Positions 1 through 64,000 of a stretch of DNA of 64,000 nucleotides are shown here, piece after piece. This stretch comes from Chloroflexota bacterium. Lineage in GTDB: Bacteria > Chloroflexota > Chloroflexia > QHBQ01. The notes under the pieces were generated by a model. It was given only the letters and a program-made list of their open reading frames with translations. It was not told the origin of the DNA and ran no database searches. Where the stretch lies: contig JAYUUN010000071.1 in the NCBI GenBank assembly GCA_043754535.1, positions 24,115-88,114 of the forward strand. Direction: 5' to 3'. Made by a program: the position numbers and the translations under genes. Numbering within the stretch: position 1 is the first letter of the stretch; every line of letters starts with the position of its first letter.

Positions 1-813
1 CAGGAAGTTGAAGAACTGGTTGAGCTGGCTGATCTGGTTGGTGGCAATAAAGAAGCCCATCAGGATCAGGAACACGCCACTGACCGCTGAGACCACGTTG
101 AGGTTGTTGAACACCAGCCAATTGCCCAGCCGCCAGGTCAGCCCCCGTGCTGTGAGACGGCGCAGCAAGCCAGTAATGGCGACCACGCCCAGGCTAGCGA
201 CCAGGAATGGCACGCCGAGACCGAGGGCGAAGCTGAACAGCAGCAAGCCGTCCTGCAAGAGGTTGGGGTGGGGATCGCTGAGGATCAGGCTGAAGATCGA
301 GCCGAGGACGGCCCCCACGCAGGGGGTCCAACCAACCGCGAAGCCCATACCGACAAGGGTTGAACTGAAGTAGCCGAGGGCAGGATTGGCGTTAACCTCT
401 AGCCGCTTCTCCAGGTTGAGGAAGGGGATGTTGATCATAGTGAGCGAGTGCAGGCCGAAGATGATCAGCAGCCCCCCTGCCACCCAACGTACTACCTCCC
501 GGTTGTCTTGCAGGAAGCGCAGGCTGCTGACGAAGCTGAGGCCTAGACCCAGCAGGCTGAAGATGATGGCGAAGCCGAAGACGAAGGCCAGTGCGTGCAG
601 GAAGACGTGCATCCGCCTCCAGATCGCCTGCCCAGCGACCGGCGCGACCTTGAGGCTACTGCCTGCCCCACTAGGCAGCGCGTTGAGGTCAACCTGCTGC
701 ACGGCGGCCCCGCTCAGGTAGGCGATATAGGCAGGCACGAGCGGCAGCACGCAGGGCGAGAGGAAGGCCAACAGCCCAGCGGTGAAGGCCACGAAGATCG
801 AGATGTCAGTCAT
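1..813 (-). CDS. ccdA: CcdA-type cytochrome c biogenesis / thiol-disulfide transmembrane electron transporter (DsbD family); C-terminal end lies outside the window
   Basis: Absent from the supplied ORF track because no stop lies in the window. A reverse-strand ATG at 813-811 opens a frame that stays open to position 1. It reads MTDISIFVAFTAGLLAFLSPCVLPLVPAYIAYLSG... and later ...GFAVGWTPCVGAVLGSI..., the two conserved membrane Cys motifs of CcdA/DsbD. The profile is multi-TM and hydrophobic. Confidence 0.85.
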   Translation of the reverse strand, partial: MTDISIFVAFTAGLLAFLSPCVLPLVPAYIAYLSGAAVQQVDLNALPSGAGSSLKVAPVAGQAIWRRMHVFLHALAFVFGFAIIFSLLGLGLSFVSSLRFLQDNREVVRWVAGGLLIIFGLHSLTMINIPFLNLEKRLEVNANPALGYFSSTLVGMGFAVGWTPCVGAVLGSIFSLILSDPHPNLLQDGLLLFSFALGLGVPFLVASLGVVAITGLLRRLTARGLTWRLGNWLVFNNLNVVSAVSGVFLILMGFFIATNQISQLNQFFNFL

Positions 814-896
814 TGTGGTTACCCGTTTTCACCGAACACTTTGTGGCAGGCGCATCTATGCCACGAAGATCGAGATGTCAGTCATTGTGGTTACCC
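789..896. repeat. Perfect 36-bp direct repeat in two copies (789-824 and 861-896) separated by a 36-bp unique spacer
   Basis: ccacgaagatcgagatgtcagtcattgtggttaccc occurs twice. Copy 1 carries the ccdA start codon. Copy 2 carries the stop of the upstream DUF2085 gene plus a decoy ATG that opens only a 9-codon ORF (MTDISIFVA*). Confidence 0.9.
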
Positions 897-1525
897 CCGT
901 CTACTGGTACTTGTTCGGCGGCGCGGTAGTAAGCGGTGTAGGCGAGAGAGCGGGCGAAGCCTGCATCTATGCGAGGGTAGGCGGCGAAGACTAGAGCAAA
1001 GGCAGCGGGCAAGCCAGTTGCCAGCCGCAGCCACCAGTTGAGCGAACCAAGCTGGTCGCCGCCCCAGCCACCATTGCGTAGCCCTACGATATGGGTGACA
1101 GTATCCACCAGCATTGGCAGGCAGAGCAACACAGCGGTGGGGATAGCAAGAGCCGTGTAGTTGATCAGCCCGCGACCATCATTATGTAGCAGGCGTGGCC
1201 TTGCGCGGGCGTAGAGCAACCCAGCCACGAAGATGCCACCGTAGAAGAAGACGCAGCGGTGGCAGTGGGCCACCTGGTAGCCGAAGATAAAGTAGCTACG
1301 CTCTGGCAACTGGTGGCAGAAGCCTGCATAGATGCGGTTGAGCAAGCCACCCGCTCCCTGCCAGCCGAGCGCCATAAAGAGCGGAGCTAGCCAGGGCAGG
1401 GTGACGAACAAACCGAGCAGGCTGTTGAGGATCGCCAGCCAGTGGCGGGCTACCCCTTCGGCGGCAGCGTCTAGCCAGGCCATCGGCCCGCGCGGTTGTT
1501 GAGTTGGATACGGTGCATAGCTCAA
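878..1525 (-). CDS. DUF2085-family integral membrane protein (conserved Cys/His motifs)
   Basis: 215-aa ORF with the DUF2085-like signature FCHQLPERSYF...VAHCHRCVFFYGG and several TM helices. Its start overlaps the upstream glutaredoxin-like stop by 4 nt. Confidence 0.7.
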   Translation of the reverse strand: MSYAPYPTQQPRGPMAWLDAAAEGVARHWLAILNSLLGLFVTLPWLAPLFMALGWQGAGGLLNRIYAGFCHQLPERSYFIFGYQVAHCHRCVFFYGGIFVAGLLYARARPRLLHNDGRGLINYTALAIPTAVLLCLPMLVDTVTHIVGLRNGGWGGDQLGSLNWWLRLATGLPAAFALVFAAYPRIDAGFARSLAYTAYYRAAEQVPVDGGNHND

Positions 1526-1791
1526 ACTGTCATCTCCAGGGTGTGGGCCAGGCTCGCCTCATCAAACGGCCACTCCATCTCCGCTCGTTCGTCAACCTCA
1601 ACCACCGGGATCGTGTATTTGTAGCGTTCGTAGAGGGCAGGATCGTCCTGAATGTCCACCTTCAGCAGGCTAATGCGATAGCGGCGGGCGAGGCGGGCAA
1701 TCACCCCCTCGGCCTCAACGCACAGGTGGCAACCCGCCTTGCTGTAGAGGATGATACTGTGTTCAGCTTGCCTGCTACGTAGCCAACGCAT
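1522..1791 (-). CDS. Glutaredoxin-like small thioredoxin-fold protein (DUF836-type, CxxC)
   Basis: 89 aa. IILYSKAGCHLCVEAEGV matches the glutaredoxin-like CxxC motif after beta-1. A GGGGAGG Shine-Dalgarno sits upstream of the ATG at 1791. Confidence 0.75.
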   Translation of the reverse strand: MRWLRSRQAEHSIILYSKAGCHLCVEAEGVIARLARRYRISLLKVDIQDDPALYERYKYTIPVVEVDERAEMEWPFDEASLAHTLEMTV

Positions 1792-1832
1792 GGTATACTA
1801 CCTCCCCAGGGCCTGCGGTTCTCTCAGCCCCT

Positions 1833-1841
1833 ATTATACCA
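1833..1841 (-). promoter_or_regulatory. Putative extended -10 promoter (TGgTATAAT) for the grx-like/DUF2085/ccdA operon
   Basis: The reverse complement of 1833-1841 reads TGGTATAAT, about 40 nt upstream of the ATG at 1791. No good -35 element is present. Confidence 0.45.
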
Positions 1842-1956
1842 CCCATTGGTGCAGGAGAGCTAGCATCAACGTGTCCGCTTGCACAATCCACTGCTCGGCC
1901 CACTGCGGCTGCCCCTGTACTGATTCGCACAGGCTACTGCAAGTCCACAGCAATGA

Positions 1957-1965
1957 TGCTATAAT
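1957..1965 (+). promoter_or_regulatory. Putative extended -10 promoter (TGcTATAAT) for the SLH/beta-propeller gene
   Basis: atgaTGcTATAATcag lies about 60 nt upstream of the start at 2025. Confidence 0.45.
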
Positions 1966-2024
1966 CAGCGGCGGAGCAAGCTATTATCGTGTCTTTCATC
2001 TGGTTGAGCAAGAGGAGTTAAGTG

Positions 2025-5000
2025 ATGAACAAGAAGTTGCTGCGCTATCTGCTAGTCGTCCTTGTCGCCGTGCTACTGGCGGGTGGCGGATTTGGGGGGC
2101 AGGTGGCGACACCTACCCTGCTGGTCACCAACCCCCAGACCAGCGCGCCCAGCTACGGCCACAGCCTGCGATTTGAGCCGAATGTCGGCCAGTTTGACCC
2201 CGGTGTACTATACCACGCTCGCGGCAAGGGCTATAGCCTCTACCTGACTGCGGAGGGGGCAGTGATGCAGATCGGAGCGCAAGCAGCATCCGCCAGCCAT
2301 GCGGGAGCAGTGCTGGCCTTCCAGGTACAGAGCGGCAACCAGCAACCGACCCTTGTCGCAGGCGAGCGGCGGGCAGGGGTGAGCAACTACCTGCTAGGCA
2401 ACGACCCCACGCTTTGGCGGACAGGGGTGGCATCCTATGCCAGCGTCACCTACCAGGGGGTCTATCCTGGTATCAACCTGACCTACTATGAAGGAGCAGC
2501 GGGCAACCTTGAGTACGATTTTGGGCTGGCAGTGGGGGCTGATCCAGCCGCTATCAGCCTGAAGATCGCTGGGGCCGAGCGGGTGGAGATGGTTGGTGGC
2601 GACCTGCTGCTGCACACTGCCGCTGGGCTGTTGCGCCAGCCTGCCCCGACCATCTACCAGCAGACGGCGGCGGGACGGCGGGAGGTGGCGGGTGGCTACC
2701 AACTGCACGCAGACGGCAGCCTCGGCTTTGCGGTGTTGGCTTACGACCGCAGCCAACCGCTAGTGATCGACCCACAGGTTGAACTAACTACTGGCTATGT
2801 CACCTACCTCGGTGGCAGCGGTGATAGCGACTCGGCCAACGCAGTTGCGGTTGATGCGGCGGGCAACGCTTACGTCACTGGCGTAACTACCGCCACCAAC
2901 TTCATCACTACCACTGGGGCTTTGCAGCCCAGCAACGCAGGTAGCCGCGACAGCTTTATCACCAAATTCAGCCCTACTGGCACGCTTCTCTACTCCACCT
3001 ATCTGGGTGGCGGCGGCAATGATACGGCGAACAGCATCGCGGTGGACGTAACTGGCACCGTCTACGTGGTCGGCACCACCACCAGCAGCAACTTCCCCAC
3101 CGTCGGCCAGTACCAGACCAATCCCTCAAACAGCAACGATATCTTCCTCAGCCGCCTGAACAGCAGCGGCACCGCGTTGCTCTACTCCACCTACCTCGGC
3201 TCCACCAATGGTGGCGACAGCGACGGCTTGGCGGTGGCGGTGGGCGGTAGTGGGTTGGCCTACCTCACCGGCAGCACTTACGGCGACAGCTACCCGACGA
3301 GCAACCAGTATCAGACCTTCCAGGGACCGTATGGCAACACCGATGCCGTGGTTAGTGCGATCAACACGACCCTGATTGGCACTAACTCGCTGCTCTGGTC
3401 AACCTATCTGGCTGGCGACACGAACAGCGACTTTGGGCGGGCGGTCACCGTGGACGCTGCGGGCAATGTCTATGTCACGGGCGACACTGCCTCCACCAAC
3501 TTCCCGCTGGTCGGGGCATATCAAAGCTACCAGGGTAGCGCAGATGTGTTCGTCAGCAAGCTGAATTACATCAGCCCCACCCTCACGCTCGCCTATTCCA
3601 GCTACCTGGGTGGCACCGACAGCTACGATGTTGGCAGAGGGATAGCCGCCGACAGTGCGGGCAACGCCTACGTGGCAGGCTTCACCGCCTCGGCCAACTT
3701 CCCCACTCGCAACCCCTACCAGGTTGACCAGGGCGGCACCGATGCCTTCCTCAGCCGCCTGAACACGACGATCAGCGGGACAGGTTCGCTGATCTACTCG
3801 ACCTACCTCGGCGGCGGCACCAGCGACGACCTCGCCTTTGCGCTTGCCCTCGACACGGCGGCCAACCCCTACCTGACTGGCCTCACCTGCTCCACCGACT
3901 TCCCCACCCGTGACCCCTACCAGGTGGAGAACAGAGGCGGCTGCGATGCATTCGTCAGCAAGTTCAACTACGTGGGTAGCAGCCTCAATCTCGCTTACTC
4001 GACCTACCTGGGCGGCAACGGCACCGACCGCGCTTTTGGTATCGGGCTGGATGCGGCCAACAACGCCTACATTGTGGGCGACAGCCAATCCACCAACCTG
4101 ACCACCACTAACGCCCTCTCGCCCACCATCCTCGGCAACCAGGATGCGTTCGTGGCTCGGCTCAACAACCCACCGCCCGCTACCCCTACCCCCACTCGTA
4201 CAGCAACCAGCACACCGCTCAACACCACAACCAGCACGCCAACTCTGACTGCCAGCCCTAGCGCGACCGTCAGCCGTACCGCAACTGGGATCGTCAGTAC
4301 CGCGACAGCGACGGCCACAGGCAGCCCAGCAAGCAGCACGCCAACCCTGACTGGTACCACGACCCTGACTGGCACTGTCATCCCAACCTCGACCGCCACC
4401 TTGACTGGCACTGCCACCTCAACCCTGACTGCTACCGCGACCCTGACTGGTACACCAACGGCGACCGCTACCCCCTGCACGATTAGCTTCACCGATGTGC
4501 CGACCAGCAACCTGTTCTACGCCGATATCACCTTCCTGGCCTGTCGCGGGGTAATCAGCGGCTTCACGGGTGGCAGCTTCCAGCCCAACGCGAACACCAG
4601 TCGCGGCCAGTTCGCCAAAGTCACCACGCTCGGCTTTGCCCTGCCCAGTTTCAACCCGCTCACCCCTACCTTCAGCGATGTGCCAACCAGTAGCGTCTTC
4701 TACGGCTATGTAGAGTCAGCGGCGCAGGCCGGGGCGATCACCGGCTTCACTCCCGCTCAGTGCGTGGGTGCAGGCACTCCTGTTACCAGCCAGCCCTGCT
4801 TCCGCCCCAACCAAAACGTGACGCGGGCGCAGGTTGCGATCATAGTGCAGCGCAGCCGCGGTTACGCTATCGCCAGCCCAGCAGTGCCGACCTTCGCCGA
4901 TGTGCCGAGCAACAACTTCGCCTACGCTGCTATCGAAACGCTGGCAGCACGGGGTATCATCAACGGGGCGGCCTGCACCAGTGGCGGCTCCACCCTCTGC

Positions 5001-5081
5001 TTCCGACCCAACGACAACATTCGGCGGGGGGAGTTGAGCAAGGTTGTGCGGCGGGCTATCGAAGCTCTACCACTGCGCTAG
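2025..5081 (+). CDS. Secreted SBBP-type beta-propeller-repeat protein with Thr/Pro linker and three C-terminal SLH domains
   Basis: N-terminal signal/anchor (MNKKLLRYLLVVLVAVLLAGGG). About nine repeats of the pattern YSTYLGG..D.a.aiAvD.aGNaYvtG.T.S.nFPt, typical of SBBP beta-propeller repeats. A T/P/A-rich linker follows, then three SLH-like units (FTDVPTSNLFYADITFLACRGVISGF, FSDVPTSSVFYGYVESAAQAGAITGF, FADVPSNNFAYAAIETLAARGIING). The ATG at 2025 is preferred over the GTG at 2022 because of the AGAGGAG Shine-Dalgarno. Confidence 0.85.
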   Translation: MNKKLLRYLLVVLVAVLLAGGGFGGQVATPTLLVTNPQTSAPSYGHSLRFEPNVGQFDPGVLYHARGKGYSLYLTAEGAVMQIGAQAASASHAGAVLAFQVQSGNQQPTLVAGERRAGVSNYLLGNDPTLWRTGVASYASVTYQGVYPGINLTYYEGAAGNLEYDFGLAVGADPAAISLKIAGAERVEMVGGDLLLHTAAGLLRQPAPTIYQQTAAGRREVAGGYQLHADGSLGFAVLAYDRSQPLVIDPQVELTTGYVTYLGGSGDSDSANAVAVDAAGNAYVTGVTTATNFITTTGALQPSNAGSRDSFITKFSPTGTLLYSTYLGGGGNDTANSIAVDVTGTVYVVGTTTSSNFPTVGQYQTNPSNSNDIFLSRLNSSGTALLYSTYLGSTNGGDSDGLAVAVGGSGLAYLTGSTYGDSYPTSNQYQTFQGPYGNTDAVVSAINTTLIGTNSLLWSTYLAGDTNSDFGRAVTVDAAGNVYVTGDTASTNFPLVGAYQSYQGSADVFVSKLNYISPTLTLAYSSYLGGTDSYDVGRGIAADSAGNAYVAGFTASANFPTRNPYQVDQGGTDAFLSRLNTTISGTGSLIYSTYLGGGTSDDLAFALALDTAANPYLTGLTCSTDFPTRDPYQVENRGGCDAFVSKFNYVGSSLNLAYSTYLGGNGTDRAFGIGLDAANNAYIVGDSQSTNLTTTNALSPTILGNQDAFVARLNNPPPATPTPTRTATSTPLNTTTSTPTLTASPSATVSRTATGIVSTATATATGSPASSTPTLTGTTTLTGTVIPTSTATLTGTATSTLTATATLTGTPTATATPCTISFTDVPTSNLFYADITFLACRGVISGFTGGSFQPNANTSRGQFAKVTTLGFALPSFNPLTPTFSDVPTSSVFYGYVESAAQAGAITGFTPAQCVGAGTPVTSQPCFRPNQNVTRAQVAIIVQRSRGYAIASPAVPTFADVPSNNFAYAAIETLAARGIINGAACTSGGSTLCFRPNDNIRRGELSKVVRRAIEALPLR
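4164..4475 (+). repeat. In-frame low-complexity Thr/Pro/Ala linker coding repeats (ACC/CTG/ACT/GGC periodicity)
   Basis: Translates to NNPPPATPTPTRTATSTP...LTGTTTLTGTVIPTSTATLTGTATSTLTATATLTGTPTATATP inside the SLH protein. Confidence 0.8.
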
Positions 5082-5101
5082 CTAGGAAGCAGGTGAGCAG
5101 G

Positions 5102-5125
5102 AGGGGCGCAGGATTTTGCGCCCCT
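5102..5125 (+). terminator. Candidate stem-loop terminator after the SLH gene (no clear U-tract)
   Basis: aggggcgca-ggatttt-gcgcccct hairpin 20 nt after the stop at 5081. Confidence 0.4.
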
Positions 5126-5381
5126 CTATCGACAGCAGGTCAGGGCAACAACTGGAAAGCTCATGCCACGTTGCGGAGTAATTGTTCCCCACAACCCTGG
5201 GTACTGGGTTTCAACGTGGTCGTCTACCGCCAAACGTCCACTTCGCGGTAACTGTTTCCTAGACCCCCGAACAGTAGGGTTAACCAGCTAAGCAGCCAAC
5301 AACGGCGTGGTTGCGAGCGGCTGAGTGCAGAGCAGCCTGACAGGCTAGCGGTCTGATCCTGGCCGAGAACAGACAAACTAA

Positions 5382-5410
5382 AACGGCGCATCCAGAGTGG
5401 ATGCGCCGTT
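5382..5410 (-). terminator. Intrinsic terminator for the CAP-domain gene
   Basis: 13-bp perfect stem aacggcgcatcca / tggatgcgccgtt with a 3-nt loop, 20 nt downstream of the stop at 5430. On the minus strand it is followed by TTTAGTTTG. Confidence 0.65.
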
Positions 5411-5429
5411 ACCTGCTGCTAGTGGGTTA

Positions 5430-5954
5430 TCAATAAGGCTGGATGAAGATAACCACGAAGTAGTTCTTGCCGTTACCGTCGCTCGCCATACCAACCCCGG
5501 CCTGGCTGAAAATCGGGTCTAGCATGATGTCATGATGAACCTTGCTGTTGAAGTAGCCCTGGAAAGCCTGGTCAGCAGTGGTGGCAAGGCTGTAGGTGTT
5601 GCGGTGGATGATTTCGCCAGCGTCCTGGAAGTCCACATTGCGGGCCACTAGCCAATCCATCAGGCTGGTGCCTTCGGGGGTGACGTGGGCGAAGTAGTTG
5701 CGCTTTGCCATGTCACTGGCGCGGTAGCGGGTGAGGTCAACCAGCACCGGGCTGAGAGTCACCTGAGCGGCCCCAGCGGTCTTGCGTGCGGCATTGATCT
5801 TGTCGAACAGTGCCTGCTCCTGCACATTCAACTTGATGATGGCAGCGGCGGGGGCGGTTTGGGCAGCAGCATTGCCGATGTGTGCTAGCGTAACTAGCAG
5901 CATAGCAGCGATGAAAGCAAAACTGAGGCGACGGACAAAGTTCAGGCTAGACAT
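5430..5954 (-). CDS. Secreted CAP/SCP (YkwD-like) domain protein
   Basis: 174 aa. Signal peptide (FAFIAAMLLVTLAHIGNAAA). CAP-type motifs INAARKTAG..., YFAHVTPEG, HHDIMLDPIFSQAGVG. Confidence 0.75.
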   Translation of the reverse strand: MSSLNFVRRLSFAFIAAMLLVTLAHIGNAAAQTAPAAAIIKLNVQEQALFDKINAARKTAGAAQVTLSPVLVDLTRYRASDMAKRNYFAHVTPEGTSLMDWLVARNVDFQDAGEIIHRNTYSLATTADQAFQGYFNSKVHHDIMLDPIFSQAGVGMASDGNGKNYFVVIFIQPY

Positions 5955-6053
5955 TGTGTGGCTCCTACGCTTGCCCTCTTGGGGCGAAAAAGAATTAGTG
6001 CGGATGATTGCGATGGCTGCGTAAGCCTTACCGCTTCCTTACCACCTGAGCCT

Positions 6054-6083
6054 ATTATAGCAGTGAAAGGTAGATGCTCACAA
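6054..6083 (-). promoter_or_regulatory. Putative promoter TTGTGA-18-TGcTATAAT for the CAP-domain gene
   Basis: The reverse complement reads ttgtgagcatctacctttcacTGcTATAAT, about 100 nt upstream of the ATG at 5954. Confidence 0.5.
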
Positions 6084-6223
6084 TAGGGTAGAAGTCCTGT
6101 TGAGGGGGGGAAAATGGTACTATGCGTCTCGCCAACCCGTAGTTGGATTGGCTGGAATGTAAACCCTTTGACCCAGGTCAGTAAAGCGGCTGACAGATGG
6201 GGTTGGAAAGTGCGATTTGGAGG

Positions 6224-7996
6224 TCAGCGACGCAGACGGCGCGTAATCAGCGCAGACAACTGCCGTGCCTCTGCGTTGCCGAGCAGCAGGCTGAGGGCAA
6301 GGTAGGCTAGCACCGCCAGCAAGCCAGCCCCACTCATAGATAGCAGTTGCCCAAAGAGGCCAGCGGGAAAGATGGGCGCAAGGAAGGAGAGGTAGCCTTG
6401 CAGTAGCAGACCGACCACCGCCGCCGCCCCGATGCTCTTGAGCGCACCGCTAATCGCCCTGCGTTCATCCTGCTGCACGGCAGCGTTCTGGGGATCGAGG
6501 CGGCTGAAGCGGCGGCGAATGGTCAGCAGCAGGATCAGCAGTTCGGCTGTTGTACTTAGCACCAGGGCGAGGGCAAGGCCACCCTGCCCCAGTGGGCCGA
6601 CGAACAGCAGGCAGCAGAGGAAGTTGACCGCTACGGTGATCAGGGCGATCACCACCGGCGTGCGGGTATCGTGCATGGCATAGAATGAGCGGGTTAGTAC
6701 CTCCACCACCGCGTAGCTGATCAGCCCCAGGCTGAAGTAGAGCAGCGCGTCAGCCACCTGTGCGGTGTCAGAGGCAGTGAACTTGTTGCGCTGATAAAGC
6801 AGGCGCACGATGGGTTCGCGCATCACAAGCAGGAACACGCTGCTGACTGCACTGAGAAAGACGAGTAGGCGCACGCCACCCCAAACCGTCACCCGCATCT
6901 GAGCCACTTCCCGCCGCCCAAACTGCTCGGCCAGGGTGGGGAAGACGACCGTGCTGAGGCTGAGGGCGAACACGCCAAAGGGGAGCATCATTAGAGTGAA
7001 GGCGTAGTTGACTGCGTTGACCCAACCACTATTGCTGCTGGCAAAGGAGGTGATGATGATGAAGTTGGCCTGGAAGGCGATCTGGCCCACGACACGCGGC
7101 CCAATCAGGCGCAGCACTTCACCTGTCCCTGCGTCGCGCAGGTTGAGCCGCAACTGGTACTTCATGCCTAGCCGCAACAGGCCTGGTACCTGCGTGGCAA
7201 TGTGCAGGATCGCCCCCAAGACAACGCCCCAGGCCAGCCCTACTGGCCCGATGTAGGGGGCAAAGAACAGTGCGCCAACGATAATGCCGAGGTTATAAAA
7301 GATGGGGGCGAAGGCGGAGAGGACAAAGCGGTGTTCGGCGTTCAAGATGCCCTGCGCCCAGGCCCCTAGCCCCATGAAAAGTGGCGAGAGCATTAGCACT
7401 GTCGTCAGGTTGATGGTCAGTTGCAGCTTTTCGCCCGTATAGCCAGGGGCGATCAGCCCGCCGATGATCTGCGGTGCAAGCAAGGCGGCCACGATCCCAA
7501 AGAGGCTGACCAGGATGATCGAGAGGTTGATCAGCGTGCTAGCTAGCCGCCAGGCCGCCGCATCCTTGCCCTGCGCCCGCTGTGCGCTGAAGACGGGGAT
7601 GAAGGCCGAACTGACTGCGCCACCGACCACTAGGAGGAAGATCGTGTCAGGGATGCGGAAGGCAGCGTAGTATGCGTCGCGTTCTGTCTGATCAAAGCGG
7701 GCGGCAATCACCACGTCGCGGAGCAAGCCGAGGACGCGACTGAGGACGAAGGCGATCATCACCACCGAGAAGTTACGCAAGATCGAGCGACCGAGGCCAG
7801 AGACAGGTTGCGGGCTGGCTGCTGGCTGATCGGCTAGCAGGTTGGCAGTGGCGTACATCTCTGTGCCGCCAGGGTCGAGCGGGTTGCCCTCATCCAAGAT
7901 CGGAAAGGAGAGGGTGGTTGGCGTAGAATGAGGGCTGGCACCCTTCGCGGTGGGTTCGTCATCCTGGGGTAGTATGGCAGTGTCAAGACGAGCCAA
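6224..7996 (-). CDS. murJ: Lipid II flippase MurJ (MviN family)
   Basis: 590 aa with about 14 TM helices. The N-terminal core LSRVLGLLRDVVIAARFDQTERDAYYAAFRIPDTIFLLVVGGAVSSAFIPVF is the classic MurJ signature. It overlaps the upstream GNAT gene by 14 nt. Confidence 0.88.
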   Translation of the reverse strand: MARLDTAILPQDDEPTAKGASPHSTPTTLSFPILDEGNPLDPGGTEMYATANLLADQPAASPQPVSGLGRSILRNFSVVMIAFVLSRVLGLLRDVVIAARFDQTERDAYYAAFRIPDTIFLLVVGGAVSSAFIPVFSAQRAQGKDAAAWRLASTLINLSIILVSLFGIVAALLAPQIIGGLIAPGYTGEKLQLTINLTTVLMLSPLFMGLGAWAQGILNAEHRFVLSAFAPIFYNLGIIVGALFFAPYIGPVGLAWGVVLGAILHIATQVPGLLRLGMKYQLRLNLRDAGTGEVLRLIGPRVVGQIAFQANFIIITSFASSNSGWVNAVNYAFTLMMLPFGVFALSLSTVVFPTLAEQFGRREVAQMRVTVWGGVRLLVFLSAVSSVFLLVMREPIVRLLYQRNKFTASDTAQVADALLYFSLGLISYAVVEVLTRSFYAMHDTRTPVVIALITVAVNFLCCLLFVGPLGQGGLALALVLSTTAELLILLLTIRRRFSRLDPQNAAVQQDERRAISGALKSIGAAAVVGLLLQGYLSFLAPIFPAGLFGQLLSMSGAGLLAVLAYLALSLLLGNAEARQLSALITRRLRR

Positions 7997-8609
7997 CTGG
8001 TTGTCCTTTCGCGTCAGCTACTTGCGGCTGCCCATCGTCCGCCGCTACCAGGTTCAGAGACCAAAATAGGGCGACCGAACCATTGGCTACGTCCTCGTTA
8101 GTATAGAACATCGTGTCCAAGCCCGCCAGTTGGAAGCCGCAGCGGGCGTAGAAGCGGCAGGCCGGGAGGTTGCTGGTTTGCGTCTCCAACCAGATAGCGC
8201 GAAAGTAGCGCGCCTGCGCCCAGGCCACCCCCTGCGCGATCAACTGCGCGCCCACCCCCTTACCGCGCGCTATTGGCGAGAGAACGAGCAGCCAGACGAC
8301 CGCCGTATTGTTCCAGAGGCGCGTTTCCACCTCTAGCGCACCGACGATCCGCCCCTCGTGTTCGACTACCAGCAGCAGTCCATCACCTGTCAGCAGTGAT
8401 TGGCGGGCGTGGGCCTGCTCTGCTGCGCCGTAGCGGTTGCCGTCACCATGCACCTCTGGCGGGCAAACCTCACGCTCTACCAGGCGGAAGCTACGCCCCA
8501 GGCTGCCACCCTCCTCTACCTCTACGTGCAGGTAGCTACGGCTGACATAGGTGGGGTCGATCTGATCGAGGTGGTCAACATCGGCCTCACGCATCGGACG
8601 AATATGCAT
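7983..8609 (-). CDS. GNAT-family N-acetyltransferase
   Basis: Acetyl-CoA motif LVLSPIARGKGVGAQLIAQGVAWA...FYARCGFQLAG. I shortened the 295-aa track ORF to the ATG at 8609 (MHIRPMREADV...), because the upstream 87 codons are low-complexity and non-GNAT. Confidence 0.75.
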   Translation of the reverse strand: MHIRPMREADVDHLDQIDPTYVSRSYLHVEVEEGGSLGRSFRLVEREVCPPEVHGDGNRYGAAEQAHARQSLLTGDGLLLVVEHEGRIVGALEVETRLWNNTAVVWLLVLSPIARGKGVGAQLIAQGVAWAQARYFRAIWLETQTSNLPACRFYARCGFQLAGLDTMFYTNEDVANGSVALFWSLNLVAADDGQPQVADAKGQPVGSS

Positions 8610-8754
8610 CTTACGCTCATTTCTTCGGCTACTGACTATGGCAAGCTGCACAACACCGGGTAGTGGCAGCAGCCAGTGGATGATCGCCGCTGCTCTGCAA
8701 TCTGCACTATCTGTCGTGCCAACCCACTGGCTACCCCAGCGGTTGCGCCAATGC

Positions 8755-8783
8755 TTGCTATTTGCGGCGAAGTGGGTTATAAT
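8755..8783 (+). promoter_or_regulatory. Putative sigma-70-type promoter TTGCTA-17-TATAAT for rpsT
   Basis: cTTGCTAtttgcggcgaagtgggtTATAATttc. This gives a leader of about 120 nt before the TTG start at 8912. Confidence 0.6.
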
Positions 8784-8911
8784 TTCTTGCCACTGAACCG
8801 TTCGCAAAGTTCTGCTGCTGCACCCTGCCGTTAGTGCAGGCTTAGAATTGTAGATACGACGGCGCGCCATGCGCCATTTTACCAGACAGAGATCAATGGA
8901 GGCAAGTTAGT

Positions 8912-9253
8912 TTGGCTAATAAGAAGGCTGCCCTCAAGGCAATCCGCTCGTCTGAGCGCAAGCGGCTGCGGAACAAGCCGATTCGGTCGGCCCTGAAGAC
9001 TTTCGTAACCAATACCGAGCGGCTGATCTTCGGCTACGGTATTGGCAAGACGCGCCAGGCACCTGACCTGACCGCTGCTACCCAATCTTTGCAAGAGGCA
9101 CAGAAAACCCTGGACAAGGCCGCGCAGAAGGGGATCATCCACCCCAACCAGGCCGCTCGCCGCAAGTCGCGGATGGCGAAGAAGCTGTCGAAGGCCCAGG
9201 GTTACATTACTCCCACTGTCGAGCGTTACGCCCCGGTACCAATGCCGGAGTAA
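8912..9253 (+). CDS. rpsT: 30S ribosomal protein S20
   Basis: (M)ANKKAALKAIRSSERKRLRNKPIRSALKTFV... is the canonical S20 N-terminus. It has a TTG start preceded by a GGAGG Shine-Dalgarno. Confidence 0.92.
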   Translation: MANKKAALKAIRSSERKRLRNKPIRSALKTFVTNTERLIFGYGIGKTRQAPDLTAATQSLQEAQKTLDKAAQKGIIHPNQAARRKSRMAKKLSKAQGYITPTVERYAPVPMPE

Positions 9254-9274
9254 CTAACCCAGCCCCTTGTAGCA

Positions 9275-9310
9275 AACGCCCATCCCACCAGGAGCGGGCG
9301 TTTTGTTTTG
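9275..9310 (+). terminator. Intrinsic terminator of rpsT
   Basis: aacgccc...gggcgtt stem followed by TTTTGTTTTG. Confidence 0.75.
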
Positions 9311-9318
9311 CCCACTGG

Positions 9319-11673
9319 TTAGCTGCGCGACTCTGGTTTGCCGCGCTTGCGGAGAGCAAACAGGTTACGCTGGCGATGGCTGGCAGTGCCGCCCCTAACG
9401 CTGCTAAGGACTACCGGCTCCAGCACCGCTGGTAGTTCGGCTTCGGCAGTGTTGGAGGTAGCAGCCAGCGTCTTGCGGTCGGGGTAGACGATGCGCGGGT
9501 GGTAGATGCCGCGCAGCATAGCCCGAAAGGCCCCTTCGATGCTGGCGATGTCACGGATGGTCAGGTCGCACTCGTCAAGCTGCCCCTCGGCCAGTCGCGC
9601 CCCGATCACCTTGTGGACGACCTGCCCCAACTGCTCCTCGTCGAAGTTGCTGCTGAACTGACCACTTTCGCCCTCGGCCCGACGGCTGAGTTGGCCGCTC
9701 TGCACAGCGGCGCGGGTGGCAGCCTCCACCGAGTCGGCTAGCATGACAATGGCCGCCTCCTTCGTCCGCGGGCGCGGGCCAGGGTACTGGTAGTCCGCCT
9801 TGTCCACCCGCCCTGCGCCCTCCTGCGCCACCGCCTTGTCATAGAAGAATCTGATAGCGGTAGTGCCATGATGCTGGGCCACGATGTCGCTCACCCGCTT
9901 GGGCAGGCGGTACTTCTTCGCCAACTCCACTCCATCGCGCACGTGGTCACTGATGATGTAGGCACTCTCGCGGGGTGGCAGGCTGTCATGGATGTTGTCC
10001 ATGCCGGTCTGGTTGTCTATGAAGTAGGCGGGATGCAGCACCTTGCCGATGTCATGATAGTAGGCACCAACGCGGGCCAGCAGCGGGTCGGCCCCCACCA
10101 CCTCGGCAGCACGCTCGGCCAGATTGCCCACGACCAGACTGTGGTGATAGGTGCCAGGCGCATCATACATCAGGCGGCGCAAGAGCGGCTGGGTGGGGTG
10201 GGCCAATTCGAGCAGTTGCAGGGGAGTGGTGGTACCAAATAGATTGCCCAGCAGGTTGAACGCGGCGAAGCTGAAGGCAGCAGAAAGAACACCGTTAAGC
10301 AAACTCACCCCCGCCAGTTCGAGCAGCGCGGTGTTATCATAGCTGTGGCTGAGGATGCGCGAGAGGATGATCACCAGGTAGTTGATCGCCGCCACCGCCA
10401 GCCCCGCCCGCACGAAGTCGCTGCTACGCTCAGCCCGCCACGCTGCGTAGATACCAACCATGCCGCTGACCAGATAGAAGACGGTTAGCTCAAAGTTGTT
10501 GTTGCCTAGCAGGCCCACCAGCAGGCTGATGATGATCGTGTAGACTATGCCTACATCGGTGTTGAGCAGCACGGCTAGCAGGATGCTGAAGCTGGCGAAG
10601 GGCAGCAGGTACGGCAACAGCACATGATCGGTGATGAAGTGTGCGCTGCCAATCGGGATCAGCAGGCACATGGCGATCAGCAGCAGTGGGCGGCGGCGTT
10701 GCCACATCTGGTGGTGGCTGAGGAACAGGTAGCTGCTGGCAACCAGTAGCAGCACAGTGACCAGCCCGACGGTGCCGATCACATCCTCCCAGTCTATCGC
10801 CCGCGCCGTCAGGCCGATCCGTTCGAGCGTCTCCACGTGCTGGGCGGTGACGATCTCTCCCTTGCTGACCACGATCTGGTTCTTCTGCACCTCCACCGTA
10901 ACAGCAGGGACGGCTGCCTCTGCCTTGTCGCGCAGAGCATTGCTGGCCGTCTCATTGACCAGGACGTTGGGCTTGAGGTAGGCACCGACGAGAGCTTGCT
11001 CGGCCAACCGCTGCTGCTCGTCGAGGCTGCGGTCACTGAGAGCAAGGATAGTAGAGCGGGCATCGTCCACCGCCCGTGCATCCACTATCCGCCGCCCATT
11101 CATCAGCACGTCGAAGGTACGAAGGGTGTCACTGACTGTCTCCTGCCACTGAGTCTCGCTGAGACTGATGATCACCTGCGCCTCGCCACGCTGGACGCTG
11201 AAGCCAGGCAAAGTGACAAGGCTGCTGAGTTTGTCGGCGGCACTGAGCAGGCGACCACGCACAGCAGTGATCGAGCGGATAGTCGCTTGCAGGTCTGCGC
11301 TCTGCCCAGCGATCAGGCTGGCGTTGTAGTCGTAGACGAGGTTGGTTGGGTCGTTACGAGCCGCCTGCTTGGCCGCCTGGGTCTGCACACTGCTAACATA
11401 GCGGACGTAGCGTGGGGCGTAGATCGTCTGCCCAGCGGGTTGACCGAGGACGGTGTTGGTAACGAGGCCGGTGGGCAGGTACTGGAACAGGAGGATCAGG
11501 CTGACCAACACAGCCATGATCAGGTTGAAGCCAACGAAGGTAAGCCAGCCCGACCAGTCGCGGTTGCCGCTGAAGCTGCTCTCGGCAGATGGGAGGGGCA
11601 AGCTGCCGCTCGTCAGCTTATCAGGGCGGGGGGGTCGGGTTGGCTCCAGGCTACCATTCCGCGGTTCGGGCAT
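9319..11673 (-). CDS. 7TM-receptor HD-domain phosphohydrolase (PgpH/YqfF-like, candidate cyclic-di-AMP phosphodiesterase)
   Basis: Large N-terminal extracytoplasmic domain after one TM, then about 7 TM helices. The C-terminal HD domain reads HHSLVVGNLAERAAEVVGADPLLARVGAYYHDIGK...ADSVEAA. The ATG at 11673 is preferred over the GTG at 11685. Confidence 0.8.
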   Translation of the reverse strand: MPEPRNGSLEPTRPPRPDKLTSGSLPLPSAESSFSGNRDWSGWLTFVGFNLIMAVLVSLILLFQYLPTGLVTNTVLGQPAGQTIYAPRYVRYVSSVQTQAAKQAARNDPTNLVYDYNASLIAGQSADLQATIRSITAVRGRLLSAADKLSSLVTLPGFSVQRGEAQVIISLSETQWQETVSDTLRTFDVLMNGRRIVDARAVDDARSTILALSDRSLDEQQRLAEQALVGAYLKPNVLVNETASNALRDKAEAAVPAVTVEVQKNQIVVSKGEIVTAQHVETLERIGLTARAIDWEDVIGTVGLVTVLLLVASSYLFLSHHQMWQRRRPLLLIAMCLLIPIGSAHFITDHVLLPYLLPFASFSILLAVLLNTDVGIVYTIIISLLVGLLGNNNFELTVFYLVSGMVGIYAAWRAERSSDFVRAGLAVAAINYLVIILSRILSHSYDNTALLELAGVSLLNGVLSAAFSFAAFNLLGNLFGTTTPLQLLELAHPTQPLLRRLMYDAPGTYHHSLVVGNLAERAAEVVGADPLLARVGAYYHDIGKVLHPAYFIDNQTGMDNIHDSLPPRESAYIISDHVRDGVELAKKYRLPKRVSDIVAQHHGTTAIRFFYDKAVAQEGAGRVDKADYQYPGPRPRTKEAAIVMLADSVEAATRAAVQSGQLSRRAEGESGQFSSNFDEEQLGQVVHKVIGARLAEGQLDECDLTIRDIASIEGAFRAMLRGIYHPRIVYPDRKTLAATSNTAEAELPAVLEPVVLSSVRGGTASHRQRNLFALRKRGKPESRS

Positions 11674-11765
11674 CGAGTCACCCACTTCTATAGAGTTATG
11701 ATACAGGCTGGGGCTGCTGGTTGAGGGGCTTATTTGCTGGGCTACTATTCACCATCTACCATCTG

Positions 11766-12410
11766 CTACAAGCTAGCAAGAAGGTCCTTGACCATTTGGC
11801 TAGCGGCCCGTCCATCAGCGCGGTCTTTGATGCGTGGTTGCAACGCACCCATCACCTTGCCCATCTCACGGGGGCCAGTCGCTCCCACTTCGGCAATCAC
11901 TTGGTGAACCAGAGCGCGCAACTCCTGTTCACTGAAGGGCTGCTCTGGCAGGTAGGCCAGCAGCACTGCCAGTTCTGCGCGCTCGGCAGCGGCCAGTTCG
12001 GGGCGGTTCGCCTTGTCATAAGCCTCAATCGAGTCGCGACGCTGCTTGATCTGCCTGCGGATCACGTCGGTGATTTCTGCATCGCTCAGGCTAGGTGGGT
12101 CAGCGATGATCGCCTCCCGCTCTGCTGTGCGGCGGATACCAAGCTCCTCCTTGATTGCGGCCAATTCATCATCACTGGCGTTTTGCACCCTGCTCTTGAA
12201 GGCGACCAGCTCCGCCCCTTGCAACCCAGCCAGGTGCTGCTGCAAGTCGTGCTGCTCGGCAGCGAAGATCGTCTGCATCTGCTTCTGGCGGCTCTCAAGC
12301 TCGGTGTTCTTGACGGCGGCCTGCAACATACGGATCGTATCACGGCGCACCTCATCCTTAGCGCGCATTGCAGCGGCCAAATCCTGCTTCAGTTGTTCGC
12401 GGATCGCCAT
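11766..12410 (-). CDS. GatB/YqeY-domain protein with a roughly 60-aa internal insertion
   Basis: MAIREQLKQDLAAAMRAKDEVRRDTIRMLQAAVKN...EMGKVMGALQPRIKDRADGRAASQMVKDLL matches YqeY at both ends. The ATG at 12410 has a GGGAGG Shine-Dalgarno, so the 31 upstream track codons were dropped. Confidence 0.8.
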   Translation of the reverse strand: MAIREQLKQDLAAAMRAKDEVRRDTIRMLQAAVKNTELESRQKQMQTIFAAEQHDLQQHLAGLQGAELVAFKSRVQNASDDELAAIKEELGIRRTAEREAIIADPPSLSDAEITDVIRRQIKQRRDSIEAYDKANRPELAAAERAELAVLLAYLPEQPFSEQELRALVHQVIAEVGATGPREMGKVMGALQPRIKDRADGRAASQMVKDLLASL

Positions 12411-12531
12411 TTCGGGCCTGCCTCCCATCCGATCTTCACCTATTCTAACTGCGATTATACAGGTAGGGCCAGGGGCTGTCAAGCAGGGCGGCGGCACGAA
12501 CATTGCTGCCGTAGATCGGGCGTGACCGTCC

Positions 12532-12561
12532 TTGACGGCAATGCTGATCGTGTGCTACAAT
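12532..12561 (+). promoter_or_regulatory. Putative promoter P1 TTGACG-18-TACAAT upstream of the respiratory cluster
   Basis: cTTGACGgcaatgctgatcgtgtgcTACAATcgg. Confidence 0.5.
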
Positions 12562-12625
12562 CGGCCTCGTTGGCAGGCGTAAGAGCAGCACCTGTGGGCT
12601 TGCGCCCAAAGGCTGGATTAACCTT

Positions 12626-12646
12626 ACATTAAAGCCACGTTAATGT
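12626..12646. promoter_or_regulatory. Perfect 7-N7-7 palindrome ACATTAA-N7-TTAATGT in an AT-rich patch between P1 and P2
   Basis: acattaaagccacgttaatgt, flanked by the imperfect outer inverted repeat aacctt...aaggtt. It could be an operator or an RNA hairpin. Confidence 0.4.
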
Positions 12647-12677
12647 TTTCACCGTCAAGGTTTATGCGCTAAGTGCG

Positions 12678-12705
12678 TTTGCGCTGGGCCACCGCGTGGT
12701 ATAAT
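12678..12705 (+). promoter_or_regulatory. Putative promoter P2 TTTGCG-16-TGgTATAAT (extended -10) upstream of the respiratory cluster
   Basis: gTTTGCGctgggccaccgcgTGgTATAATagc, about 85 nt upstream of the small ORF at 12789. Confidence 0.5.
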
Positions 12706-12788
12706 AGCGGAGAGGAAGTCAGCACTGACCAGCATTGGCACAGTCAGCTAACCTCAATGCTAATCCGGGGTTCTCAGGAGGTGTTGCT

Positions 12789-12908
12789 ATGGTTGTTGGT
12801 GAGACGATTGAACTGTTGATCGTGTTTGGCATGATCGTCTTCTCGTTGGCGATGCTCTATGCAATTGAGCGGTTTACCAGCGACGATACGAAGGAAACCG
12901 ACCAGTAA
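12789..12908 (+). CDS. Unannotated 39-aa single-TM peptide, first gene of the bc/cbb3 cluster
   Basis: Below the ORF-track size cut-off. ATG preceded by cAGGAGGtgttgct (Shine-Dalgarno, 7-nt spacing). Translation: MVVGETIELLIVFGMIVFSLAMLYAIERFTSDDTKETDQ*. One hydrophobic helix and an acidic tail. Confidence 0.5.
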   Translation: MVVGETIELLIVFGMIVFSLAMLYAIERFTSDDTKETDQ

Positions 12909-12967
12909 GCTGCACCGCCACACCCCACCGGGGTTGAGGAGAGGCTACGACGAGGGAGAAGTAGAGG

Positions 12968-13720
12968 ATGGCTAATAGCCGAAAAGGATTGGGCCGGTTC
13001 AGCCCAGGCAGTCTGTATGAGGGGTTTACGCGCTCGCAGATTTATCGCTCTGTGATCCGCAACCCCTGGCCGAACAACGCCCGTACTCGCGCCCTGGCGG
13101 TGATGAACAGCGTCTTCCTGCACCTGCAACCGACGCGCACCCGCCCGGAGGCGATCAAGATCACCTACACCTGGGGTCTCGGTGGCATCTCGTTCCTATT
13201 CTTTTTGCTGCTGACGATCACTGGCGTGATGTTGATGTTCTACTACGTGCCGACGGTGCCAGATGCTTACAACTATATGAAGGAGCTTCAGGGTACGGTC
13301 AGCTTCGGCCAGTTGATGCGGAACGTCCATCGCTGGTCGGCGCATGGTATGGTGATCACTGTCTTCCTCCATATGTGCCGTGTCTTCTACACTGGCAGCT
13401 ATCGCCCACCCCGTGAGTTCAACTGGGTGGTTGGCGTAGTGCTACTATTCTGCACTTTCTTCCTTAGCTACACCGGCTATCTACTGCCCTGGGATCAGTT
13501 GAGCTTCTGGGCGGTAACGGTTGGCGCGAACATGGCAGGGGCTACCCCCTACCTCGGCGAACTGGTCAGCCTGCTCCTGCTCGGCGACAAGTCGGTGGGT
13601 CAGGCAACCCTGGTGCGCTTTTACACCCTGCACGTGATCGCCATGCCGTTGCTCACTGCGCTGTTTCTCAGCGTCCACTTCTGGCGCATCCGCAAGGATG
13701 GCTTCTCTCGCGGCCTCTAG
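12968..13720 (+). CDS. Cytochrome b6-type subunit of a Rieske/cytochrome b complex (four-helix N-terminal half of cytochrome b)
   Basis: 250 aa. Helix B carries [15 protein letters not shown]. Helix D carries [16 protein letters not shown], a b6-type His spacing. Also contains [19 protein letters not shown]. Confidence 0.9.
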
Positions 13721-13771
13721 ACAGACCCCCGCCCAACCTCTTTCAAGGTGGAACAAGATTAGGAGATTGAC

Positions 13772-14578
13772 ATGGCTGCAACAAAGCCACAAGGGGCAAC
13801 CCCCAGCCGCCGCGAGATGATCGACCGGCTGGCAGAGCAACGTGGGCAGGCACAGGTTAGTGTTTCGCGCAGGCGAGCCAACACCGTGCAGGTTTGGCCG
13901 CACTTGATGATCCGCCAGTTCATCGCCACCGTGGTGATTACCCTCAACACACTGTTGCTGGGCGTGCTGATCAATGCGCCACTGGTTGAGATTGCCAACC
14001 CGGAGAAGACCCCGAACCCGTCGAAGGCTCCCTGGTACTTCCTCAACCTGCAAGAGTTGCTGCTGCACATGAACCCCGCCCTCGCTGGGGTGATCATCCC
14101 CAGCGTTGCGCTTGGTGCTTTGGCAGCGATCCCTTACATCGACAACAAGCCAGAGGGGACTGGGGTCTGGTTCTACTCGAACAAAGGCATCCCCGTCCTC
14201 ATCTTCAGCTTCCTTTACACCCTGATCGCTGAGATCGCCCTGGTGCTGATCGATGCGGCCCTACCCGCCAAGCAGTGGATTGGCGGCCTGATAAGGGGAG
14301 TATTCGGTGTGCCAAAGGATGATAGCGCGGCTTCCTTCCAGGGCCAACTGCTAGAAGCTCTCTCTGGCTGGTTCTTCCCCATCGGCGTGATCGTGATGCT
14401 CGCCCTCGTCCTCGGCTTCCTGGTACGCTTGATTTGGAAGGCGAACAAGAGCGAGATCGTAATTGCCATGTTCACTGGCTTTGTTGCCAGCTACGTCCTG
14501 CTGACGATCATTGGTACTGCCTTCCGCGGCCACTCGATGTCCTTGCTTTGGCCCTGGGCATTGGGCGAAACCAGCTAG
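13772..14578 (+). CDS. Subunit-IV-like protein (C-terminal half of cytochrome b), extended with extra TM helices
   Basis: 268 aa. PEKTPNPSKAPWYFLNLQELLLH is the PEWY-equivalent Qo-site motif (here APWY) of the cytochrome b C-terminal domain/PetD. More TM helices are present than in the 3-TM PetD. Confidence 0.85.
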   Translation: MAATKPQGATPSRREMIDRLAEQRGQAQVSVSRRRANTVQVWPHLMIRQFIATVVITLNTLLLGVLINAPLVEIANPEKTPNPSKAPWYFLNLQELLLHMNPALAGVIIPSVALGALAAIPYIDNKPEGTGVWFYSNKGIPVLIFSFLYTLIAEIALVLIDAALPAKQWIGGLIRGVFGVPKDDSAASFQGQLLEALSGWFFPIGVIVMLALVLGFLVRLIWKANKSEIVIAMFTGFVASYVLLTIIGTAFRGHSMSLLWPWALGETS

Positions 14579-14646
14579 TTGGTTGAGGTTGGGGCTGGCA
14601 GGTACCAGCCCCTTGCTATCAAGTTTAGCGACAGGAGTTACCCTAA

Positions 14647-15249
14647 ATGAGTCGCATCATTAATCCCGATCTCGAACAAAGCAAGCAGATGGATCTCGGT
14701 TCGGTGACAGCCGAAGGGGATGTGACCCGCCGCAGCTTCTTCAAGTACATTTTCATGGGCGCGATGGCCGGGTTGGGCGCACTGGGTGCGGGCAGCTTCT
14801 TCAGCTTCTTTCTGCCACGCAAGACGCAGGCTTTTGGCAGCAAAGTGAAGGCGGGCAAGGTAGCCGACTTTCCAATCCAGACCAAAGCGGGTAGCACCAT
14901 CACCAGCGTGATCGGGGCAACCGCCCGCAACCGCGATGGCCGCTTCTACATGATACACCTGGAGGACGGCTTGATCGCCCTCTACTGGAAGTGCGTCCAC
15001 CTCGGCTGCACCGTCCCCTGGAACCCGCAAGAGGAGTTCACCTACGAGGGGGTCAAGTACGTGGGGATGTTCCACTGCCCCTGCCACGGCTCGACCTACA
15101 TCCCCGACGGCCAGATCGTTGCTGGCCCTGCCCCGCGCCCACTTGACTACATGGAGATCACCCTCGAGGGCGACAACGTGACGGTGGACACTGGTAAGAT
15201 TAAGCAGCGGATCAAGGCTGACCCCAAGACGCAGGCGACCAAAGTTTAG
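14647..15249 (+). CDS. Rieske [2Fe-2S] subunit with Tat signal
   Basis: Twin-arginine motif TRRSFFKY followed by a TM helix. Cluster boxes CVHLGC and CPCHGSTY. Confidence 0.92.
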   Translation: MSRIINPDLEQSKQMDLGSVTAEGDVTRRSFFKYIFMGAMAGLGALGAGSFFSFFLPRKTQAFGSKVKAGKVADFPIQTKAGSTITSVIGATARNRDGRFYMIHLEDGLIALYWKCVHLGCTVPWNPQEEFTYEGVKYVGMFHCPCHGSTYIPDGQIVAGPAPRPLDYMEITLEGDNVTVDTGKIKQRIKADPKTQATKV

Positions 15250-15303
15250 TTCGCGCAACCTCGCTGGAGGCAGTGGCGGGGAAGCTGAGGAAACGAGGCA
15301 ATC

Positions 15304-16218
15304 ATGAACGACAAAGGAATCCTGAGTATCGCCCTGACCCTGGCGTTGATCTTCGGCGCAATTGCCTACTTCGTCATCGACGGGCAGCGTGGTACGCAGA
15401 TCAGCAACGCACAATTGCAATCCTCGGCTCTGGCTGGACAGAAGCTGTTCGGCCAGTATTGCGCCCAGTGCCATGGCCCGCTCGGTGAGGGCTGCATCGG
15501 CCCAGCAGTGCAGCGCGGTGAGTGGAGAGCGAAGGAGGTGGGTGGTGATGCTACTGCTGACCTGGTCGCCGCTCATGACTACATCAACAAGACGCTGCAC
15601 CAGGGGCGGCAGGGTATCCAGCCCAACCCCCAGGTTCCTAATATGCCAGCGTGGGGTCAAGAGAATGGCGGCTCACTCAACACTGAGCAGATCAACAACC
15701 TGACCGACTACCTGCAATATGGCGACTTTAGCAATACCCTCTACTACGTTCCCTCGGCAAACCTGGCAGGCGACATCCCGAATGCTCCTGGCGACCCCGC
15801 TGGCCGCAACAAGGGGATGAAGGAGATGCTGCTTGGCTATGGCTGCCTCAACTGCCACCTGGTCGGCAATGTCGGTGGGCAGGTAGCTGCCAACCTGAGC
15901 GCGGTTGGCGGGCGGCGCACCCAAAACTGGCTGACTGCCTGGATTTACAATCCCCAGGAGATGCCAGCCTGGAATCGTGGCCCCTACACCTGGGTTTTCA
16001 GTGCTACCCAGACCATGCGCCTCTACAACACTACCCCAATGCCGACCCTGCCTGCTTACACCCAGACTGTGGTTATGGGTCAGCCCGCTGTCGCTATCGT
16101 AGACAAGGCAGCGCACATGAACCCTAGCTATATGCCGAAGATCGAGTTCCAGGATCGCGACAACAATGGCATTAACGACCTGTTCGACATCGCGGGCTAC
16201 CTATCGCGCCTGCGCTAA
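15304..16218 (+). CDS. Membrane-anchored diheme c-type cytochrome
   Basis: N-terminal TM helix (ILSIALTLALIFGAIAYFVI). Two CxxCH sites (CAQCHG, CLNCHL), each followed by a distal Met region (NMPAWG, MPAWNRG). Confidence 0.85.
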   Translation: MNDKGILSIALTLALIFGAIAYFVIDGQRGTQISNAQLQSSALAGQKLFGQYCAQCHGPLGEGCIGPAVQRGEWRAKEVGGDATADLVAAHDYINKTLHQGRQGIQPNPQVPNMPAWGQENGGSLNTEQINNLTDYLQYGDFSNTLYYVPSANLAGDIPNAPGDPAGRNKGMKEMLLGYGCLNCHLVGNVGGQVAANLSAVGGRRTQNWLTAWIYNPQEMPAWNRGPYTWVFSATQTMRLYNTTPMPTLPAYTQTVVMGQPAVAIVDKAAHMNPSYMPKIEFQDRDNNGINDLFDIAGYLSRLR

Positions 16219-16305
16219 GCGTGCAACGCAACCACAAGTGAAGCCAAGCTGGGCGTGCAACAAGCGCGCCCTCTATGTGGGGCCAAAACCCCATAGCAGG
16301 GTACA

Positions 16306-17328
16306 GTGATGATCAACTTCCGTAAGCACAAGTTTACTGCTCCAAGCCTGCTGGTGGCTGGATTGGCGGTGCTGGCTCTACTGCTTAGCAGTGCCAACCT
16401 CAGCCTGGTCAATTCGGCAACCATCACCATCGAGCCAAGTATCCTCGGCAGCAACGAAAAGCTGCCAGTTAACGACCCCGACGCTGCAATATGGACGCAG
16501 GCGGGTGGCAAGGACGTGGCTGCTATCGTGGTGCCGATGAGTGCGCAGCAGATGGTGCGGCCCAGTGGTGGCAGCACGAAGGCCGTAGTCGTCCGAGCCG
16601 TCGCGAGCAGCGAACAACTGGCGATCAAGATTAGCTGGCACGACGACACGATGAACAACCAGGAGGACGGCTACCAGGCTAGCGATGCAGTGGCGGTGCA
16701 GTGGCCGATGAAGGTCGGTGAAGCCCTTCCCTTCCAGTGCATGGGTCAGCTTGATGCGCCAGTAAACATTTGGCAGTGGAAAGCTAGCCTCCAGACGACC
16801 AACGAGACCACTGGCAACGGCCAGCCCCCTGTCTACAACTTGATGAGCAATGGTATTTGCAAGGCTGCCGATGCAGCAGGCATGATCCCCCAGGGTCATG
16901 GTGTGTGGGGCAAGTTCAAGGATGAGACTGGCGCAGAGCAGACGGGTTGGAGCGTTGTCTTCAGCCGCAAGTTCAGCACGGGCGACGCTAATTCTGCCGC
17001 TATCGAACCAGGCCACAGCACCAACGTCGCCTTCGCAGTCTGGAACGGCGCACCAGGGGTGTTCGAGCAGAAAAGCCGCAAGGCAGTAGCTAGCTGGGTG
17101 CAGTTCAACGTGGTGGCTGGGACGAAGGTTGACCTGACCTGGCTTAACCTGATCCTGATCCTCGGCGCAAGCGTGGTACTGATCGGCCTCGCCTTGAAGC
17201 TGACCCCGCGCACGATCAGCGCACAAGCGGTAGTGGCTAGTCCCCAAGTTGACACAGAGGGAAGGCCCGCCGCTGATACCCCGGCCAACCGCGCCCTCAA
17301 GTTGACAGCGAGATCGCGGCGGATGTAG
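16306..17328 (+). CDS. Secreted, C-terminally TM-anchored protein resembling the EB_dh / cytochrome c-552-DMSO-reductase-like (DOMON-type) heme-b-binding domain
   Basis: 340 aa with a signal peptide. The motif order ...LAIKISWHDDT...DAVAVQWP...FQCMGQ...VNIWQWKAS...VAFAVWNGA...QKSRKAVASW... matches my recollection of the EB_dh family. A C-terminal TM helix (LNLILILGASVVLIGLALKL) follows. No CxxCH site is present. Confidence 0.45.
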   Translation: MMINFRKHKFTAPSLLVAGLAVLALLLSSANLSLVNSATITIEPSILGSNEKLPVNDPDAAIWTQAGGKDVAAIVVPMSAQQMVRPSGGSTKAVVVRAVASSEQLAIKISWHDDTMNNQEDGYQASDAVAVQWPMKVGEALPFQCMGQLDAPVNIWQWKASLQTTNETTGNGQPPVYNLMSNGICKAADAAGMIPQGHGVWGKFKDETGAEQTGWSVVFSRKFSTGDANSAAIEPGHSTNVAFAVWNGAPGVFEQKSRKAVASWVQFNVVAGTKVDLTWLNLILILGASVVLIGLALKLTPRTISAQAVVASPQVDTEGRPAADTPANRALKLTARSRRM

Positions 17329-17433
17329 AGTAGAGGGCAGAGTAATGGGCTTTAGCAGTTAACCGGGGGCGTGATAGTACGTCCCCACAAATGGGCGAGA
17401 TCGGGTAAAAGCGGAAGGTGAGGGGAGAGGTTA

Positions 17434-18870
17434 ATGGACAAAGAGTACAGTGCAGCCCGAAACTTTGTAGTAACCGGGGCATTCTGGGTGATCATCGGCG
17501 GCCTGGTGGGGCTGGTCGCCGCCACGGAGATGGTCAGCCCCGACTTCCTCGGTGGCATCCCCTTCTTCGTCTTTGGTCGCCTGCGCCCGCTGCACGTCAA
17601 CGTGATGTTCTTCCTCTGGGTCAGCAGTATCTACTTTGGGGCGTTCCTCTACATTGTGCCAAAACTCTGCGGCACCAAGCTATACAGCGAGAAGCTGGGC
17701 AATGTTGCAATGGTGCTGTGGAACTTCGTCGGCATCTTCGCCCTCTTTACCCTGCTTACCGGCTACACCCAGGGCCGCGAGTATGCTGAACTGATCTGGC
17801 CGATTGACATTCTGGTAGAAGTCGTCCTGCTGATGAACCTCTATAATATTGTGCGTACCATCCTCGCTCGCAAAGAGAAGAAGCTGTTCGTCTCCCTCTG
17901 GTACATCACAGGTGCTATGCTCTGGCTGCCAATCGTCTACGCCATCGGCAACGTGATCTGGGATCCGTTCACCAGTTGGATCAGTACTGGCACCTTCAAC
18001 GGCAATCTGCTGCTCGGCTTCCCCGGCGGCAGCCTTGACGGCATTCGCGACTCGATCTGGAACTGGTACTACGGCCACAACGTTCTTGGCCTCTGGTTCA
18101 CCCCTGGTGGCGTTGCTATGGTCTACTACTTCCTGCCAGTGATCATCCGCTCTCCACTCTACAGCCACACCCTCAGCTTGATCGGCTTCTGGGGGCTAGC
18201 CTTCTTCTACACGATGGTCGGCCACCACCACATCTTGCAAACACCTACCCCCGGCTACCTGAAGACAATTGCCACGCTCGGTAGCATCGGTCTGTTCGTG
18301 CCAGTCTTCACCTTCCTCGGCAACATCTGGATGACGATGCGTGGAAGCTGGGGTAAGATATACGAGAGCATCCCCCTCAAGTTCCTGATCGTCGGCACGG
18401 TCTGGTACTTCGTCACCTGCGTGCAGGGGCCATTCCAGGCGATCCAGGGCTTCAACCGCTTGATCCACTTCACCAACTGGATCGTAGGCCACGCCCACCT
18501 CGCTATGCTGGGGACGATGAGTAGTTGGGCGATGGGGGCGGTGCTATACATGGTGCCAGTAATCAGCCGTAAACGGCTCTGGTCACCCGCTTTGGCCGAA
18601 GCGCAGTTCTGGCTAGTGACGATGGGCTTCATCCTGATGATGATCACCTTGCAGGTCGGTGGCCTCGTGCAGGGTGGTATGTGGATGGCAGGCCAGACGG
18701 TCTACGCAGGCGTGCCACAAATGCGCCCCTACTACATTGGGCGGGCAATCAGCGGTATCCTGCTCTTTGCAGGCTTCTCCCTCCAATTTTACAACATCTA
18801 CAAGACGATTCGTTCCAGCGAACCGATCCGCGCCAGCAGCGCAATCTCGGCGGCTGATGTACCAGCTTAG
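17434..18870 (+). CDS. ccoN: C-family (cbb3-type) heme-copper oxidase catalytic subunit CcoN
   Basis: 478 aa, 12 or more TM helices. Helix II carries RPLHVNVMFF. Also WYYGHNVLGLWF (CuB His), FFYTMVGHHHI (Tyr plus HH pair) and NWIVGHAHLAMLG (heme b3/b His pair). Confidence 0.9.
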   Translation: MDKEYSAARNFVVTGAFWVIIGGLVGLVAATEMVSPDFLGGIPFFVFGRLRPLHVNVMFFLWVSSIYFGAFLYIVPKLCGTKLYSEKLGNVAMVLWNFVGIFALFTLLTGYTQGREYAELIWPIDILVEVVLLMNLYNIVRTILARKEKKLFVSLWYITGAMLWLPIVYAIGNVIWDPFTSWISTGTFNGNLLLGFPGGSLDGIRDSIWNWYYGHNVLGLWFTPGGVAMVYYFLPVIIRSPLYSHTLSLIGFWGLAFFYTMVGHHHILQTPTPGYLKTIATLGSIGLFVPVFTFLGNIWMTMRGSWGKIYESIPLKFLIVGTVWYFVTCVQGPFQAIQGFNRLIHFTNWIVGHAHLAMLGTMSSWAMGAVLYMVPVISRKRLWSPALAEAQFWLVTMGFILMMITLQVGGLVQGGMWMAGQTVYAGVPQMRPYYIGRAISGILLFAGFSLQFYNIYKTIRSSEPIRASSAISAADVPA

Positions 18871-18923
18871 TGGTCAGCCGTCAGCCACAAACTGGCGGTG
18901 AGCAGACATGCCAACGTAGCAGG

Positions 18924-19038
18924 GCAGCAATGCCAGCAAGCGACTACCCACGACTGACTACCAGCACGTTTAGAGTAATGCTGCTCATTGGCTGCCTCGC
19001 GCAGCAATGCCAGCAAGCGACTACCCACGACTGACTAC
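18924..19038. repeat. Perfect 38-bp direct repeat in two copies (18924-18961 and 19001-19038, period 77 bp) in the ccoN-ccoO spacer
   Basis: gcagcaatgccagcaagcgactacccacgactgactac occurs twice. After one mismatch the match continues for 3 more nt (agc). Confidence 0.9.
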
Positions 19039-19057
19039 TAGCGACTGAGGATCAAGA

Positions 19058-20518
19058 ATGGCACAGATTACCGACAACATCAAGAAGGGCTTTCGCGAGG
19101 CGGCCACGGGACTGAAGGCGCGACGCTTTGTGCTGCGGATGGACTACCCCACCATCTTCTTTGGCGCACTGCTGATCGTCCTCAGCGTGACTGCGGTTGT
19201 GGTCGCCCTGCCCTTCTTTACCTACAAGGTCGAACCCTCGCCTGATGCCCGCCCGCTCAGTGTAGCGGAGGAGCATGGTCGGGCGATCTACGCTAGCAAC
19301 GGTTGCTGGTACTGCCACAGCCAGTATCTTCGCCCCCAGGACTGGACAGGGGTTAAGTCATTCGAGACCCTGGGCCGCGTGGCCCAAGCGGGTGACTTCG
19401 CTTACCAGAAGGGGATGCTGCTCGGCTCGGAGCGCACCGGCCCCGACCTGTCGCAGGAGGGTGGCGCGCACCCCGACGACTGGCACGTAGCCCACTTCTA
19501 CAACCCACGCTACACCAGCGTCAAGTCGATCATGCCAGAGTTTAGCTTCTGGAGCGATGAGGAACGCAACGACACGATCAGCTACGTGCAGAGCCTGGGC
19601 GGCAAGCCAGGGGTAGCCCGTTCGCAGAAGCAGCGCGAAGTCAAGTCAGCCACCCTACAAACACGTGGCTTGCCCAGTGACGACCCGAAAGACCCGTTCA
19701 AGAACCGTCGCTTGCAGGTACAGGCTATGTTCGATGACAGTTGGGCTAACGTGACCAACCCGATCCCGACCAGCCCGCGCAGCTTGCAGCATGGCAAATA
19801 CGTCTTCCAGACCAATTGCATCGGCTGCCATGGGGTCTACGCCGACGGCAAGGGGCCAGCAGCTCGCTATGTTCAGCCGCAGCCCTTCAACTTCACCCAG
19901 GCTAACCAGCAGGCGTGGCTCTCCGACGGCCAGATGTACCTCGCGCTGCTCTACGGCGTAGAAGGCACCTCCATGCCAGCCTGGGGCGACTTCCTTACCG
20001 TCAATGATATTTGGGACACGGTCAACTTCCTGCGTACTGTCCCTTATGGCAGCCTGACCGCTGGACGCGAGCCGACGATTGAGATGTTCCAGCGGAGCGA
20101 AGAACTGGTGCGCGCCAACCCACAAGACCCCTCCAAGAACCCCTACCGCACCCAGTTCAACATCGTAAACAAGGGCAGCTACTACAACCCACAGAATATC
20201 GGGCCGAAGTTCAACCCATCTGGCCCCAGCACTGGCGTAGAAGACCCCAGCACTGGCGGTCAGCAGCAGCGTCCCGACGTGGGTAACTACCCAATCCAAA
20301 ACTCGATCTACCCACCACCCTATCAGGTTGGCACCAGCGGGGTTGTCACCCCGGTCTCCTCCTCAGTTGGCAATGGTTCAACTGGCCCCGCAGACAACGG
20401 TGGTTCAATGCCGCCTAGCAGCGGTGGCAACAACGGCAACGGTGGAGCAGGCAGCACTGGCACTGGCGGCACCAGCGGAGGCAGCGGCACTGGCAGCACT
20501 AGCGGCGGCAGCAAGTAG
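19058..20518 (+). CDS. ccoO: Fusion of CcoO (monoheme cbb3 subunit II) with a CcoP-like monoheme cytochrome c domain and a Gly/Ser/Asn-rich tail
   Basis: TM anchor. CcoO motifs IYASNGCWYCHSQYLRP, LLGSERTGPDLSQEG, DDWHVAHFYNPR..SIMPEF. A second heme site CIGCHGVYADGKGP...GTSMPAWGD follows. The last roughly 90 aa are low complexity (GGNNGNGGAGSTGTGGTSGGSGTGSTSGGSK). Confidence 0.85.
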   Translation: MAQITDNIKKGFREAATGLKARRFVLRMDYPTIFFGALLIVLSVTAVVVALPFFTYKVEPSPDARPLSVAEEHGRAIYASNGCWYCHSQYLRPQDWTGVKSFETLGRVAQAGDFAYQKGMLLGSERTGPDLSQEGGAHPDDWHVAHFYNPRYTSVKSIMPEFSFWSDEERNDTISYVQSLGGKPGVARSQKQREVKSATLQTRGLPSDDPKDPFKNRRLQVQAMFDDSWANVTNPIPTSPRSLQHGKYVFQTNCIGCHGVYADGKGPAARYVQPQPFNFTQANQQAWLSDGQMYLALLYGVEGTSMPAWGDFLTVNDIWDTVNFLRTVPYGSLTAGREPTIEMFQRSEELVRANPQDPSKNPYRTQFNIVNKGSYYNPQNIGPKFNPSGPSTGVEDPSTGGQQQRPDVGNYPIQNSIYPPPYQVGTSGVVTPVSSSVGNGSTGPADNGGSMPPSSGGNNGNGGAGSTGTGGTSGGSGTGSTSGGSK

Positions 20519-20593
20519 CACAAGAGAAGAGCGCAGGGGTGGCAACCCCCTCTTGCGCCCTGCCAGCAGCAAGCTGGCCTGGAAAGCGGTGCA

Positions 20594-20869
20594 GTGATGA
20601 AACGAATGAGGCGCACTACTCTTGCGCTGGCAAGCAGCCTGCTTATAGCGGCAATGGCTAGCCCCGCCTACGCCCACGACGCAGTAGCGGGTGAGGAGTT
20701 GTCGGGGGCAATGGAGATGCTCTACTTCACCCTCTTTCTGGTTGCCAGCACTGCCTTTGTCATCTTCTACGCCTGGCGTAAGGGGCAGTTCAGCAACTTT
20801 GAGGAGAGCAAGTACCGGATGCTTGAGCAGGACGGTGAAGAATACAAAGAGTTGATGGGAGAATACTGA
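20594..20869 (+). CDS. ccoS: CcoS/FixS-like cbb3 maturation protein with an N-terminal signal-peptide-like extension
   Basis: MEMLYFTLFLVASTAFVIFYAWRKGQFSNFEESKYRMLEQD resembles the CcoS consensus (...FlWA.ksGQfdD......iL.dD). The upstream 39 codons read like a Sec signal (MKRMRRTTLALASSLLIAAMASPAYA/HD). An alternative start at the ATG at 20711 (Shine-Dalgarno GGTGAGGAG) would give a canonical 52-aa CcoS. Confidence 0.6.
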   Translation: MMKRMRRTTLALASSLLIAAMASPAYAHDAVAGEELSGAMEMLYFTLFLVASTAFVIFYAWRKGQFSNFEESKYRMLEQDGEEYKELMGEY

Positions 20870-21192
20870 TGGACCCAAACGAGACTATCAACCGCACTGG
20901 TGGCAATCTTCCCTGGGATAACATTCTCCCCTGGGAGTGGCAGTGGCACCTGGACGCTATCGAGTGGATATGGGGCATTGCAATCGCCGTGCTGATTTGG
21001 TTCACCATTTCGGCGATGAAGTACCGCAAGCAGGCAGCCAACCAGCTTGGCCGCAATGTGGAGGACTTCGCAGGCCAGACCACTGAGGCGAACGGCAAGA
21101 TGCCAGTCTTCCTGATGCTCACCTACGCTGCTGTCACTCTTTTCTTCTTCACCTACACCCTGATCTACTTCTTCTTCGGCTACACGTATTAG
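20869..21192 (+). CDS. Two-TM small membrane protein; second helix resembles the FixP_N / CcoQ-type anchor of cbb3 oxidases
   Basis: 107 aa. Its start overlaps the upstream stop (TGATG). ...ANGKMPVFLMLTYAAVTLFFFTYTLIYFFFGY resembles the DN.LP.WW...fy.ti.fa..Y pattern. Confidence 0.4.
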   Translation: MDPNETINRTGGNLPWDNILPWEWQWHLDAIEWIWGIAIAVLIWFTISAMKYRKQAANQLGRNVEDFAGQTTEANGKMPVFLMLTYAAVTLFFFTYTLIYFFFGYTY

Positions 21193-21223
21193 GCGTGTCA
21201 GCCCCCAAGAGAGGCTACTGTAA

Positions 21224-21652
21224 ATGATGAGCGAACCAACCCCGCGCCAACAAAACCGCTTGCAGGATGTAAAGTCCGAGCGCAACGCTGCTGCCTTTGG
21301 TGAGGAGAACTCTGCCGAGCCGCTCTATGGCCTTGCTCCAATCGAGGGTGGCGCAGACGAGACGGTGGAGGAGAGTTCAGCGGAGACCCCAAATAGCCCT
21401 GACTTCCTGGAGGCACGCACGCGCACCGAGGCAGCAGCGGGTGGTAGTGCTGGCGGGGGGATCGGCGGCAAGTCTCAGGCTGCGCTCCCGGCTGGTGGTC
21501 ATGGGCATGGTACTGGCAGCTTCAACCTGCTAACTGTGATCCTGATGAGCATGGCGGGGCTGATCATCACCGTCGGCATCGTCCTCTATATCGCGCACGG
21601 CGGCCACGACCAGGTGCAAGACATCCTTAGCCGTTACCCCGCCAACCGCTAA
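21224..21652 (+). CDS. Hypothetical C-terminally anchored membrane protein with acidic disordered N-terminus and a GGHGHG motif
   Basis: 142 aa with a single TM helix (FNLLTVILMSMAGLIITVGIVLYIA). Co-directional with the cbb3 genes. Confidence 0.45.
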   Translation: MMSEPTPRQQNRLQDVKSERNAAAFGEENSAEPLYGLAPIEGGADETVEESSAETPNSPDFLEARTRTEAAAGGSAGGGIGGKSQAALPAGGHGHGTGSFNLLTVILMSMAGLIITVGIVLYIAHGGHDQVQDILSRYPANR

Positions 21653-21719
21653 CCCCGCCTGGGTGCAAGACGCACCCCCACCACCCGGCCCGTTAGGGGC
21701 GGAGAGGGTATGACAAACA

Positions 21720-22034
21720 ATGGCCTTTGTGCGTATGACCACCTTCATCGTCCCTGCGGCCCGCAGTGAGGAGATTCAGCCGGGCCACAACCTCTACCTG
21801 GCGGCCACGCAGGGGGTTAAGATTGTGGCTCAGAACACCAGTGGCTTCCATCGGGGGGGTGTCTGGGCTAGCCAGACCGAGAAGGGTGACATCAAGGTAG
21901 TAATCTATATGCAGTTCTACGACCTGCCCGATTTGCAGAACTTCGCCAATGCACCGATGGTGCGCGACTTCGAGGCGAGCGTTGACGAAATCCTCAGCCC
22001 GCCCCTGATTGAGGTTTTCGAGGTCGTCTCCTGA
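21720..22034 (+). CDS. Small ABM/Dabb-like (ferredoxin-fold) protein
   Basis: 104 aa. Its size and alternating beta-alpha pattern (VRMTTFIV...IKVVIYMQFYDLPDLQNFANAP...) are consistent with the antibiotic-biosynthesis-monooxygenase fold. The call is weak. Confidence 0.4.
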   Translation: MAFVRMTTFIVPAARSEEIQPGHNLYLAATQGVKIVAQNTSGFHRGGVWASQTEKGDIKVVIYMQFYDLPDLQNFANAPMVRDFEASVDEILSPPLIEVFEVVS

Positions 22035-22063
22035 CCCTGCTGTTTCAACCTGGAAAGCTACCT

Positions 22064-22699
22064 ATGTTGCAAGAAAAAGAGGACGCGCAGCAGAACCTCA
22101 CGCCCCAGCAGCCGGAACCCAAGTACGGCGAACTGCCTCCGATCATGCGCCGCCTGCGCCCGCTGATCTACCTGCTGATCGTCCTCGGCACCATAGCAAT
22201 TAGTACAATCAGCGTCTATCAACTCTACTTCCTGCGTACTGCTGGCGATTCCTCATCAGCAATGGCGGTAGGCAGCGATAGCGCAAACCGCAACGTCCCC
22301 GACCGACGCGGGATGTTCATCACCACCGGTAAGGGCTTCTACCAGATTCTTGACCTGACCAGTGATGTGGTCAACCAGTTCCAGAACCAGGTACCAGCCG
22401 ACGCTGCTCGCTTCCTGCTGGGTGACGCAACCTGGGTCACGGTCAACGGTTCCATGGACTTCGAGGCAGGAGAAGCGCACGTCTACTTGCTCAAGCCAGA
22501 AAGCAACGGGCAGCAGGCGATCTCGCTCCAGTTCGAGAAGGTGCAGCGCAAGAGCGACAAAGCGGTGCGCTTCATGGCAGCTAGCGGTGCCTGGGCCGAG
22601 GGTGCTTACCGCGTAGAGGTGCCAGCCGACTCCATGTATGGCGGCAAAGCCTACGCCTACTTTATCGTTGGTTATCCCGACCTCAACCTGGGCAAGTAG
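22064..22699 (+). CDS. Hypothetical N-terminally anchored extracytoplasmic protein
   Basis: 211 aa. One TM helix (LIYLLIVLGTIAISTISVYQLYF), then a beta-rich soluble domain. I recognise no motifs. Confidence 0.45.
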   Translation: MLQEKEDAQQNLTPQQPEPKYGELPPIMRRLRPLIYLLIVLGTIAISTISVYQLYFLRTAGDSSSAMAVGSDSANRNVPDRRGMFITTGKGFYQILDLTSDVVNQFQNQVPADAARFLLGDATWVTVNGSMDFEAGEAHVYLLKPESNGQQAISLQFEKVQRKSDKAVRFMAASGAWAEGAYRVEVPADSMYGGKAYAYFIVGYPDLNLGK

Positions 22700-22747
22700 A
22701 GCTTCCGCCCAACCACTGTTATTTTATGCTTTGTTTACGCCCCCAAA

Positions 22748-22777
22748 TTGCAGCCCTCTAACAGTAATGGCTATAAT
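22748..22777 (+). promoter_or_regulatory. Putative promoter TTGCAG-18-TATAAT for the triplicated HCO-like gene
   Basis: aaTTGCAGccctctaacagtaatggcTATAATtgt, about 55 nt upstream of the ATG at 22831. An AT-rich stretch lies just upstream. Confidence 0.5.
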
Positions 22778-22830
22778 TGTGTGCAACTAAAGCGTTTGCG
22801 GTTTGGTGAGAGCAGAGAGGCAGGCCAATC

Positions 22831-25026
22831 ATGGAGAACAATTTGAAGGCGGTGGCAGTGCCAGCGATGGCAGTGAAGGCCGACCCACTGGTTAAGTCGC
22901 TACTGAGTGAGGGGCAAGTGGCCGAGGAGATGAAGGGGCAGGAGCGCGGGTACCTGCGCTTCTTCTTCGCGGCGGCGGTTGCACTGCTGTTCAGTGCAAC
23001 CCAGGGCATCCTGATGCGTGTGCCAGGCTTCTTTGACTGGATTCGCCATGCCGACTACGGTGGTCGAATGGTCTCGATCCTCTCCTTCACCCACATCACA
23101 GTGGTGGCGGCTGGCACGATCAGCATGACTGCCCTGATTTACTACGTGCTGCCCCGCGTGATGGGCCGCCCGCTCTTTGGCCGCGGCATCAGCAACCTGG
23201 GGTTCTGGTGTATCCTCTTTGGCGTGTACGGCTTCTACTTCAGCATGATCGGCATGGGGCTGTGGGAAGGGAGCCTGGTAGTCTCACAGGGCTACACCTA
23301 CGATGCTGCTCGCCAGATGCTAGACGGCTGGCACCGGGGACTGGTTGGTGCCTGCGCCAGCTTCATGGGTATTGGCTACTGGATCATGGTACTCAATGTC
23401 CTCGTCACCTACTTTCAGGGGCGCAAGCAGCGACGGTTGCGCCAGCAGCTTGCCCTCGCCAGTGGGCTAGACTCACCAGAGCTTGACCAGGTCATCACGA
23501 CTGCTGCGCCACTCAAGCAGCGGCTGCTCAACTTGATCGGCTGGAACGAGGTGGGCAAGGCCAACGACTACTACATCGCCAAGTTCTTTGCGGTCGCTGC
23601 TATTGGCTTGTTCATCGGCACCGTGCAGGGGGTCTACCAGGTGTTGCCCTGGTCTACCGAGTGGCTACGCAAGGCTGGTACCGCTGGGCAGCAGATCGAC
23701 CCCACCGCCCACGCCCACATCAACCTGGTCAGCGTTGCGCTAGCGGTGATGGGCTTCAGCTACTACTTCCTGCCACGCATCTTCAATCGGCCCATCGCCA
23801 GCGTCAAGCTCGCCAATTTCAGCTTCCGGGCGGCCAGCTTTGGCATGATTAGCTTCTGGCTCTGGCTGGTTGTTTTCGGCTTCATCGAAGGCGACAAGGT
23901 GGTGCGCTTCGGCTGGACTCCTGACGCAGCCCGTGCCAATGACACGATCTGGCGCAACATTGCGATCATCGGCTCAGCCTGCTTCATGGCAGCAGGCTTC
24001 TGGACCTACATCTCCAACATCTACCTGACGCTCAACAACAAGCGGCGGCTGACCGAGGATCAGCAGGCGACCATGCAGCCCGCCAGCAGCTTCCCGATCA
24101 AGGCACCCTGGCTGGCTAGCGTCGTAGGCATCTCCGCCACCTTCCTGCTGTTCGGCACCATCCAGGGCATCATCCAGGCTCTACCCTACACTCAAAAGTG
24201 GTTGCAGACTTCGGGCGACGCTGGCTACTTCGTCACCCCCTTCGCCCACGCCCAGCTAAACACCACTGGCGGGGTAGTCCTCAGCCTGATGGTCTTCATA
24301 ATGTTCCTCGCCCCGCGCCTCAGTGGCCGCCCACTCAACACTGGGCTGGCGAAAGTGGCGGTGGCCGTCCTCTGCCTCGGCATCGTCAGCGTCTATGCCG
24401 TCAATCTCCTACTTGGCGTAGCAGAGGGTGATTTGATGCGCCAGGGCAGCAGCTTTGAACAGGCGCGCCAGTTGTGGCTCGGCCCCACCCTTAACGACAC
24501 GCTGCTGCTCACCTCGACCACGATCCAGGGCGTAGGCTACCTGCTATTCTTTGTGGTGATCATGCAGGCGATTGGCTGGCTGGCAATCCGCAACTACTTC
24601 GGCCAGCGGTTCGGCGGGCTGGGCCGTGCTGTGCTAGATGGAGCGAAGGTTCACCCCCGCGCCTTGCCCAAGAGCATGGCCGCTGCCCGTAGCCGCGCCC
24701 TGACCGGCACTATGCTAGAAGTAGTACCTGGCATGGGCTGGCTGATGACTGGGCGGCCCAAGCTAGCGACCTTCTTGCTCCTGTTCGGCTTTGGGGTGCT
24801 GCTCTCCACCGTCTTCGCGGTGCTGGCGATCTTCAACATCACCGAGGAGAACTACGTGATCTGGTGGCTGGTCGGCATCTACACCGCAGTCGCGCTGCTC
24901 TCTGCCTTCTTCCAGTATCGCAGCTACATGGCCCAGGCGCGGGCGCACCTCAGCAGCCTGTCCGCCCCCACTCGCGCGCTCGCCCAGGGGGTTGCTGAGC
25001 AAATTGCTACCCGCAAACAACTGTAG
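22831..25026 (+). CDS. 14-TM membrane protein made of three tandem 4-helix modules, each resembling helices I-IV of heme-copper oxidase subunit I, plus 2 C-terminal helices; function unknown
   Basis: 731 aa. The three modules cover aa ~40-197, ~246-402 and ~425-590. They share the motif order ...QG(I/V)..., H-x-(N/T) helix, (F/V)L(A)PR(V/I/L)xxRP(L/I), ...EG(S/D)..., (D/E)(A/Q)AR. This parallels RPLHVNVMFF...YIVPKLCGTKLYSEKLGN in the neighbouring CcoN. No CuB HH pair is present. Confidence 0.6.
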   Translation: MENNLKAVAVPAMAVKADPLVKSLLSEGQVAEEMKGQERGYLRFFFAAAVALLFSATQGILMRVPGFFDWIRHADYGGRMVSILSFTHITVVAAGTISMTALIYYVLPRVMGRPLFGRGISNLGFWCILFGVYGFYFSMIGMGLWEGSLVVSQGYTYDAARQMLDGWHRGLVGACASFMGIGYWIMVLNVLVTYFQGRKQRRLRQQLALASGLDSPELDQVITTAAPLKQRLLNLIGWNEVGKANDYYIAKFFAVAAIGLFIGTVQGVYQVLPWSTEWLRKAGTAGQQIDPTAHAHINLVSVALAVMGFSYYFLPRIFNRPIASVKLANFSFRAASFGMISFWLWLVVFGFIEGDKVVRFGWTPDAARANDTIWRNIAIIGSACFMAAGFWTYISNIYLTLNNKRRLTEDQQATMQPASSFPIKAPWLASVVGISATFLLFGTIQGIIQALPYTQKWLQTSGDAGYFVTPFAHAQLNTTGGVVLSLMVFIMFLAPRLSGRPLNTGLAKVAVAVLCLGIVSVYAVNLLLGVAEGDLMRQGSSFEQARQLWLGPTLNDTLLLTSTTIQGVGYLLFFVVIMQAIGWLAIRNYFGQRFGGLGRAVLDGAKVHPRALPKSMAAARSRALTGTMLEVVPGMGWLMTGRPKLATFLLLFGFGVLLSTVFAVLAIFNITEENYVIWWLVGIYTAVALLSAFFQYRSYMAQARAHLSSLSAPTRALAQGVAEQIATRKQL

Positions 25027-25101
25027 AGCGATAGCACAAGCGCAGGTTGAGCAGGCGAGCGTGTGGTTTACGCTCCTCTTGCCATCTAGGTAGGAGCGGC
25101 A

Positions 25102-26616
25102 ATGATAGAGTTGGTGGCGAAGCAGCGGGTTGACCAGCGGGCGGTTGTTTGCTGGCTATATGGCGGCTTGAGCCTCACCCTCTACCTGGCAATCACCCTA
25201 CGCTACCCACTCTGGCGATACATTACCCAGCCCCTGCTAGATGTGGGCAAGGTCGAGCGGTACGACAAGACGGCAGGGTTCACCCTGGTAGCAGCCTGGG
25301 CTGTCCTGTTCCTCATCTACCTGCGCGTGCTGTTCCTCGCGCCAGCGGGTAAGGTGGGCAGCGGCCTGCGTGACGCGCTGGTGCTGCTGCCCCTCATGTT
25401 CTTCCTCGTGCAGCTTGGCAGCCACTACATCCTCGCCAACGACATCACCGATTACATCATGCGCGGGCGGATCAGCAGCGTCTACGGCCAGAACCCCTTC
25501 GCCGTCCTACCTACTGTCTTCAAGGACGACCCCTTCTTCCCCTTCACCAACCCGCAATCCTACACCGCCACCAGCTACTACGGCCCAGTCTGGGAAGCAG
25601 TCGCGGCGGCGGTGACAAAGCTGGCCGGTAATGGGCTGCTAGCGAACTACCTGGCCTTCAAGTTGCTGGCCGTCGCTGCTTACCTCGGCAACGGCTGGCT
25701 GCTCTATCTACTACTCCGTCGCGAGCAGCCACAGTGGGTCTGGCGCGGTCTCACCTTCTACCTTTGGAACCCACTAGCCGTCTTCGAGGTGGCCGCCAAC
25801 GCGCACAACGACCCGCTGATGATCACCCCAGTGCTGCTGGCTCTGCTAGTGGTCAGCCGCGGGCGCGAACGCTGGCGTGGGCCGCTGGCTTCCTTCTGGC
25901 TGGCGGTCGGTACCCTGGTCAAGTTCCTGCCGCTGCTGCTGCTCCCTCTCTTTTGGCTAGACGGCCTGCGCGACCGGGCTGCCAGCCCGCTGCGCCGCGC
26001 CCAGGTTCTCTACCTCAGCGTGGTGGTGGCAGCCAGTTCCCTCCTGCTAGCCTACTTGCCAGTCTGGCACGGGCCACAGACGCTCTGGCTGGAGAAAAGG
26101 GCAGAGATATACACGGTATCGCTCCCCACCGCCCTCAAGTCCTGGTTCGAGCAAGGCGGGATGCAGTGGCGCGATGCAGCGCACCTGGTCAGCGGCATCG
26201 CCACCTTGCTGCTCGCTCTCTGGCTCGGCTACCAAATGCTCCGCCTCTGGCGCGGCAGCACGACACTGGTGGGAGCTTGCTTTGAAGTATTCTTCTTCTA
26301 CCTGCTGTTCTGTTGCCTCTGGTTCCAGCCCTGGTATCTCCTCTGGCTGATCACCCTCGGCGCACTGTTGCCCGGCTGGTGGGTTGTTGCCCGCGTGGTC
26401 GCCTTCTGCGCCTTGAGCATGAGCATCTACGCCGTGTGGTGGCTGCAAATCTTCTTTGTGCGCCCCAACCAGTATACCTACATGGATGCAGAGTGGCTGT
26501 CGATCTGGCTACTCTACCCCTTGCCGCTGCTCCTCTGGTTTGGCTGGCTGCTGCACGAGCATTGGCCGGGCAAGCAGCGGACGGCTGGGCTTGTCGTTGA
26601 AGGAGATACTGGGTGA
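25102..26616 (+). CDS. Polytopic GT-C-fold membrane glycosyltransferase (DUF2029/GT87-like)
   Basis: 504 aa, about 12 TM helices. Features typical of polyprenyl-phosphate-sugar-dependent mannosyltransferase-like proteins (...WNPLAVFEVAANAHNDPLMI...). GGTAGGAG Shine-Dalgarno. Confidence 0.55.
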   Translation: MIELVAKQRVDQRAVVCWLYGGLSLTLYLAITLRYPLWRYITQPLLDVGKVERYDKTAGFTLVAAWAVLFLIYLRVLFLAPAGKVGSGLRDALVLLPLMFFLVQLGSHYILANDITDYIMRGRISSVYGQNPFAVLPTVFKDDPFFPFTNPQSYTATSYYGPVWEAVAAAVTKLAGNGLLANYLAFKLLAVAAYLGNGWLLYLLLRREQPQWVWRGLTFYLWNPLAVFEVAANAHNDPLMITPVLLALLVVSRGRERWRGPLASFWLAVGTLVKFLPLLLLPLFWLDGLRDRAASPLRRAQVLYLSVVVAASSLLLAYLPVWHGPQTLWLEKRAEIYTVSLPTALKSWFEQGGMQWRDAAHLVSGIATLLLALWLGYQMLRLWRGSTTLVGACFEVFFFYLLFCCLWFQPWYLLWLITLGALLPGWWVVARVVAFCALSMSIYAVWWLQIFFVRPNQYTYMDAEWLSIWLLYPLPLLLWFGWLLHEHWPGKQRTAGLVVEGDTG

Positions 26617-26629
26617 GCGGGCGTAGCTT

Positions 26630-27757
26630 TTACTGCTCTGTCTCTTGTGCGCCGTTGTGGGTCTGGTTAGCCTTCGCCTTGCGCCGCTGTTGCAGCTTGC
26701 TGAGGCTGGCAGTGTGGGCGCGTACTACCGCGCCGATCTCCACATCCTCGCGCTGCTGGGCGGCCTGGTAGTCGGGGCCAGCGGTGCGGCGACGGCGCAA
26801 TACCAATGGAGCAACGGCGGCCACGTCGCTGCTGCTCACCTCTGTGCGCTCGTCCAGGGCGGCATAGGCACGGGCTGCCTCGAACAGCACGATCTCAGTG
26901 CGGTGCGACTCGATGCCTAGCTGCTGGATCACCGCTATCGCTGCCGCCCCTGCCGCGGCCCCCACCTTCACCTGCGCCAGCCTGGAGCGGGCCTGGGTGA
27001 TCGCCGCCTGTACCAGCGCGGTCTGCCCCGCATAGCTGGCGCGGAAGCCCTCCGGGTTGTCCTGGTAGGCACTGAAGCGGCGGTAAACTTCTAGCCGCTC
27101 CTCTACCGTGGCAACCGGGTTGACGTAGACGCGCAGACCTATGCGATCCAGCAGTTGTGGGCGCAGATCGCCCTCCTCTGGGTTCATCGAGCTGACCAGG
27201 GTGAACCGCGAGGGGTAGCTACCAACCACCAGCCCACGCCGCACCACCGTGTAGCCGGTCGCGGCTGCGTCTATGATCGCGTTTAGCACATCACTGCCCA
27301 GCAGGTTTATCTCGTCAATGTAGAGGATGTTGTTGTTGGCATAACTGAGGATGCCTGGTTCAAAGCGCAGGCGGCGTTGCTCGACCTCCAGACGGCGGTT
27401 CGCCCCACCTACTACGTCCTCCACCCCAACATTGAGCGGCAGTTCGACCAATCGCTGCTGCATATCGGTGGCGATCTCCTCGCCCTGGGCCAGGCGGTCG
27501 CGGCAGGAGGCACAGACCAGTTCGGGAGCGGTCAGCAGGTATTCGGGGCGGCAGCCGAGGCCGTTGGCGCAGGTACTAACGTTGACCGTTGGCAGAATCT
27601 CGACCAGGCCACGCACTGCGCTCGTCTTACCCGTCCCCTTCGCGCCCAACAGCAGCACGCCCTGCACTCGCGGGTTGACCGCCGCCAGGATCAGCGCGTC
27701 TTTCATTTCCTCTTGCCCAACCACGGCAACAAACGGATAGCGGCTCTCCTGTAGCAT
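26630..27757 (-). CDS. ChlI/BchI-family AAA+ ATPase (Mg-chelatase subunit I-like), orphan, with a 4-Cys insertion
   Basis: YPFVAVVGQEEMKDALILAAVNPRVQGVLLLGAKGTGKTSAVRGL, YIDEINLL and NPEEGDLRPQLLDRIGL match BchI/ChlI. An insertion reads STCANGLGCRPEYLLTAPELVCASCRD. No ChlD/ChlH or vWA partner is present in the window. Confidence 0.8.
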   Translation of the reverse strand: MLQESRYPFVAVVGQEEMKDALILAAVNPRVQGVLLLGAKGTGKTSAVRGLVEILPTVNVSTCANGLGCRPEYLLTAPELVCASCRDRLAQGEEIATDMQQRLVELPLNVGVEDVVGGANRRLEVEQRRLRFEPGILSYANNNILYIDEINLLGSDVLNAIIDAAATGYTVVRRGLVVGSYPSRFTLVSSMNPEEGDLRPQLLDRIGLRVYVNPVATVEERLEVYRRFSAYQDNPEGFRASYAGQTALVQAAITQARSRLAQVKVGAAAGAAAIAVIQQLGIESHRTEIVLFEAARAYAALDERTEVSSSDVAAVAPLVLRRRRTAGPDYQAAQQREDVEIGAVVRAHTASLSKLQQRRKAKANQTHNGAQETEQ

Positions 27758-27784
27758 CCAACCCTCCTCGCTTCAGTATAGCAT

Positions 27785-27793
27785 ATTGGGCTT
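27785..27793 (-). promoter_or_regulatory. Putative extended -10 promoter (TGcTATACT) for the ChlI-like gene
   Basis: The reverse complement reads aataTGcTATACTgaagcGAGGAGGgttggATG. The leader is very short. Confidence 0.4.
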
Positions 27794-27850
27794 GACTTTG
27801 CCTCCCTGCTGTGATAAGCTACCGCCAGCTTTAGCCGTGTAGATAGGAGC

Positions 27851-28645
27851 ATGATCGGTTTGGTCAACGAAGAACGCCCGCGCCTCAGCGTGGTCATCCC
27901 CATGTACAATGAAGAACTACGCATCAGCAGTAGCCTGCACCGCCTGACCGAGTACCTCAGAGGGCAGCATTACAGCTACGAAGTGCTGTTGGTGGATGAC
28001 GGCAGCAGCGACCGCAGCATTGAGGTGGCGAAACAGGAACTGGGTGAGGTGCCAAGCCTACGCGTGCTTGCTAGCGACCGCAACTACGGCAAGGGCCACG
28101 CCGTTCGGGTAGGGATGCTCAGCGCGAAGGGTGACTACATCCTCTTTACCGACGCTGACCTCTCCACCCCGATTGAGGAGTTGGACAAGTTCTGGCCCTG
28201 GCTAGAGCAGGACTACGACGCGGTGATCGGTTCACGCAAGATGAAGGGGGCCGAGATCGTCCGCCACCAACCCTGGCTACGCGAGAACATGGGCAAAGTC
28301 TTTACCTGGCTGACCAACCGTTTGATCACCCGCAACCTGACTGACCTCACCTGTGGCTTCAAGAGCTTCAGCCGGGCTGCCGCCCAGGACATCTTCAGCC
28401 GCCAGACGCTCAACGACTGGAGCTTTGATGCTGAAGTGCTGTTCATTGCCCAACGACGCGGCCTAAGGATCAAGGAAGTTCCTGTGCGCTGGCACGACGA
28501 GCGTGGCACAAAGGTGCGCCTGCTGCGCGATGTTGCCCGCTCGCTACAAGGACTGTACAAGATCAGGGCGAACAACCTGCGCGGGCTGTATGGCCGCAAT
28601 GTGCGCCCCAATCCTCAGCCTGCCCAACCAGAGCGCAAGGACTGA
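27851..28645 (+). CDS. GT2-family polyprenyl/dolichyl-phosphate glycosyltransferase (Ppm1/DPM/DPG-synthase-like)
   Basis: LSVVIPMYNEELRI...YEVLLVDDGSSDRS...ILFTDADLSTP...DLTCGFK. This is the GT-A DxD architecture typical of polyprenol-phosphate sugar synthases. Confidence 0.8.
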   Translation: MIGLVNEERPRLSVVIPMYNEELRISSSLHRLTEYLRGQHYSYEVLLVDDGSSDRSIEVAKQELGEVPSLRVLASDRNYGKGHAVRVGMLSAKGDYILFTDADLSTPIEELDKFWPWLEQDYDAVIGSRKMKGAEIVRHQPWLRENMGKVFTWLTNRLITRNLTDLTCGFKSFSRAAAQDIFSRQTLNDWSFDAEVLFIAQRRGLRIKEVPVRWHDERGTKVRLLRDVARSLQGLYKIRANNLRGLYGRNVRPNPQPAQPERKD

Positions 28646-28665
28646 CTCGCCGCTGGCGAACTAGC

Positions 28666-28698
28666 AAGCCCCTCCAATTCGTTGATGGAGGGGCTTTT
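28666..28698 (+). terminator. Intrinsic terminator after the GT2 gene
   Basis: 11-bp stem aagcccctcca / tggaggggctt followed by TTTTGG. Confidence 0.7.
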
Positions 28699-28849
28699 GG
28701 CTACTAGCGGCCCGCAAGATGCAGCCGCTTCGCCTACCTTCACGCAGCCACTACTGCCTGACAACCGTGAAGACTTACGCCTACCACTTCCCCAGCCCCG
28801 CCCCCCTGACCGTAGGCGGAGAATTGGTACGCACAAGCCAGCAAGTTGG

Positions 28850-28879
28850 TTCCAAAACTGCCAGATGTTGGCATATAAT
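28850..28879 (+). promoter_or_regulatory. Putative promoter TTCCAA-18-TATAAT for the GlsB/YeaQ-like gene, giving a roughly 120-nt CA-rich leader
   Basis: gTTCCAAaactgccagatgttggcaTATAATttg. The -35 element is weak. Confidence 0.35.
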
Positions 28880-29002
28880 TTGCATAACAAATATGGCGAG
28901 CGCAAGTTATATCTGGTGCAAGCGGCAAGGAAGACGGCAACGTGGGGAAAGCCGCAAACGTAAGCGAAGTAACAAAACAAACACACAACAAGGAGGCTTA
29001 AG

Positions 29003-29293
29003 ATGTTGGAAGTTTTCGCTATCAACTACGGGGTGGGTCTCATCGGCTGGATCATCGCTGGTGCGGTTGGCGGTTGGCTGGCCGGTCAGGTCCGCAAGGG
29101 CGGCAGCTACGGCCTGATTGGCAATGTCGTGGTCGGCATCATTGGCGCACTGCTGCTCGGCGTTCTCCTCAACGCTCTCAACCTCTTCAAGGATGAGAAC
29201 ACGGGCTTGATCGGCACTATCGCTGCTGCCTTCGTTGGCGCGCTGTTGCTGACGACCATCGTCAACGCGATAACGGGCCAGCGCAAGGTCTAG
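29003..29293 (+). CDS. GlsB/YeaQ/YmgE-family (transglycosylase-associated) small stress membrane protein
   Basis: 96 aa. GLIGWIIAGAVGGWLAGQV...GLIGNVVVGIIGALLLGVLL is the family's Gly-zipper pattern. AAGGAGG Shine-Dalgarno. Confidence 0.8.
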   Translation: MLEVFAINYGVGLIGWIIAGAVGGWLAGQVRKGGSYGLIGNVVVGIIGALLLGVLLNALNLFKDENTGLIGTIAAAFVGALLLTTIVNAITGQRKV

Positions 29294-29384
29294 CCTCATC
29301 GCTGGAGCAAGCACAATGCAGGTAGCCGCCTCCTTTTGGGGGCGGCTCTTTACTTGCCCGCTGACAATATGGTATGATCGGCGC

Positions 29385-31523
29385 ATGATCGAGCCAGTGG
29401 ATGGGCAAGCCGAGGTTAGCATCGTGGTGGTAAGCTGGAACGTGGCAGCCCTGCTGCGCCGCTGCCTCACTAGTTGCTACGCGCAAGCAGTGGCGGTCGA
29501 AGTGGTAGTGGTGGACAACGCCAGTGCGGATGGCAGCCCCACGCTCGTCAGCCACGAGTTCCCGCAGGCAATGCTGATCGCCAACCGCGACAACCGCGGC
29601 TTTCCAGCAGCAGTAAACCAGGGGATCGCCGCCACTACTGCCCCCTACGTCTTGATCCTCAACCCCGATGCGGCATTGCAGCCTGGTAGCCTCGCCCTGC
29701 TACTTGCCCACTTGCGGGCCAACCCACAGCTAGGCATGGTCGGCCCACGCCTGCGCTACCCCAACGGCACGGCTCAGAGTTCCCGCCGCCGCTTCCCTAC
29801 CTTCACCACGCTGCTGATCGAGAGTACCCCCCTGCAACCGCTATTTGCCCGCTCTGGCCTGCTACGCCACTTCTACTGCGCTGACCAGGCCGACGAGGTG
29901 GCGCAGGAGGTGGACTGGCTGACCGGCGCGTGTCTGCTGCTGCGCCGCGAGGCTATCCAACAGGTAGGAGGTCTGGACGAGGGCTTCTTTATGTACAGTG
30001 AGGAGGTAGACTGGGCGCGGCGGCTGAAGCAGGCAGGCTGGGCGGTTGCCTACCTGCCCACCGCTGAGGTAGTACACGCCGAGGGCCAGAGTAGCGGGCA
30101 GGCAACAGCTCGCCGCCAGATCAACTTCAACGTTAGCAAGGTGCGCTATGTCGCCAAGTGGCAGGGGGTTAGCCGCGCTCGCTGGCTGCGCCGCTGGTTG
30201 CTGCTGCTCGAAAGTGAACAGACCGCGCTTGAGGCGGCCAAGTGGCTGCTAGGCCACAAGCGACTGCTGCGCGCTGCCAGACTGCGGGCGGGACTGCAAG
30301 TGCTGGCGAACGGCTACCGCCACTACCTGCGGCCAGCGGCCAGCCCCAACCTCGCCCTACTCAGCGCAGAGTACCCGCCGCAACCGGGGGGAGTGGGCGA
30401 CTACACCCGCAAGCTGGCGGGCGAGTTGGCCGTCCCGGTGATTACCGCTGGCGCAGGTGGCAGGCTGGTCGTCAGGCAGCCACTTGGGCTAGAACCAGCA
30501 GATAGAGCGGCTGGCGCACCGCTCGCGGCTGCCTACGGCTGGGGGATGTTGGGCCAGGTGCATCGCCTACTGCTGCGCGAAAAAATCGACGCACTCAACA
30601 TCGAGTACCAGACCGGGGCGTATGCGATGCACCCAGCCATTAACCTGCTGCCCCTCTACCTCAAGCTGCGCGGCAATCCTGCCCGCACGGTGACGACCTT
30701 CCATGACCTGCTGCCTCCCTACCTGTTCCCCAAAGCGGGGCGGTTGCGATGGCTGGCGAACTGGCTGTTGCTCAAGTTCAGCGACGCAGCTATCGTCACT
30801 AACGCGCAGGACGTGGCGCAGGTGGGCGGCTGGGGGGCGAAGGTGCGCGTTATTCCCATTGGCAGCAACATTGCAGCCCGTAGGGTGACGGCTGACGAGC
30901 GCAGGGGCTGGCGGCTAGCACACAGGATAGCTGAGGGGGACACGTTGCTGGTCTATTTTGGCCTGCTCAACCAGAGCAAGGGGCTAGATACTATCCTACA
31001 CGCCCTGGCGCAGCTACCAGCTAGCTATCGGCTGGCAATAGTTGGGGGGGGGATTGGCGAGAGCGACGCGACCAATCGCCCCTTCGCTCGTTACATTGAG
31101 GAGCAGAGCAAGCGGTTGCAGCTTGATCAGCGTATAATGCGGAGCGGGCCGTTGCCAGAAGCAGCGGTCAGCGAGTGGCTACAAGCGGGCGACCTAGCTG
31201 CCCTCCCCTTCCGCGACGGCGCGAGTCTGCGGCGTGGTAGCCTACTAGCCTGCCTGGCGCACGGCCTGCCCACCGTCAGTACCCACCCCAATCCTCTCCC
31301 ACAAGGAGGGATGGAGGGGCTGCCAGAGTTGGTTGACGGTGAGAACGTGCTGCTGGTGGAGGCGGACGATGCCGCAGGGTTGGCGGCAGCGATCCAGCGG
31401 CTGGCGGGCGACGGTATACTGAGGGCAAAGCTGGCAGCGGGTGGGCGGCGGTTGGTCGCCAGCCTCGGCTGGGAGCATATCGCGGCCCAGGTGCGCGAAG
31501 TGATGCAAAGGTTAGCTACCTGA
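29385..31523 (+). CDS. Bifunctional glycosyltransferase: N-terminal GT2 (rhamnosyltransferase-like) fused to a C-terminal GT4/GT1-type domain
   Basis: N-terminal half: VSIVVVSWNVAALLRRCL...VVVVDNASADGS...NRGFPAAVNQG...FFMYSEEVDWARR. C-terminal half: ...LLVYFGLLNQSKGLD...LAIVGGG...PFRDGASLRRGSLLACLAHGLPTVST...ENVLLVE (GT-B EX7E-like region). The ATG at 29385 is preferred over 29316. Confidence 0.75.
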   Translation: MIEPVDGQAEVSIVVVSWNVAALLRRCLTSCYAQAVAVEVVVVDNASADGSPTLVSHEFPQAMLIANRDNRGFPAAVNQGIAATTAPYVLILNPDAALQPGSLALLLAHLRANPQLGMVGPRLRYPNGTAQSSRRRFPTFTTLLIESTPLQPLFARSGLLRHFYCADQADEVAQEVDWLTGACLLLRREAIQQVGGLDEGFFMYSEEVDWARRLKQAGWAVAYLPTAEVVHAEGQSSGQATARRQINFNVSKVRYVAKWQGVSRARWLRRWLLLLESEQTALEAAKWLLGHKRLLRAARLRAGLQVLANGYRHYLRPAASPNLALLSAEYPPQPGGVGDYTRKLAGELAVPVITAGAGGRLVVRQPLGLEPADRAAGAPLAAAYGWGMLGQVHRLLLREKIDALNIEYQTGAYAMHPAINLLPLYLKLRGNPARTVTTFHDLLPPYLFPKAGRLRWLANWLLLKFSDAAIVTNAQDVAQVGGWGAKVRVIPIGSNIAARRVTADERRGWRLAHRIAEGDTLLVYFGLLNQSKGLDTILHALAQLPASYRLAIVGGGIGESDATNRPFARYIEEQSKRLQLDQRIMRSGPLPEAAVSEWLQAGDLAALPFRDGASLRRGSLLACLAHGLPTVSTHPNPLPQGGMEGLPELVDGENVLLVEADDAAGLAAAIQRLAGDGILRAKLAAGGRRLVASLGWEHIAAQVREVMQRLAT

Positions 31524-31592
31524 ATGGGTTCAGGTGGTCGGAGGTTCAAATTGGCTGATCGGCTGAACAGTGTTGTGGTGCAGGAGAGTGGC

Positions 31593-33863
31593 ATGGCAGA
31601 CGAGCGTGGCACCCAGCTACCAGGACGGGCCGCGGCGGTGGGCCGCTGGTGGCCGCTGCTGGTGGTCGTACTGCTGACAGGGCTGGGTCTCTTTCTGCGC
31701 CGCTACCAGATTAACCAGCAGAGCTTCTGGTTTGATGAAGCGGACATGGTGGCGTTGGCGAAGGCCGACCTCGGCAGCCTGCTAACCGACTTTACCCAGG
31801 CCAGTGCGAATGGCCCCCTCTACACTCTGATCCTGCATGGCTGGATGCGCGTGTTTGGCGACAGTGAGGCGGCAGTGCGCGCCCTCAGTGCCTTGTTCGG
31901 CGCGGCCACCATCCCCCTGCTCTATGCCTTCGCTAGTGCGCTCTGGGGGAGGGCCGGACGTGTCAAGGCTTTGCTGGCAGCGGGCCTGCTAACGGTCGCT
32001 CCCTTCCACATCTGGTATTCGCAGGAAGCCAAGATGTACACCCTCGTCGTGCTGCTAACCCTGGCGAGTATGTACGCCTTCCTGCACGCCCTGCGCAGCA
32101 ACCGAGGCAGTGACTGGCTGCTCTACGTGCTGCTCACCTGGCTCAGTCTCTCCTCGCACGCGATGGCAGTGCTGGTGCTGGGCGCGCAGTTGAGCTACTA
32201 CCTGCTAGCGCACCTGCTGGCAAAGAAGCGGCTGGGCAAGAAGTGGGGGCTGGCAACCCTGCTGCTGCTGCTGCCCTTCGTGCCGATCCTGATTACCCGT
32301 GCCGAGTTCCTCTTTCGCAGCACCACTGTCAGCCGCTTCTACCAACCGACCAGCCTGCTAGAGATCGCGCAGACCGTGGTGGTCAAGTTCAGCCTCAACC
32401 AGCTACCAGCGGGCCGAGTGGTCTGGGAGACGGCTGGCGGGCTGCTCTTTGCTGCGCTGGTAGCGGTGGGGCTGCTACTACCGACCCTACAAGGGTTGCG
32501 TCAGCCAGCAGCCAGCCCCAGCCCCAGCCGAACCATCAGCAGCGCACACCTCACGCCCGCGATGGCGAAGGGGATCAGCAGCGACCCACGCCTGCCAACG
32601 GCAAAGCTCAACCCAACCCTGCTGCTAGCCTGCTACCTACTCGTGCCAATCATCCTGTTCTGGCTGCTGACCCTGCGCGCGCCGCTGTTCGAGGCCCGCT
32701 ACCTGATCGTCGCGCTACCGGCCTGGCTGCTACTGGTTGCTGATGGTGTGTTTGCGCTAGTCGGCAGGCAGCCCCAAGCGCAAGACCGAGAGGAGTCGGT
32801 CGCGCTGAGGGGTTTCAAGCTGCGCTGGCTCGCTCTGTTGGCGGTAGTGCCACTATTGGGCTTCTCGCTGTGGGCATTGGCGGGCTACAACTACAGCAAG
32901 GTGGCGACGAAGGAGGATTGGCGCGGGGCGATGTTGTACATCAAGACACACATGAGGGTGGGCGACACGATCATCGTCTATCCCGGCTACCTCAAGTCGG
33001 CTGTAGACTACTACATGATCCATGGGCCAGGGCCAGCCAACCTGCCGCAGGTGGTGGTCAACGGCATCGAGCCAAAGCTAGTGATCAGCGGCACCCAGCG
33101 CGAACTGGACAGCGCAGAGGCGGGGGTGATCAATGGCGCACGGCGCGCCTGGTTGCTGCAATCCCCTACCCGTGTGCGCCTGGAGGACAAGCGGCAGACG
33201 GATGAGCAGTGGGCTGGTTCGGTCTGGTGGTGGTTGAGCGGCAACTACATTCAGGAGGATAAGCGGGGCGAGTTCAGTGGGCTAGAGGTCTACAGCTTCA
33301 ACTTCAACGGCGTAGTTGGCAGCTACTACCCGCGCCCGCAAACTTACGCCGCCAACGTCTACAGCGCACCGAACGGCGACCGCCTGACCCTGCTCGGCTT
33401 CAACTACGAACCACGCGGGCAAGCCTGGCTGCCCTTCGCCCCAACTGACAACCTGACGCAGGGGGCTGGTACTAGCGTGACAACCACTCGCGCCGACTTC
33501 TTCCCGCTCGTCCTCTACTGGCGGGTAGACAACCAGGCGAGCGGCAAGCCAGCCTTGCAGGGCAGCTACACGATGAACGTGCAACTGGTGGACGCAGCAG
33601 GCAAGCCAGTGACCAGCCAACTGCCACTGCCCCCCTTCGGCGGCTATCAGCAGACAGCAGGCTGGCGGTTGGCCGAGACCTTCACCGACTTCCGCGACAT
33701 CTGGGTAGGCGGCAATACTGCTCCCGGTAACTACCGCCTGGCGGTCAGCGTCTACGCCAACGGCCAGCCCGACCAGCTACTAACCGCCAGCGACAGCGAG
33801 GGTCACCCACTAGGCACCGCCCCTACTCTCAGCCGCACAGTCAAGGTCGTGCCAGAGAAGTAG
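31593..33863 (+). CDS. GT-C glycosyltransferase of the PMT_2/GT39 (ArnT/protein-O-mannosyltransferase-like) type with a large C-terminal extracytoplasmic domain
   Basis: LFLRRYQINQQSFWFDEADMV...GDSEAAVRALSALFGAATIPLLY...IWYSQEAKMYTL is the typical first-loop DE motif and core of PMT_2 proteins. About 11 TM helices are followed by a roughly 330-aa soluble domain. The ATG at 31593 has a GGAGAG Shine-Dalgarno. Confidence 0.75.
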   Translation: MADERGTQLPGRAAAVGRWWPLLVVVLLTGLGLFLRRYQINQQSFWFDEADMVALAKADLGSLLTDFTQASANGPLYTLILHGWMRVFGDSEAAVRALSALFGAATIPLLYAFASALWGRAGRVKALLAAGLLTVAPFHIWYSQEAKMYTLVVLLTLASMYAFLHALRSNRGSDWLLYVLLTWLSLSSHAMAVLVLGAQLSYYLLAHLLAKKRLGKKWGLATLLLLLPFVPILITRAEFLFRSTTVSRFYQPTSLLEIAQTVVVKFSLNQLPAGRVVWETAGGLLFAALVAVGLLLPTLQGLRQPAASPSPSRTISSAHLTPAMAKGISSDPRLPTAKLNPTLLLACYLLVPIILFWLLTLRAPLFEARYLIVALPAWLLLVADGVFALVGRQPQAQDREESVALRGFKLRWLALLAVVPLLGFSLWALAGYNYSKVATKEDWRGAMLYIKTHMRVGDTIIVYPGYLKSAVDYYMIHGPGPANLPQVVVNGIEPKLVISGTQRELDSAEAGVINGARRAWLLQSPTRVRLEDKRQTDEQWAGSVWWWLSGNYIQEDKRGEFSGLEVYSFNFNGVVGSYYPRPQTYAANVYSAPNGDRLTLLGFNYEPRGQAWLPFAPTDNLTQGAGTSVTTTRADFFPLVLYWRVDNQASGKPALQGSYTMNVQLVDAAGKPVTSQLPLPPFGGYQQTAGWRLAETFTDFRDIWVGGNTAPGNYRLAVSVYANGQPDQLLTASDSEGHPLGTAPTLSRTVKVVPEK

Positions 33864-33886
33864 AAGGGGATGAGCTGACAGCAAGA

Positions 33887-33912
33887 GGGGCGTATCCGGT
33901 TGGATGCACCCC
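33887..33912. terminator. Candidate bidirectional stem-loop between convergent genes
   Basis: ggggcgtatcc-ggtt-ggatgcacccc, an 11-bp stem with one mismatch and one G-U pair. Confidence 0.35.
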
Positions 33913-33969
33913 CTGGTTGTTGCTCCCTGGGTTGGCAGGCTGCTACCTGAGGGAGTCTCATGGTCGCAC

Positions 33970-35820
33970 CTAGCGTTGGGTAACAGTGGCAGAGACAGTG
34001 GCGGTGGCGGTTAGAGTAGCGGTGGCGGTTAGAGTAGCAGTGGCCGGTACTGTGGCGGTGGCGATTAGAGTGGTGGTGGCAGTCACTGTGCTGCTGGCGG
34101 ATACGGTGGGCGTGGTAGTTGGCACAGTTGGCTGCTGGATGCCGAGGTATAGCATCTTGCTAATCTGCGCCCGCATCACGCTCGCGTTGGGGGCGAACGT
34201 TGTCGCACTCAGGCCGTTGATAATCCCCCGGTTGTAGGCCGTCTCCACTGCTGCATAGGCGAAGTGGCCGCTCGGCACGTCGCTGAAGTGCGGCCCGCCC
34301 GCCGTGTTCGTCGGCCAGCCATAAGCCCGCACCAGGATTAGCGCAGTCTGCGCCCGGCTGATCGATAGGTTGGGGCGGAAGCTACCGTCCTGGTAACCAG
34401 TGATCGCAGCATTGGCCGCCGCCGTCTCTACGTAGGTGTAGAGTGGATTGCTGGCTGGCACGTCGTTGAAGCTGGGCGTAGCAGGGTTGAGCAGCGCCCA
34501 GCCTCGTGCCAGGCTGATCATCTTGGCGAACTGCACGCGGGTAGTGGCGGCATTGGGGCTGAAGTTGCCGCTACCCGTACCAGCCAGCACCCCACGGCAG
34601 CTAAGGTCATGGATGTATTGGTAGGCCCAGTAGGTGGAGGGTACGTCGCTGTAGCTATCGGAGCAGGGGGCATAGTAATGCAGTAGGCTGGTACCAATGG
34701 CCCAGCCCTCAGTTGGGCTGACAAAGCTGAGGCTAACTACCGAGCCAGGTAGCATTACCATACTAAGTGTACCGTCAAGGTAGTGCAAAGCTCCACCAGT
34801 TTGTGTTGCTTGCCACGCTTCGGTTGGTGAAGTAAAGTACCACGGCCCAACACCCTCTGGAAGGAAGCCAGACGGTATAATGGCCCATGTGCTACCGTCC
34901 CAGCGATAGGTTACAGGTGTACGTCCTTGTAGTACGCGAGTCATGAGACCCATGGTGGGTGAGTAAAAGGTTAGCACCGGTACCTCATGAGTACCTATGC
35001 CACCTGAGTCCAGATCATACAGCTGCCAGGTTCCACTAACCCAATGGGCCAGACCCCTAAAGTTAAATGGCTGACCGAGACCATGCACTCCACCTACCCA
35101 GACATCATTCGGGCCTATCATTGCAATGCTGGTCAGGCTACATGGCTCAGTGGAGCCACAAGGATTGCTGATCTGTGTCCTGTCACTTCCTACAAAGTGG
35201 AAGACAAAACCGTCGAGGATCGCCCAGCCTTCGTTAGCGTTGAGGAAGCTATATGCATCCACTGTGGCAGAGTTGAGACGGGTAGAACCACTGGTCGAGG
35301 CAGACCAATGACCATTGAGTAGCCGAAAGAGTACAGGGCTGGATAGCTGCGTACTGGTAATGAGGCCCAAAGCTGCGCCACCATTGGCGAACAACTGCAT
35401 ACTGCTGACGCTGTACGTGGCTCCATTGGGGCCAGTATTGGTGAACACATCGCTAACTTGCCAACTGCTACCATTGTAGTTGAGAAAGCTGATGCCAGTT
35501 AGGTCAGTCCGTACGAGCCACCCCTGGTTAGTACTGGTGAAGGCAAAGGTTTGTACTGCACTCTGATCTGTAGAAGTCCAGGTCGTGCCATTGTAGCGGT
35601 AGAGCCGGTGTTGTTCACCACTGACCAGCCAACCATCAGTTGCGCTAGTCATCTGAATGTGGTTGCCACTTAGCTGCTCCCCTCCCTGACTGTAGACGTA
35701 CCAGCTTGGTGGCGGTGCCACCTGTGGTTGGCTGGGAGCCATGGGCTTCGCTAGCTGTGGGCTGGCTGCACTGCCAAGCGGCATGATGAGGAGGATTAGG
35801 AGTGGTAAGGTGGCAATCAT
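33970..35820 (-). CDS. Secreted beta-propeller-like (Ycf48/BNR-like repeats) protein with three SLH domains and a C-terminal Thr/Ala/Val-rich tail
   Basis: Signal peptide. About seven repeats ending in xxxGW(A/L)(V/I) (TDGWLVS, NQGWLVR, NEGWAIL, NDVWVGG, TEAWQAT, TEGWAIG). SLH units YSDVPSTYWAYQYIHDLSCRGVLAG, FNDVPASNPLYTYVETAAANAAITGY, FSDVPSGHFAYAAVETAYNRGIING. Confidence 0.8.
   Translation of the reverse strand: MIATLPLLILLIMPLGSAASPQLAKPMAPSQPQVAPPPSWYVYSQGGEQLSGNHIQMTSATDGWLVSGEQHRLYRYNGTTWTSTDQSAVQTFAFTSTNQGWLVRTDLTGISFLNYNGSSWQVSDVFTNTGPNGATYSVSSMQLFANGGAALGLITSTQLSSPVLFRLLNGHWSASTSGSTRLNSATVDAYSFLNANEGWAILDGFVFHFVGSDRTQISNPCGSTEPCSLTSIAMIGPNDVWVGGVHGLGQPFNFRGLAHWVSGTWQLYDLDSGGIGTHEVPVLTFYSPTMGLMTRVLQGRTPVTYRWDGSTWAIIPSGFLPEGVGPWYFTSPTEAWQATQTGGALHYLDGTLSMVMLPGSVVSLSFVSPTEGWAIGTSLLHYYAPCSDSYSDVPSTYWAYQYIHDLSCRGVLAGTGSGNFSPNAATTRVQFAKMISLARGWALLNPATPSFNDVPASNPLYTYVETAAANAAITGYQDGSFRPNLSISRAQTALILVRAYGWPTNTAGGPHFSDVPSGHFAYAAVETAYNRGIINGLSATTFAPNASVMRAQISKMLYLGIQQPTVPTTTPTVSASSTVTATTTLIATATVPATATLTATATLTATATVSATVTQR
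33973..34140 (-). repeat. In-frame Thr/Ala/Leu/Val low-complexity coding repeats at the 3' end of the SLH propeller gene
   Basis: gcggtggcggttagagta is repeated. Translates as ...TVTATTTLIATATVPATATLTATATLTATATVSATVTQR. Confidence 0.75.
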
Positions 35821-36200
35821 GTGCTTCTTTATAGTTTAGCCTTTCTATAGTTGGTTACACCGCACTATCTGTCAACGGTTTAATGGTTTAGCCGTATATA
35901 ATTGTAACACACGGCAGTTGCCAGTGCAACTTTAGGCCAACGCACTGCTGATTAGCTAGTAAGCTGCGCTCTGCCCTATCATCTCTGGATAAAAAGCCAG
36001 ATGTTACCAAGGCCGCTAGGTAGACCTTGTAGGTTGTTACCAATCCCATGTCGTTAGCCACTGCACCTTGCTCTAACCAGAGGATATTGCACCAGCTTTA
36101 CACAGGGCCAATAGGGGCCTGTTGATCAGCGAACCTGAGAGGAACAAAATGCTCGCTGGCAGATAGCCTCAAGGCATGAACTCGCCTGATTGCCAACCAC

Positions 36201-36229
36201 TTGACAAGCGAACGAATGTGCGCCATAAT
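36201..36229 (+). promoter_or_regulatory. Putative promoter TTGACA-17-CATAAT for the M23 peptidase gene
   Basis: acTTGACAagcgaacgaatgtgcgcCATAATagg. It lies inside the track ORF's 5' extension, which supports the downstream ATG at 36263. Confidence 0.55.
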
Positions 36230-36262
36230 AGGGGAACATATGTTCAGGTGGAGGTAAGGACG

Positions 36263-37018
36263 ATGATTGCACAGCAAGGGGCGAGGATGAGCAACAAGGC
36301 TACATATGTGGCAGGGGCGGCCCTACTCGTTGGTGTAGTCATTGTGCTGACCCTGCTTACCCACCAGCAGGCGAAGCCGGTCTTTAGCTCCTGGTCGGGA
36401 GGCAACAGCGGTACACCCTTCACCGCCTTGCAAGTAGGGGGGGTACGGCGTGAAGATGAGGGGCGAACCCATCCGCCCGCCAGTGACTACCGCGGGCCGA
36501 ACGACGAGGACAAGCCTTGGGGCCGCCCGATTGACCCTAGCCGCGACGACTGGCGCATTACGCAGACCAACGCCGAACATTGGCAGAACGAGGGGTTGGG
36601 CGGCCTCGACTTTGCCTTCGTCGGCAACCGTGCCGCCAGCGGCAGCCCCTTGCACGCCACCGAACGTGGGCTGGTTGGCACGCTCAAGGATCGGGCCGAT
36701 GGTACTGGCTACGGCAACGCCGTCTACATCCTCGGCTACGTCAACCCGGCTACCGGCATGAGCTATAACACCGTCTACGGCCACTTCAGCAAGGTGGCGG
36801 TCAAGGACGGTGATGCGGTGAAGCGCGGTGACCGGTTGGGTGAGATGGGCAGCACCGGCTTCTCCAGCGGCCCACACATCCATTACGAAGTCTGGCAGTG
36901 CCAGAGGCCAGCCACAACGGTGGTGGCGGGCATCAAGCCAGGCGAAGTCAACCATAGCAGTAGCGAGTGCAAGACGATTGACCCACAGCCCTTCACCGTA
37001 GAGGTTAATCCTCAGTAG
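36263..37018 (+). CDS. M23-family (LytM-type) metallopeptidase, membrane-anchored
   Basis: TM anchor (YVAGAALLVGVVIVLTLL). M23 motifs GNAVYILGY...TVYGHFSKVAVKDGDAVKRGDRLGEMGSTGFSSGPHIHYEVW. GGTGGAGG Shine-Dalgarno before the ATG at 36263. Confidence 0.85.
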   Translation: MIAQQGARMSNKATYVAGAALLVGVVIVLTLLTHQQAKPVFSSWSGGNSGTPFTALQVGGVRREDEGRTHPPASDYRGPNDEDKPWGRPIDPSRDDWRITQTNAEHWQNEGLGGLDFAFVGNRAASGSPLHATERGLVGTLKDRADGTGYGNAVYILGYVNPATGMSYNTVYGHFSKVAVKDGDAVKRGDRLGEMGSTGFSSGPHIHYEVWQCQRPATTVVAGIKPGEVNHSSSECKTIDPQPFTVEVNPQ

Positions 37019-37029
37019 CAGCAGGCAGG

Positions 37030-37578
37030 CTAGCGGCGAAAGACACCGCTGCGGGCTACCGGCTGGCTATTTTGCGGACTGCTTGGCAGCACGTCCCCCT
37101 TCTCCACATCCGCATCGTTAGTACCAGGGGCAGCACCGCCGCTACTCAAGCGGGCGCGCCCGTTGCGGACGACGCGCAGTTGCTGGGCCAACAACTCCTC
37201 AAAGTCGGTCAGCACCTGCGAGGCATAGCTGTCGGCTCCCACCCGAATGCGGTCGGCTTCCTCCTCCGACTCGCGGATGATGCGGTCGGCCTGCTCCTGA
37301 CTGGCCTTGAGCAGCCCCTTCTCCTGCAACATGAAGTCAGCCTGCTCCTTCGCCATGCGGATAATCTCGTCCGCCTCAGAGTGCGCGTTGTCAATGATCC
37401 GTTCGCGCTCGGCCAGGATGCGCTTAGACTGCTTGATCTCGTCGGGGATGACAGCGTGCATCTGGTCGACCAGCGAGGTGAGAGCCTCCTCGTCGATCAT
37501 CACCTTGCTAGTCATCGGCACCTTGCGGCCCGCGACGATCAGGGCTTCCAGGCGGTCAATCAGGTATTGAATATCCAA
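37030..37578 (-). CDS. Coiled-coil protein of unknown function (ATP-synthase b/V-ATPase-G-like heptads), last gene of the rsmD-coaD operon
   Basis: 182 aa, rich in E/R/A/I heptads (...EIKQSKRILAERERIIDNAHSEADEIIRMAKEQADFMLQEKG...). No TM helix. Confidence 0.5.
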   Translation of the reverse strand: MDIQYLIDRLEALIVAGRKVPMTSKVMIDEEALTSLVDQMHAVIPDEIKQSKRILAERERIIDNAHSEADEIIRMAKEQADFMLQEKGLLKASQEQADRIIRESEEEADRIRVGADSYASQVLTDFEELLAQQLRVVRNGRARLSSGGAAPGTNDADVEKGDVLPSSPQNSQPVARSGVFRR

Positions 37579-37592
37579 GTCTCATCCCCCCT

Positions 37593-38093
37593 TCAGATGC
37601 CCAGCTTACCATACGCCTGCTTGAGGGCGAGGTGAACGTGGGCTGGCACCAGGCTGGATACGTCGCCGCCCATGCGCGCCACATCCTTCGCAATCGTCGA
37701 ACTGACATAGCTGTGTTCAGCACTGGCGATCAGGCAGACGGTCTCCACATCGGGCGCGAGTTGGTGGTTGACGCGGGCTAGCTGGAACTCCCAATCGTAG
37801 TCGGTGTTGCTGCGGATGCCCCTGATCATCACCTGCGCGCCCACCTTGCGGGCATACTCGACGGTAAGCACATTATAACCCGTGACCGTCACATTCTCAA
37901 GCCCCAATTCAACCAACGCCTGCTCGATCATGCTGCTACGTTGCGTGAGGCTAAAGACTACGTTCTTGAGGGCCGGGCTATCGAACACAGCGACGATCAG
38001 CCGATCATAGAGGCGGCCCGCCCGCTGGATGATGTCCAGGTGGCCGTTAGTTACCGGGTCAAAAGTAGCAGGATAGAGTGCGATCCTCTCCAC
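37593..38093 (-). CDS. coaD: Phosphopantetheine adenylyltransferase
   Basis: IALYPATFDPVTNGHLDIIQRA...IRGIRSNTDYDWEFQLA...SSTIAKDV is the canonical CoaD sequence. Confidence 0.93.
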   Translation of the reverse strand: MERIALYPATFDPVTNGHLDIIQRAGRLYDRLIVAVFDSPALKNVVFSLTQRSSMIEQALVELGLENVTVTGYNVLTVEYARKVGAQVMIRGIRSNTDYDWEFQLARVNHQLAPDVETVCLIASAEHSYVSSTIAKDVARMGGDVSSLVPAHVHLALKQAYGKLGI

Positions 38094-38099
38094 TGAGCA

Positions 38100-38687
38100 T
38101 CACTCCTTGTTGGTTGGTGGTTCGGCGGCAAGCTGGTAGAGCGAAAAGTCGGAGTCGCCGTAGCTACGGTGGCGGATGCGGTGCAGCAAGCCGTACTGCT
38201 CGTCCAGCCCAACGCGGGACGAGTGACCGACGACGAACACCCCATCGGCTGCCAGCAAGCCAGCTTCGCCCACCGACAGCAGCATCTGCGGGATCGTGGG
38301 GTCGGCGTAGGGTGGGTCTGCGAATATTATATCATAAGCCACAACCGTGCCTTCTGCACGTGGCGGGCTGCTGACAAACTGGGCGACGGCACGCTGATGT
38401 ACCTTGCCGCGCTCGGCCAGGCCAGTCGTTTCCAGGTTACTACGGATGATGCGGCAGACGGTGGCGTTCTGCTCCACGAAGTCGGCGTGGCCTGCCCCCC
38501 GCGAGAGGGCCTCCACACCCAACGAACCAGTGCCAGCGAACAGGTCTAGCACCTGCGCCTGCTCGAAGCCGAAGGGAGCAAGGATGTTGAACAGAGCCTC
38601 CTTCACCTTGTCGGTCATCGGGCGGGTGCCAGCACCGGGTGGCCCCTTCAAGGCGCGGCTACGAGCGGTACCTGCGATCACTCTCAC
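38100..38687 (-). CDS. rsmD: 16S rRNA (guanine966-N2)-methyltransferase RsmD
   Basis: (V)RVIAGTARSRALKGPPGAGTRPMTDKVKEALFNIL...VLDLFAGTGSLGVEALSRGA...IFADPPY. The GTG at 38687 has a GAGAGGAGA Shine-Dalgarno 8 nt upstream, so the 50 extra track codons were dropped. Confidence 0.85.
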   Translation of the reverse strand: MRVIAGTARSRALKGPPGAGTRPMTDKVKEALFNILAPFGFEQAQVLDLFAGTGSLGVEALSRGAGHADFVEQNATVCRIIRSNLETTGLAERGKVHQRAVAQFVSSPPRAEGTVVAYDIIFADPPYADPTIPQMLLSVGEAGLLAADGVFVVGHSSRVGLDEQYGLLHRIRHRSYGDSDFSLYQLAAEPPTNKE

Positions 38688-38853
38688 CCGGTGGTCTCCT
38701 CTCGTGTACTTCTTCCGCAACTGGCGTGCCGTCATTATAGCACACGCAAGGAGCAGGGCTGCCATCGTAGCATATGCAGCGAACCGTTGGCCCACTGCCA
38801 CTGTGTTGTATGGTGAAGGGGGTTCAGCTTGCGGCAAGGGAGTCAGCGAAAAC

Positions 38854-38883
38854 TTGACAAAGCCAGCAAAGCTGTTCTACAAT
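38854..38883 (+). promoter_or_regulatory. Promoter TTGACA-18-TACAAT placed 5 nt before an ATG (leaderless transcript predicted)
   Basis: acTTGACAaagccagcaaagctgttcTACAATaactcATG. No room for a Shine-Dalgarno. Confidence 0.6.
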
Positions 38884-38888
38884 AACTC

Positions 38889-39431
38889 ATGAACGAAGAT
38901 AGTGCTGCTGCCACCACCCGCCCACTACGGCGCAAGGGCCGCCTGCTTGCCAACATGGAAACGCATGGCAATGTTACCCGCTATTACTACCCGGCGGCCC
39001 TCTACCTGGTGCCAGCAACGATGCTGGGGGCGGTCTTGTTGATGGAGGCACTTGGCTTCTTCATCCCCTTCTTTGGGCAGTTCACCTGCCTGGCGATTGG
39101 CTTGGGCCTGCCGTCTGCGCTGCTGGCTCTGCGCTACTATCTGAAGCGCAACATCGAACTTGTGACCGACGATTACCACCTCACCTACTGCGACGGGCGC
39201 GACGTGTTGCAAGTGCATTGGCTGGAGTTGTGGGAGATGGAACAGGTAGACACTATCATGGGCAGCAAGCAGATCGCCTGGTGCGAGGTTCGTACCAAAC
39301 AGGGCCGCTTCCGCTTCGACCAGGACATGATCAACTACGAACTGCTGGTGCGGACGATCATCAAGCGGGCGCGCCTCGGCGTAAACAAGCGCACCGGGCA
39401 CAGTATCCTCTGGCTAAAGGGCTACAGATAG
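38889..39431 (+). CDS. Hypothetical two-TM membrane protein with a C-terminal PH-like soluble domain
   Basis: 180 aa. Two TM helices (YYYPAALYLVPATMLGAVLLM, FGQFTCLAIGLGLPSALLAL). I recognise no family motif. Confidence 0.5.
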   Translation: MNEDSAAATTRPLRRKGRLLANMETHGNVTRYYYPAALYLVPATMLGAVLLMEALGFFIPFFGQFTCLAIGLGLPSALLALRYYLKRNIELVTDDYHLTYCDGRDVLQVHWLELWEMEQVDTIMGSKQIAWCEVRTKQGRFRFDQDMINYELLVRTIIKRARLGVNKRTGHSILWLKGYR

Positions 39432-40793
39432 GTGGATGTTAGAGAGCGTCTCAAGTTGATGAGCAGCAGCATGAAGGGTCAGTTGAGGGCTGGCACGAGC
39501 AGCCATGCCCACGATGGGCCGCCCAGCACCGAAGATGACCTGCGCGAGATCAGCAGCGAGGGCCGCCCGCTCACCGCCCCCTTCATCCCCTACCACGCCT
39601 TCGACCGCTCCCACCCCGCTGCCCTGGTCACCCGCCCTGCCCGCCCAATCCATGAGGTGATGCGTGGCGAGACAGTGGATACGCCGCACGGTAGCTGCTA
39701 TCTTGTCCGCACCCGCCACCACCTGGATGGCCTGCATGGCAGCCTGCCCTTGCGCGCATCCCTCGGCCACGACACACCCAGCCTGCTCCCCCTGTTGACC
39801 AAAGAGCGTAGTTTCTGTGACTTCGACCTGCGCCGCGCCGCCTTTATTGATACTGAGACGACCGGACTGGCGGGCGGCACTGGCACTTACGCCTTCCTGG
39901 TCGGCCTCGGCTACATCGCGGGCGATCACTTCGAGGTCTGCCAGTTCTTTATGCGCGACTTCGTGGACGAGAGGGCGATGCTGCACGCAATCAACCTGCG
40001 CTGTCGTGAACTCGGCCTGGATAGCATCGTCAGCTTCAACGGTCGCTGCTTCGACCTGCCCCTCTTGCAGACGCGCTACACCATGTCGCGGATGCGCTTC
40101 GGCATGAGCGAGCCGCTGCACCTTGACTTGCTGGCCCCCTCACGGCGGGTTTGGCGCGGACGGTTGGAAAGTTGTACCCTCCGCAACATTGAGGAGACAG
40201 TGATTGGCTTGCGGCGTAGTTCGGCAGACGTGCCAGGCTGGTTGATCCCCACCCTCTACTTTGACTACCTGCGTAGCGGCAACGCTGCCCCCCTACGGCG
40301 CGTCTTCTACCACAACCAGCAGGATATAGTTTCGATGCTCGCCCTGGTGCAGCACCTCTGCGCCGCCTTTAGCAGCCCCGATGCTCTGGAATACTCCGCC
40401 GACCTACTGGGGGTAGCCCGCTGCTACGAGGAGCAGGGTCAGCCCCAAAGAGCGATTGCGATCTACAGCCTGGCCCTGGAGCGAGCGGACGGTAGCAGCG
40501 AACGCGCCTCAGTGATCGCCCGCCTTGCTGCCCTCCACAAGCGGCTGGGTAGCAGTGACGAGGCTACCCTGCTTTGGGAGCGACTGGTGGCCGAGGGTAC
40601 GCCGCTGCTGTTTCCCTACATCGAGCTAGCCATGCACCACGAACACCGCACCCGCAACTACGCTGTCGCTGCCCAGTTGACGACTACCGCCTGCGACCTC
40701 GCCCGCCGCCAGCGTGCCAAAGAGCTAGCCGGGATCGAGAAACGACTGCTGCGCCTGGAGAAGAAGATGCAGCCGAAGGTGAAGCAGCCCTGA
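39432..40793 (+). CDS. YprB-like RNase-H-fold 3'-5' exonuclease domain protein fused to C-terminal TPR repeats
   Basis: AAFIDTETTGLAGGTGTYAFLVGLGY...FFMRDFVDERAML...VSFNGRCFDLPLLQTRY...YHNQQDIVSM show DEDD-like exonuclease motifs. The C-terminus is TPR-like (LGVARCYEEQGQPQRAIAIYSLAL...). The start is uncertain: GTG at 39432 or ATG at 39461. Confidence 0.65.
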   Translation: MDVRERLKLMSSSMKGQLRAGTSSHAHDGPPSTEDDLREISSEGRPLTAPFIPYHAFDRSHPAALVTRPARPIHEVMRGETVDTPHGSCYLVRTRHHLDGLHGSLPLRASLGHDTPSLLPLLTKERSFCDFDLRRAAFIDTETTGLAGGTGTYAFLVGLGYIAGDHFEVCQFFMRDFVDERAMLHAINLRCRELGLDSIVSFNGRCFDLPLLQTRYTMSRMRFGMSEPLHLDLLAPSRRVWRGRLESCTLRNIEETVIGLRRSSADVPGWLIPTLYFDYLRSGNAAPLRRVFYHNQQDIVSMLALVQHLCAAFSSPDALEYSADLLGVARCYEEQGQPQRAIAIYSLALERADGSSERASVIARLAALHKRLGSSDEATLLWERLVAEGTPLLFPYIELAMHHEHRTRNYAVAAQLTTTACDLARRQRAKELAGIEKRLLRLEKKMQPKVKQP

Positions 40794-40893
40794 CTGCGCA
40801 GATGCTCATTGCTAAAGCTGCCTACCAGCGGATTGGCAGCGAGTCTGGTTTCTGCTAGCCAGCCTCACAAAGGGCAGGATCGTTGGCCTACAC

Positions 40894-40922
40894 TTGACAT
40901 CGGACAGGGAGCAGCTTATACT
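40894..40922 (+). promoter_or_regulatory. Near-consensus promoter TTGACA-17-TATACT for yhhQ
   Basis: acTTGACAtcggacagggagcagctTATACTttg, about 42 nt upstream of the ATG at 40965. Confidence 0.65.
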
Positions 40923-40964
40923 TTGCAAACCTGACATTATCTGTCCTATCGGAGACCAGCCCCC

Positions 40965-41732
40965 ATGCAAAAGTACCAAGCCCCCCCTGCGGCCCGGTTT
41001 AGCCCCTGGTTCGTCGTCACCGCCTGCCTGTTCGTCACCTGCCTGATCATGGCGAACATCCTCAGCGGGGCGCGCTTCTTCACCCTACCGCTCGACCCCT
41101 TCCACCTGTTCGGCAGCGATGGCAACCTTAGCATTGACGGTGGCACGATCATCTTCCCGGTCGCCTATATCGTCAGCGATGTGCTAACCGAGGTCTATGG
41201 CTACCGCATGGCCCGTGTGGTGATTTGGATCGGCTTCGTCTGCAACCTGTTGGCGGTCGGCGCGATCTACCTGCTCAGTCTGCTGCCCGACGCAGCGGGG
41301 GCCGAGCATCAGTTGGCCTACAGCACCATCTTCGGCCTAAGTTGGAAGATTTTGCTTGCCAGCTTCGTTGCCTACCTGGTAGGCGAGTTCGCCAACTCGT
41401 TCGTGCTAGCGAAGATGAAGGTCTGGACCAAAGGCCACTACCTGTGGACACGTACCATCGGCAGCACCTTGATTGGTGAAGGGCTAGATAGTGTGATCTT
41501 CGGCACCCTGGCCTTCTCTGCTCTGCTGGGCCGCGACGCATTGACCCTGGATGGAGGCCTGCTGGTCGGCTATGTCCTCAGCCAGTGGCTGCTAAAAACA
41601 CTGTACGAGATGCTAGCAACTCCCCTTACTTACCTGGTGGTTGGTAGGCTCAAGCAGGCCGAGCAGAGCGATGCTTACGATTATGATACCGACTTCAACC
41701 CCTTCAACCTGTCCAGCACCGCTTCGGCGTAG
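40965..41732 (+). CDS. yhhQ: Queuosine-precursor transporter, YhhQ/DUF165 family
   Basis: LFVTCLIMANILSGARFFTLP...GGTIIFPVAYIVSDVLTEVYGYRMARVVIWIGF...LIGEGLDSVIF are family-typical motifs. About 6-7 TM helices. Confidence 0.85.
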   Translation: MQKYQAPPAARFSPWFVVTACLFVTCLIMANILSGARFFTLPLDPFHLFGSDGNLSIDGGTIIFPVAYIVSDVLTEVYGYRMARVVIWIGFVCNLLAVGAIYLLSLLPDAAGAEHQLAYSTIFGLSWKILLASFVAYLVGEFANSFVLAKMKVWTKGHYLWTRTIGSTLIGEGLDSVIFGTLAFSALLGRDALTLDGGLLVGYVLSQWLLKTLYEMLATPLTYLVVGRLKQAEQSDAYDYDTDFNPFNLSSTASA

Positions 41733-41750
41733 CACACGAGGGGGGATTTC

Positions 41751-42893
41751 GTGATGCACGAGCCGCAAGAGCAGCCGGGCTGGTTGGAGGCGGAACTGGC
41801 CGATGACATTGGGGCTTTTATAGAAGCCACCTGCCCCGCCCTCGGCGACGAGCAGCAGGAGCGGGCAGCCTGGGGTGGTGGAGTATTCAACGCCCTGGCC
41901 CTACGCCTTTTTGCCTACCAGTGCGAGGCCAACCCCGTTTATGCTGACTGGTGTCAGCGGCGAGGAGTGCGCCCAGATCGCATCACCAACTGGCGCGAGA
42001 TACCCGCCGTCCCCCTGAGCGAACTGAGATACGTGTCAGTCAGCACCGGGGTTGGTACGGGAGCAGCCGCCTTGCCGCTGCGCCAACACCAACTCTACCT
42101 CTACCTGACTGCCCTGATGCCCAACTTGCACGCTCACCTCTTTCCAGACATGGCTGAGAGCCAGCGGTTGCACATGGTCACGGTCGCCCAGCGGCTCGAC
42201 CCCAACCCAGAGGCTGCCCGCGTCTTCAGTGCGGCGGCGATCAAATACGCGCTGGCGGGTAGCGGCAGCTTCACCGACAACTACATAGAGGCGATGAAGT
42301 GCCTGATCGACGGCGAGAGCAGCGGCGAACGCATCTGTATCATGGGTGGGGCGAAGGCGATTATCATGCTGGCCGAGTATTGCGCGATGGCGGGCCGCCG
42401 CTTCCACCTCAACCCCCGCAGCCGCCTGCTCTACTCGTGCAGCGACGAGCAGGAGCGCGCGAAGATGTACGCCCGCGTAGAGCGCGTGTTCGGCATTAGC
42501 AGGGCATGGTGCGTGCGCCTCTACAGCCCAGCCCCTGGTGGCAGCCAGTTCTATGACAGTGGGCTACGCCAGCGGATCAGTCAGTACGAAGTGACCTCCG
42601 AAGCTGACTACCTGCAAGGCCCACCCTGGACGCGCCTGGTGGTGCGTAACCCGAATGGCGGCACGGCACCGCTGGGCAGCAGCGGCCAACTCTGCGTCTG
42701 CGACCTGAGCAACCTCGGCGCACTGATGATGGTACAGACCAATGGTGAGGGCCGCATGGTTACGGCTACGGTGGGCCAGCGCGAGCGGTTCGCCCTGGCT
42801 TTAGTCGCTGGTGCTGGCTCACCAACAGCACTAAGGCTGGGCAGCGGCCCCTTGCGGCTGCAATCTGCTCGCCACCACCTCACCCAAGGGTAG
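41751..42893 (+). CDS. Divergent LuxE-like acyl-protein synthetase / adenylate-forming enzyme family protein
   Basis: The N-terminal region LRLFAYQCEANPVYADWCQRRGVRPDRITNWREIPAVPLSELRY parallels the LuxE pattern (YQ..N..Y..FC...GV......IP..P...FK). The expected TSSGTSG nucleotide motif is degenerate (VSTGVGTG). Confidence 0.4.
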   Translation: MMHEPQEQPGWLEAELADDIGAFIEATCPALGDEQQERAAWGGGVFNALALRLFAYQCEANPVYADWCQRRGVRPDRITNWREIPAVPLSELRYVSVSTGVGTGAAALPLRQHQLYLYLTALMPNLHAHLFPDMAESQRLHMVTVAQRLDPNPEAARVFSAAAIKYALAGSGSFTDNYIEAMKCLIDGESSGERICIMGGAKAIIMLAEYCAMAGRRFHLNPRSRLLYSCSDEQERAKMYARVERVFGISRAWCVRLYSPAPGGSQFYDSGLRQRISQYEVTSEADYLQGPPWTRLVVRNPNGGTAPLGSSGQLCVCDLSNLGALMMVQTNGEGRMVTATVGQRERFALALVAGAGSPTALRLGSGPLRLQSARHHLTQG

Positions 42894-45254
42894 CTCTTGC
42901 CCATCCTCCCAGGCCGCGCGATATTCATCCTCCCCCAACTGCTGGGCGGCTTGAGCCAGGATTGCTGCCTGCTCAAGTTGCTGGCTGGCGGTGAGAACAA
43001 GGCTGTTGACGGCGCGGAGGTGCTGGGCGGCAGCGTAGCCGCGCACGCCAGCGGCAGTCTGGCCGATAGTAATGTCCAGTTCGGCGAGGGTAGTCAGGGT
43101 GTCGGCCATAGCTTCCTTGTTCTGCAAGCGGTAGTGGCGGGCCAGACTGTCGCCCAGCAACTGGCGGGCAGTCGCCAATTCGCCCTGCTTGTAGGCTACC
43201 TGACCAAGATTGTTGGTCACGCTGGCGATACTCTGCTCATCGCCAAGCGCGTTAAAGATGCGGAGGCAATCGGCGAAGTAGGGTTGCGCCGCTGCATAGT
43301 CCGCCTGCTCCCAGGCCAGCCCACCCAGGTTGTTGAGCGAAACGGCCTGCTTGCGATAGTCGGCCAGGGCGCGAAAGACCTCCACGTTCTGCTCGAACAG
43401 GTCGCGGGCGCGGCCAAAGTCACCTCGGCTGCGGGCGACGATACCCAGGCCATTACGCGAGCTAGCAGCCCCCTCGCGGTCGCCAACGCGCTCCTGGATA
43501 GCCAACGCTTGCCCGTAGTAACCTTCAGCGGCGTTGTCGCCCTGGGTCAGGGCCAGGAAGCCGAGACCATAGAGGGCTTTGGCCTCGCTGCTGGGGGGTG
43601 GGTTACTGGCGGTAGCCAACCCCTCGCTCAACCACCTGCGCCCCTCGCTCAGGTGCGCTCGGATCATCCAGAACCGCCAGAGTGCAGCAGCCAGCCGCAA
43701 CGCCTCTGTCGGTTGAGCTTGCAGCCCCCAGCTGAGGGCGGCACGCAGGTTTGGCTGCACCGCTTCCAGGCGATCCAACCAGGTAGCCTGCTCCGCGCCA
43801 GTCAACTGCCCCTCGGCCCGCTCGGCCAGGGCAAGATAGCAGGCGAAGTGGCGGGCCTGGATTGCAGCCAGCCCACCGCCGACCGCCAGTTGGAGGGCAG
43901 CATACTCGCGGATCGTCTCCAGCATCCGATACTGCATCTCTGCCTGTTCGTCACGCACCAGCAGCGACTTCTCCACCAATTGGCCCAGGCGATCCAGCAT
44001 CTCATCTGCGTCGCTAGCAGGCGTGACGCAGGCTGCCGCCGCTGCTGCATCGAAGCTGCCGCTGAAGACCGCTAGCTGGCGAAAGAGAGTGCGTTCCTCC
44101 TCCTCTAGCAGGTCATAGCTCCAGTCCACTAGAGCCTTGAGCGTCTGCTGGCGAGGCAGAGCCGAGCGGTCGCCAACGGTCAGCAGGCGAAAACGGTCGC
44201 CCATGCGCGCCGCGATCTGCTCCACACTCAACACCCGCAGGCGGGCTGCTGCCAGTTCAATTGCCAACGGGATGCCATCCAGCTGCTGGCAGAGTTGGCG
44301 CACTGCCGCCACCCCTCGTTCGCTCAGGTGGAAGCCAGGTTGGGCCGCCTTCGCTCGCTCTAGAAAGAGGCGGGTGGCCTGGTAGCGGGTGAGATCGCTC
44401 GGGCCAATCGGCTCGTCGGCAGCAGGCAGGGAGAGTGACGGCACCCGCCAGGTCACTTCGCCCGCCACCCGCAGCGTCTCCCGACTGGTCGCCAGCACGC
44501 GCAGGCCAGGGCAGCGTACCAGCAGCCCATGCACGAGGTTGGCAGCGGCGGTCAGCAGGTGTTCACAGTTGTCCAGGATTAGCAGCAACTCGCGGTCGCC
44601 GAGGGCAATACAGATCGCGTCCAAGATCGGCTCCCCAGCCTGTTCGCGCACCGCCAGCACCCGGGCGACCGCTGCTGGCACCAATGCAGGGTCGCGCAGA
44701 GCCGCCAGTTCCACCAGCCAGACCCCGCCCGTGAACCGCTCGGCCAGGCGGTCGCCCAGTTCGAGGGCCAGGCGCGTCTTACCACAGCCACCTTCACCGG
44801 TCAGAGTCAGCAGGTGGGTTTGGCTCAACAACTGCAATATGGTGCCGATCTCGCGCTCGCGGCCCACGAAGCTGGTCTGGCGCAGCGGCAGGTTGTGCAG
44901 CCGCACGGAGCTAGCCGCTGGGGGCGTGGTTGCAGGAGGAGCCAACGCATCGAGGGGTGGAGCCAGCCAGTCCGCAGCGGTGAAGGGTGGACACTCCACC
45001 AGGGCTAGCAACTCCAACGCCTCGCCCTGCGTACGGATCGCTCCCCAGTCGGCCAGCGTGCTGACCACAGCCCGCACATCGCGGGCAGTCAGTTTCGCCC
45101 CCTTGTTGGCGTTCAGGCGGTTGCTCAACTCCGAGCGGCTGAGGTTGACCGCCGTCGCCAGGTCTTGCATCGTCGCCCGGCGGCGGTCGTCGTAGGGGGT
45201 GACGCGCCGGATCAACTCCTGCACCCGCGTAGTAAACAAATTGAGATCGTACAT
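42831..45254 (-). CDS. STAND-class regulator: N-terminal HTH, NB-ARC/AAA ATPase, C-terminal TPR array
   Basis: HTH-like N-terminus (MQDLATAVNLSRSELSNRLN). Walker A LTGEGGCGKTRLALEL, Walker B LLILDNCEHL. About 7 TPR units (ALYGLGFLALTQGD..., NGLGIVARSRGDF..., NNLGGLAWEQADY..., NNLGQVAYKQGEL...). The ATG at 45254 has a GGAGGAG Shine-Dalgarno. The 3' end overlaps the convergent LuxE-like gene by 63 nt. Confidence 0.8.
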   Translation of the reverse strand: MYDLNLFTTRVQELIRRVTPYDDRRRATMQDLATAVNLSRSELSNRLNANKGAKLTARDVRAVVSTLADWGAIRTQGEALELLALVECPPFTAADWLAPPLDALAPPATTPPAASSVRLHNLPLRQTSFVGREREIGTILQLLSQTHLLTLTGEGGCGKTRLALELGDRLAERFTGGVWLVELAALRDPALVPAAVARVLAVREQAGEPILDAICIALGDRELLLILDNCEHLLTAAANLVHGLLVRCPGLRVLATSRETLRVAGEVTWRVPSLSLPAADEPIGPSDLTRYQATRLFLERAKAAQPGFHLSERGVAAVRQLCQQLDGIPLAIELAAARLRVLSVEQIAARMGDRFRLLTVGDRSALPRQQTLKALVDWSYDLLEEEERTLFRQLAVFSGSFDAAAAAACVTPASDADEMLDRLGQLVEKSLLVRDEQAEMQYRMLETIREYAALQLAVGGGLAAIQARHFACYLALAERAEGQLTGAEQATWLDRLEAVQPNLRAALSWGLQAQPTEALRLAAALWRFWMIRAHLSEGRRWLSEGLATASNPPPSSEAKALYGLGFLALTQGDNAAEGYYGQALAIQERVGDREGAASSRNGLGIVARSRGDFGRARDLFEQNVEVFRALADYRKQAVSLNNLGGLAWEQADYAAAQPYFADCLRIFNALGDEQSIASVTNNLGQVAYKQGELATARQLLGDSLARHYRLQNKEAMADTLTTLAELDITIGQTAAGVRGYAAAQHLRAVNSLVLTASQQLEQAAILAQAAQQLGEDEYRAAWEDGQELPLGEVVASRLQPQGAAAQP

Positions 45255-45370
45255 TGGTTGCTCCTCCACCACTCTGCTGCATTCCCCATCCTACTACGTC
45301 AGCCGCCGCAGGTCAAGCCCCTCTGCCGCTCAACTCGCCACAAGACCCTACAGGATCGCACAGCCCCTCG

Positions 45371-45379
45371 TGCTAGAAT
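45371..45379 (+). promoter_or_regulatory. Putative extended -10 promoter (TGcTAGAAT) for the LamG-SLH gene
   Basis: ctcgTGcTAGAATagagg, about 95 nt upstream of the ATG at 45474. Confidence 0.45.
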
Positions 45380-45473
45380 AGAGGTAGGCAAAGTGATCTG
45401 GCCGGGGAGTTAGCCGGGTCTGCCGTCAAGCACCGCCTCTGGCATGAGGCACAATGAGAAAGGATAGTCTGTG

Positions 45474-48407
45474 ATGAACAAGCATCGGTTGTCCACTATC
45501 GTCCTGACCCTGGCTCTGCTGTTGAGCAGTGGCGCGGGGATCGCTACCGCCAGCAATAGCCTGGCCCAGCCGCACAGCAATGCGGCCCCCCAACAACCCC
45601 GCGCCTGCGTCACCCCACCAGCGAACATGGTCGCCTGGTACCCCTTCGATGAGGCAGCAGGGCCGACCGCCTTCGATATCACCGTGAACGCCAACAACGG
45701 CAACTGGCTCACCCCACTCTCAGTGATCGCGGGTAAGGTGGCAAATGCCATCTACTTCCTTGGTGGCTATGTGGAGGCGACCAACAGCCCCAGCCTCAAC
45801 TTCGGCACTGGCAACTTCGCAATGGACGGATGGATCAGGCTGCTACAGAGTTCCGGCCCCCAAGGTGTAGTGGACAAGCGCAGTTTTGGCTCTGGCACTA
45901 ACTACCGCGGCTACGCCCTGGTGCGGGCTGGCAATCAACTTCGCTTCGAGTTTAGCGACGGTAGCGGGACGGTTTGGGGAGCAACCACCCCAGCGATCCC
46001 CGCCCTGACCAACGGCCTATGGCATTTCATCGCCGTCACGGTTGACCGCAGCAGCAGCACTGGGCTGAACATCTACGTGGACAATGTGCTGGTAGCAACC
46101 GCTAACGCCACGGGCGCAAACACCATCACCAACGCCGCCAACCTGTGGATCGGCAAGAGCCACAAGACAGGCGAAGGTACCTTCCTAGAGAGTGGGCTTG
46201 ACGAGCTGGAACTGTTCGACCGCGACCTGAGCGCGAGCGAGATTGCCACCCTGTTCCAGGCTGACAGCGAGGGCAAGTGCAAGCAGCAGGGTCAGCCGAC
46301 TGTCACCGCCACTGCCACCCCCCGCCAGCAAGTAACCCTCACCCCGACCTGTCCGGCTGGCACCGTCTGCAACAGCCCCACCCCCACTAACACCGTCTGC
46401 GCCGACCCGGTTGGCAACCCCTGCGACACGGCCACCTCAACTGCCACTCAGCCGCAGGCGACCGCGACCGCCACCGCCACTATTACCCGCATCCCCACTG
46501 GCACTGGTACCAGCACGGCCACCGCCACCCAGCCGCAGGCAACTGCCACCAGCACTGCGATCAGCACGCCAACGGCGACAGCCACCCACGAGTGCTGCCA
46601 GCCCTATAGCCTCAACCTGACAGCGGGCATTGCTGACAACTTCACGCTGCCGACCGAGCCAGCCAGCCCCAGCACCAACCTCGCCAACTTCATTGCCCCA
46701 GCCCCACTGCGCCCCTTCGACGACCCCAGCGCGAACAGCGGCTTCGGTCACACCTTCACGGGCCTGGCTCCGCTGAACGACACCCACATCTGCTCGGCCA
46801 CCCTGACCATCCGCCTCAAGGCCACGCAGGACATCCCAACCAACGACGGCATCGCCCTCGGCTTCACCCCACCAGGCGGTAGCGGCTTCGCCTGGACACA
46901 CTATATTGGCAGCGGCAACTCCTCGCCGGGGCTGATCGGCACCCCCTGGACGGTGGGTAGTCCGGCTGTCACCTTCAACCTCAACCTCGCAGCCCTACCC
47001 GTGGGGACGAGCGGCAGCTTCAACCTCCTAGCACAGATTGCCAGTAACGGCTACCTCGACGTGCTGGTGCGTGACGACACAATGGTGGACTTCGTAAGCC
47101 TCAGCGTCAACTACTGCTGCGACTGCACGCCGCACGTCACCACCACCCGCGCTGGCATCGCCGACCAGTTCGCCGCCCCGCTTGAGACGGCAGTCCCCGG
47201 CCCTGGCCTCTACACCTATATGAGTTCGCATGGCTTCCTACCGGGGCTTAAGTTCGACGAGCAGGCACCGAACCGCGTCTTCGGTCACACCTTCGCCAAC
47301 CTGCGCCCGCTAGACAACAGCACCATCTGCACTGCAACCCTGGAGATTCGGGTCAAGGCTCAGCAAGGTGGCTCAGGCAACGACGCGATCTACCTGGGCG
47401 TAGCCCCCAGCGGCAGCAACCCCTGGACCTGGGGCCACCACTTCGGCAACCCTGGCGGCCTCGGCGCACCCTTCCCGGCCATCTGGTCGCCTGGCACCGC
47501 CCCTGTCACCTACTTGTTCGACCTCAACAACCTGCCCACCCCCGGCGGCCCCGTCAGCCTGATCAGCCTGCTCAACAGCAATGGCTACCTGGATATGCTG
47601 ATGCAGGACGACACCGCCATTGACTACATGATCCTTACCGTCGGTTACTGCTGCCCGCCAGCGAACGGCACTCCCGTACCGTCCGTCACCGCGACTGTAG
47701 GCCCACGCCCAACCCGCACGGTCGCCCCGACCAACACCCCTTGCCGTGTCCCCTGGATTGACATCAGCAACAGCGTCTTCCAACCTTACATCACCCGCCT
47801 CGGTTGCCTGGGCGTAGTCAACGGCACCAGCGCAACCACCTTCAGCCCCAACAACAATGTCACTCGCGGTCAGCTTGCCAAGATCAGCACGGGCGCACTC
47901 GGTCTGCTCAGCGGTGGGCTGAGCGAGGTGGGTGAGCAGAGCTTCGCCGACGTGCCAACCAGCAGTATCTTCTACCAGTACATCGAAGCGGCTGCCCTCT
48001 ACGACGTGATCAGCGGCTATCCCTGCGGCGGCCCTGGTGAGCCATGCGACGAGCAGGCCCGCCCCTACTTCCGGCCCAACGCCAATGCTACCCGCGGCCA
48101 ACTTGCCAAGATCATCGTGCAGGCTGGGGACTTTAACGACGACCCGATTGCTGAAGACCAGCAGAGCTTCGCTGATGTACCGAGCAGCAGCCTGTTCTAC
48201 CGCTACATTGAGATCGCTTACGGGCGGGGCATCGTTGGTGGCTTCCCCTGCGGTGGCCCTGGTGAGCCATGCGACGCACAAGCCCTCCCCTACTTCCGGC
48301 CCAACGCAACCGCTACTCGCGGCCAACTGACCAAGCTGGTAGACATTGCGATGAGCGAGCAGGGTCTCCCCCCACATGGCCCTTCCGCCGCCAATAGGGT
48401 CAGGTAA
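45474..48407 (+). CDS. Secreted LamG/ConA-like lectin-fold protein with Thr/Pro linker, two copies of an uncharacterised Cys-capped domain, and three SLH domains
   Basis: Signal peptide. LamG_3-like block (AWYPFDE...GKVANAIYFLGGYVEATNSPSLNFGTGNFAMDGWIRL...WHFIAVTVDRSSSTGLNIYVDNVLV...LWIGKS...LDELELFDRDLSASEI). A duplicated roughly 178-aa domain covers aa 374-552 and 553-729. SLH units WIDISNSVFQPYITRLGCLGVVNG, FADVPTSSIFYQYIEAAALYDVISGY, FADVPSSSLFYRYIEIAYGRGIVGGF. Confidence 0.8.
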   Translation: MNKHRLSTIVLTLALLLSSGAGIATASNSLAQPHSNAAPQQPRACVTPPANMVAWYPFDEAAGPTAFDITVNANNGNWLTPLSVIAGKVANAIYFLGGYVEATNSPSLNFGTGNFAMDGWIRLLQSSGPQGVVDKRSFGSGTNYRGYALVRAGNQLRFEFSDGSGTVWGATTPAIPALTNGLWHFIAVTVDRSSSTGLNIYVDNVLVATANATGANTITNAANLWIGKSHKTGEGTFLESGLDELELFDRDLSASEIATLFQADSEGKCKQQGQPTVTATATPRQQVTLTPTCPAGTVCNSPTPTNTVCADPVGNPCDTATSTATQPQATATATATITRIPTGTGTSTATATQPQATATSTAISTPTATATHECCQPYSLNLTAGIADNFTLPTEPASPSTNLANFIAPAPLRPFDDPSANSGFGHTFTGLAPLNDTHICSATLTIRLKATQDIPTNDGIALGFTPPGGSGFAWTHYIGSGNSSPGLIGTPWTVGSPAVTFNLNLAALPVGTSGSFNLLAQIASNGYLDVLVRDDTMVDFVSLSVNYCCDCTPHVTTTRAGIADQFAAPLETAVPGPGLYTYMSSHGFLPGLKFDEQAPNRVFGHTFANLRPLDNSTICTATLEIRVKAQQGGSGNDAIYLGVAPSGSNPWTWGHHFGNPGGLGAPFPAIWSPGTAPVTYLFDLNNLPTPGGPVSLISLLNSNGYLDMLMQDDTAIDYMILTVGYCCPPANGTPVPSVTATVGPRPTRTVAPTNTPCRVPWIDISNSVFQPYITRLGCLGVVNGTSATTFSPNNNVTRGQLAKISTGALGLLSGGLSEVGEQSFADVPTSSIFYQYIEAAALYDVISGYPCGGPGEPCDEQARPYFRPNANATRGQLAKIIVQAGDFNDDPIAEDQQSFADVPSSSLFYRYIEIAYGRGIVGGFPCGGPGEPCDAQALPYFRPNATATRGQLTKLVDIAMSEQGLPPHGPSAANRVR
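46284..46589 (+). repeat. In-frame Thr/Pro/Ala/Gln linker coding repeats (TQPQATATATA units)
   Basis: Translates as QPTVTATATPRQQVTLTPT...TATQPQATATATATITRIPTGTGTSTATATQPQATATSTAISTPTATATH. Confidence 0.8.
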
Positions 48408-48544
48408 TCCCTCAGTAACCGTCTCCCCCGGTTGCATCTCCCGCCTCATCAGCCTGCTGGTGGGGCGGTTGCCATCTTGCAATGAAGCAACTGTAGAGCG
48501 CATGACTATAAGGCAGAGGAAGATCAACACACGAGGAGGAATTA

Positions 48545-51500
48545 ATGAGCAAGAACGCCATCGTGGCTCGCCTACTACTTACCATGCTGCTAGCAGTCAG
48601 CAGCGGTGGGGGAGCGCAGGCCAGCGACCAGTCAGCGACCAGTCAGCGACCAGCCATGCAGCCTACCGCCAGCCAGCAGCCTACCGCCCTGGATCAGTAC
48701 GGCGGCTACCTGGGCTTGCCGATCAGCAATAGCAGCGGCTACTTTCGCACCGCGCAGACCGGAGGCAAGTGGTGGCTGGTCACCCCCGAAGGCCACGCCT
48801 TCTATTCGCTCGGCGTGAACTCGCTCAACATCTATGAGGGTGACGGCACCAGCGACAGCTATTATGGGCGCAACTTTGACACCTACACCAGCTTCGAGCA
48901 GTGGAACGCCCAGACCGCCCAGCGAGTGCATGACGACTGGCACTTCAACACGGTAGCAGGCTGGTCTAACCAGCAGATGTACCATCGAGGGATGCCCGCC
49001 ACCCTCAACCTGCTGTTCAGCTACGGCAACTTCCCGCACATCAACCCTGTCTTCCCCGACGTGTTCGACCCAGCCTGGACGAACTTTGTTACCAACACGG
49101 TCAATACCCTAATCCCCCTCAGCTACACCACCGACCCCTGGATGATGGGCTACTACATTGACGGCGAAATCTGGTGGATGAAGGACGGCTATTACGTAGA
49201 CAGCGCAAACAACAGCGTGGTAGAGAACTTCATCCAGCAGCCGGGCAGCAGCTATGGCAAGCGGGCCTGGGTGGAGTATCTGCGCGGACGCTACGCTACG
49301 GTCGCCAGCCTCAACGCCGCCTGGCAGAGTAGCTTCAGCAGCTTCACTGGCACCGAACCCAGCAGCGTCGCCAGCACTACCCAGGTGACAACCAACCGCG
49401 CCGCTGCTGACAAGAGTGCGTTCCTGGCCCTCGTCGCCGACCAATATTACCGGGTGACGGCCACGGCGGTACGCGCCCGTGCGCCCCACCAGCTAGTCTT
49501 GGGTGATAGGATGCTGGGTGTCCCCTTCGACCGCGAGGTTTTTGCCGCAGCGGGCCGCTGGCTAGACGTGCTGACTATCGACATCTACAGCAACAACCCC
49601 ACCAATCCCACCTTGCACGCGCTAGACAAGGCGGTGACAGATAGTAACAAGCCGCTGCTGATTGCCGAGATGGGCTATCGCACCTGGAACAGCGGGCAGG
49701 TCAACAACCCACCACTCCCCGGTGCCGCCCTCAGCGACGAGGATGCCCGCGCCGACGCTTACCGCATCTACCTGGGCGAACTGCTACGCCGCCCAGCAGT
49801 GGTCGGGATGCACTGGTTCAAGCTGTCGGACGACCCGGTGATGAAGCGCGGCCCCCAGTTCGGCGGCTACTACGGCTGGGGGCTAGTCAACATCAACAAC
49901 CAGCCATACACCCGCCTGACGGATCGCATCGCCGCTTACAATGCCGACGTGTATCCCCGCCGCCTGCAACAGCCAGTGGTCAACCTGGAGCCTCCCCTGC
50001 CGATCTACCCCACCTACGCGGGCGCAAGCCTGGGCAGCACGGTGGACTTCCGTTGGCGGGCGGTGAATGGGGCAATCAGCTACACCCTGCAACTGGCCCG
50101 CACTCCCAGCTTCAGCAGCTCAATCACCGTTAGAGATGCTCTGACTAGTACAAGCCACAGCTACGATTTTGCCCAGGACTGGGGCCGCTGGTACTGGCGG
50201 GTGCGGGTCAACAGCAGCAGCAGCGACTATCTGGCCTACACAGCAGCCCAGCCCTTTGATGTCTTGCAGCCGGTCAACGAGACGCTGATCAGCGGCTTCG
50301 AGTCGCCAGAGGAGGTGAACCTGATCGAGCAGGGCGGCGCAGCGCGGTGGGCGCGGGAGTTGACCGCCACCTTCAGCCTGACCGCCACTCAGGGGGGCGC
50401 AACCCAGGGCCAGCAGGCGGGGCTACTCACCTTCAGCGGCGACTACGCAGGTGGGTCGGGCTATGGCTCCTACGCCAGCCTCTACCGCCTGCCCAACTAC
50501 GGCAACTTTAGCCCGCGCAATATCAGCGGCTACGACTATCTCAGCCTGGATGTGACCAACCCGGAAAGCGACACCACCAGCAGCCTGTTCTACGCCAGCC
50601 TCGCCAACGACAGCGGCACCGACAAGCGGTGGGAGTCCCCCTTGCGAAGCGGCCTCAACCGCTGGCACCTGCCTCTCAGCGAGGCATCGGCGCGGATCGA
50701 CCTCAGCGCAATCGGCAACCTCAAGCTGGGCCTGCGCCTACCCCACCCCGGCCAGCAAGTGATCGTAGACAACCTGCGCCTGACCCAGGTGCGCCACGAT
50801 GCGCCCGCCCAACCGCCCGTCAACCTGACTGCCAGCGATGCGGCGATCAGCGGCACCCTCGCCCTCGACTGGGCCAGCTACCGCCCAGCCACCAGCACTG
50901 TCGCCTACCACATCTACGTGACCGACACGGCGGGGGTGAACGTCACCAGCCTGCTGCCAGCCCTCACCCTCGACGCGGCTACCCAATACAGCTTGCTCAA
51001 GTTTGCCAACCCTGCCGCCCCGCTTGCGCTGCTGAACGCCAAGACCTGGTACGTGGCCGTCACTGCGGTTGACCTCTGGGGCAACGAGAGCAGCGTGGGT
51101 GCCATGCAGCCCGTCACCCCAACCGAGTGTGGCAGCCACTTCGCCGACATTGGAGCCACCTCTTGGGCCTTGCACTACGTCAGCCGCCTCGCCTGTCAAG
51201 GCGTAGTGGGGGGGTTGAGCGACGGCAACTTCCACCCCAACGACACCACCACGCGGGCGCAGTTTACCAAGATGATCGTCACTGTCCTCGGCTGGCCGCT
51301 GCTCAACCCCGCCACCCCTAGCTTCCCCGACGTGCAGCCTGACTATTGGGCCTATCGTTACATTGAGACGGCGCGAGCCTACGGCGTGGTGGGCGGCAAA
51401 CCGGACGGCAACTTCCACGCCAACGACTACGTGACGCGGGCTGAGCTAGCCAAGCTGATCGTCCGGGCGGCTGGCTGGCCGCTGCTGTTGCCCACCACTG

Positions 51501-52183
51501 CCACCTTCGCCGATGTGCCGTTTGACCACTGGGCAGCATCCTACATAGAGGCTGCCGCTAGCTGGGGTGTGGTCAACGGCACTGGCGGCGGCAACTACAG
51601 TCCCGGCGCGACTGGCACGCGGGCGCAACTGAGCAAGATGCTCTGGCTGGCGATCCACCGTCCGCTGGGTAATCCCGCCCCAACCTTCGCCCTGCCACCC
51701 GCCTACCCTGCTACTATCTTCCACAGCGACCCAATCGCGACCACAGTTGTCAGTGGCAGCCTCGTAATCTTGAAGAAGGAACTGAGTGCCTTTGCCAACT
51801 ACGGCAATCCCAGCGGCAACGCCGACATCATCTACGGCCAGACCCAGGCCGACTGGAACTTTGACCTACCGACCACGATCACCCCTGGCATGGTGCCGAC
51901 CGCAGAGTGGTTGCTGGCGGGCGCACTCGACGACCATCCCAGTCTACCGACCAGCGAATACAGTGGGACGGTTCTCAGCAACGGGCAGATCAGCTTTGCT
52001 GGCCGCTTCCCCTTCACGCATGGGCAGGGTAGCCGCTTCAACAACTGGGCTGTACTAAGCCTGCCAGTCAGCAGTGGTCTGCGGCAAAGCGGCAACACCC
52101 TGCGCCTGAGCAGCAGTGCCAGCGACGGCGCGCACTGGGTCGGCGTAGACTGGGTGCAACTAGTCCTCCACCTACGCCAGTAG
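48545..52183 (+). CDS. Very large secreted glycoside-hydrolase-like (clan GH-A TIM-barrel-like) protein with Fn3/Ig-like modules, three SLH domains and a C-terminal beta-rich domain
   Basis: Signal peptide. The N-terminal catalytic-like region (GGKWWLVTPEGHAFYSLGVNSLN...NTVAGWSN...LLIAEMGYRTWN...GMHWFKLSDDP) resembles GH-A beta-glycanases. SLH units FADIGATSWALHYVSRLACQGVVGG, FPDVQPDYWAYRYIETARAYGVVGG, FADVPFDHWAASYIEAAASWGVVNG. The GH family is not assignable by eye. Confidence 0.6.
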   Translation: MSKNAIVARLLLTMLLAVSSGGGAQASDQSATSQRPAMQPTASQQPTALDQYGGYLGLPISNSSGYFRTAQTGGKWWLVTPEGHAFYSLGVNSLNIYEGDGTSDSYYGRNFDTYTSFEQWNAQTAQRVHDDWHFNTVAGWSNQQMYHRGMPATLNLLFSYGNFPHINPVFPDVFDPAWTNFVTNTVNTLIPLSYTTDPWMMGYYIDGEIWWMKDGYYVDSANNSVVENFIQQPGSSYGKRAWVEYLRGRYATVASLNAAWQSSFSSFTGTEPSSVASTTQVTTNRAAADKSAFLALVADQYYRVTATAVRARAPHQLVLGDRMLGVPFDREVFAAAGRWLDVLTIDIYSNNPTNPTLHALDKAVTDSNKPLLIAEMGYRTWNSGQVNNPPLPGAALSDEDARADAYRIYLGELLRRPAVVGMHWFKLSDDPVMKRGPQFGGYYGWGLVNINNQPYTRLTDRIAAYNADVYPRRLQQPVVNLEPPLPIYPTYAGASLGSTVDFRWRAVNGAISYTLQLARTPSFSSSITVRDALTSTSHSYDFAQDWGRWYWRVRVNSSSSDYLAYTAAQPFDVLQPVNETLISGFESPEEVNLIEQGGAARWARELTATFSLTATQGGATQGQQAGLLTFSGDYAGGSGYGSYASLYRLPNYGNFSPRNISGYDYLSLDVTNPESDTTSSLFYASLANDSGTDKRWESPLRSGLNRWHLPLSEASARIDLSAIGNLKLGLRLPHPGQQVIVDNLRLTQVRHDAPAQPPVNLTASDAAISGTLALDWASYRPATSTVAYHIYVTDTAGVNVTSLLPALTLDAATQYSLLKFANPAAPLALLNAKTWYVAVTAVDLWGNESSVGAMQPVTPTECGSHFADIGATSWALHYVSRLACQGVVGGLSDGNFHPNDTTTRAQFTKMIVTVLGWPLLNPATPSFPDVQPDYWAYRYIETARAYGVVGGKPDGNFHANDYVTRAELAKLIVRAAGWPLLLPTTATFADVPFDHWAASYIEAAASWGVVNGTGGGNYSPGATGTRAQLSKMLWLAIHRPLGNPAPTFALPPAYPATIFHSDPIATTVVSGSLVILKKELSAFANYGNPSGNADIIYGQTQADWNFDLPTTITPGMVPTAEWLLAGALDDHPSLPTSEYSGTVLSNGQISFAGRFPFTHGQGSRFNNWAVLSLPVSSGLRQSGNTLRLSSSASDGAHWVGVDWVQLVLHLRQ

Positions 52184-52225
52184 CCAGCTCAGAAAGGTGC
52201 CACGCAGATTCTAACACGCCTCTTT

Positions 52226-52255
52226 TTGTCTTTCACCCACCACATTTGCTATAAT
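52226..52255 (+). promoter_or_regulatory. Putative promoter TTGTCT-18-TGcTATAAT (extended -10)
   Basis: ttTTGTCTttcacccaccacattTGcTATAATaca upstream of the ORF at 52281. Confidence 0.5.
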
Positions 52256-52280
52256 ACAGGGGTTAGCTTGGCAAAGTTGC

Positions 52281-52760
52281 GTGGGTGATAGCCTGGAATG
52301 GAGGACGACTGGGGTGGACGAAGAACAATTTATGATGCAGATCATGGCCGGGATTGATGAGGCCGAGGTGATGACCGTATTCTTCCCCCTGCTGCGGCGG
52401 GCATTGGTCGTAGATACACGCAGCAACCGACAGGTTGGCCCGCTGATCGAGGTCATGCCACAGGCTGGTTCGATGGAAGAACGGGTAGCGATGATCGAGC
52501 GCAAGCGGCCTCAGTTTGGCCGCATCCACGGCATCCTCGGTGTTCCCTGGGTCAAGACGATCAACTGTTTCGTCGAGGTCGGCATCCTGGGCCGAATTGA
52601 GCAGCGGTTGGTTGCCTCAGAGATGAGCCGCGACGAGGCAGATCGCGTCTGCACTGCTGCCCTCAACGAACTGCGCCAGGCCGAGTACAAGGAGATGGTC
52701 GCTATGATCAAGGGCGACGGCTACGAGGCTCTTTGGGAGCGCGAACGGGACGAGGACTAG
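52281..52760 (+). CDS. Hypothetical cytosolic protein
   Basis: 159-aa ORF with normal composition and an acidic C-terminus. No motif recognised. The start is ambiguous: GTG at 52281 or ATG at 52332 (MMQIMAG...). Confidence 0.45.
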   Translation: MGDSLEWRTTGVDEEQFMMQIMAGIDEAEVMTVFFPLLRRALVVDTRSNRQVGPLIEVMPQAGSMEERVAMIERKRPQFGRIHGILGVPWVKTINCFVEVGILGRIEQRLVASEMSRDEADRVCTAALNELRQAEYKEMVAMIKGDGYEALWERERDED

Positions 52761-52821
52761 ACACTAGCGGCTAGCAGGGGGCGCATCTACGTGATGCGCC
52801 CCTTTCGCTTGCCTGGCGAGA

Positions 52822-53625
52822 TCAGGCCGCTACCATGTTGCCAGCAGGGCGGGCGGCGGCAATGAGGGCAAGGGGAAAGAGGGCGGAGTAGAGGAGGTAC
52901 TGCGGCTTCTTGTTCGCCACCGCCCAGCCCGCAGCCACCAGATAGTAGGCCAGGGCTAGCAGAGCGGCCTGCTGCCCAGCCGCTGCTGTCCCCGCATTGC
53001 CCCGCCCTTCGTCCGCCGCCAGCTTTACCGCTAGCTCCTGGTAGAGGGCAGTGACGGTGCTGGTCAGTTGCAGCCAGCCGACGTAGTTCAGCACTGGGAT
53101 GCCATGCTTGCCGTTCGGCCCGACGATCTCGCTGGCGTAGGGGCCATCCGTACTCCACTGCCACAAGCCCTGGTCGAGGCCGAAGCAATCGAGCAGCAAA
53201 TCCAGGCTGGTAGCAACCGCAGCGGTGGCGGCGGGGTAGGCCAGCCTGCGCCGACTATGCCCCAGCCCAGCGAAGATGCGCTCTACCATTGCATAGCTGG
53301 CGTAGGTGATGTTGAACCAGCCCAACACGGCGGGCAGCGGTACGTTCGCCAGTTGCGGTTGGCTATGGTGGCGCACTGCTTTGAGCAGGTTGACCCCCAC
53401 ATACTCGGCGGCGTAAGGTAGCAGTAGACCACTGGCCGCGAAGATCGCTGTACGCCGCCCCCCACGCGCCCGCCACGAGTGGGCCAGGCTCAGCCCGCTG
53501 CCAATCAACGCTTGCCCAAATGCACCCTGCTTGAGCATCTGACCGAAGTTTGCCATCCAATCCTCCATGCCGCCAGCAAGCTGGCATACTAGTTGCTTAA
53601 ACTTTCTCGACAACTTGCGACCCAA
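52822..53625 (-). CDS. Polytopic membrane protein, possibly DUF422/carotenoid-biosynthesis (CruF-like) family
   Basis: 267 aa, about 7 TM helices. ...LDCFGLDQGLWQWSTDGPYASEIVGPNGKHGIPVLNYVGWL... resembles the conserved W.W...giP..N..GW block of that family. From memory only. Confidence 0.4.
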   Translation of the reverse strand: MGRKLSRKFKQLVCQLAGGMEDWMANFGQMLKQGAFGQALIGSGLSLAHSWRARGGRRTAIFAASGLLLPYAAEYVGVNLLKAVRHHSQPQLANVPLPAVLGWFNITYASYAMVERIFAGLGHSRRRLAYPAATAAVATSLDLLLDCFGLDQGLWQWSTDGPYASEIVGPNGKHGIPVLNYVGWLQLTSTVTALYQELAVKLAADEGRGNAGTAAAGQQAALLALAYYLVAAGWAVANKKPQYLLYSALFPLALIAAARPAGNMVAA

Positions 53626-53666
53626 TCGGCGACCAACGCCCTACACCAAAAGGAGCATACACCAAG

Positions 53667-54176
53667 ATGACCGACCATGACAAGAGTTTGGATCAGCTAC
53701 ACACCCTATTGCAAAATTATGACCATGCGATGGTGACCAGCCTCGCCAGCGATGGTACTCTACACTCACGCCCAATGCGTTTGCAAGCCGAACGCCTACC
53801 TGACGCTGACCTCTGGTTTGCCAGCACCATGGACACCACAAAGGGGCGCGACATCGAAGCCAACCCCAACGTTGGCCTTGCCTTCTTCCACTCGGCCAAA
53901 GAGGGTTATGTCTCGATCAGCGGCACGGTGAAGGTTGACCGCAACCGCGACCGCATCCGTCAACTGTGGAAGGACGAGTGGAAGGCGTGGTTCCCACAGG
54001 GGCCAGAAGACCCAGACCTCGCCCTGCTACTGCTCGACATCCGCCAGGCCGAGTACCAGTCTCCCCAGCAGCACGCCGAGGGTACAGAGAAGGCCCAAGA
54101 GCAGGCGGCTACCGGCCAGGACAGGGAAGCGGAGAAGGTAGTAACCGTGATCCGCGAAAAGGACTTGGGCAAGTAG
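53667..54176 (+). CDS. Pyridoxamine-5'-phosphate-oxidase-fold protein (general stress protein 26-like)
   Basis: ...HAMVTSLASDGTLHSRPMRLQ...DLWFASTMDTTKGRDIEANPNVGLAFFHS..GYVSISGTVKVDRNRDRIRQLWKDEWKAWFPQGPEDPDLALL is a typical GSP26/PNPOx-like pattern. Confidence 0.8.
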   Translation: MTDHDKSLDQLHTLLQNYDHAMVTSLASDGTLHSRPMRLQAERLPDADLWFASTMDTTKGRDIEANPNVGLAFFHSAKEGYVSISGTVKVDRNRDRIRQLWKDEWKAWFPQGPEDPDLALLLLDIRQAEYQSPQQHAEGTEKAQEQAATGQDREAEKVVTVIREKDLGK

Positions 54177-54195
54177 TACAGGGTTGATATATGGG

Positions 54196-54228
54196 GGGGC
54201 GCACCAACCATGCGCTCCCTTTGTCTTG
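54196..54228 (+). terminator. Intrinsic terminator after the PNPOx-like gene
   Basis: ggggcgca-ccaacca-tgcgctcc stem (one G-U pair) followed by CTTTGTCTTG. Confidence 0.55.
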
Positions 54229-54247
54229 CTAACGCAGGGCAGCAGGC

Positions 54248-56269
54248 TCAGTGATAGCCCGTCAGCACCACCCCCGCCCAGACTACCAATGCGTAGGTGG
54301 CAGCAGCGAGCAGCAAGCCGCCAGCCAGCGAGCGGGAACGACCTGCTAGCCACTGTAGGGCGATGCCCGCCCAGACGCATAGTAGCGGCAGCAAGATCAT
54401 ATTGTAGCGAACTGTGTAGCGATCAAACAGGCCGCTGGCGGTCAGTAGCAGCCCCGCAGCCGTCCAGCCTAGCAGCACAAGGCGGGTGGCAGTGTTGTCT
54501 CCCTCAGCAGCAAGTAGAGTGTTGCGTTGCAGCAGTAGCAGCAGCCCACCCACTATCGCCAGTGGCAAGATCACCCAGCCTTGCCCCTGCACCACGTCGC
54601 CCAACAAGCCAGGCAGGTCGAAGCGAATGCTAAACTCGGCGGAGTGGTACTGCTTGCCACCGCTCAAGAGGTTGGCAATCTGCCCACCTATCTGCGCGTT
54701 GTAGTGAACATAGTAGAGCAAGTAGGCAGCGATGAGGGTGGACACGAACACGCCCGTCAGCGGCCAGATGCGCCCACGCATCCCCGACGGCGCAAACAGC
54801 AGCCAGAGCAGCCCGACCGTCCCCGTCACCACGACGCTAGCAATGGCCGAGCCGTAGTGACCGAGCAGCGTGAGTAGGCTGAACCCAGCGTAGGCGGCTA
54901 GCCAGCGGGCGTAACCAGCCTCGCTGCGCCTGCGACTCAGCACCTCAACGGCACAGGCCAAGGCGACGACGAACATCACTTGGCCGAAGACGTTGCTCAG
55001 GGTACCAGCGGAAAGCAGGTCGTAAACTGCCGGGCCGACCGCGAACAGGCTGGCCGCAAACAGGGCGGCGTTCGGCCCTAGCCGCAAGGCGAAGCGGTAG
55101 ACCGCCAGCCCCGCCCCCGCCTCGCAGATGGCAACAGCGAAGCGCAGCAGCAGTTGGTCGCTCTCCCGCCCCCCACCCAGCAAGAGGCTGAAGGGGCTGA
55201 GCAGCACGTAGAACGCACTGGGGTACGGCACGGGGGTGCCATTCGGCAACTCGCTCTGGAAGTAGAAGTTCTCGCCGCTGCCCTTGAAGAAGCGCACGAT
55301 CTGGGCCAACTTCTCGGCCTGGAAGTTGAGATCAATGCTGATGAACTGGGGGTGAACCATGCCGCCGAAGCGTAGGGCGAAGGCCACCGTCACCGCTGCT
55401 GTCAACCAGCCTCGCGCCCGCTCGTCCGCCCAACTGCGGGGTAGCAGCAGGAGCAGCAGCAACCAGAGCAACCCTGCCCACAACAGCGTCACCGCCAACG
55501 GTGCGGCAAAGCTGCTGACCAGCACCCTGTTCGCCACCAAGCCTGCGCAGACGAGCAGCAGGCCGCCCAGCCCTACGCTAGCCGCCCCGCGCCAGCTAGC
55601 CCAAGCCCGATAGCCGAACAGCCAGAGCAGAGCCAGCCCCAGCAGCAAGCTAGCCCCGGCTAGCGGATCGGGCAGTACCAGGCCGCCTGCCGACTCCAGG
55701 CGCAAGCCAGCCACCCGCACCCCTAGTTCGCGGGCATCCTTTGGCGGGCTGAAGGTAGGCGGGTAGAGGATGATGTCCAGGTTGCCGCTCAAGTTTGGCT
55801 GGCGTGGCAGGCTGAAGCTCTGGTCGCTGAAGGGGGCGGTAGTCGGCCAGGTGTAGTCGCGGCCATTGATCGCCGCCCGCATGGTTGGCGGAGCCGCCCC
55901 ACCCGGCCTCGCTCCACTGAGGTGCAGGGTGAGCTTGAGCGGCTGGTTGCCGACCCCGACAAAGCGGAGCGGGCTGATCCCCTTGCTCCAACGGTAGCTG
56001 GTACCGTCGCTGGGGTCTCGCTCACCCGCGTTCCAATCGTCGAGCAGGGGACAGCGGTAGGTCTTACCGAGGTAAGGGCAGTCGTAGCTATTGCCCAGCG
56101 TGAGGCTGACATCCAGCTTCGCCTGGTAAGCGGCGGTGATCGCCAGGGTGCAGATGAGCAGAAAGAGGGCAAACCAGCGATTGCCTACCGCTTGCCGCAG
56201 CCCGCCCACTTCGCTGCGCAGCCGCTCGCCAAAGCTATCGCGCTGCGTTATGTCTCCAGCCTCCACCAC
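54248..56269 (-). CDS. Large polytopic membrane protein, paralog B of a tandem pair (GT-C-like architecture, function unknown)
   Basis: 673 aa. One TM helix, then a roughly 190-aa extracytoplasmic domain with the paired Cys motif YDCPYLGKTYRCPLLDDWNA, then about 11 TM helices. GTG start with a TAGGAGGG Shine-Dalgarno overlapping the upstream stop. About 60% identical by eye to the gene at 56280-58274. Confidence 0.6.
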   Translation of the reverse strand: MVEAGDITQRDSFGERLRSEVGGLRQAVGNRWFALFLLICTLAITAAYQAKLDVSLTLGNSYDCPYLGKTYRCPLLDDWNAGERDPSDGTSYRWSKGISPLRFVGVGNQPLKLTLHLSGARPGGAAPPTMRAAINGRDYTWPTTAPFSDQSFSLPRQPNLSGNLDIILYPPTFSPPKDARELGVRVAGLRLESAGGLVLPDPLAGASLLLGLALLWLFGYRAWASWRGAASVGLGGLLLVCAGLVANRVLVSSFAAPLAVTLLWAGLLWLLLLLLLPRSWADERARGWLTAAVTVAFALRFGGMVHPQFISIDLNFQAEKLAQIVRFFKGSGENFYFQSELPNGTPVPYPSAFYVLLSPFSLLLGGGRESDQLLLRFAVAICEAGAGLAVYRFALRLGPNAALFAASLFAVGPAVYDLLSAGTLSNVFGQVMFVVALACAVEVLSRRRSEAGYARWLAAYAGFSLLTLLGHYGSAIASVVVTGTVGLLWLLFAPSGMRGRIWPLTGVFVSTLIAAYLLYYVHYNAQIGGQIANLLSGGKQYHSAEFSIRFDLPGLLGDVVQGQGWVILPLAIVGGLLLLLQRNTLLAAEGDNTATRLVLLGWTAAGLLLTASGLFDRYTVRYNMILLPLLCVWAGIALQWLAGRSRSLAGGLLLAAATYALVVWAGVVLTGYH

Positions 56270-56279
56270 CTGCGCCCTC

Positions 56280-58274
56280 CTAATGGTACTGCCGCAGCAC
56301 GAGATCGCCCCACAGCAGCAGCGTGTAGGTTGCCGCCAGCCCGACTACCAACCCTGCCGCCAGCCGCGACCGCTGGGCCAACCATTGCAGGGCCAGCCCC
56401 CCGCAGATGCAGAGAGCGGGTAGCAGGATGATGTTGTAGCGCACGGTATAGCGGTCGAGCAGACCAAAGATGGTGAGCAAACCGCCCGCCAGTAGCCAGC
56501 CAACCAGTAGCAACCGCGCTGGCTGGCTAGCTGCTGCGCCCGCGCCACGTCGGGTTAGCAGAGCGCAGCCCAGCCCTGCCAGCGGCAATATCACCCAGCC
56601 CTGCCATTGCAGCACGTCGCCTAGCAAGCCACGCAGGTCGAAGCGCACGCTATACTCAGCCTGCTGGTACTGCTTGCCGCCGCTCAACAGGTTGGCAACC
56701 TGCCCACCTATCTGGGTGTTGTAATGCACATAGTAGAGCAGGTAAGCGGTGACAAGGCTGGCGGTGAACGCGCCCGCCAGCGGCCAGATGCGTCCGCGTG
56801 TCTCCGATGGCGCGAATAGCAGCCAGACGAGGGCGATCACCCCTGTCACCGCAATGCTGGCAATGGCCGTGCCGTAGTGACCGAGCAGCGTGAGCAGGCT
56901 AAAACCGGCGTAGGCCACCAACCAACTTTTGCTGCCCCCCGTCAGCCCTTCAGCCGCGCAGACTAGGGCGGCAACGAAGGCAGCCTGGGCGAAAAGGTTG
57001 CTGTGGTTACCCTGCGAGAGCATCTGGAACACGGCTGGGCCGACGGCGTAGAGGGTGGCTGCGAACAGGCCCGCAGCAGTACCGAAGCGGCGGGCGAAGC
57101 GGTAGAGCAGCAGCAGCACGCCCACATCCAAAGCGGAGGTGGTGAAACGGAGCAGCAGACGGTTAGCCTCGGTTGATCCGCCAAGCAGCCAACTGAAGGG
57201 CGCAAGCAGCAGGTAGTACGCACTGGGGTACGGCACAGGGGTGCCGTTCGGCAGGTTGCTCTGAAAGTAGAAGTTCTCGCCCTTGCCCGCCAGGAAGCGG
57301 CTGATCACCTCAATGCGGTGGGCGTGGTAGGTCAGGTCGATAGTGATGAACTGGGGGTAGACCATACCAGCGTAGCGTAGGGCAAAGGCCGTCGCCACTG
57401 CCGTCGCCAGCCAGCCCCGTGCTGGCCCCACCGCCCAACTGGTTGGTAGTAGCAACAACACAAGCAACCAGAGCAGCCCTGCCCACAGCATGGTCACGGC
57501 CAACGGAGCAGCGAAGCTGCTGATCGCCAACCGTTGGCTAGCCAGCAGGTAGAGCATGGCGGCCAGCAGTAGCCCCATGCAGGCCGCACCCGCCCGCCAA
57601 TCGGCACAGGCTACCCCCACTAGCAGCCAGCAGAGCAGCAGCACCAGCAGCAGGCTAGCCAGCACCAGCAAGTCAGGCACAACCAGGCCTCCACCCTGGG
57701 CCACCCGCACGCTGTCCACTCGCACCCCTAGTTCGCGGGCATCGCCAGCAGGGGTGAAGGTAGGTGGGTAGAGGGTAAGGCTGAGGTCGCCACCCAGCCC
57801 CATTTGGCGCGGTATGTTGATGATATGATCGGTGAAGGCTGCCTCGCTCTGCCAAACGTAGTCGCGCCCATTGATGCTGGCTGTGACCACGGGCGGTGCA
57901 GCGTTGGGCCGCGCCCCAGAGAGGCGGATCGTCACCTGGTAGCTGCTGTTGCCGATCCCACTCAGGTAGAAGGGGCTGCCACCTTTACTCCAGCGATATG
58001 TGGTTTTGCTGCTTGGATCGCTCTCCTGCGCGTTCCACTCGTCGAGGATGGGGCAGCGGTCAGTCTTGCCGAGCGTGGGGCAGTCGTCAGGGCCGCCCAG
58101 GTCTACGAGATAACTCTGCGGCGACTGGTAGGCCAGGGTAATGGCAATGCTAGCGAGCAGCAGGAATAGCAAAAGCCAGCGGTTGAGCAATGCTGGCCCT
58201 GCTTGCGAGATAGGGGCTAGCCGCTGGCTCAGACCAGCAGTACCAGCCGCTGGCTCAACCTGCCGTTGCTTCAT
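56280..58274 (-). CDS. Large polytopic membrane protein, paralog A of a tandem pair (GT-C-like architecture, function unknown)
   Basis: 664 aa with the same architecture (DDCPTLGKTDRCPILDEWNA ...). Its start overlaps the upstream ABC ATPase stop by 20 nt. Confidence 0.6.
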   Translation of the reverse strand: MKQRQVEPAAGTAGLSQRLAPISQAGPALLNRWLLLFLLLASIAITLAYQSPQSYLVDLGGPDDCPTLGKTDRCPILDEWNAQESDPSSKTTYRWSKGGSPFYLSGIGNSSYQVTIRLSGARPNAAPPVVTASINGRDYVWQSEAAFTDHIINIPRQMGLGGDLSLTLYPPTFTPAGDARELGVRVDSVRVAQGGGLVVPDLLVLASLLLVLLLCWLLVGVACADWRAGAACMGLLLAAMLYLLASQRLAISSFAAPLAVTMLWAGLLWLLVLLLLPTSWAVGPARGWLATAVATAFALRYAGMVYPQFITIDLTYHAHRIEVISRFLAGKGENFYFQSNLPNGTPVPYPSAYYLLLAPFSWLLGGSTEANRLLLRFTTSALDVGVLLLLYRFARRFGTAAGLFAATLYAVGPAVFQMLSQGNHSNLFAQAAFVAALVCAAEGLTGGSKSWLVAYAGFSLLTLLGHYGTAIASIAVTGVIALVWLLFAPSETRGRIWPLAGAFTASLVTAYLLYYVHYNTQIGGQVANLLSGGKQYQQAEYSVRFDLRGLLGDVLQWQGWVILPLAGLGCALLTRRGAGAAASQPARLLLVGWLLAGGLLTIFGLLDRYTVRYNIILLPALCICGGLALQWLAQRSRLAAGLVVGLAATYTLLLWGDLVLRQYH

Positions 58275-59838
58275 ACGCTTCTTCCAGGCTGCCGCCCGCC
58301 ATCAACAGGCCAAGCAACTCGCGGTTTGCATCGCTGCGCGGGATGGTGGCAACCAACTGCCCCTTGTACATCACCGCGATGCGGTCGGCCAGAGCCAGGA
58401 TTTCGTCCAACTCTGCGCTGACTAGTAGCACTGCCACTCCACTATCACGGGCCGCAACGATGCTTTTGTGGATGAACTCAATCGAGCCGACATCCAGCCC
58501 CCGCGTCGGCTGGCTGGCGATCAGCAAGGCGTTGTGGCGCGAGAGTTCGCGGGCCACTACGACCTTCTGCTGGTTACCGCCGCTCAGGTTCTTCGCTGGG
58601 GTGTAGATGCTGGGGGTACGCACGTCGAACTCGCGCACCAGCTTGGTGGCATGGTCGGCAATTGCCTGGTTGTTGATCGCAATGCCATTGGCATAGGGTG
58701 GCGCATAGTAGTCGGCAAGAACCAGGTTATCGGCTATTGGGTAGTTGAGGACAAGGCCGAACTTGTGGCGATCCTCTGGCACATGAGCCACCCCGCTACT
58801 GGTGATGTAGCGCGGAGTCTGGTTGCTCAAGTCCTTGCCGTTCAGCCGCACCGCACCATAAGCCGACCGCCGCAGGCCAGTGAGGGCTTCAACCAGTTCG
58901 CTCTGCCCATTGCCTTCCACCCCAGCGATGCCGAGGATTTCGCCTGCGCGCACCTCAAAGCTGACATTGTTTACCGCATAGCTAGCGTCCCCGACCCTGG
59001 CCGCTCTGTCCCGTGCCACCTTCAGCCGCTCCACCTTCAGCACGATAGGGCCGGGAGTGGCAGGTGCCTTAGCCACCGTCAGGTTGACATTGCGGCCCAC
59101 CATCAATGCTGCCAGCCCGCCCTCGCTAGTGCGGTGAGGCTCAGCTTCGCCTACGACCTTGCCACGCCGCAGCACCAGGATGTGGTCGGCGACCGCCAAA
59201 ACCTCCTTCAGCTTGTGGGTGATAAAGATGATGCTCTTACCCTGCTTCGTCAATTCGCGCATGATCACAAACAGTTCGTCCGCCTCCTGGGGGGTCAGCA
59301 CTGCCGTCGGCTCATCGAGGATCAGCACATCGGCGTTGCGGTAGAAGGCTTTGAGTATCTCCACCCGCTGCTGTTCACCCACAGAGAGGTCGCGAACCAG
59401 CGCATCGGGGTTGACGGCGAGGCCGTACTGCTGCGACAGGGCGAGGATGCGGCGGGCGGCAGCCTTGCGGTCCAACGAGGGGCCAGCCGTACTCTCGTTG
59501 CCCAGCATGATGTTTTCGGTCACGGTAAAGGGGGGGATCAGCATGAAGTGCTGGTGAACCATGCCGATGCCCTTACTGATCGCATCCAGCGGGCTGCTGA
59601 AATGCACCGGCTGACCGTCAAGCAGCAGTTCTCCATCGTCGGGCTGGTAGAGACCGTAGAGGATGTTCATCAAGGTAGATTTGCCCGCGCCGTTCTCACC
59701 TAGCAGGGCCAGTATCTTCCCTCGCTGCAAGCGCAGGCCAATGCTGTCGTTCGCCAGCACACCAGGGAACCGCTTGGTAATACCCCGTGCCTCAAGCACG
59801 TAGCTGCTCTGCTCGCTCGCTGTCACAACCTGAGCCAT
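58255..59838 (-). CDS. ABC transporter ATP-binding protein, duplicated-ATPase type (BMP/nucleoside-sugar class)
   Basis: Two ABC cassettes: GENGAGKST / LSVGEQQRVEIL / LILDEPT and GVEGNGQSE / LSGGNQQKVVVA / LLVSAELDE. The ATG at 59838 (MAQVVTASE...) is preferred. Confidence 0.9.
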   Translation of the reverse strand: MAQVVTASEQSSYVLEARGITKRFPGVLANDSIGLRLQRGKILALLGENGAGKSTLMNILYGLYQPDDGELLLDGQPVHFSSPLDAISKGIGMVHQHFMLIPPFTVTENIMLGNESTAGPSLDRKAAARRILALSQQYGLAVNPDALVRDLSVGEQQRVEILKAFYRNADVLILDEPTAVLTPQEADELFVIMRELTKQGKSIIFITHKLKEVLAVADHILVLRRGKVVGEAEPHRTSEGGLAALMVGRNVNLTVAKAPATPGPIVLKVERLKVARDRAARVGDASYAVNNVSFEVRAGEILGIAGVEGNGQSELVEALTGLRRSAYGAVRLNGKDLSNQTPRYITSSGVAHVPEDRHKFGLVLNYPIADNLVLADYYAPPYANGIAINNQAIADHATKLVREFDVRTPSIYTPAKNLSGGNQQKVVVARELSRHNALLIASQPTRGLDVGSIEFIHKSIVAARDSGVAVLLVSAELDEILALADRIAVMYKGQLVATIPRSDANRELLGLLMAGGSLEEAYEATAG

Positions 59839-59900
59839 CTGCGTTCCTTCTTCCAGCCTGCGTGCTGCACACCCCACCCGCCTGTCGCTAAGGTGGGCAA

Positions 59901-60611
59901 TTACTCGTGTTCGTAGGCGATGCTGCGGTACTCGATCACACTACCGCTCGTTTCGCTGCGCCCGCGCAGGCAGTTGCCGCGGCGGTCGAACCAGCTATCC
60001 AGCGACCAGGCGCGGCTACCATCCTCCTGCAACTGGTAGGCACTGAGGTGGGTACCGCGTTCGCCGAGGTCAGTGATCTCCTCGTCGCCCAAGTTTGCCA
60101 GCAGCACATTATTGAGGCGCACCGCCCGCAGCAAGCCTTCATGCAAGTCAATATTGAGGTAGTAGGCAACGAGCGGGATGATCTGACCGGCGCGGTCATC
60201 ATGCTGGCGGTAGAACTCGACGTTGGTCGCAACGGCGTGGGCCATCACCAGATAGCCAGGGGTAAGCTCCAGGTAGCCATCGTCGCTCGTCCCGTCAGGG
60301 CGACTGATCAGCACACGGGCAAACTCACCGCGCATCACGTGGTTGGCCCTATACCAACCCTCTGGCTCAGCGAGGGCAATCTCCATACTGGTTGGCGCGC
60401 CGCGCATATCGTAGTCCAGCCGCACGTAGTAGAAGGGAGTCTGCTGTGCCTCCTCCACTCGGCTTACTGCGGCCCGCACTACCCGCCGCCGGGCCTGCAA
60501 CTGGTCAATCGCCCAGCGTTCGTAGATGCCACTCGGCAGCCCATCTTGCAGGTACTCGTATACCCCCTGTGCGATAGTACGCCCACCTGCGTCGGCCCAG
60601 AAATCGTCCAT
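59901..60611 (-). CDS. Hypothetical soluble acidic protein embedded in the ABC transporter operon
   Basis: 236 aa, no TM helices. Its ATG shares one nucleotide with the upstream permease stop (TGATG). Codon third positions are G/C-rich in this frame. The near-full-length ORF on the opposite strand (59907-60629) has antisense-type composition. Confidence 0.6.
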   Translation of the reverse strand: MDDFWADAGGRTIAQGVYEYLQDGLPSGIYERWAIDQLQARRRVVRAAVSRVEEAQQTPFYYVRLDYDMRGAPTSMEIALAEPEGWYRANHVMRGEFARVLISRPDGTSDDGYLELTPGYLVMAHAVATNVEFYRQHDDRAGQIIPLVAYYLNIDLHEGLLRAVRLNNVLLANLGDEEITDLGERGTHLSAYQLQEDGSRAWSLDSWFDRRGNCLRGRSETSGSVIEYRSIAYEHE

Positions 60612-61573
60612 CAGCGTCCTTTCCGGTAAGGCTGACCAACGGCAGCCGGGGGGATGGAACGCCCGACTACCCCAGCCACTACCAGGATGGTCAGGATGTA
60701 AGGAAGAACGACCAGCAAATCCCTGGGGATACCAAACTTACAACTATCTACACTCTGCTGCAAGAACTGCACGGTGATCGTCAACGCCTGGGCGAAACCG
60801 AACAGCAGGGCAGCCCCCCACAGGCCAAAGGGCCGCCACTTGCCAAATATCAAGGCGGCCAGCGCGATGAAGCCCTTGCCAGCGGTCATGCCATTCTCAA
60901 AAGTGCTGGTGGACTCCAGGGTGAAGTAGGCACCGGCTAGCCCCGCCAATGTGCCACCGATCAGCACATTGCTGTAGCGCATAAAGTAGACGTTGATGCC
61001 AACCGTGTCGGCAGCCTCCGGGTTCTCGCCCACTGCCCGCGTGCGCAAGCCCCAGGAAGTGTTGAACAGCACGTACTGGGCGACAAAGACGAGGATCACC
61101 GCCAGGATCGCTAGCGGGGGCAGTTTGAAGTCGCTACCACCGATCACGGCTATGTCGCGGGGGACAGTAAAGCCAATCTGGCTGAAGGTACCGGGAGGGT
61201 CGGGCAGGCTGTGCGCGCCAACCAGCACCGAGTTGAAGTAGCCGGTGATGCCGATAGCCAGGATGTTGACCACGGTGCCGCTGATGATTTGATCCACGCT
61301 GAAGCGGATCGAGAGCAAGGCGTGCAGGGCGGACATCAACACTGCGGCCAGCACCGCGAATAGCAGGCCGAGCCAGACACTGTGGCTGAGGCTGCTGGCA
61401 ACAAAGCCGACGAAGGCGGCAGTTAGCATCAAGCCTTCGATAGCGATGTTGACTATGCCGCTGCGCTCGCAGAACAGGCCGCAGAGTGCGCCGAGGGTGA
61501 GGGGCGTGGCGAAGCCGAGGGTGGCAACGATCAGGCTAATGATGAACGGTACAGCCGGTTGTTCGCAAATCAC
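60611..61573 (-). CDS. ABC transporter permease (BPD_transp_2 type, NupC/YufQ-like)
   Basis: 320 aa, about 9 TM helices. ...GALCGLFCERSGIVNIAIEGLML... is typical of BMP-system permeases. Confidence 0.85.
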   Translation of the reverse strand: MICEQPAVPFIISLIVATLGFATPLTLGALCGLFCERSGIVNIAIEGLMLTAAFVGFVASSLSHSVWLGLLFAVLAAVLMSALHALLSIRFSVDQIISGTVVNILAIGITGYFNSVLVGAHSLPDPPGTFSQIGFTVPRDIAVIGGSDFKLPPLAILAVILVFVAQYVLFNTSWGLRTRAVGENPEAADTVGINVYFMRYSNVLIGGTLAGLAGAYFTLESTSTFENGMTAGKGFIALAALIFGKWRPFGLWGAALLFGFAQALTITVQFLQQSVDSCKFGIPRDLLVVLPYILTILVVAGVVGRSIPPAAVGQPYRKGR

Positions 61574-61576
61574 GCT

Positions 61577-62854
61577 TTAGCCTCCCCAGCCGCGAGTAAG
61601 CAGCGTTTGATCCTCTTGTTTGGCCTTGACCCGGTAGAGGGCGCGCACGATATAGTCGGCGGCAACAAATAGCAAGATCAAACCCTGGATCAAGGAGATG
61701 ATGTCAATTGGGATGCCAGTGCTTAGTTGCATATCACCCGCCCCGCTTTTGAGAGAGCCGAGTAGGAAGGCTGCCGCCACCACGCCGAAGGGGTTGTTCT
61801 TGCCCAGCAAAGCAACAGTGATGCTATCAAAGCCGTAGCCAGCACTGAAACCCGCCGTGTGGTAGTGGTTCACACCCGTCACCTCTACCGCCCCAGCCAG
61901 CCCCGCCAGCAGCCCGCTGAGGGTGAGGCCGAGGATGGTAATGCGGTTGACGCTGATCCCTGCGTATTTAGCAGCGTTGGGGTTTGCCCCCACTGTGCGT
62001 AGCTCAAAGCCAGTGGTGCTGCGCCACAGCAGCCAGTAGACGGCGGCAGCGGCAAGCAGAGCGAGGACAGTGCCGAGGTGGACTTCCTTCAGGTGCGTGC
62101 TGGTCGGGATCAGCACAGGCAGGTAGGCAGAGGTAGCAATGTCGGGAGTACGTACCTGACCCTGACCAGGTTTAACCTGGTTGAGAACATAGGCGACGAT
62201 CTGAGCGGCGATGTAGTTGAGCATGATCGTGGTGATCACCTCGTGCGCTCCCCGCCGCGCCTTGAGGAAGCCAGGGATGAAGCCCCAGATCGCCCCAGCG
62301 AACATTCCCGCCAGCAGCGCGAGCGGCAGGTGGATGATCCCTGGCAGGCCAACGAAGGTGGGCGCGAAGCCTACGTAGGCAGCAGCGAGGGAGCCGAGGG
62401 CTAGCTGTCCCTCCGCCCCGATGTTGAACAGACCGGCGCGGAAGCCGAGGGCGAGGGCAAGACCAACGAAGATGTAGGGGGTAGCGGTGACAATGCTGGC
62501 GGCCAGCGCATCCCACGACCCGAACGCCCCATGCAAGAGGCCGCCATAGCCCGCAAAGACCAGTTCCAAACCCTGCTTGCCCGCCGACGGACCCTGCCGC
62601 GGGGCGAGGGCTGCTGTCAGCATGATCAGCACAGCCCCAATCACCAGGGCGGTAAACACCGCCAGAGCTGGCACGATCAGGGCTTGCAGAGCCGACAGCC
62701 CAAGCTGGCCCAGGCCACCCCTCGGCGACCCTGGCCCTGGTTTGCCACCAGTACTATCGCTGCTGGCGGGGCGGGTGGCGTACTGGTCGTGGTCGGCCAG
62801 TTCGATCTTATCGGTCGCCTGGGGGCGATCCTCTATGCGCGGTTCTGTGTCCAA
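61577..62854 (-). CDS. ABC transporter permease (BPD_transp_2 type, NupB/YufP-like) with a disordered N-terminal extension
   Basis: 425 aa. ...GFRAGLFNIGAEGQLALG... core motif, about 10 TM helices. Confidence 0.85.
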   Translation of the reverse strand: MDTEPRIEDRPQATDKIELADHDQYATRPASSDSTGGKPGPGSPRGGLGQLGLSALQALIVPALAVFTALVIGAVLIMLTAALAPRQGPSAGKQGLELVFAGYGGLLHGAFGSWDALAASIVTATPYIFVGLALALGFRAGLFNIGAEGQLALGSLAAAYVGFAPTFVGLPGIIHLPLALLAGMFAGAIWGFIPGFLKARRGAHEVITTIMLNYIAAQIVAYVLNQVKPGQGQVRTPDIATSAYLPVLIPTSTHLKEVHLGTVLALLAAAAVYWLLWRSTTGFELRTVGANPNAAKYAGISVNRITILGLTLSGLLAGLAGAVEVTGVNHYHTAGFSAGYGFDSITVALLGKNNPFGVVAAAFLLGSLKSGAGDMQLSTGIPIDIISLIQGLILLFVAADYIVRALYRVKAKQEDQTLLTRGWGG

Positions 62855-62960
62855 ACTGCACCTCTAGGGGCTGAGGTGGGAGGGGTCAGTTGTCTAACCC
62901 CATGACAAGCAGCACGCCCCGGGGTGGAGCGGGCTGCCCAGACGAAGGTGAGGGTTTAGG

Positions 62961-64000
62961 TTACTTTGGCTTGACTGGCGAAACGCCCGTCTTGATCGCA
63001 CCGCTGTCCAGACCCTGCTTGGTCTGATCCAACTTGGTCTTGATCGCCGCAGTGACAACTGCATCGAGGTCGTGGAAGGGAGCGAGGGCGACGGTGCCGT
63101 AGTTGTTACCGCCCTTGAGCGAACCACTAGCAGCGGACATGATCAGCTTCATCGTGCCGCTGGAGAGTTCCTTGGTCGCGCTGCTGAGCAGCACCTTCTG
63201 CGCGGCAGCGAGGGTCATGTACTGGTCGGTGTCTACGCCAATAGCGTAGATCGGCTTGTCGGCAGTGGTGGTCTGGGCCACGCCTTCAAGTGCGCCGTTG
63301 CCGGTCTTGCCGCCGCAGCCAAAGATCACGTCGGCCCCGCCGCTGATCAACTGCTTGGCAGTCGCTGCGCCCCAGGCCGGGTCGTTGAAGGCGTTGGTGT
63401 CCTCGTGGTAGATTAGCGAAACCTTGATGTCGGCCTTGACCGACTTCGCGCCCGCCTTGTAGCCTTCGCCGAAGCGGTAAACCGGCGGCACGTTGTCGGT
63501 GCCGAGGACAGCCCCGATGCTGCCCGACTTGCTGACGCTAGCGGCTAGCACGCCAGCCAGGTAGCCCGACTGATCCTCGTTGAAGACTAGACCAGCGTAG
63601 TTGGCCGGGGCAGCAGCGTCGCCGATGAACTGGTCAACGCCGATGAACTTGATGTTTGGGTTGGCGACGGCGGCCTTCTGTGTCCCCTCGGCCAACAGGA
63701 AGCCAACGGTCACGATGATATTGTACTTCTGATCCACGAACTTCTGGATGTTGGTGGCGTAGTCCTTCGGGTCAACCGTCTCGATGTACTGCACGGTGTA
63801 GCTGCACTTCTTGGCCGCTGCCTGCACACCCTCCCAGGCCGACTGGTTGAAGCCCTTGTCATCAACCTTGCCTACATCGGTTACAAGACCCACTTTGGCC
63901 TTCTCGTTGCCGCAGCCGGCCATGTCCATGCTGCCGCCCATCACCTGGGTGGCTGCACCAACTACTGCCGTGCTGGCGTTTGCTACTACCGTGTTTGCGC
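62961..64000 (-). CDS. BMP-family (PnrA/Med-like) ABC substrate-binding protein; the true N-terminus may lie beyond the window
   Basis: KVGLVTDVGKVDDKGFNQSAWEGV...IVTVGFLL...GVDTDQY are BMP-family motifs. The track ORF ends at 63944, but the frame stays open to position 64000. The Cys in ...DMAGCGNEK is not preceded by a typical lipobox h-region. Confidence 0.8.
   Translation of the reverse strand, partial: ANTVVANASTAVVGAATQVMGGSMDMAGCGNEKAKVGLVTDVGKVDDKGFNQSAWEGVQAAAKKCSYTVQYIETVDPKDYATNIQKFVDQKYNIIVTVGFLLAEGTQKAAVANPNIKFIGVDQFIGDAAAPANYAGLVFNEDQSGYLAGVLAASVSKSGSIGAVLGTDNVPPVYRFGEGYKAGAKSVKADIKVSLIYHEDTNAFNDPAWGAATAKQLISGGADVIFGCGGKTGNGALEGVAQTTTADKPIYAIGVDTDQYMTLAAAQKVLLSSATKELSSGTMKLIMSAASGSLKGGNNYGTVALAPFHDLDAVVTAAIKTKLDQTKQGLDSGAIKTGVSPVKPK

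Follow-up and report, generated by a model that had tools for sequence, protein, structure and literature searches.

Few energy-converting enzymes are as conserved as the Rieske/cytochrome b complexes, and to our knowledge electrons leave these on the P side nearly always through a c-type cytochrome. CbsA (cytochrome b558/566), an outward-facing, membrane-anchored mono-heme b protein, replaces c-type cytochromes or stands alongside them in archaeal Rieske/cytochrome b or oxidase clusters. We know of no EB_dh/DOMON heme-b subunit in the actinobacterial QcrCAB-aa3 or the bc1-cbb3 assemblies (6XKW, 8SMR-type). Met/Lys-ligated heme b is found in the gamma subunits of type II DMSO-reductase-family molybdoenzymes, with potentials of +256 mV in EbdC and +324 mV in DdhC (PMC8840923), and NxrC too has a high-potential b heme (PMC8387239). 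Partial precedents for a heme-b partner of a Rieske/cytochrome b module come from the archaea: the model of haloarchaeal pNar joins the Rieske/cytochrome b pair NarB/NarC to the periplasm-facing mono-heme-b protein Orf7 (PMC7754194), a SoxNL-CbsAB complex is named in an analysis of cytochrome b (PMC4122944), and FoxC of Sulfolobales is predicted to resemble EbdC (PMC10654088).

Here we describe a chloroflexotal locus in which a conserved gene of the EB_dh family lies in a bc operon adjoining a cbb3 oxidase, an arrangement of which we found no description, with NarBC-Orf7, FoxC and CbsA as its partial precedents. Within the window, by which we mean the whole 64-kb stretch of DNA analysed, the genes run in the order cytochrome b6, subunit IV, Rieske protein, diheme cytochrome c, EB_dh, CcoN and CcoO-cytochrome c. 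Their coordinates and those of the relevant segments and codons of the EB_dh gene are as follows.

12968..13720, forward strand: cytochrome b6-type subunit (N-terminal, four-helix cytochrome b); Pfam Cytochrome_B, E=1.7e-49
13772..14578, forward strand: subunit IV, a PetD-like membrane subunit; Pfam Cytochrom_B_C, E=7.5e-6
14647..15249, forward strand: Rieske 2Fe-2S protein; Pfam Rieske, with b6f-type Rieske NCBIfam matches below cutoff
15304..16218, forward strand: membrane-anchored diheme cytochrome c; Pfam Cytochrome_CBB3 and Cytochrom_C, N-terminal transmembrane segment
16306..17328, forward strand: EB_dh-type putative heme-b protein; Pfam EB_dh, PDB matches, AF2/Foldseek
16333..16389, forward strand: N-terminal hydrophobic segment of EB_dh, probable Sec signal peptide or N-terminal anchor; aa 10-28, hydropathy 2.14
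16741..16743, forward strand: codon of Met146, predicted axial heme-b ligand; aligns with position 108 of 2ivf_C, codon checked
17080..17082, forward strand: codon of Lys259, predicted second axial heme-b ligand; aligns with position 201 of 2ivf_C, codon checked
17140..17196, forward strand: C-terminal transmembrane anchor of EB_dh; aa 279-297, hydropathy 2.43
17197..17325, forward strand: putative cytoplasmic tail of EB_dh, about 43 aa with a basic end; alignment
17434..18870, forward strand: CcoN-type subunit I of a C-family (cbb3-type) heme-copper oxygen reductase; Pfam COX1, E=8e-84
19058..20518, forward strand: fusion of CcoO (FixO) with an extra mono-heme cytochrome c domain; Pfam FixO (E=1e-32) and Cytochrom_C

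The EB_dh ORF opens with GTG and encodes 340 aa, its coordinates including the stop codon; the database copy of the protein (P0001) starts one codon downstream, at the ATG at 16309, with 339 aa, and this ATG is likely the true start. In a profile search the Pfam EB_dh model PF09459 matched residues 70-251 (E=1.1e-22; 81.6 bits, cutoff 33.3 bits). The NCBIfam model TIGR03477, "DMSO reductase family type II enzyme, heme b subunit", a narrower model than PF09459, matched with E=8e-34 and 116.7 bits, below its curated cutoff of 169.85 bits, and the protein is therefore a divergent member of the group. Its closest solved relatives in a PDB sequence search are NxrC (7b04_C, 1.3e-12) and EbdC (2ivf_C, 1.6e-10), and the same two chains were the best Foldseek matches of its AF2 model (3e-8 and 6e-8), with a TM-score against 2ivf_C of 0.61 when normalised on the target. 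Lower-ranked Foldseek matches were to CBM9 and then to the cytochrome domain of cellobiose dehydrogenase, as expected from the DOMON superfamily. Mean pLDDT of the model is 67, falling below 50 in the ligand-bearing loops, and an EbdC-like beta-sandwich fold is accordingly predicted at moderate model confidence; membership of the EB_dh/DOMON superfamily is fully supported.

An AF2 helix at aa 11-37 coincides with the N-terminal hydrophobic segment, which is followed in EB_dh homologues by a conserved small-residue motif, NVPLASSAAN. At the other end of the protein, a helix at aa 276-298 covers the transmembrane anchor, with basic residues past it. This anchor is found throughout the bc-linked clade and is shared with the molybdoenzyme-linked gamma subunits of Chloroflexota and Actinomycetota; Nitrospira NxrC-type proteins are without it. 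From the N-terminal signal or anchor together with the C-terminal helix, the heme domain is predicted to lie outside the membrane. The tail of about 43 residues occurs, in the homologue alignment, only in the window's own subclade (P0001-P0006) and contains a further AF2 helix at aa 325-338.

Both predicted axial ligands are invariant, in 24/24 homologues of one alignment and in 86/86 relatives of a wider one, and the motifs near them (QCMGQ, VNIWQWK and AFAVWNG) are likewise invariant across sequences that are 35-55% identical overall. On these residues we infer that the protein binds heme, as a predicted mono-heme cytochrome b with M146 and K259 as its axial ligands. Two cysteines also drew attention. 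C145, adjoining the Met ligand, is common in NxrC-type proteins as well, and C185 is restricted to the bc+cbb3 clade, in which L020 and L029 are without it; a C145-C185 disulfide may be entertained as a candidate idea. The protein thus resembles EbdC (2IVF chain C), anammox NxrC (7B04 chain C), SerC, DdhC and ClrC in Pfam family, fold, positions of Met and Lys, and export signal. An earlier note on this DNA had assigned it to the EB_dh/DOMON type, and the score of PF09459 above cutoff together with the sequence and Foldseek matches to NxrC and EbdC bears this out. The six sequence blocks that it quoted are all present in the translation, most of their residues being invariant or nearly so among 24 homologues; the signal peptide and C-terminal transmembrane segment that it described agree with the hydropathy segments and with AF2 helices at the same places; and its candidate ligands, the Met in FQCMGQ and the Lys in QKSRK, are those that align with EbdC positions 108 and 201.

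The four genes upstream encode a recognisable Rieske/cytochrome b module. The cytochrome b6 subunit scores 293.6 bits against the NCBIfam model cytb_ExtP (cutoff 290) and is 62-82% identical to its counterparts in syntenic loci. Subunit IV has five hydrophobic segments and an APWY Qo-type motif at aa 86; the APWY clade of cytochrome b includes Chloroflexi, and also Planctomycetes and Nitrospirales (PMC4122944), a feature that the window complex thereby shares with anammox Rieske/cytochrome b complexes. The Rieske protein carries a twin-arginine motif (RRSFF, aa 28) and the cluster boxes CVHLGC (aa 116) and CPCHGS (aa 144). In the diheme cytochrome c the CxxCH motifs lie at aa 53 and 181; 17 orthologues show no variation in either motif or in two MP(A/T) methionines, and the protein gives weak matches to actinobacterial QcrC.

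Downstream, CcoN is closest to solved cbb3 enzymes (9g6b_A, 2e-73; 3mk7_A, 7e-71), and its score against NCBIfam ccoN, 300.6 bits, is below the cutoff of 583. In the alignment with 9g6b_A it retains residues corresponding to what we take to be H60, H207, Y251, H257, H258, H345 and H347 of P. stutzeri, presumably the CuB and heme ligands and the cross-linked Tyr. Because these His/Tyr motifs are retained, the oxidase is predicted to be a real O2 reductase. An NO reductase was considered in its place and rejected, given the same cbb3 motifs and a NorB match that is marginal (2.5e-8). The CcoO-cytochrome c fusion has CxxCH motifs at aa 83 and 254, an N-terminal transmembrane anchor and a Gly/Ser/Pro-rich tail, and Pfam and NCBIfam profiles found no separate ccoP gene in the window cluster. 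The locus is like the obligate QcrCAB-aa3 assemblies, with their diheme cytochrome c, and the bc1-cbb3 supercomplexes in that bc and oxidase genes are adjacent and all carriers are membrane-anchored. A promoter and terminator scan, in which site counts were not above chance, gave one promoter-like site (TTGACA-18-TAGAGT, 17302-17331) at the 3' end of the EB_dh ORF, before ccoN, and no convincing forward-strand terminator inside the cluster. No RNA runs with the region were listed, the matching runs all being DNA metagenomes from sediment, glacier and freshwater.

About 21 species-representative Chloroflexia/Chloroflexota MAGs share this gene order, as do many independent metagenome contigs, the EB_dh proteins of the syntenic loci being 35-57% identical. 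Six genome loci (L036, L038, L040, L044, L045 and L053) have cytochrome b, subunit IV, Rieske protein, diheme cytochrome c and EB_dh without CcoN or CcoO, and at least two metagenome contigs (L120 and L129) likewise carry the EB_dh bc operon without an oxidase. EB_dh directly follows the diheme cytochrome c in 17/17 metagenome loci of the same bc subfamily with enough downstream sequence; a sister bc group, with cytochrome b 58-59% identical, is without EB_dh. The EB_dh gene therefore tracks the Rieske/cytochrome b module independently of the oxidase genes, and its product would be physically associated with the bc complex. Five of the oxidase-less loci (L036, L038, L044, L120 and L129) encode, directly upstream of cytochrome b, a 615-aa GltD-like FAD/NAD(P) protein with Fe-S clusters. 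In this respect they match a feature described for the anammox Rieske/cytochrome b complexes Kuste4569-4574 and Kustd1480-1485, which have an NAD(P) oxidoreductase subunit (PMC12954380). The anammox complexes differ in having multiheme c or HAO-like subunits on the P side and no EB_dh, and the window's own operon differs from them in having no NAD(P)-oxidoreductase gene.

Relatives of the window EB_dh protein divide by identity and by gene context. Those sharing about 35% identity or more with it (for the oxidase-less type, 31-38%) are in bc operons, and those at about 34% or less stand beside genes for a molybdoenzyme alpha subunit, an FeS beta subunit and NarJ, or are Nitrospira NxrC-like. 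In a rough neighbour-joining tree without support values all bc-linked copies form one clade, adjoining the molybdoenzyme-linked gammas, and this clade has NGICKA (the form in the window) or PGIGYL in place of the G[FW][GS]TL motif of molybdoenzyme-linked and NxrC-type proteins. Searches of the 64-kb window by tblastn, with the alpha and beta subunits of a type II DMSO reductase and NarJ as queries, gave nothing, and a molybdoenzyme hidden in the window was discarded on that result; nor were genes for any of the three found around about 45 bc-linked EB_dh loci, in flanking sequence that extends at most 10 kb on each side. The 80 genome loci retrieved include no MAG with both a bc-linked and a molybdoenzyme-linked copy. 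No fusion ties a bc-type EB_dh domain to a partner among the best representative matches, where the fusions seen are tandem EB_dh or cytochrome c-EB_dh proteins of the molybdoenzyme-linked kind. Recruitment of EB_dh away from a molybdoenzyme is thus supported. Two bacterial contigs of a layout analogous to pNar are plausible evolutionary intermediates: L173 runs Rieske, cytochrome b, subunit IV, multiheme c and the start of a molybdoenzyme alpha subunit with a Tat signal, and L158 runs multiheme c, alpha, FeS beta, EB_dh and NarJ. A further contig, L042, holds a cytochrome b fragment, a 154-aa remnant of a molybdoenzyme alpha subunit, beta, NarJ and EB_dh; it is short and possibly chimeric, and no reliance was placed on it as an intermediate.

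The context that the earlier note had described, between a bc-complex cytochrome c and ccoN with no molybdoenzyme partner nearby, is as stated, and a survey of co-occurrence of the kind that it had called for links the homologues to respiratory genes, in about 21 MAGs with the oxidase and six without. Its proposal of recruitment, as a shuttle or an extra subunit between complex III and the oxidase, stands in part: since EB_dh is present in loci without CcoN and CcoO, an extra subunit of complex III fits better than a III-IV shuttle. Its remark that such a role is undescribed holds in so far as we found no description of EB_dh in a bc or cbb3 operon in the full-text literature searched, and a paper on cytochrome bc evolution (PMC5600118) contains none of the terms Chloroflexi, cbb3, DMSO, heme b-binding and diheme; it needs qualifying in view of pNar Orf7 (PMC7754194) and FoxC (PMC10654088). 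Haloarchaeal pNar (NarB Rieske, NarC cytochrome b, Orf7 and NarGH) is alike in design, a Rieske/cytochrome b module and a P-side mono-heme-b protein being co-encoded with a proposed joint function (PMC7754194; PMC4683180), but Orf7 serves a co-encoded nitrate reductase, and here there is none, the next genes being those of a cbb3 oxidase or nothing. The Sulfolobales SoxLN-CbsAB and FoxC systems differ in being archaeal and acidophilic, and the window complex retains a diheme cytochrome c. For Orf7 and CbsA the resemblance is functional, drawn from published description and general knowledge and not from sequence, and no link of CbsA to the DOMON/EB_dh fold was found in the literature searched.

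We consider it somewhat probable that a Nar/Nxr-like gamma subunit has become a P-side, high-potential heme-b subunit of a Rieske/cytochrome b complex, its redox role included. The EB_dh protein would be exported to the outer (P) face and held there by its C-terminal helix. It would derive from the gamma subunits of Nar/Nxr-type molybdoenzymes of the periplasm, members of the type II DMSO-reductase family. In one uncultured lineage of Chloroflexia it would have lost this partner, its gene becoming fixed in fifth place among those of a b6-type Rieske/cytochrome b complex. Its likely job would be that of a one-electron relay of high potential, electrons passing from the Rieske centre to the diheme cytochrome c, to the EB_dh heme b and onward, in the window to CcoO-cytochrome c of the neighbouring cbb3-type oxidase, probably in a complex III-IV assembly that uses membrane-anchored carriers only. 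The direction and partners of this transfer are suggested by synteny and the conserved ligands. Two observations count against this account. The diheme cytochrome c and the CcoO-cytochrome c fusion already make a complete c-type wire from the Rieske protein to CcoN, so that the main path has no obvious need of a heme-b relay, and membership of an operon is no proof of a stoichiometric subunit.

Other readings share parts of this evidence. The protein might still serve as the heme-b subunit of a Nar/Nxr-type molybdoenzyme encoded elsewhere, docking it onto the bc-cbb3 assembly so that nitrite electrons reach the oxidase, or quinol electrons pass via the bc complex to nitrate as proposed for haloarchaeal pNar. 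Its homology to NxrC and EbdC is clear and its ligands are intact; L173 and L158 have bc genes directly upstream of an alpha/beta/EB_dh/NarJ cluster; and the haloarchaeal model joins NarB/NarC, Orf7 and NarGH (PMC7754194). Several nxrC-like genes stand apart from nxrAB in Nitrospira and Nitrospina (PMC3578206; loci L046-L094), and since those of Nitrospira are unlinked to nxrAB, missing linkage alone is compatible with a distant molybdoenzyme partner. We nevertheless judge this reading unlikely, the three partner genes being absent from the window and, over at most 10 kb on each side, from all of the approximately 45 bc-linked loci, the two kinds of copy never meeting in one MAG, and the bc-linked clade having exchanged G[FW][GS]TL for other sequences. 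A place in the oxidase, with EB_dh replacing CcoP or CcoQ and belonging to it rather than to the bc complex, is suggested by its position immediately upstream of ccoN and by the missing ccoP gene; yet eight loci combine EB_dh with bc genes and have neither CcoN nor CcoO, the CcoO fusion already supplies an extra c-type heme domain, Pfam and NCBIfam profiles detect no similarity to CcoP or CcoQ, and the promoter-like site between the end of the EB_dh coding sequence and ccoN, weak as it is in a scan whose counts do not exceed chance, speaks in the same direction. We hold such a place to be distinctly improbable. That the protein is a structural or assembly remnant which no longer binds heme might be read from its score under the TIGR03477 cutoff and from low model confidence around the heme pocket; with axial ligands and pocket motifs unchanged where the rest of the sequence has diverged so far, we give this almost no weight.

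DOMON-type heme domains are commonly outward-facing electron relays, and a different proposal makes the heme-b domain a port through which the bc complex exchanges electrons with a partner other than the oxidase: a high-potential lithotrophic donor, whose electrons would run downhill to cbb3 and in reverse through bc; or, in the oxidase-less variant, the domain could be the high-potential acceptor branch of quinol-driven NAD(P)+ reduction, which has been proposed for anammox Rieske/cytochrome b complexes. The GltD-like protein that opens that variant favours it, as do the Foldseek match to the cellobiose dehydrogenase cytochrome domain, the NAD(P) oxidoreductase feature discussed for Kuenenia complexes (PMC12954380), and FoxC, which belongs to an iron-oxidation cluster (PMC10654088). 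The operon, however, has no conserved donor or acceptor gene next to it, the argument is purely contextual, and the window's own operon offers no NAD(P) oxidoreductase; we think the proposal rather doubtful. A bolder reading, and one that we regard as a long shot, is that a lineage of aerobic Chloroflexia from soil, sediment and glaciers has built a complex III of a new type, with a Met/Lys heme b from a Nar/Nxr gamma subunit as its P-side port; the port would serve a fused bc-cbb3 assembly in one version and, in a second, an anammox-like NAD(P)-oxidoreductase complex, as the high-potential branch of quinol-driven, bifurcating NAD(P)H production.

Should a former gamma subunit indeed have become part of this complex, this would clearly exemplify the exchange of modules between two major respiratory enzyme families. 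CbsA, FoxC and Orf7, the heme-b partners of archaea that are still poorly understood, would gain a bacterial counterpart, and there would be a handle on the use of high-potential heme b outside molybdoenzymes. As the operon exists in two versions, with a cbb3 oxidase in the one and an NAD(P) oxidoreductase in the other, the role of EB_dh can be tested by comparison, and if the bifurcating reading were true, a mechanism of quinol-driven NAD(P)H production would extend beyond the anammox bacteria. Current database annotation calls the bc-linked genes "DMSO reductase family type II enzyme heme b subunit" or "ethylbenzene dehydrogenase-related", names that wrongly imply a molybdoenzyme pathway in the genomes that carry them.

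The gene for the putative heme-b protein EB_dh (a name used here also for its homologues) is the fifth of a same-strand row in which intergenic gaps measure 51-187 nt:

12968-13720 (+), cytochrome b6
13772-14578 (+), subunit IV (SUIV), with an APWY Qo motif
14647-15249 (+), Rieske protein, with a Tat signal and the boxes CVHLGC and CPCHGS
15304-16218 (+), diheme cytochrome c, N-terminally anchored
16306-17328 (+), EB_dh
17434-18870 (+), CcoN-type subunit I
19058-20518 (+), CcoO fused to a further mono-heme c domain (CcoO-c)

Over its whole length CcoN can be aligned with cbb3 oxidases of known structure (E ~1e-73), and it keeps the conserved motif His and Tyr residues in the printed alignment with 9g6b_A, residues that we take to be H60, H207, Y251, H257, H258, H345 and H347 of P. 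stutzeri. Because these cbb3 motifs are kept, we assign the protein as an oxygen reductase and reject its identity as an NO reductase. As the earlier note had stated, no molybdoenzyme partner lies nearby: genes for the alpha and beta subunits of type II DMSO reductases and for NarJ were not found in the 64 kb. The source is an uncultured 'Chloroflexia bacterium'; one MAG among the species representatives has these genes at 95-99% identity (L015 and L016), and the window sequence is also present in sediment, glacier and freshwater metagenomes.

Several features adjoin or overlap this row. The C-terminal end of CcoO-c (~20250-20518) is an extended stretch of low complexity with much Gly, Ser and Pro, owing to which a tblastn self-alignment halts at aa 423. 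A promoter-like TTGACA-18 nt-TAGAGT at 17302-17331 (+) overlaps the last EB_dh codons ~100 nt upstream of ccoN, and from it the oxidase genes could perhaps be transcribed on their own; the count of such sites in the region is not above chance. After ccoO, four small ORFs (107, 142, 104 and 211 aa; 20869-22699, +), three of them with TM segments, gave no Pfam or NCBIfam match; in the related loci L001 and L004, ccoO is likewise followed by several small genes, one of which matches FixS weakly. Downstream of the cbb3 genes, a 731-aa protein with ~12 TM segments (22831-25026, +) has a weak COX1 match (56.8 bits, in three stretches) and no NCBIfam or PDB sequence match, and could be a very divergent heme-copper-oxidase-like protein; a 655-aa COX1-match gene holds the same relative position in L001 (16079-18046) and L004 (15995-17965). 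Upstream of cyt b, a 303-aa TTG-start ORF (11721-12632, +) with an unusual abundance of Leu, Arg, His and Cys has no family match, overlaps a 245-aa opposite-strand ORF and is probably not a gene.

The EB_dh ORF comprises 340 codons from a GTG start, from which residues are numbered here; P0001, a near-identical database protein of 339 aa, starts one codon on, at ATG 16309. All six sequence blocks quoted in the earlier note are present in the translation; across 24 aligned homologues sharing only 33-72% identity with the window protein, most positions in these blocks vary little or not at all. The EB_dh/DOMON-type identity proposed there was borne out by a match to Pfam EB_dh (PF09459; aa 70-251, E=1.1e-22), well over the gathering score. 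The narrower NCBIfam model for the type II DMSO-reductase heme-b subunit matched at E=8e-34, its 116.7 bits falling under the curated cutoff of 169.85, which marks a divergent family member. By sequence, the only solved relatives are anammox NxrC (7b04_C, 1.3e-12) and EbdC (2ivf_C, 1.6e-10), both heme-b gamma subunits of molybdoenzymes. Modelling with AlphaFold2 from these 24 aligned sequences gave a structure of modest confidence (mean pLDDT 67, below 50 in the ligand-bearing loops). Foldseek nonetheless placed 7b04_C and 2ivf_C first (TM 0.61 on EbdC); CBM9 modules and the cytochrome domain of cellobiose dehydrogenase came next, a predicted structural neighbourhood that is the one expected for the DOMON superfamily. 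By profile, fold and ligands the protein thus belongs to the EB_dh family, but it misses the family's contextual hallmark, a molybdoenzyme partner.

The Met and Lys suggested previously as candidate heme ligands fall where predicted: in the HMMER alignment Met146 (FQCMGQ) and Lys259 (QKSRK) lie on positions 108 and 201 of the EbdC chain, presumably the heme ligands in that structure. Both are invariant in the 24-sequence alignment and in an 86-sequence set spanning bc-linked copies (in Rieske/cyt b operons), Mo-linked copies (beside Mo-alpha, FeS-beta and NarJ genes) and Nitrospira-type proteins. Met/Lys ligation of heme b gives a potential of +256 mV in EbdC, and that of DdhC is +324 mV (PMC8840923); Kuenenia NXR-ABC shows UV-Vis features of a high-potential b-type haem (PMC8387239). 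Cys145 (16738-16740), directly preceding the Met ligand, is kept in most family members, including Nitrospira NxrC-type proteins, and is missing from EbdC and Kuenenia NxrC; a second cysteine, Cys185 (16858-16860; NGICKA), is specific to the clade with bc and cbb3 genes. A disulfide or a heme contact is possible for these residues.

Two membrane-type segments are indicated both by hydropathy and by the model. The N-terminal one (aa 10-28), with small residues behind it, is hydrophobic and predicted as either a Sec signal peptide or an anchor; the C-terminal one (aa 279-297) is a TM helix, and basic residues come after it. The heme domain of ~250 aa should therefore lie on the outer face of the membrane. 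A cytoplasmic C-terminal tail of ~43 aa (17197-17325) with a conserved …GRPxADTPAxRA…ARSRR pattern occurs only in the window's subclade (P0001-P0006); other bc-linked proteins stop a few residues past the TM helix.

Database matches to EB_dh fall into two context classes, bc-linked and Mo-linked. The bc-linked proteins P0001-P0030, 35-72% identical, keep this gene order on every contig that extends far enough, and a genome scan (one genome per species, 80 loci, operon proteins tabulated by tblastn) found cyt b–SUIV–Rieske–diheme c–EB_dh–CcoN–CcoO-c in ~21 Chloroflexia/Chloroflexota MAGs. Matches of ~34% identity or less, from Dehalococcoidia, Anaerolineae, Acidimicrobiia, Nitrospira and Nitrospinales, adjoin Mo-alpha/FeS-beta/NarJ genes or are NxrC-like. 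Six further loci (L036, L038, L040, L044, L045 and L053) have cyt b–SUIV–Rieske–diheme c and then EB_dh, at 31-38% identity, but lack CcoN and CcoO. In all three oxidase-less loci inspected, a GltD-like FAD/NAD(P) protein with Fe-S clusters (~615 aa, two 4Fe-4S motifs) is encoded directly upstream of cyt b (L036 4031-5881, L038 4083-5933, L044 4487-6331), as also in L120 and L129; downstream of EB_dh these three carry a small ORF and then a long one, which in L036 and L044 is a GAF histidine kinase.

The association was also tested from the bc side, by aligning the diheme c subunit and scanning metagenome contigs with it. In this bc subfamily, each of the 17 loci whose sequence extends far enough past diheme c has EB_dh as the following gene; two of them are of the GltD type. 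Three loci without EB_dh are only apparent exceptions, since their contigs end 590-780 nt past the diheme c gene, which we judge shorter than the diheme c–EB_dh spacing of roughly 700 nt in their subgroup. Within that gap, one syntenic locus (L019, 9379-9870) bears a 163-aa ORF with no Pfam match. A sister bc group with cyt b 58-59% identical and long flanks is without EB_dh. Together, the 17 loci, the oxidase-less loci and the sister group indicate that EB_dh is fixed in one bc-complex lineage, independent of the oxidase. In a rough neighbour-joining tree lacking support values, the bc-linked copies all fall into a single clade adjoining the Mo-linked gammas. Among 1.8 billion cluster representatives we retrieved ~1,800 EB_dh-type proteins; judged by score and a few sequences read, only a handful of the best 150 look like bc-linked 50% clusters.

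From sequence and context, the favoured reading of EB_dh is a P-side cytochrome b with a single high-potential heme, forming part of the Rieske/cyt b complex. Electrons in the window's system would likely pass from quinol through Rieske, diheme c and CcoO-c to CcoN, with the EB_dh heme probably in series or on a side branch between diheme c and CcoO-c; since all carriers are anchored in the membrane, they may form a complex III-IV assembly. This reading is weakest in that the c-type hemes make a complete wire by themselves, so that heme b may serve a branch and not the trunk, and rival readings arise. EB_dh may be a docking gamma subunit for a molybdoenzyme encoded elsewhere, much as Nitrospira nxrC-like genes are unlinked to nxrAB (PMC3578206), but none of ~45 loci, with at most 10 kb of sequence on each side, supports this. 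It may instead be a port for other donors or acceptors, including an NAD(P)H-producing role in GltD-type operons, which resemble the anammox Rieske/cyt b complexes bearing an NAD(P) oxidoreductase (PMC12954380). Assignment as a cbb3 subunit is contradicted by the oxidase-less loci, and as a heme-less remnant by the invariance of the ligands.

Two metagenome contigs have a layout that could be ancestral: L173 (1-5044) carries Rieske–cyt b–SUIV–multiheme c and then the Tat-signal start of Mo-alpha, and in L158 (1-9761) a multiheme c of that kind precedes Mo-alpha–FeS-beta–EB_dh–NarJ. Together they form a bacterial counterpart of the haloarchaeal pNar cluster (NarBC-NarGH-Orf7), in which the proposed electron supply to NarGH runs through NarB (Rieske), NarC (cyt b) and the mono-heme-b Orf7 (PMC7754194; PMC4683180). 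If such a cluster lost its alpha, beta and chaperone genes, the gamma subunit would stay behind beside the bc complex. Partial Nxr-type clusters do occur in Chloroflexi, as Lücker et al. described NxrB-like, chaperone and NxrC genes without NxrA in Caldilinea aerophila (PMC3578206). A short Chloroflexota contig (L042, 1-5500) holds a C-terminal cyt b fragment, a cyt c-like stretch and the last 154 aa of Mo-alpha, followed by FeS-beta, NarJ and EB_dh; it represents a cluster in decay or else a chimeric assembly.

EB_dh would most resemble, in function, the archaeal proteins Orf7, CbsA and FoxC, outward-facing heme-b partners of Rieske/cyt b or oxidase systems. CbsA belongs to the named SoxNL-CbsAB complex, and FoxC is predicted to be EbdC-like (PMC4122944 and PMC10654088, respectively). 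Full-text literature searches turned up no account of EB_dh proteins encoded in bacterial bc or bc-cbb3 operons, and current databases name these proteins DMSO-reductase or ethylbenzene-dehydrogenase subunits. Conceptual precedents for the arrangement exist and its function is predicted; the genomic pattern, clean and conserved, makes it a concrete and testable addition to the diversity of complex III.

Follow-up and report, generated by a model that had tools for sequence, protein, structure and literature searches.

The locus and its oxidase operon

The window, meaning the whole stretch of 64,000 nucleotides analyzed here, derives from a Chloroflexota bacterium (GCA_043754535.1 JAYUUN010000071.1:24115-88114). 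It carries genes for a cbb3-type cytochrome oxidase, followed on the same strand by an open reading frame, hereafter X, whose 731-residue translation is exactly as first described. The features of this region are:

12968..17328 (+): genes immediately preceding ccoN, for a split cytochrome b, a Rieske protein, a diheme cytochrome c and a protein with an EB_dh domain
17434..18870 (+): ccoN, the genuine cbb3 subunit I, carrying the complete set of ligands (COX1, 282 bits; TIGR00780 match)
19058..20518 (+): ccoO extended by fusion with another cytochrome c domain (CxxCH at aa 83 and 254)
20711..20869 (+): FixQ-like protein of 52 aa with a single transmembrane (TM) helix, identified by clustering
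20869..21192 (+): c2, a conserved two-TM protein of ~105 aa with no family match
21224..21652 (+): single-TM protein of 142 aa with a low-complexity N-terminus, from locus comparison
21720..22034 (+): c4, a soluble protein of 104 aa, weakly Dabb/ABM-like, found in Chloroflexota loci only
22064..22699 (+): p211, 211 aa, an N-terminal TM helix followed by a beta-sandwich domain (BLAST, AF2 model)
22748..22777 (+): promoter-like TTGCAG-18 nt-TATAAT, within the 131-nt gap upstream of X
22831..25026 (+): X, a triple-module protein of 731 aa with the heme-copper oxidase (HCO) fold (ORF list and translation)

The identity of ccoN in the window is clear from its alignment to PDB chains 9g6b_A and 3mk7_A (E ~1e-71 to 1e-73), in which the HN, HHH and HAH motifs are aligned. 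The original prediction had placed X beside a cbb3 operon, with a promoter-like element of its own. The link to the oxidase was confirmed by a survey of homologs and their neighborhoods, in which ccoN-ccoO lie upstream of X on the same strand in all 50 scanned loci with enough upstream DNA, as well as in the seven loci checked by hand (7/7). The position beside the operon was not, because X is the last gene of the cluster of ccoN, ccoO and small genes in each of those 50 loci and is therefore part of the oxidase operon rather than adjacent to it. The promoter-like sequence is present, but its -35 element matches the consensus at three of six bases and was not called by a consensus scan. At several other loci (e.g. 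L013, L021, and L014), the upstream ORF, defined stop-to-stop in this comparison, extends almost to the reading frame of X, to within a few bases.

Among the small genes, c2 occurs in 58 of 61 loci and in both phyla, while the 142-aa protein is not conserved across the other loci compared. A second FixO gene is present in some loci. No ccoG-, ccoH-, ccoI- or ccoS-like genes were seen in the clusters read, nor were denitrification genes seen in the neighborhoods read. By BLAST, p211 matches residues ~711-826 of the 1070-aa actinobacterial form of X, so that in Actinomycetota X carries a homologous domain at its C-terminal end. A search for p211 homologs returned only two proteins, and the p211 model therefore relies on the actinobacterial fusions. 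BLAST clustering of p211 with CcoN and X raised the candidate of a fourth, free module, which was rejected on the basis of its match to the C-terminal extension of actinobacterial X. Pfam searches with c2, p211, and the C-terminal half of actinobacterial X gave no match.

The family of X was found in at least 585 species genomes, and all those listed are uncultured Chloroflexota or Actinomycetota. Its members are publicly annotated as 'cbb3-type cytochrome c oxidase subunit I'.

Three tandem modules with the heme-copper oxidase fold

Taken together, the repeat, profile and structural evidence supports X as three tandem copies of the four-helix module of HCO subunit I, without CuB ligands and tied to a cbb3 oxidase. 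The parts of the protein are:

22915..23445 (+): module 1, aa 29-205 (HMM envelope, conservation, four TM helices)
23536..24057 (+): module 2, aa 236-409, the best conserved of the three (HMM envelope)
24073..24636 (+): module 3, aa 415-602 (HMM envelope, conservation)
24676..25026 (+): C-terminal extension with an invariant E630-x3-G634-x-G636-W637, followed by two additional TM helices and a long helix at the C-terminus

The threefold repetition proposed for X was borne out by every comparison made. In BLASTP, repeats 1 and 2 (R1-R2) share 30% identity (E = 1.5e-27), R2-R3 33% (E = 6e-20), and R1-R3 25% (E = 7e-15), while profile-profile comparison within the family returned E-values of 4e-51, 2e-43, and 2e-38 for the repeat pairs. 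Smith-Waterman z-scores were 34.7, 27.7, and 17.1, with the observed score reached in none of 500 composition-preserving shuffles. Chance repetition or compositional bias is ruled out by z-scores of at least 17 against these shuffles. HMM envelopes identified three repeats in 105 of 106 homologs and two in the remaining one, a truncated protein. All of the motifs listed at the outset were found (TxQG, THIT/AHAHINL/AHAQLNT, LPR..RP, EG, and AAR), and the AlphaFold model shows four long helices per repeat as well as the two predicted additional helices, at residues 643-667 and 675-730. The motif of the extension is also retained in the 1070-aa actinobacterial forms.

The original prediction could not place X in a described family. 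The whole protein nevertheless scores 56.8 bits against the Pfam COX1 profile (PF00115), above the cut-off of 34.8, with the match divided into three stretches, and each single repeat also matches (27.6-35.2 bits). The profile positions matched are ~5-148 for R1 and R2 and 306-411 for R3. Matches to narrower models were absent: X had none in NCBIfam at E up to 0.01, none to NnrS (PF05940) or any DUF in Pfam as a whole protein (E up to 0.01) or as single repeats (E up to 10), and it fails the curated ccoN model TIGR00780, for which the equivalog cut-off is 583 bits and the homolog P0075 scored 46. A single-sequence PDB search with X gave no match. When the family alignment was used as the profile, the oxidase matches were C-family CcoN chains only (9g6b_A, E = 3e-11), the other three rows being unrelated proteins with E above 0.6. 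This profile aligns on CcoN in several registers, with a probability of up to 99.1%.

Structure prediction led to the same superfamily. The AlphaFold (AF2) model of X (pLDDT 87, pTM 0.86) has the twelve-helix pseudo-threefold core of HCOs, and its top 50 Foldseek matches in the PDB consist entirely of HCO subunit I and NorB structures (3mk7_A, E = 3e-6; 4xyd_A, TM 0.77 when normalized to NorB). A transporter or other fold was rejected, as the Foldseek matches are solely HCOs. X is a copper-less member of the HCO superfamily.

Comparison with characterized members of the superfamily clarifies what is distinctive about X. It shares with CcoN (PDB 3MK7, 9G6B) the 12-helix pseudo-threefold fold, an operon, and the sequence Y-x-x-P-x6-L-[YW]-S after the second helix of each arc, and the HxH of module 2 aligns with the HxH of CcoN helix X. 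Unlike CcoN, X has four ligand His instead of six, in another arrangement, and an additional two-helix C-terminal extension, and its arcs are 25-33% identical, whereas those of CcoN barely detect each other (E 3e-4 to 2e-8). NorB (PDB 4XYD, 3O0R) is likewise a copper-free member and gives the best superposition of the model, although its resemblance lies in the fold alone, with no match to NorB from the family profile of X. NorB also retains two heme sites and the three His and one Glu of its FeB site, while X has no HH pair.

Homologous four-helix units, together with single-unit and three-unit HCO homologs, have been described previously (Pei et al., Protein Sci 2014, cited in PMC4602095), and X combines three homologous units, of the kind related there to HCO helices 1-4, 5-8 and 9-12, with an incomplete catalytic ligand set. 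As far as the accounts of that work go, NnrS-type three-unit homologs also have 12 helices, three homologous units and an incomplete six-His set, but X differs in keeping four His and in being tied to ccoNO rather than to denitrification genes. Literature searches on symmetry, triplication, and Chloroflexota cbb3 oxidases yielded no description of the X family. While the general idea of homologous HCO units is already published, the X family, its four-His pattern and its strict linkage to cbb3 therefore appear to be undescribed, within the extent of these accounts.

Conserved histidines and the origin of the modules

The residues of X that are invariant in 55 diverse sequences include H88, H294, H296, H473, Q475, N298, N477, and E353. 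The codons of the four His and their immediate neighbors lie at:

23092..23094 (+): H88, module 1, invariant in 55/55
23710..23718 (+): H294-A295-H296, the HxH of module 2, both His invariant
24247..24255 (+): H473-A474-Q475, module 3, all three residues invariant

The last of these agrees with the description of Gln475 preceded two residues earlier by His473. Module 2 carries the invariant residues H294-A-H296, N298, and E353-G354, and the Glu of the EG motif is found in 43/55 sequences as E146 in module 1 and in 49/55 as E532 in module 3. As proposed, a CuB signature is absent: no HH pair occurs anywhere in X, and the YGHN block and Y..GHHH are missing, both being present in the real CcoN of the window. 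X also contains no CxxCH. The six His of HCOs (one each on helices II and VI, two each on helices VII and X) are thus reduced to four invariant ones in X, which has neither the CuB site of CcoN (the helix-VI His, the helix-VII HH pair and the cross-linked helix-VII Tyr) nor, given the absent HH pair, the three His and one Glu of the NorB FeB site. A conventional oxidase or NOR identity was rejected on account of these missing ligands. Because the helix-VII His-His pair for CuB or FeB is lacking, X cannot reduce O2 or NO in the manner known for HCOs and NORs.

Counted back from the conserved Pro, the His of X occupy P-20 in module 1, P-22 and P-20 in module 2, and P-22 in module 3. The P-22 position of module 1 is variable (F86 in X; His in 16/55 homologs). 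In CcoN, the corresponding positions are P-22 on helix II, P-20 on helix VI, and both on helix X. H88 and H296 had been aligned with the helix-II axial His of the low-spin heme, an assignment that fails without gaps, since both lie at P-20 and the helix-II His at P-22. P-20 is instead occupied in CcoN by the helix-VI CuB His and, on helix X, by the second His of the HxH. To bring H88 onto the helix-II His, hhalign has to insert a two-residue gap, and with gaps allowed it also places the helix-VI His differently.

This correspondence is one ground for regarding X as an independent enzyme, in which a His-ligated heme would face a copper-free site formed by His and Glu (H88 or H296 with E146 or E353) and would act on NO, peroxide or other reactive species with electrons from CcoO. 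In ungapped alignment H88 and H296 fall at the helix-VI CuB ligand position, and the Glu of the EG motif falls at about the place of the helix-VII HH pair in arc alignments. A Glu also belongs to the FeB site of NORs (PMC11214002). According to PMC11218638, Pei et al. (2014) connected non-canonical HCO homologs with denitrification and NO detoxification, and the second FixO gene of some loci could be read in the same way. One His and one Glu nevertheless fall far below any known non-heme metal site of the superfamily, and both the lack of denitrification genes in the neighborhoods read and the strict coupling to a complete oxidase, which suggests a shared function, make an independent enzyme quite unlikely.

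With this distribution of His across the modules (P-20, both, and P-22), the four would fall into two complete pairs and both non-His positions into one site, although the same tidy pattern would arise by chance from 3 of the 15 ways in which two of six positions can be non-His. The His are located 12 residues from the outer-side start of their helices, and the loops that follow helix 2 are Arg-rich. All four are carried by helix 2 of their modules and sit toward the outer side (P-side) of the membrane. By the symmetry argument of pseudo-threefold geometry, H294 is expected to pair with H88 and H473 with H296, and two bis-His b-type hemes flanking helix VI are therefore predicted. The third symmetry-related site would be reduced to the variable residue and Gln475. 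The invariance of Gln475 argues against a functionless, 'empty' third site. Most families of three-unit HCO homologs, according to Pei and colleagues, reportedly keep two His, predicted to bind one heme.

Each repeat of X had been compared with helices I-IV of CcoN. Profile comparison points elsewhere, with E-values of 9e-15, 5.5e-15, and 2.4e-8 for the three modules against arc 3 (helices IX-XII) and 1.6e-6, 1.6e-7, and 7.6e-4 against arc 1 (helices I-IV), so that each module is far closer to helices IX-XII. Close relatives of the modules are stand-alone single-module proteins of 160-240 aa, each with an HxH, from Leptospirillum, Nitrospirota and Proteobacteria (the family of P0170 and of P0279 from Leptospirillum ferriphilum), which are likewise annotated as 'cbb3-type cytochrome c oxidase subunit I' and are of the four-helix, single-unit 'HCOH' kind of Pei et al. 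(2014). Their profile matches R2, R1, and R3 at E = 1e-61, 7e-53, and 8e-43, module 2 being the closest, and matches the CcoN arcs at E = 8e-22, 3e-10, and 3e-8. Both groups keep GTxQG, DPxAHAHxNLVGG, YYxLPR..RPxYS, EG, and MGxGxW, both have helices IX-XII of HCOs as their best match, and both are encoded near FixO-type cytochromes c. The single-module proteins differ from X in being separate genes, with two paralogs per cluster that each carry the full HxH, and would need to form trimers in order to build the HCO fold, whereas in X three modules are covalently joined, and modules 1 and 3 have each lost one His, leaving a full HxH in module 2 only. X as a whole does not belong to the single-module family, although its modules are homologous to it. 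Their clusters adjoin FixO-like and FixQ-like genes, with no full ccoN in those read, which makes CcoO-type cytochromes the apparent working partners of the module. Among the small ORFs of the Leptospirillum cluster, no third, degenerate module was found.

The repeats of X score 233-381 against each other and the single-module proteins and at most 94 against any CcoN arc. In a neighbor-joining tree, a crude one built from score-based distances over 170 very divergent columns, repeats and single modules group together with 93% bootstrap, and any pairing of a repeat with an arc reaches at most 2%. This grouping suggests a separate fusion of single modules, and, judging from sequence comparison, X most likely arose by fusion of three single-module genes, separately from the older triplication of HCO subunit I. 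The proposal that X is a relic of the four-helix ancestor is accordingly not favored, as its repeats cluster with the stand-alone proteins and show no one-to-one match to the arcs.

Alternatively, X might trace back to the ancient triplication that also gave rise to HCO subunit I and have diverged less, either collinearly or circularly permuted by one arc, such that module 1 would correspond to helices V-VIII, module 2 to IX-XII and module 3 to I-IV. The best whole-protein hhalign is in the rotated register (X 96-425 on CcoN 223-475, E = 1.4e-18, compared to 7.7e-17 for the collinear one); a 3x3 score table with row and column means subtracted has all three rotated cells positive and all three collinear cells negative; and the His pattern of X equals that of CcoN arcs 2, 3, and 1. 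We nonetheless consider a shared triplication improbable, given that the repeats are so much closer to each other and to single modules than to the arcs, that arc 3 is preferred by every repeat, and that bootstrap values for the rotated pairs are 2% (R1 with arc 2), 0% (R2 with arc 3), and 0% (R3 with arc 1). The His pattern fits just as well with an HxH module that was triplicated and then lost both ligands of one site.

Possible roles in a cbb3-type oxidase

We tentatively propose, at a probability somewhat below even, that X is a dedicated, non-catalytic partner subunit of a cbb3-type oxidase, copper-free and probably binding two hemes. X would be co-produced with CcoN, CcoO and a number of small membrane proteins, and its hemes might take electrons from, or pass them on to, the c-type heme domains. 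Several points weigh against this proposal. It is not obvious what two hemes at equal membrane depth would achieve energetically, the second c-type domain of CcoO may simply stand in for CcoP without serving X, and the invariant Gln475 is at odds with a third site devoid of function. Moreover, co-transcription is no proof of a stable complex, as operons encode assembly factors too.

A role in assembly is indeed the substance of a further explanation, whereby X would be a membrane scaffold that hands heme b (or copper) to nascent CcoN, replacing the proteobacterial CcoGHIS. Its attraction lies in the gene content of the clusters, in which no ccoG/H/I/S-like gene was seen, X comes last, and p211, a beta-sandwich anchored by a TM helix, finds its best structural matches, weak ones, in the copper proteins PcoC and CopC (E = 1.5e-3). 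The architecture of p211 also recalls that of CcoH. The single-module relatives also have in their clusters a FixG/CcoG-like ferredoxin and a protein with an FGE-sulfatase domain, a family that includes copper enzymes. The CopC match, however, falls short of significance, the matches ranked after it are generic Ig folds, and p211 has no conserved cluster of His, Cys, or Met, its invariant residues being mostly Gly, Tyr, and Pro with a single Met (M191). A protein of 14 helices with a full HCO fold and dozens of invariant residues would also be an unusually elaborate chaperone, and no HCO assembly factor is known to have this fold. A biogenesis factor is for these reasons doubtful.

Cofactor-less structural subunits have a parallel in CydB, which stands beside CydA. 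X could similarly be a degenerate HCO paralog without cofactors that stabilizes or anchors the oxidase or a bc-cbb3 supercomplex, in keeping with its lost catalytic ligands, its constant co-occurrence with CcoN, and the position of the cluster after the bc-complex genes in the window. Such a role is very unlikely, since four His, two Asn, one Gln, and one Glu within the membrane are invariant across two phyla, which is hard to explain without a cofactor or substrate, and the same HxH-x-N motif is retained in the single-module relatives.

Returning to a heme-binding partner, a more specific version is conceivable, if somewhat unlikely. Subunit I of HCOs is laid out with heme a in one sector, heme a3/CuB in another, and a third that is cofactor-free (PMC3604715). 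X may be a stoichiometric second HCO-fold subunit of an unstudied cbb3 type, formed by independent fusion of three single four-helix heme modules and holding two bis-His hemes in the two sectors flanking helix VI, one of which contains no cofactor in any known HCO; this cbb3 type would then be widespread in soil Chloroflexota and Actinomycetota. If so, X would represent a natural replay of the founding event of the oxidase superfamily, with the free modules still extant in Leptospirillum and other bacteria. Since Leptospirillum is cultivable and possesses single modules, the prediction of trimers and hemes is directly testable.

More generally, free HxH modules, a fused protein with four His, and oxidases with specialized arcs provide a graded series for the evolution of the 12-helix catalytic subunit from a four-helix heme-binding unit. 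Because the X family carries the annotation of cbb3 subunit I, a protein unable to reduce O2 may be counted as an oxidase in metabolic surveys of soil Chloroflexota and Actinomycetota. The conserved and obligate set of extra genes (X, c2, and the p211 domain) implies a composition or assembly of the cbb3 oxidase in these phyla that differs from proteobacterial models.

Internal triplication and fold of the 731-aa protein

The ORF list and its translation show that the predicted 731-aa reading frame is genuine, and the promoter-like element assigned to it is present as sequence, but its -35 is weak and a consensus scan did not call it.

22831-25026 (+), 731-aa protein, here X, with three modules (R1, R2 and R3) of four helices each
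22748-22777, promoter-like element TTGCAG-18 nt-TATAAT, from sequence reading

When X was cut at the boundaries of the original prediction and the pieces were compared pairwise, R1 and R2 shared 30% identity across 157 aa (E 1.5e-27), R2 and R3 33% (E 6e-20), and R1 and R3 25% (E 7e-15). Because membrane proteins share composition, we also compared the repeats against 500 shuffles; z-scores for the repeat pairs were 34.7, 27.7, and 17.1, and the observed score was reached by 0 shuffles. Three tandem homologous segments are thus borne out by pairwise E-values, by z-scores of at least 17.1, and by family profile-profile comparison (R1-R2 E 4e-51, R2-R3 2e-43, R1-R3 2e-38). All of the motifs named in the original prediction were found and align across the three repeats in a three-way alignment. 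The expected absence of an HH pair holds throughout the 731-aa protein, in which CxxCH is likewise absent. The triple-repeat observation is therefore confirmed, and its structural interpretation is supported with corrections.

Pfam COX1 matched whole X with 56.8 bits, above the curated threshold of 34.8, and also matched each repeat alone, R1 and R2 at profile positions ~5-148 and R3 at 306-411. An AlphaFold2 model built on a 55-sequence family alignment (pLDDT 87, pTM 0.86) has four long helices per repeat plus two extra C-terminal helices. As predicted, this model resembles subunit I of the haem-copper oxidases (HCOs) and NorB, whose chains exclusively make up the best 50 Foldseek matches in the PDB (e.g. 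cbb3 3mk7_A, E 3e-6; NorB 4xyd_A, TM 0.77). Against all PDB sequences, the oxidase matches of the X-family profile were C-family CcoN (cbb3 subunit I) only (9g6b_A, E 3e-11; 3mk7_A, 1e-8), with no match to A-family oxidases, B-family oxidases, or NOR; the three remaining rows were unrelated proteins with E >0.6. X gave no hit to the curated NCBIfam ccoN model. X is an HCO-fold protein.

Module identity, single-module relatives, and origin

Pei et al. 2014 reportedly described four-helix HCO homologues, most like helices 9-12 and proposed as trimers, along with three-unit homologues such as NnrS, the majority of which are said to retain a conserved pair of His. The concept underlying the present finding is therefore already in print. 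A literature search found no description of the X family or its four-His pattern, of its high inter-module similarity, or of its obligate position in ccoNO operons. The pseudo-threefold symmetry of HCO subunit I is textbook knowledge (PMC3604715).

The family alignment was split into R1, R2, and R3, and an alignment of seven genuine CcoN from related loci was split into arcs 1, 2, and 3 (helices I-IV, V-VIII, and IX-XII). Arc 3 was the best match of all repeats (profile-profile E 9e-15 for R1, 5.5e-15 for R2, 2.4e-8 for R3), arc 1 being weaker (1.6e-6, 1.6e-7, and 7.6e-4, respectively) and arc 2 also weaker. Each repeat is thus a four-helix unit of HCO subunit I, as proposed, but one closest to helices IX-XII and not to helices I-IV. 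The genuine CcoN arcs are faintly detectable in one another (arc 1-arc 3 E 2e-8, arc 2-arc 3 1e-6, arc 1-arc 2 3e-4), and an HMM from X repeats alone matched all three arcs in every CcoN tested, spanning a Y-x-x-P-x6-L-[YW]-S motif after the second helix of each arc. In the window CcoN (17434-18870) this motif follows helices II, VI, and X, and the triplication is visible at the sequence level.

Within an exhaustive profile search, proteins of 160-230 aa match exactly one X repeat end to end; they are complete, contig-internal genes. A homologue search recovered 166 such single-module proteins in Nitrospirota (including Leptospirillum ferriphilum) and Pseudomonadota, which keep the motifs GTxQG, DPLAHAHINLVGG, YYLLPR..P.YS, EG, and MGxGxW. 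Stand-alone four-helix HCO-like proteins (169-196 aa, each HxH) lie at the following loci of other genomes:

L091:2298-4626, two-paralogue Leptospirillum/Nitrospirota-type cluster
L094:2429-4730, two-paralogue Leptospirillum/Nitrospirota-type cluster
L095:10001-10510

Leptospirillum-type clusters carry two paralogous single-module genes, both HxH, with a FixO-like monohaem cytochrome c, a FixQ-like peptide, an FGE-sulfatase-domain protein, and a FixG-like ferredoxin; a third locus has one paralogue only, near similar genes. In L091 and L094 the FGE-sulfatase-domain protein has an N-terminal TM helix and the ferredoxin is also CcoG-like. No full ccoN occurs in the stretches examined around the single-module genes of L091 and L094, and these clusters look like a 'split' oxidase-like system.

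The single-module profile matched R2 (E 1e-61), R1 (7e-53), and R3 (8e-43), and CcoN arc 3 (8e-22), arc 1 (3e-10), and arc 2 (3e-8), all with probability >=95%. In a bootstrapped NJ tree of 70 modules, R1 sequences from both phyla formed one clade (99%), X repeats and the main (Sa-type) single-module proteins formed another (93%), and any pairing of an X repeat with a particular CcoN arc received 0-2%. The simplest reading is that three genes, each coding for one module, fused into X before its versions in the two phyla went separate ways, an event distinct from the triplication that gave rise to true oxidases. A rotated orthology, in which X repeats correspond to CcoN arcs in shifted order, fits the best hhalign register and the residuals of the 3 x 3 repeat-arc profile score table; we rate it lower than a separate fusion.

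Distribution and operon context

A word-indexed search found 106 X homologues. When 1.84 billion cluster representatives were searched exhaustively with a profile, 758 matched at E <=1e-3 and 119 at E <=1e-30, numbers that set the family apart from true oxidases, of which there are tens of thousands. With each species represented by a single genome, a scan placed relatives in at least 585 genomes. Among the matches listed, all genomes are metagenome-assembled, from Chloroflexia, Ktedonobacteria, Anaerolineales, and Thermomicrobiales on the Chloroflexota side, and from Gaiellaceae, Solirubrobacteraceae, and Thermoleophilaceae. The window X is 97% identical to that of a Chloroflexia MAG (L011). 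Public databases, where they name these proteins, call them 'cbb3-type cytochrome c oxidase subunit I' or 'hypothetical'.

In all seven loci picked for diversity, ccoN is followed by ccoO, which includes a c-type domain, and then by four to six small genes that lead up to X. The proposed association with cbb3 holds across the neighbourhood survey: 80 genome loci were scanned, and all 50 with >=5.5 kb of upstream sequence have ccoN and ccoO upstream of X on the same strand. The window ccoN has a full set of catalytic ligands. Its neighbours are:

12968-17328, directly 5' of ccoN, same strand, split cytochrome b (b6-like and PetD-like), Rieske protein, dihaem cytochrome c, and membrane-anchored EB_dh (haem-binding) domain protein
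20869-21192, ~105-aa two-helix protein, found in 58/61 loci
21720-22034, 104-aa soluble protein with weak Dabb/ABM (ferredoxin-like barrel) similarity, conserved in Chloroflexota clusters only
22064-22699, 211-aa protein, p211
25102-33863, 3' of X, GT87/MptA-B-like membrane glycosyltransferase and several GT2/GT4/PMT_2 glycosyltransferases
26630-27757 (-), opposite to X, Mg-chelatase/cobaltochelatase-like AAA ATPase

The genes at 12968-17328 and the ccoN cluster suggest one long bc-cbb3 respiratory gene cluster. The neighbours downstream of X are not conserved at other loci. Some Dabb/ABM-fold family members bind or degrade haem. In one Chloroflexota sub-group (X of ~720-730 aa; L006:245-5369, L009:1-4660, L033, L038, L041, L043, L045, L050, L080), a second FixO gene and a ~370-aa protein without family match lie upstream of ccoN, and an additional ~205-220-aa gene precedes X.

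The model of p211 has a TM helix and a ten-strand beta-sandwich, whose best structural match is PcoC/CopC (non-significant E 1.5e-3), followed by generic Ig domains. p211 is homologous to a domain that the 1070-aa actinobacterial forms of X carry fused at their C-terminus, and this speaks for a connection, physical or functional, between p211 and X. In actinobacterial X (L007:8001-11210 and L008:8001-11219, ~1070 aa), the 12-helix core and an E..G.GW motif precede a p211-like beta-sandwich and then ~six more TM helices, for which there is no Pfam match. A role for X as a biogenesis scaffold is possible but unlikely.

Predicted haem sites and role of X

Across 55 diverse X homologues, the invariant polar intramembrane residues are H88; H294, H296, N298, and E353; and H473, Q475, and N477, and a C-terminal motif (E630/G634/G636/W637) is likewise invariant. 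Ligand positions were obtained by ungapped counting back from the conserved LPR-motif Pro.

Residues at the two ligand positions (segment; P-22; P-20)
CcoN helix II; His; no His
CcoN helix VI; no His; His (CuB ligand)
CcoN helix X; His; His
X module 1; variable, F86 in the window, His in 16/55 homologues; H88
X module 2; H294; H296
X module 3; H473; Q475

The predicted alignment of His88 and His296 with the helix-II His fails on this count, which puts both at P-20 and the helix-II His at P-22, while Gln475 does occupy the H88/H296 position with His473 two residues earlier. The F86 codon is at 23086-23088; this position is Leu, Gln, or Asn in some homologues, and where it is His, module 1 is HxH too.

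In known HCOs, each cofactor sector draws on two arcs, one giving its P-22 residue and the arc before it giving its P-20 residue; haem a is ligated from helices II and X, and haem a3/CuB from helices X and VI. Applied to X, this rule gives two complete predicted His pairs, H294+H88 and H473+H296, and a putative third site of the variable residue and invariant Gln475. We infer these pairings with caution because gapped hhalign places the helix-VI His and H88 differently from the ungapped count and ~1/5 of random placements of two non-His positions give an equally tidy pattern. Gln475, the predicted third-site partner of the module 1 P-22 position, never varies. Known HCOs have three sectors, of haem a, haem a3+CuB, and no cofactor (PMC3604715).

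The X His lie ~12 residues inside helices that start at the outer face, with Arg-rich loops coming next, which places them at the haem depth of true oxidases; the same level holds other conserved polar residues in each module (helix-1 Q/H, helix-3-end E, helix-4-start W-H). That X is a cofactor-less pseudo-subunit seems improbable, and that it is a new copper-free enzyme only slightly less so. Our tentative proposal is a non-catalytic, copper-free partner subunit of the cbb3 oxidase, in which X would probably hold two haems.
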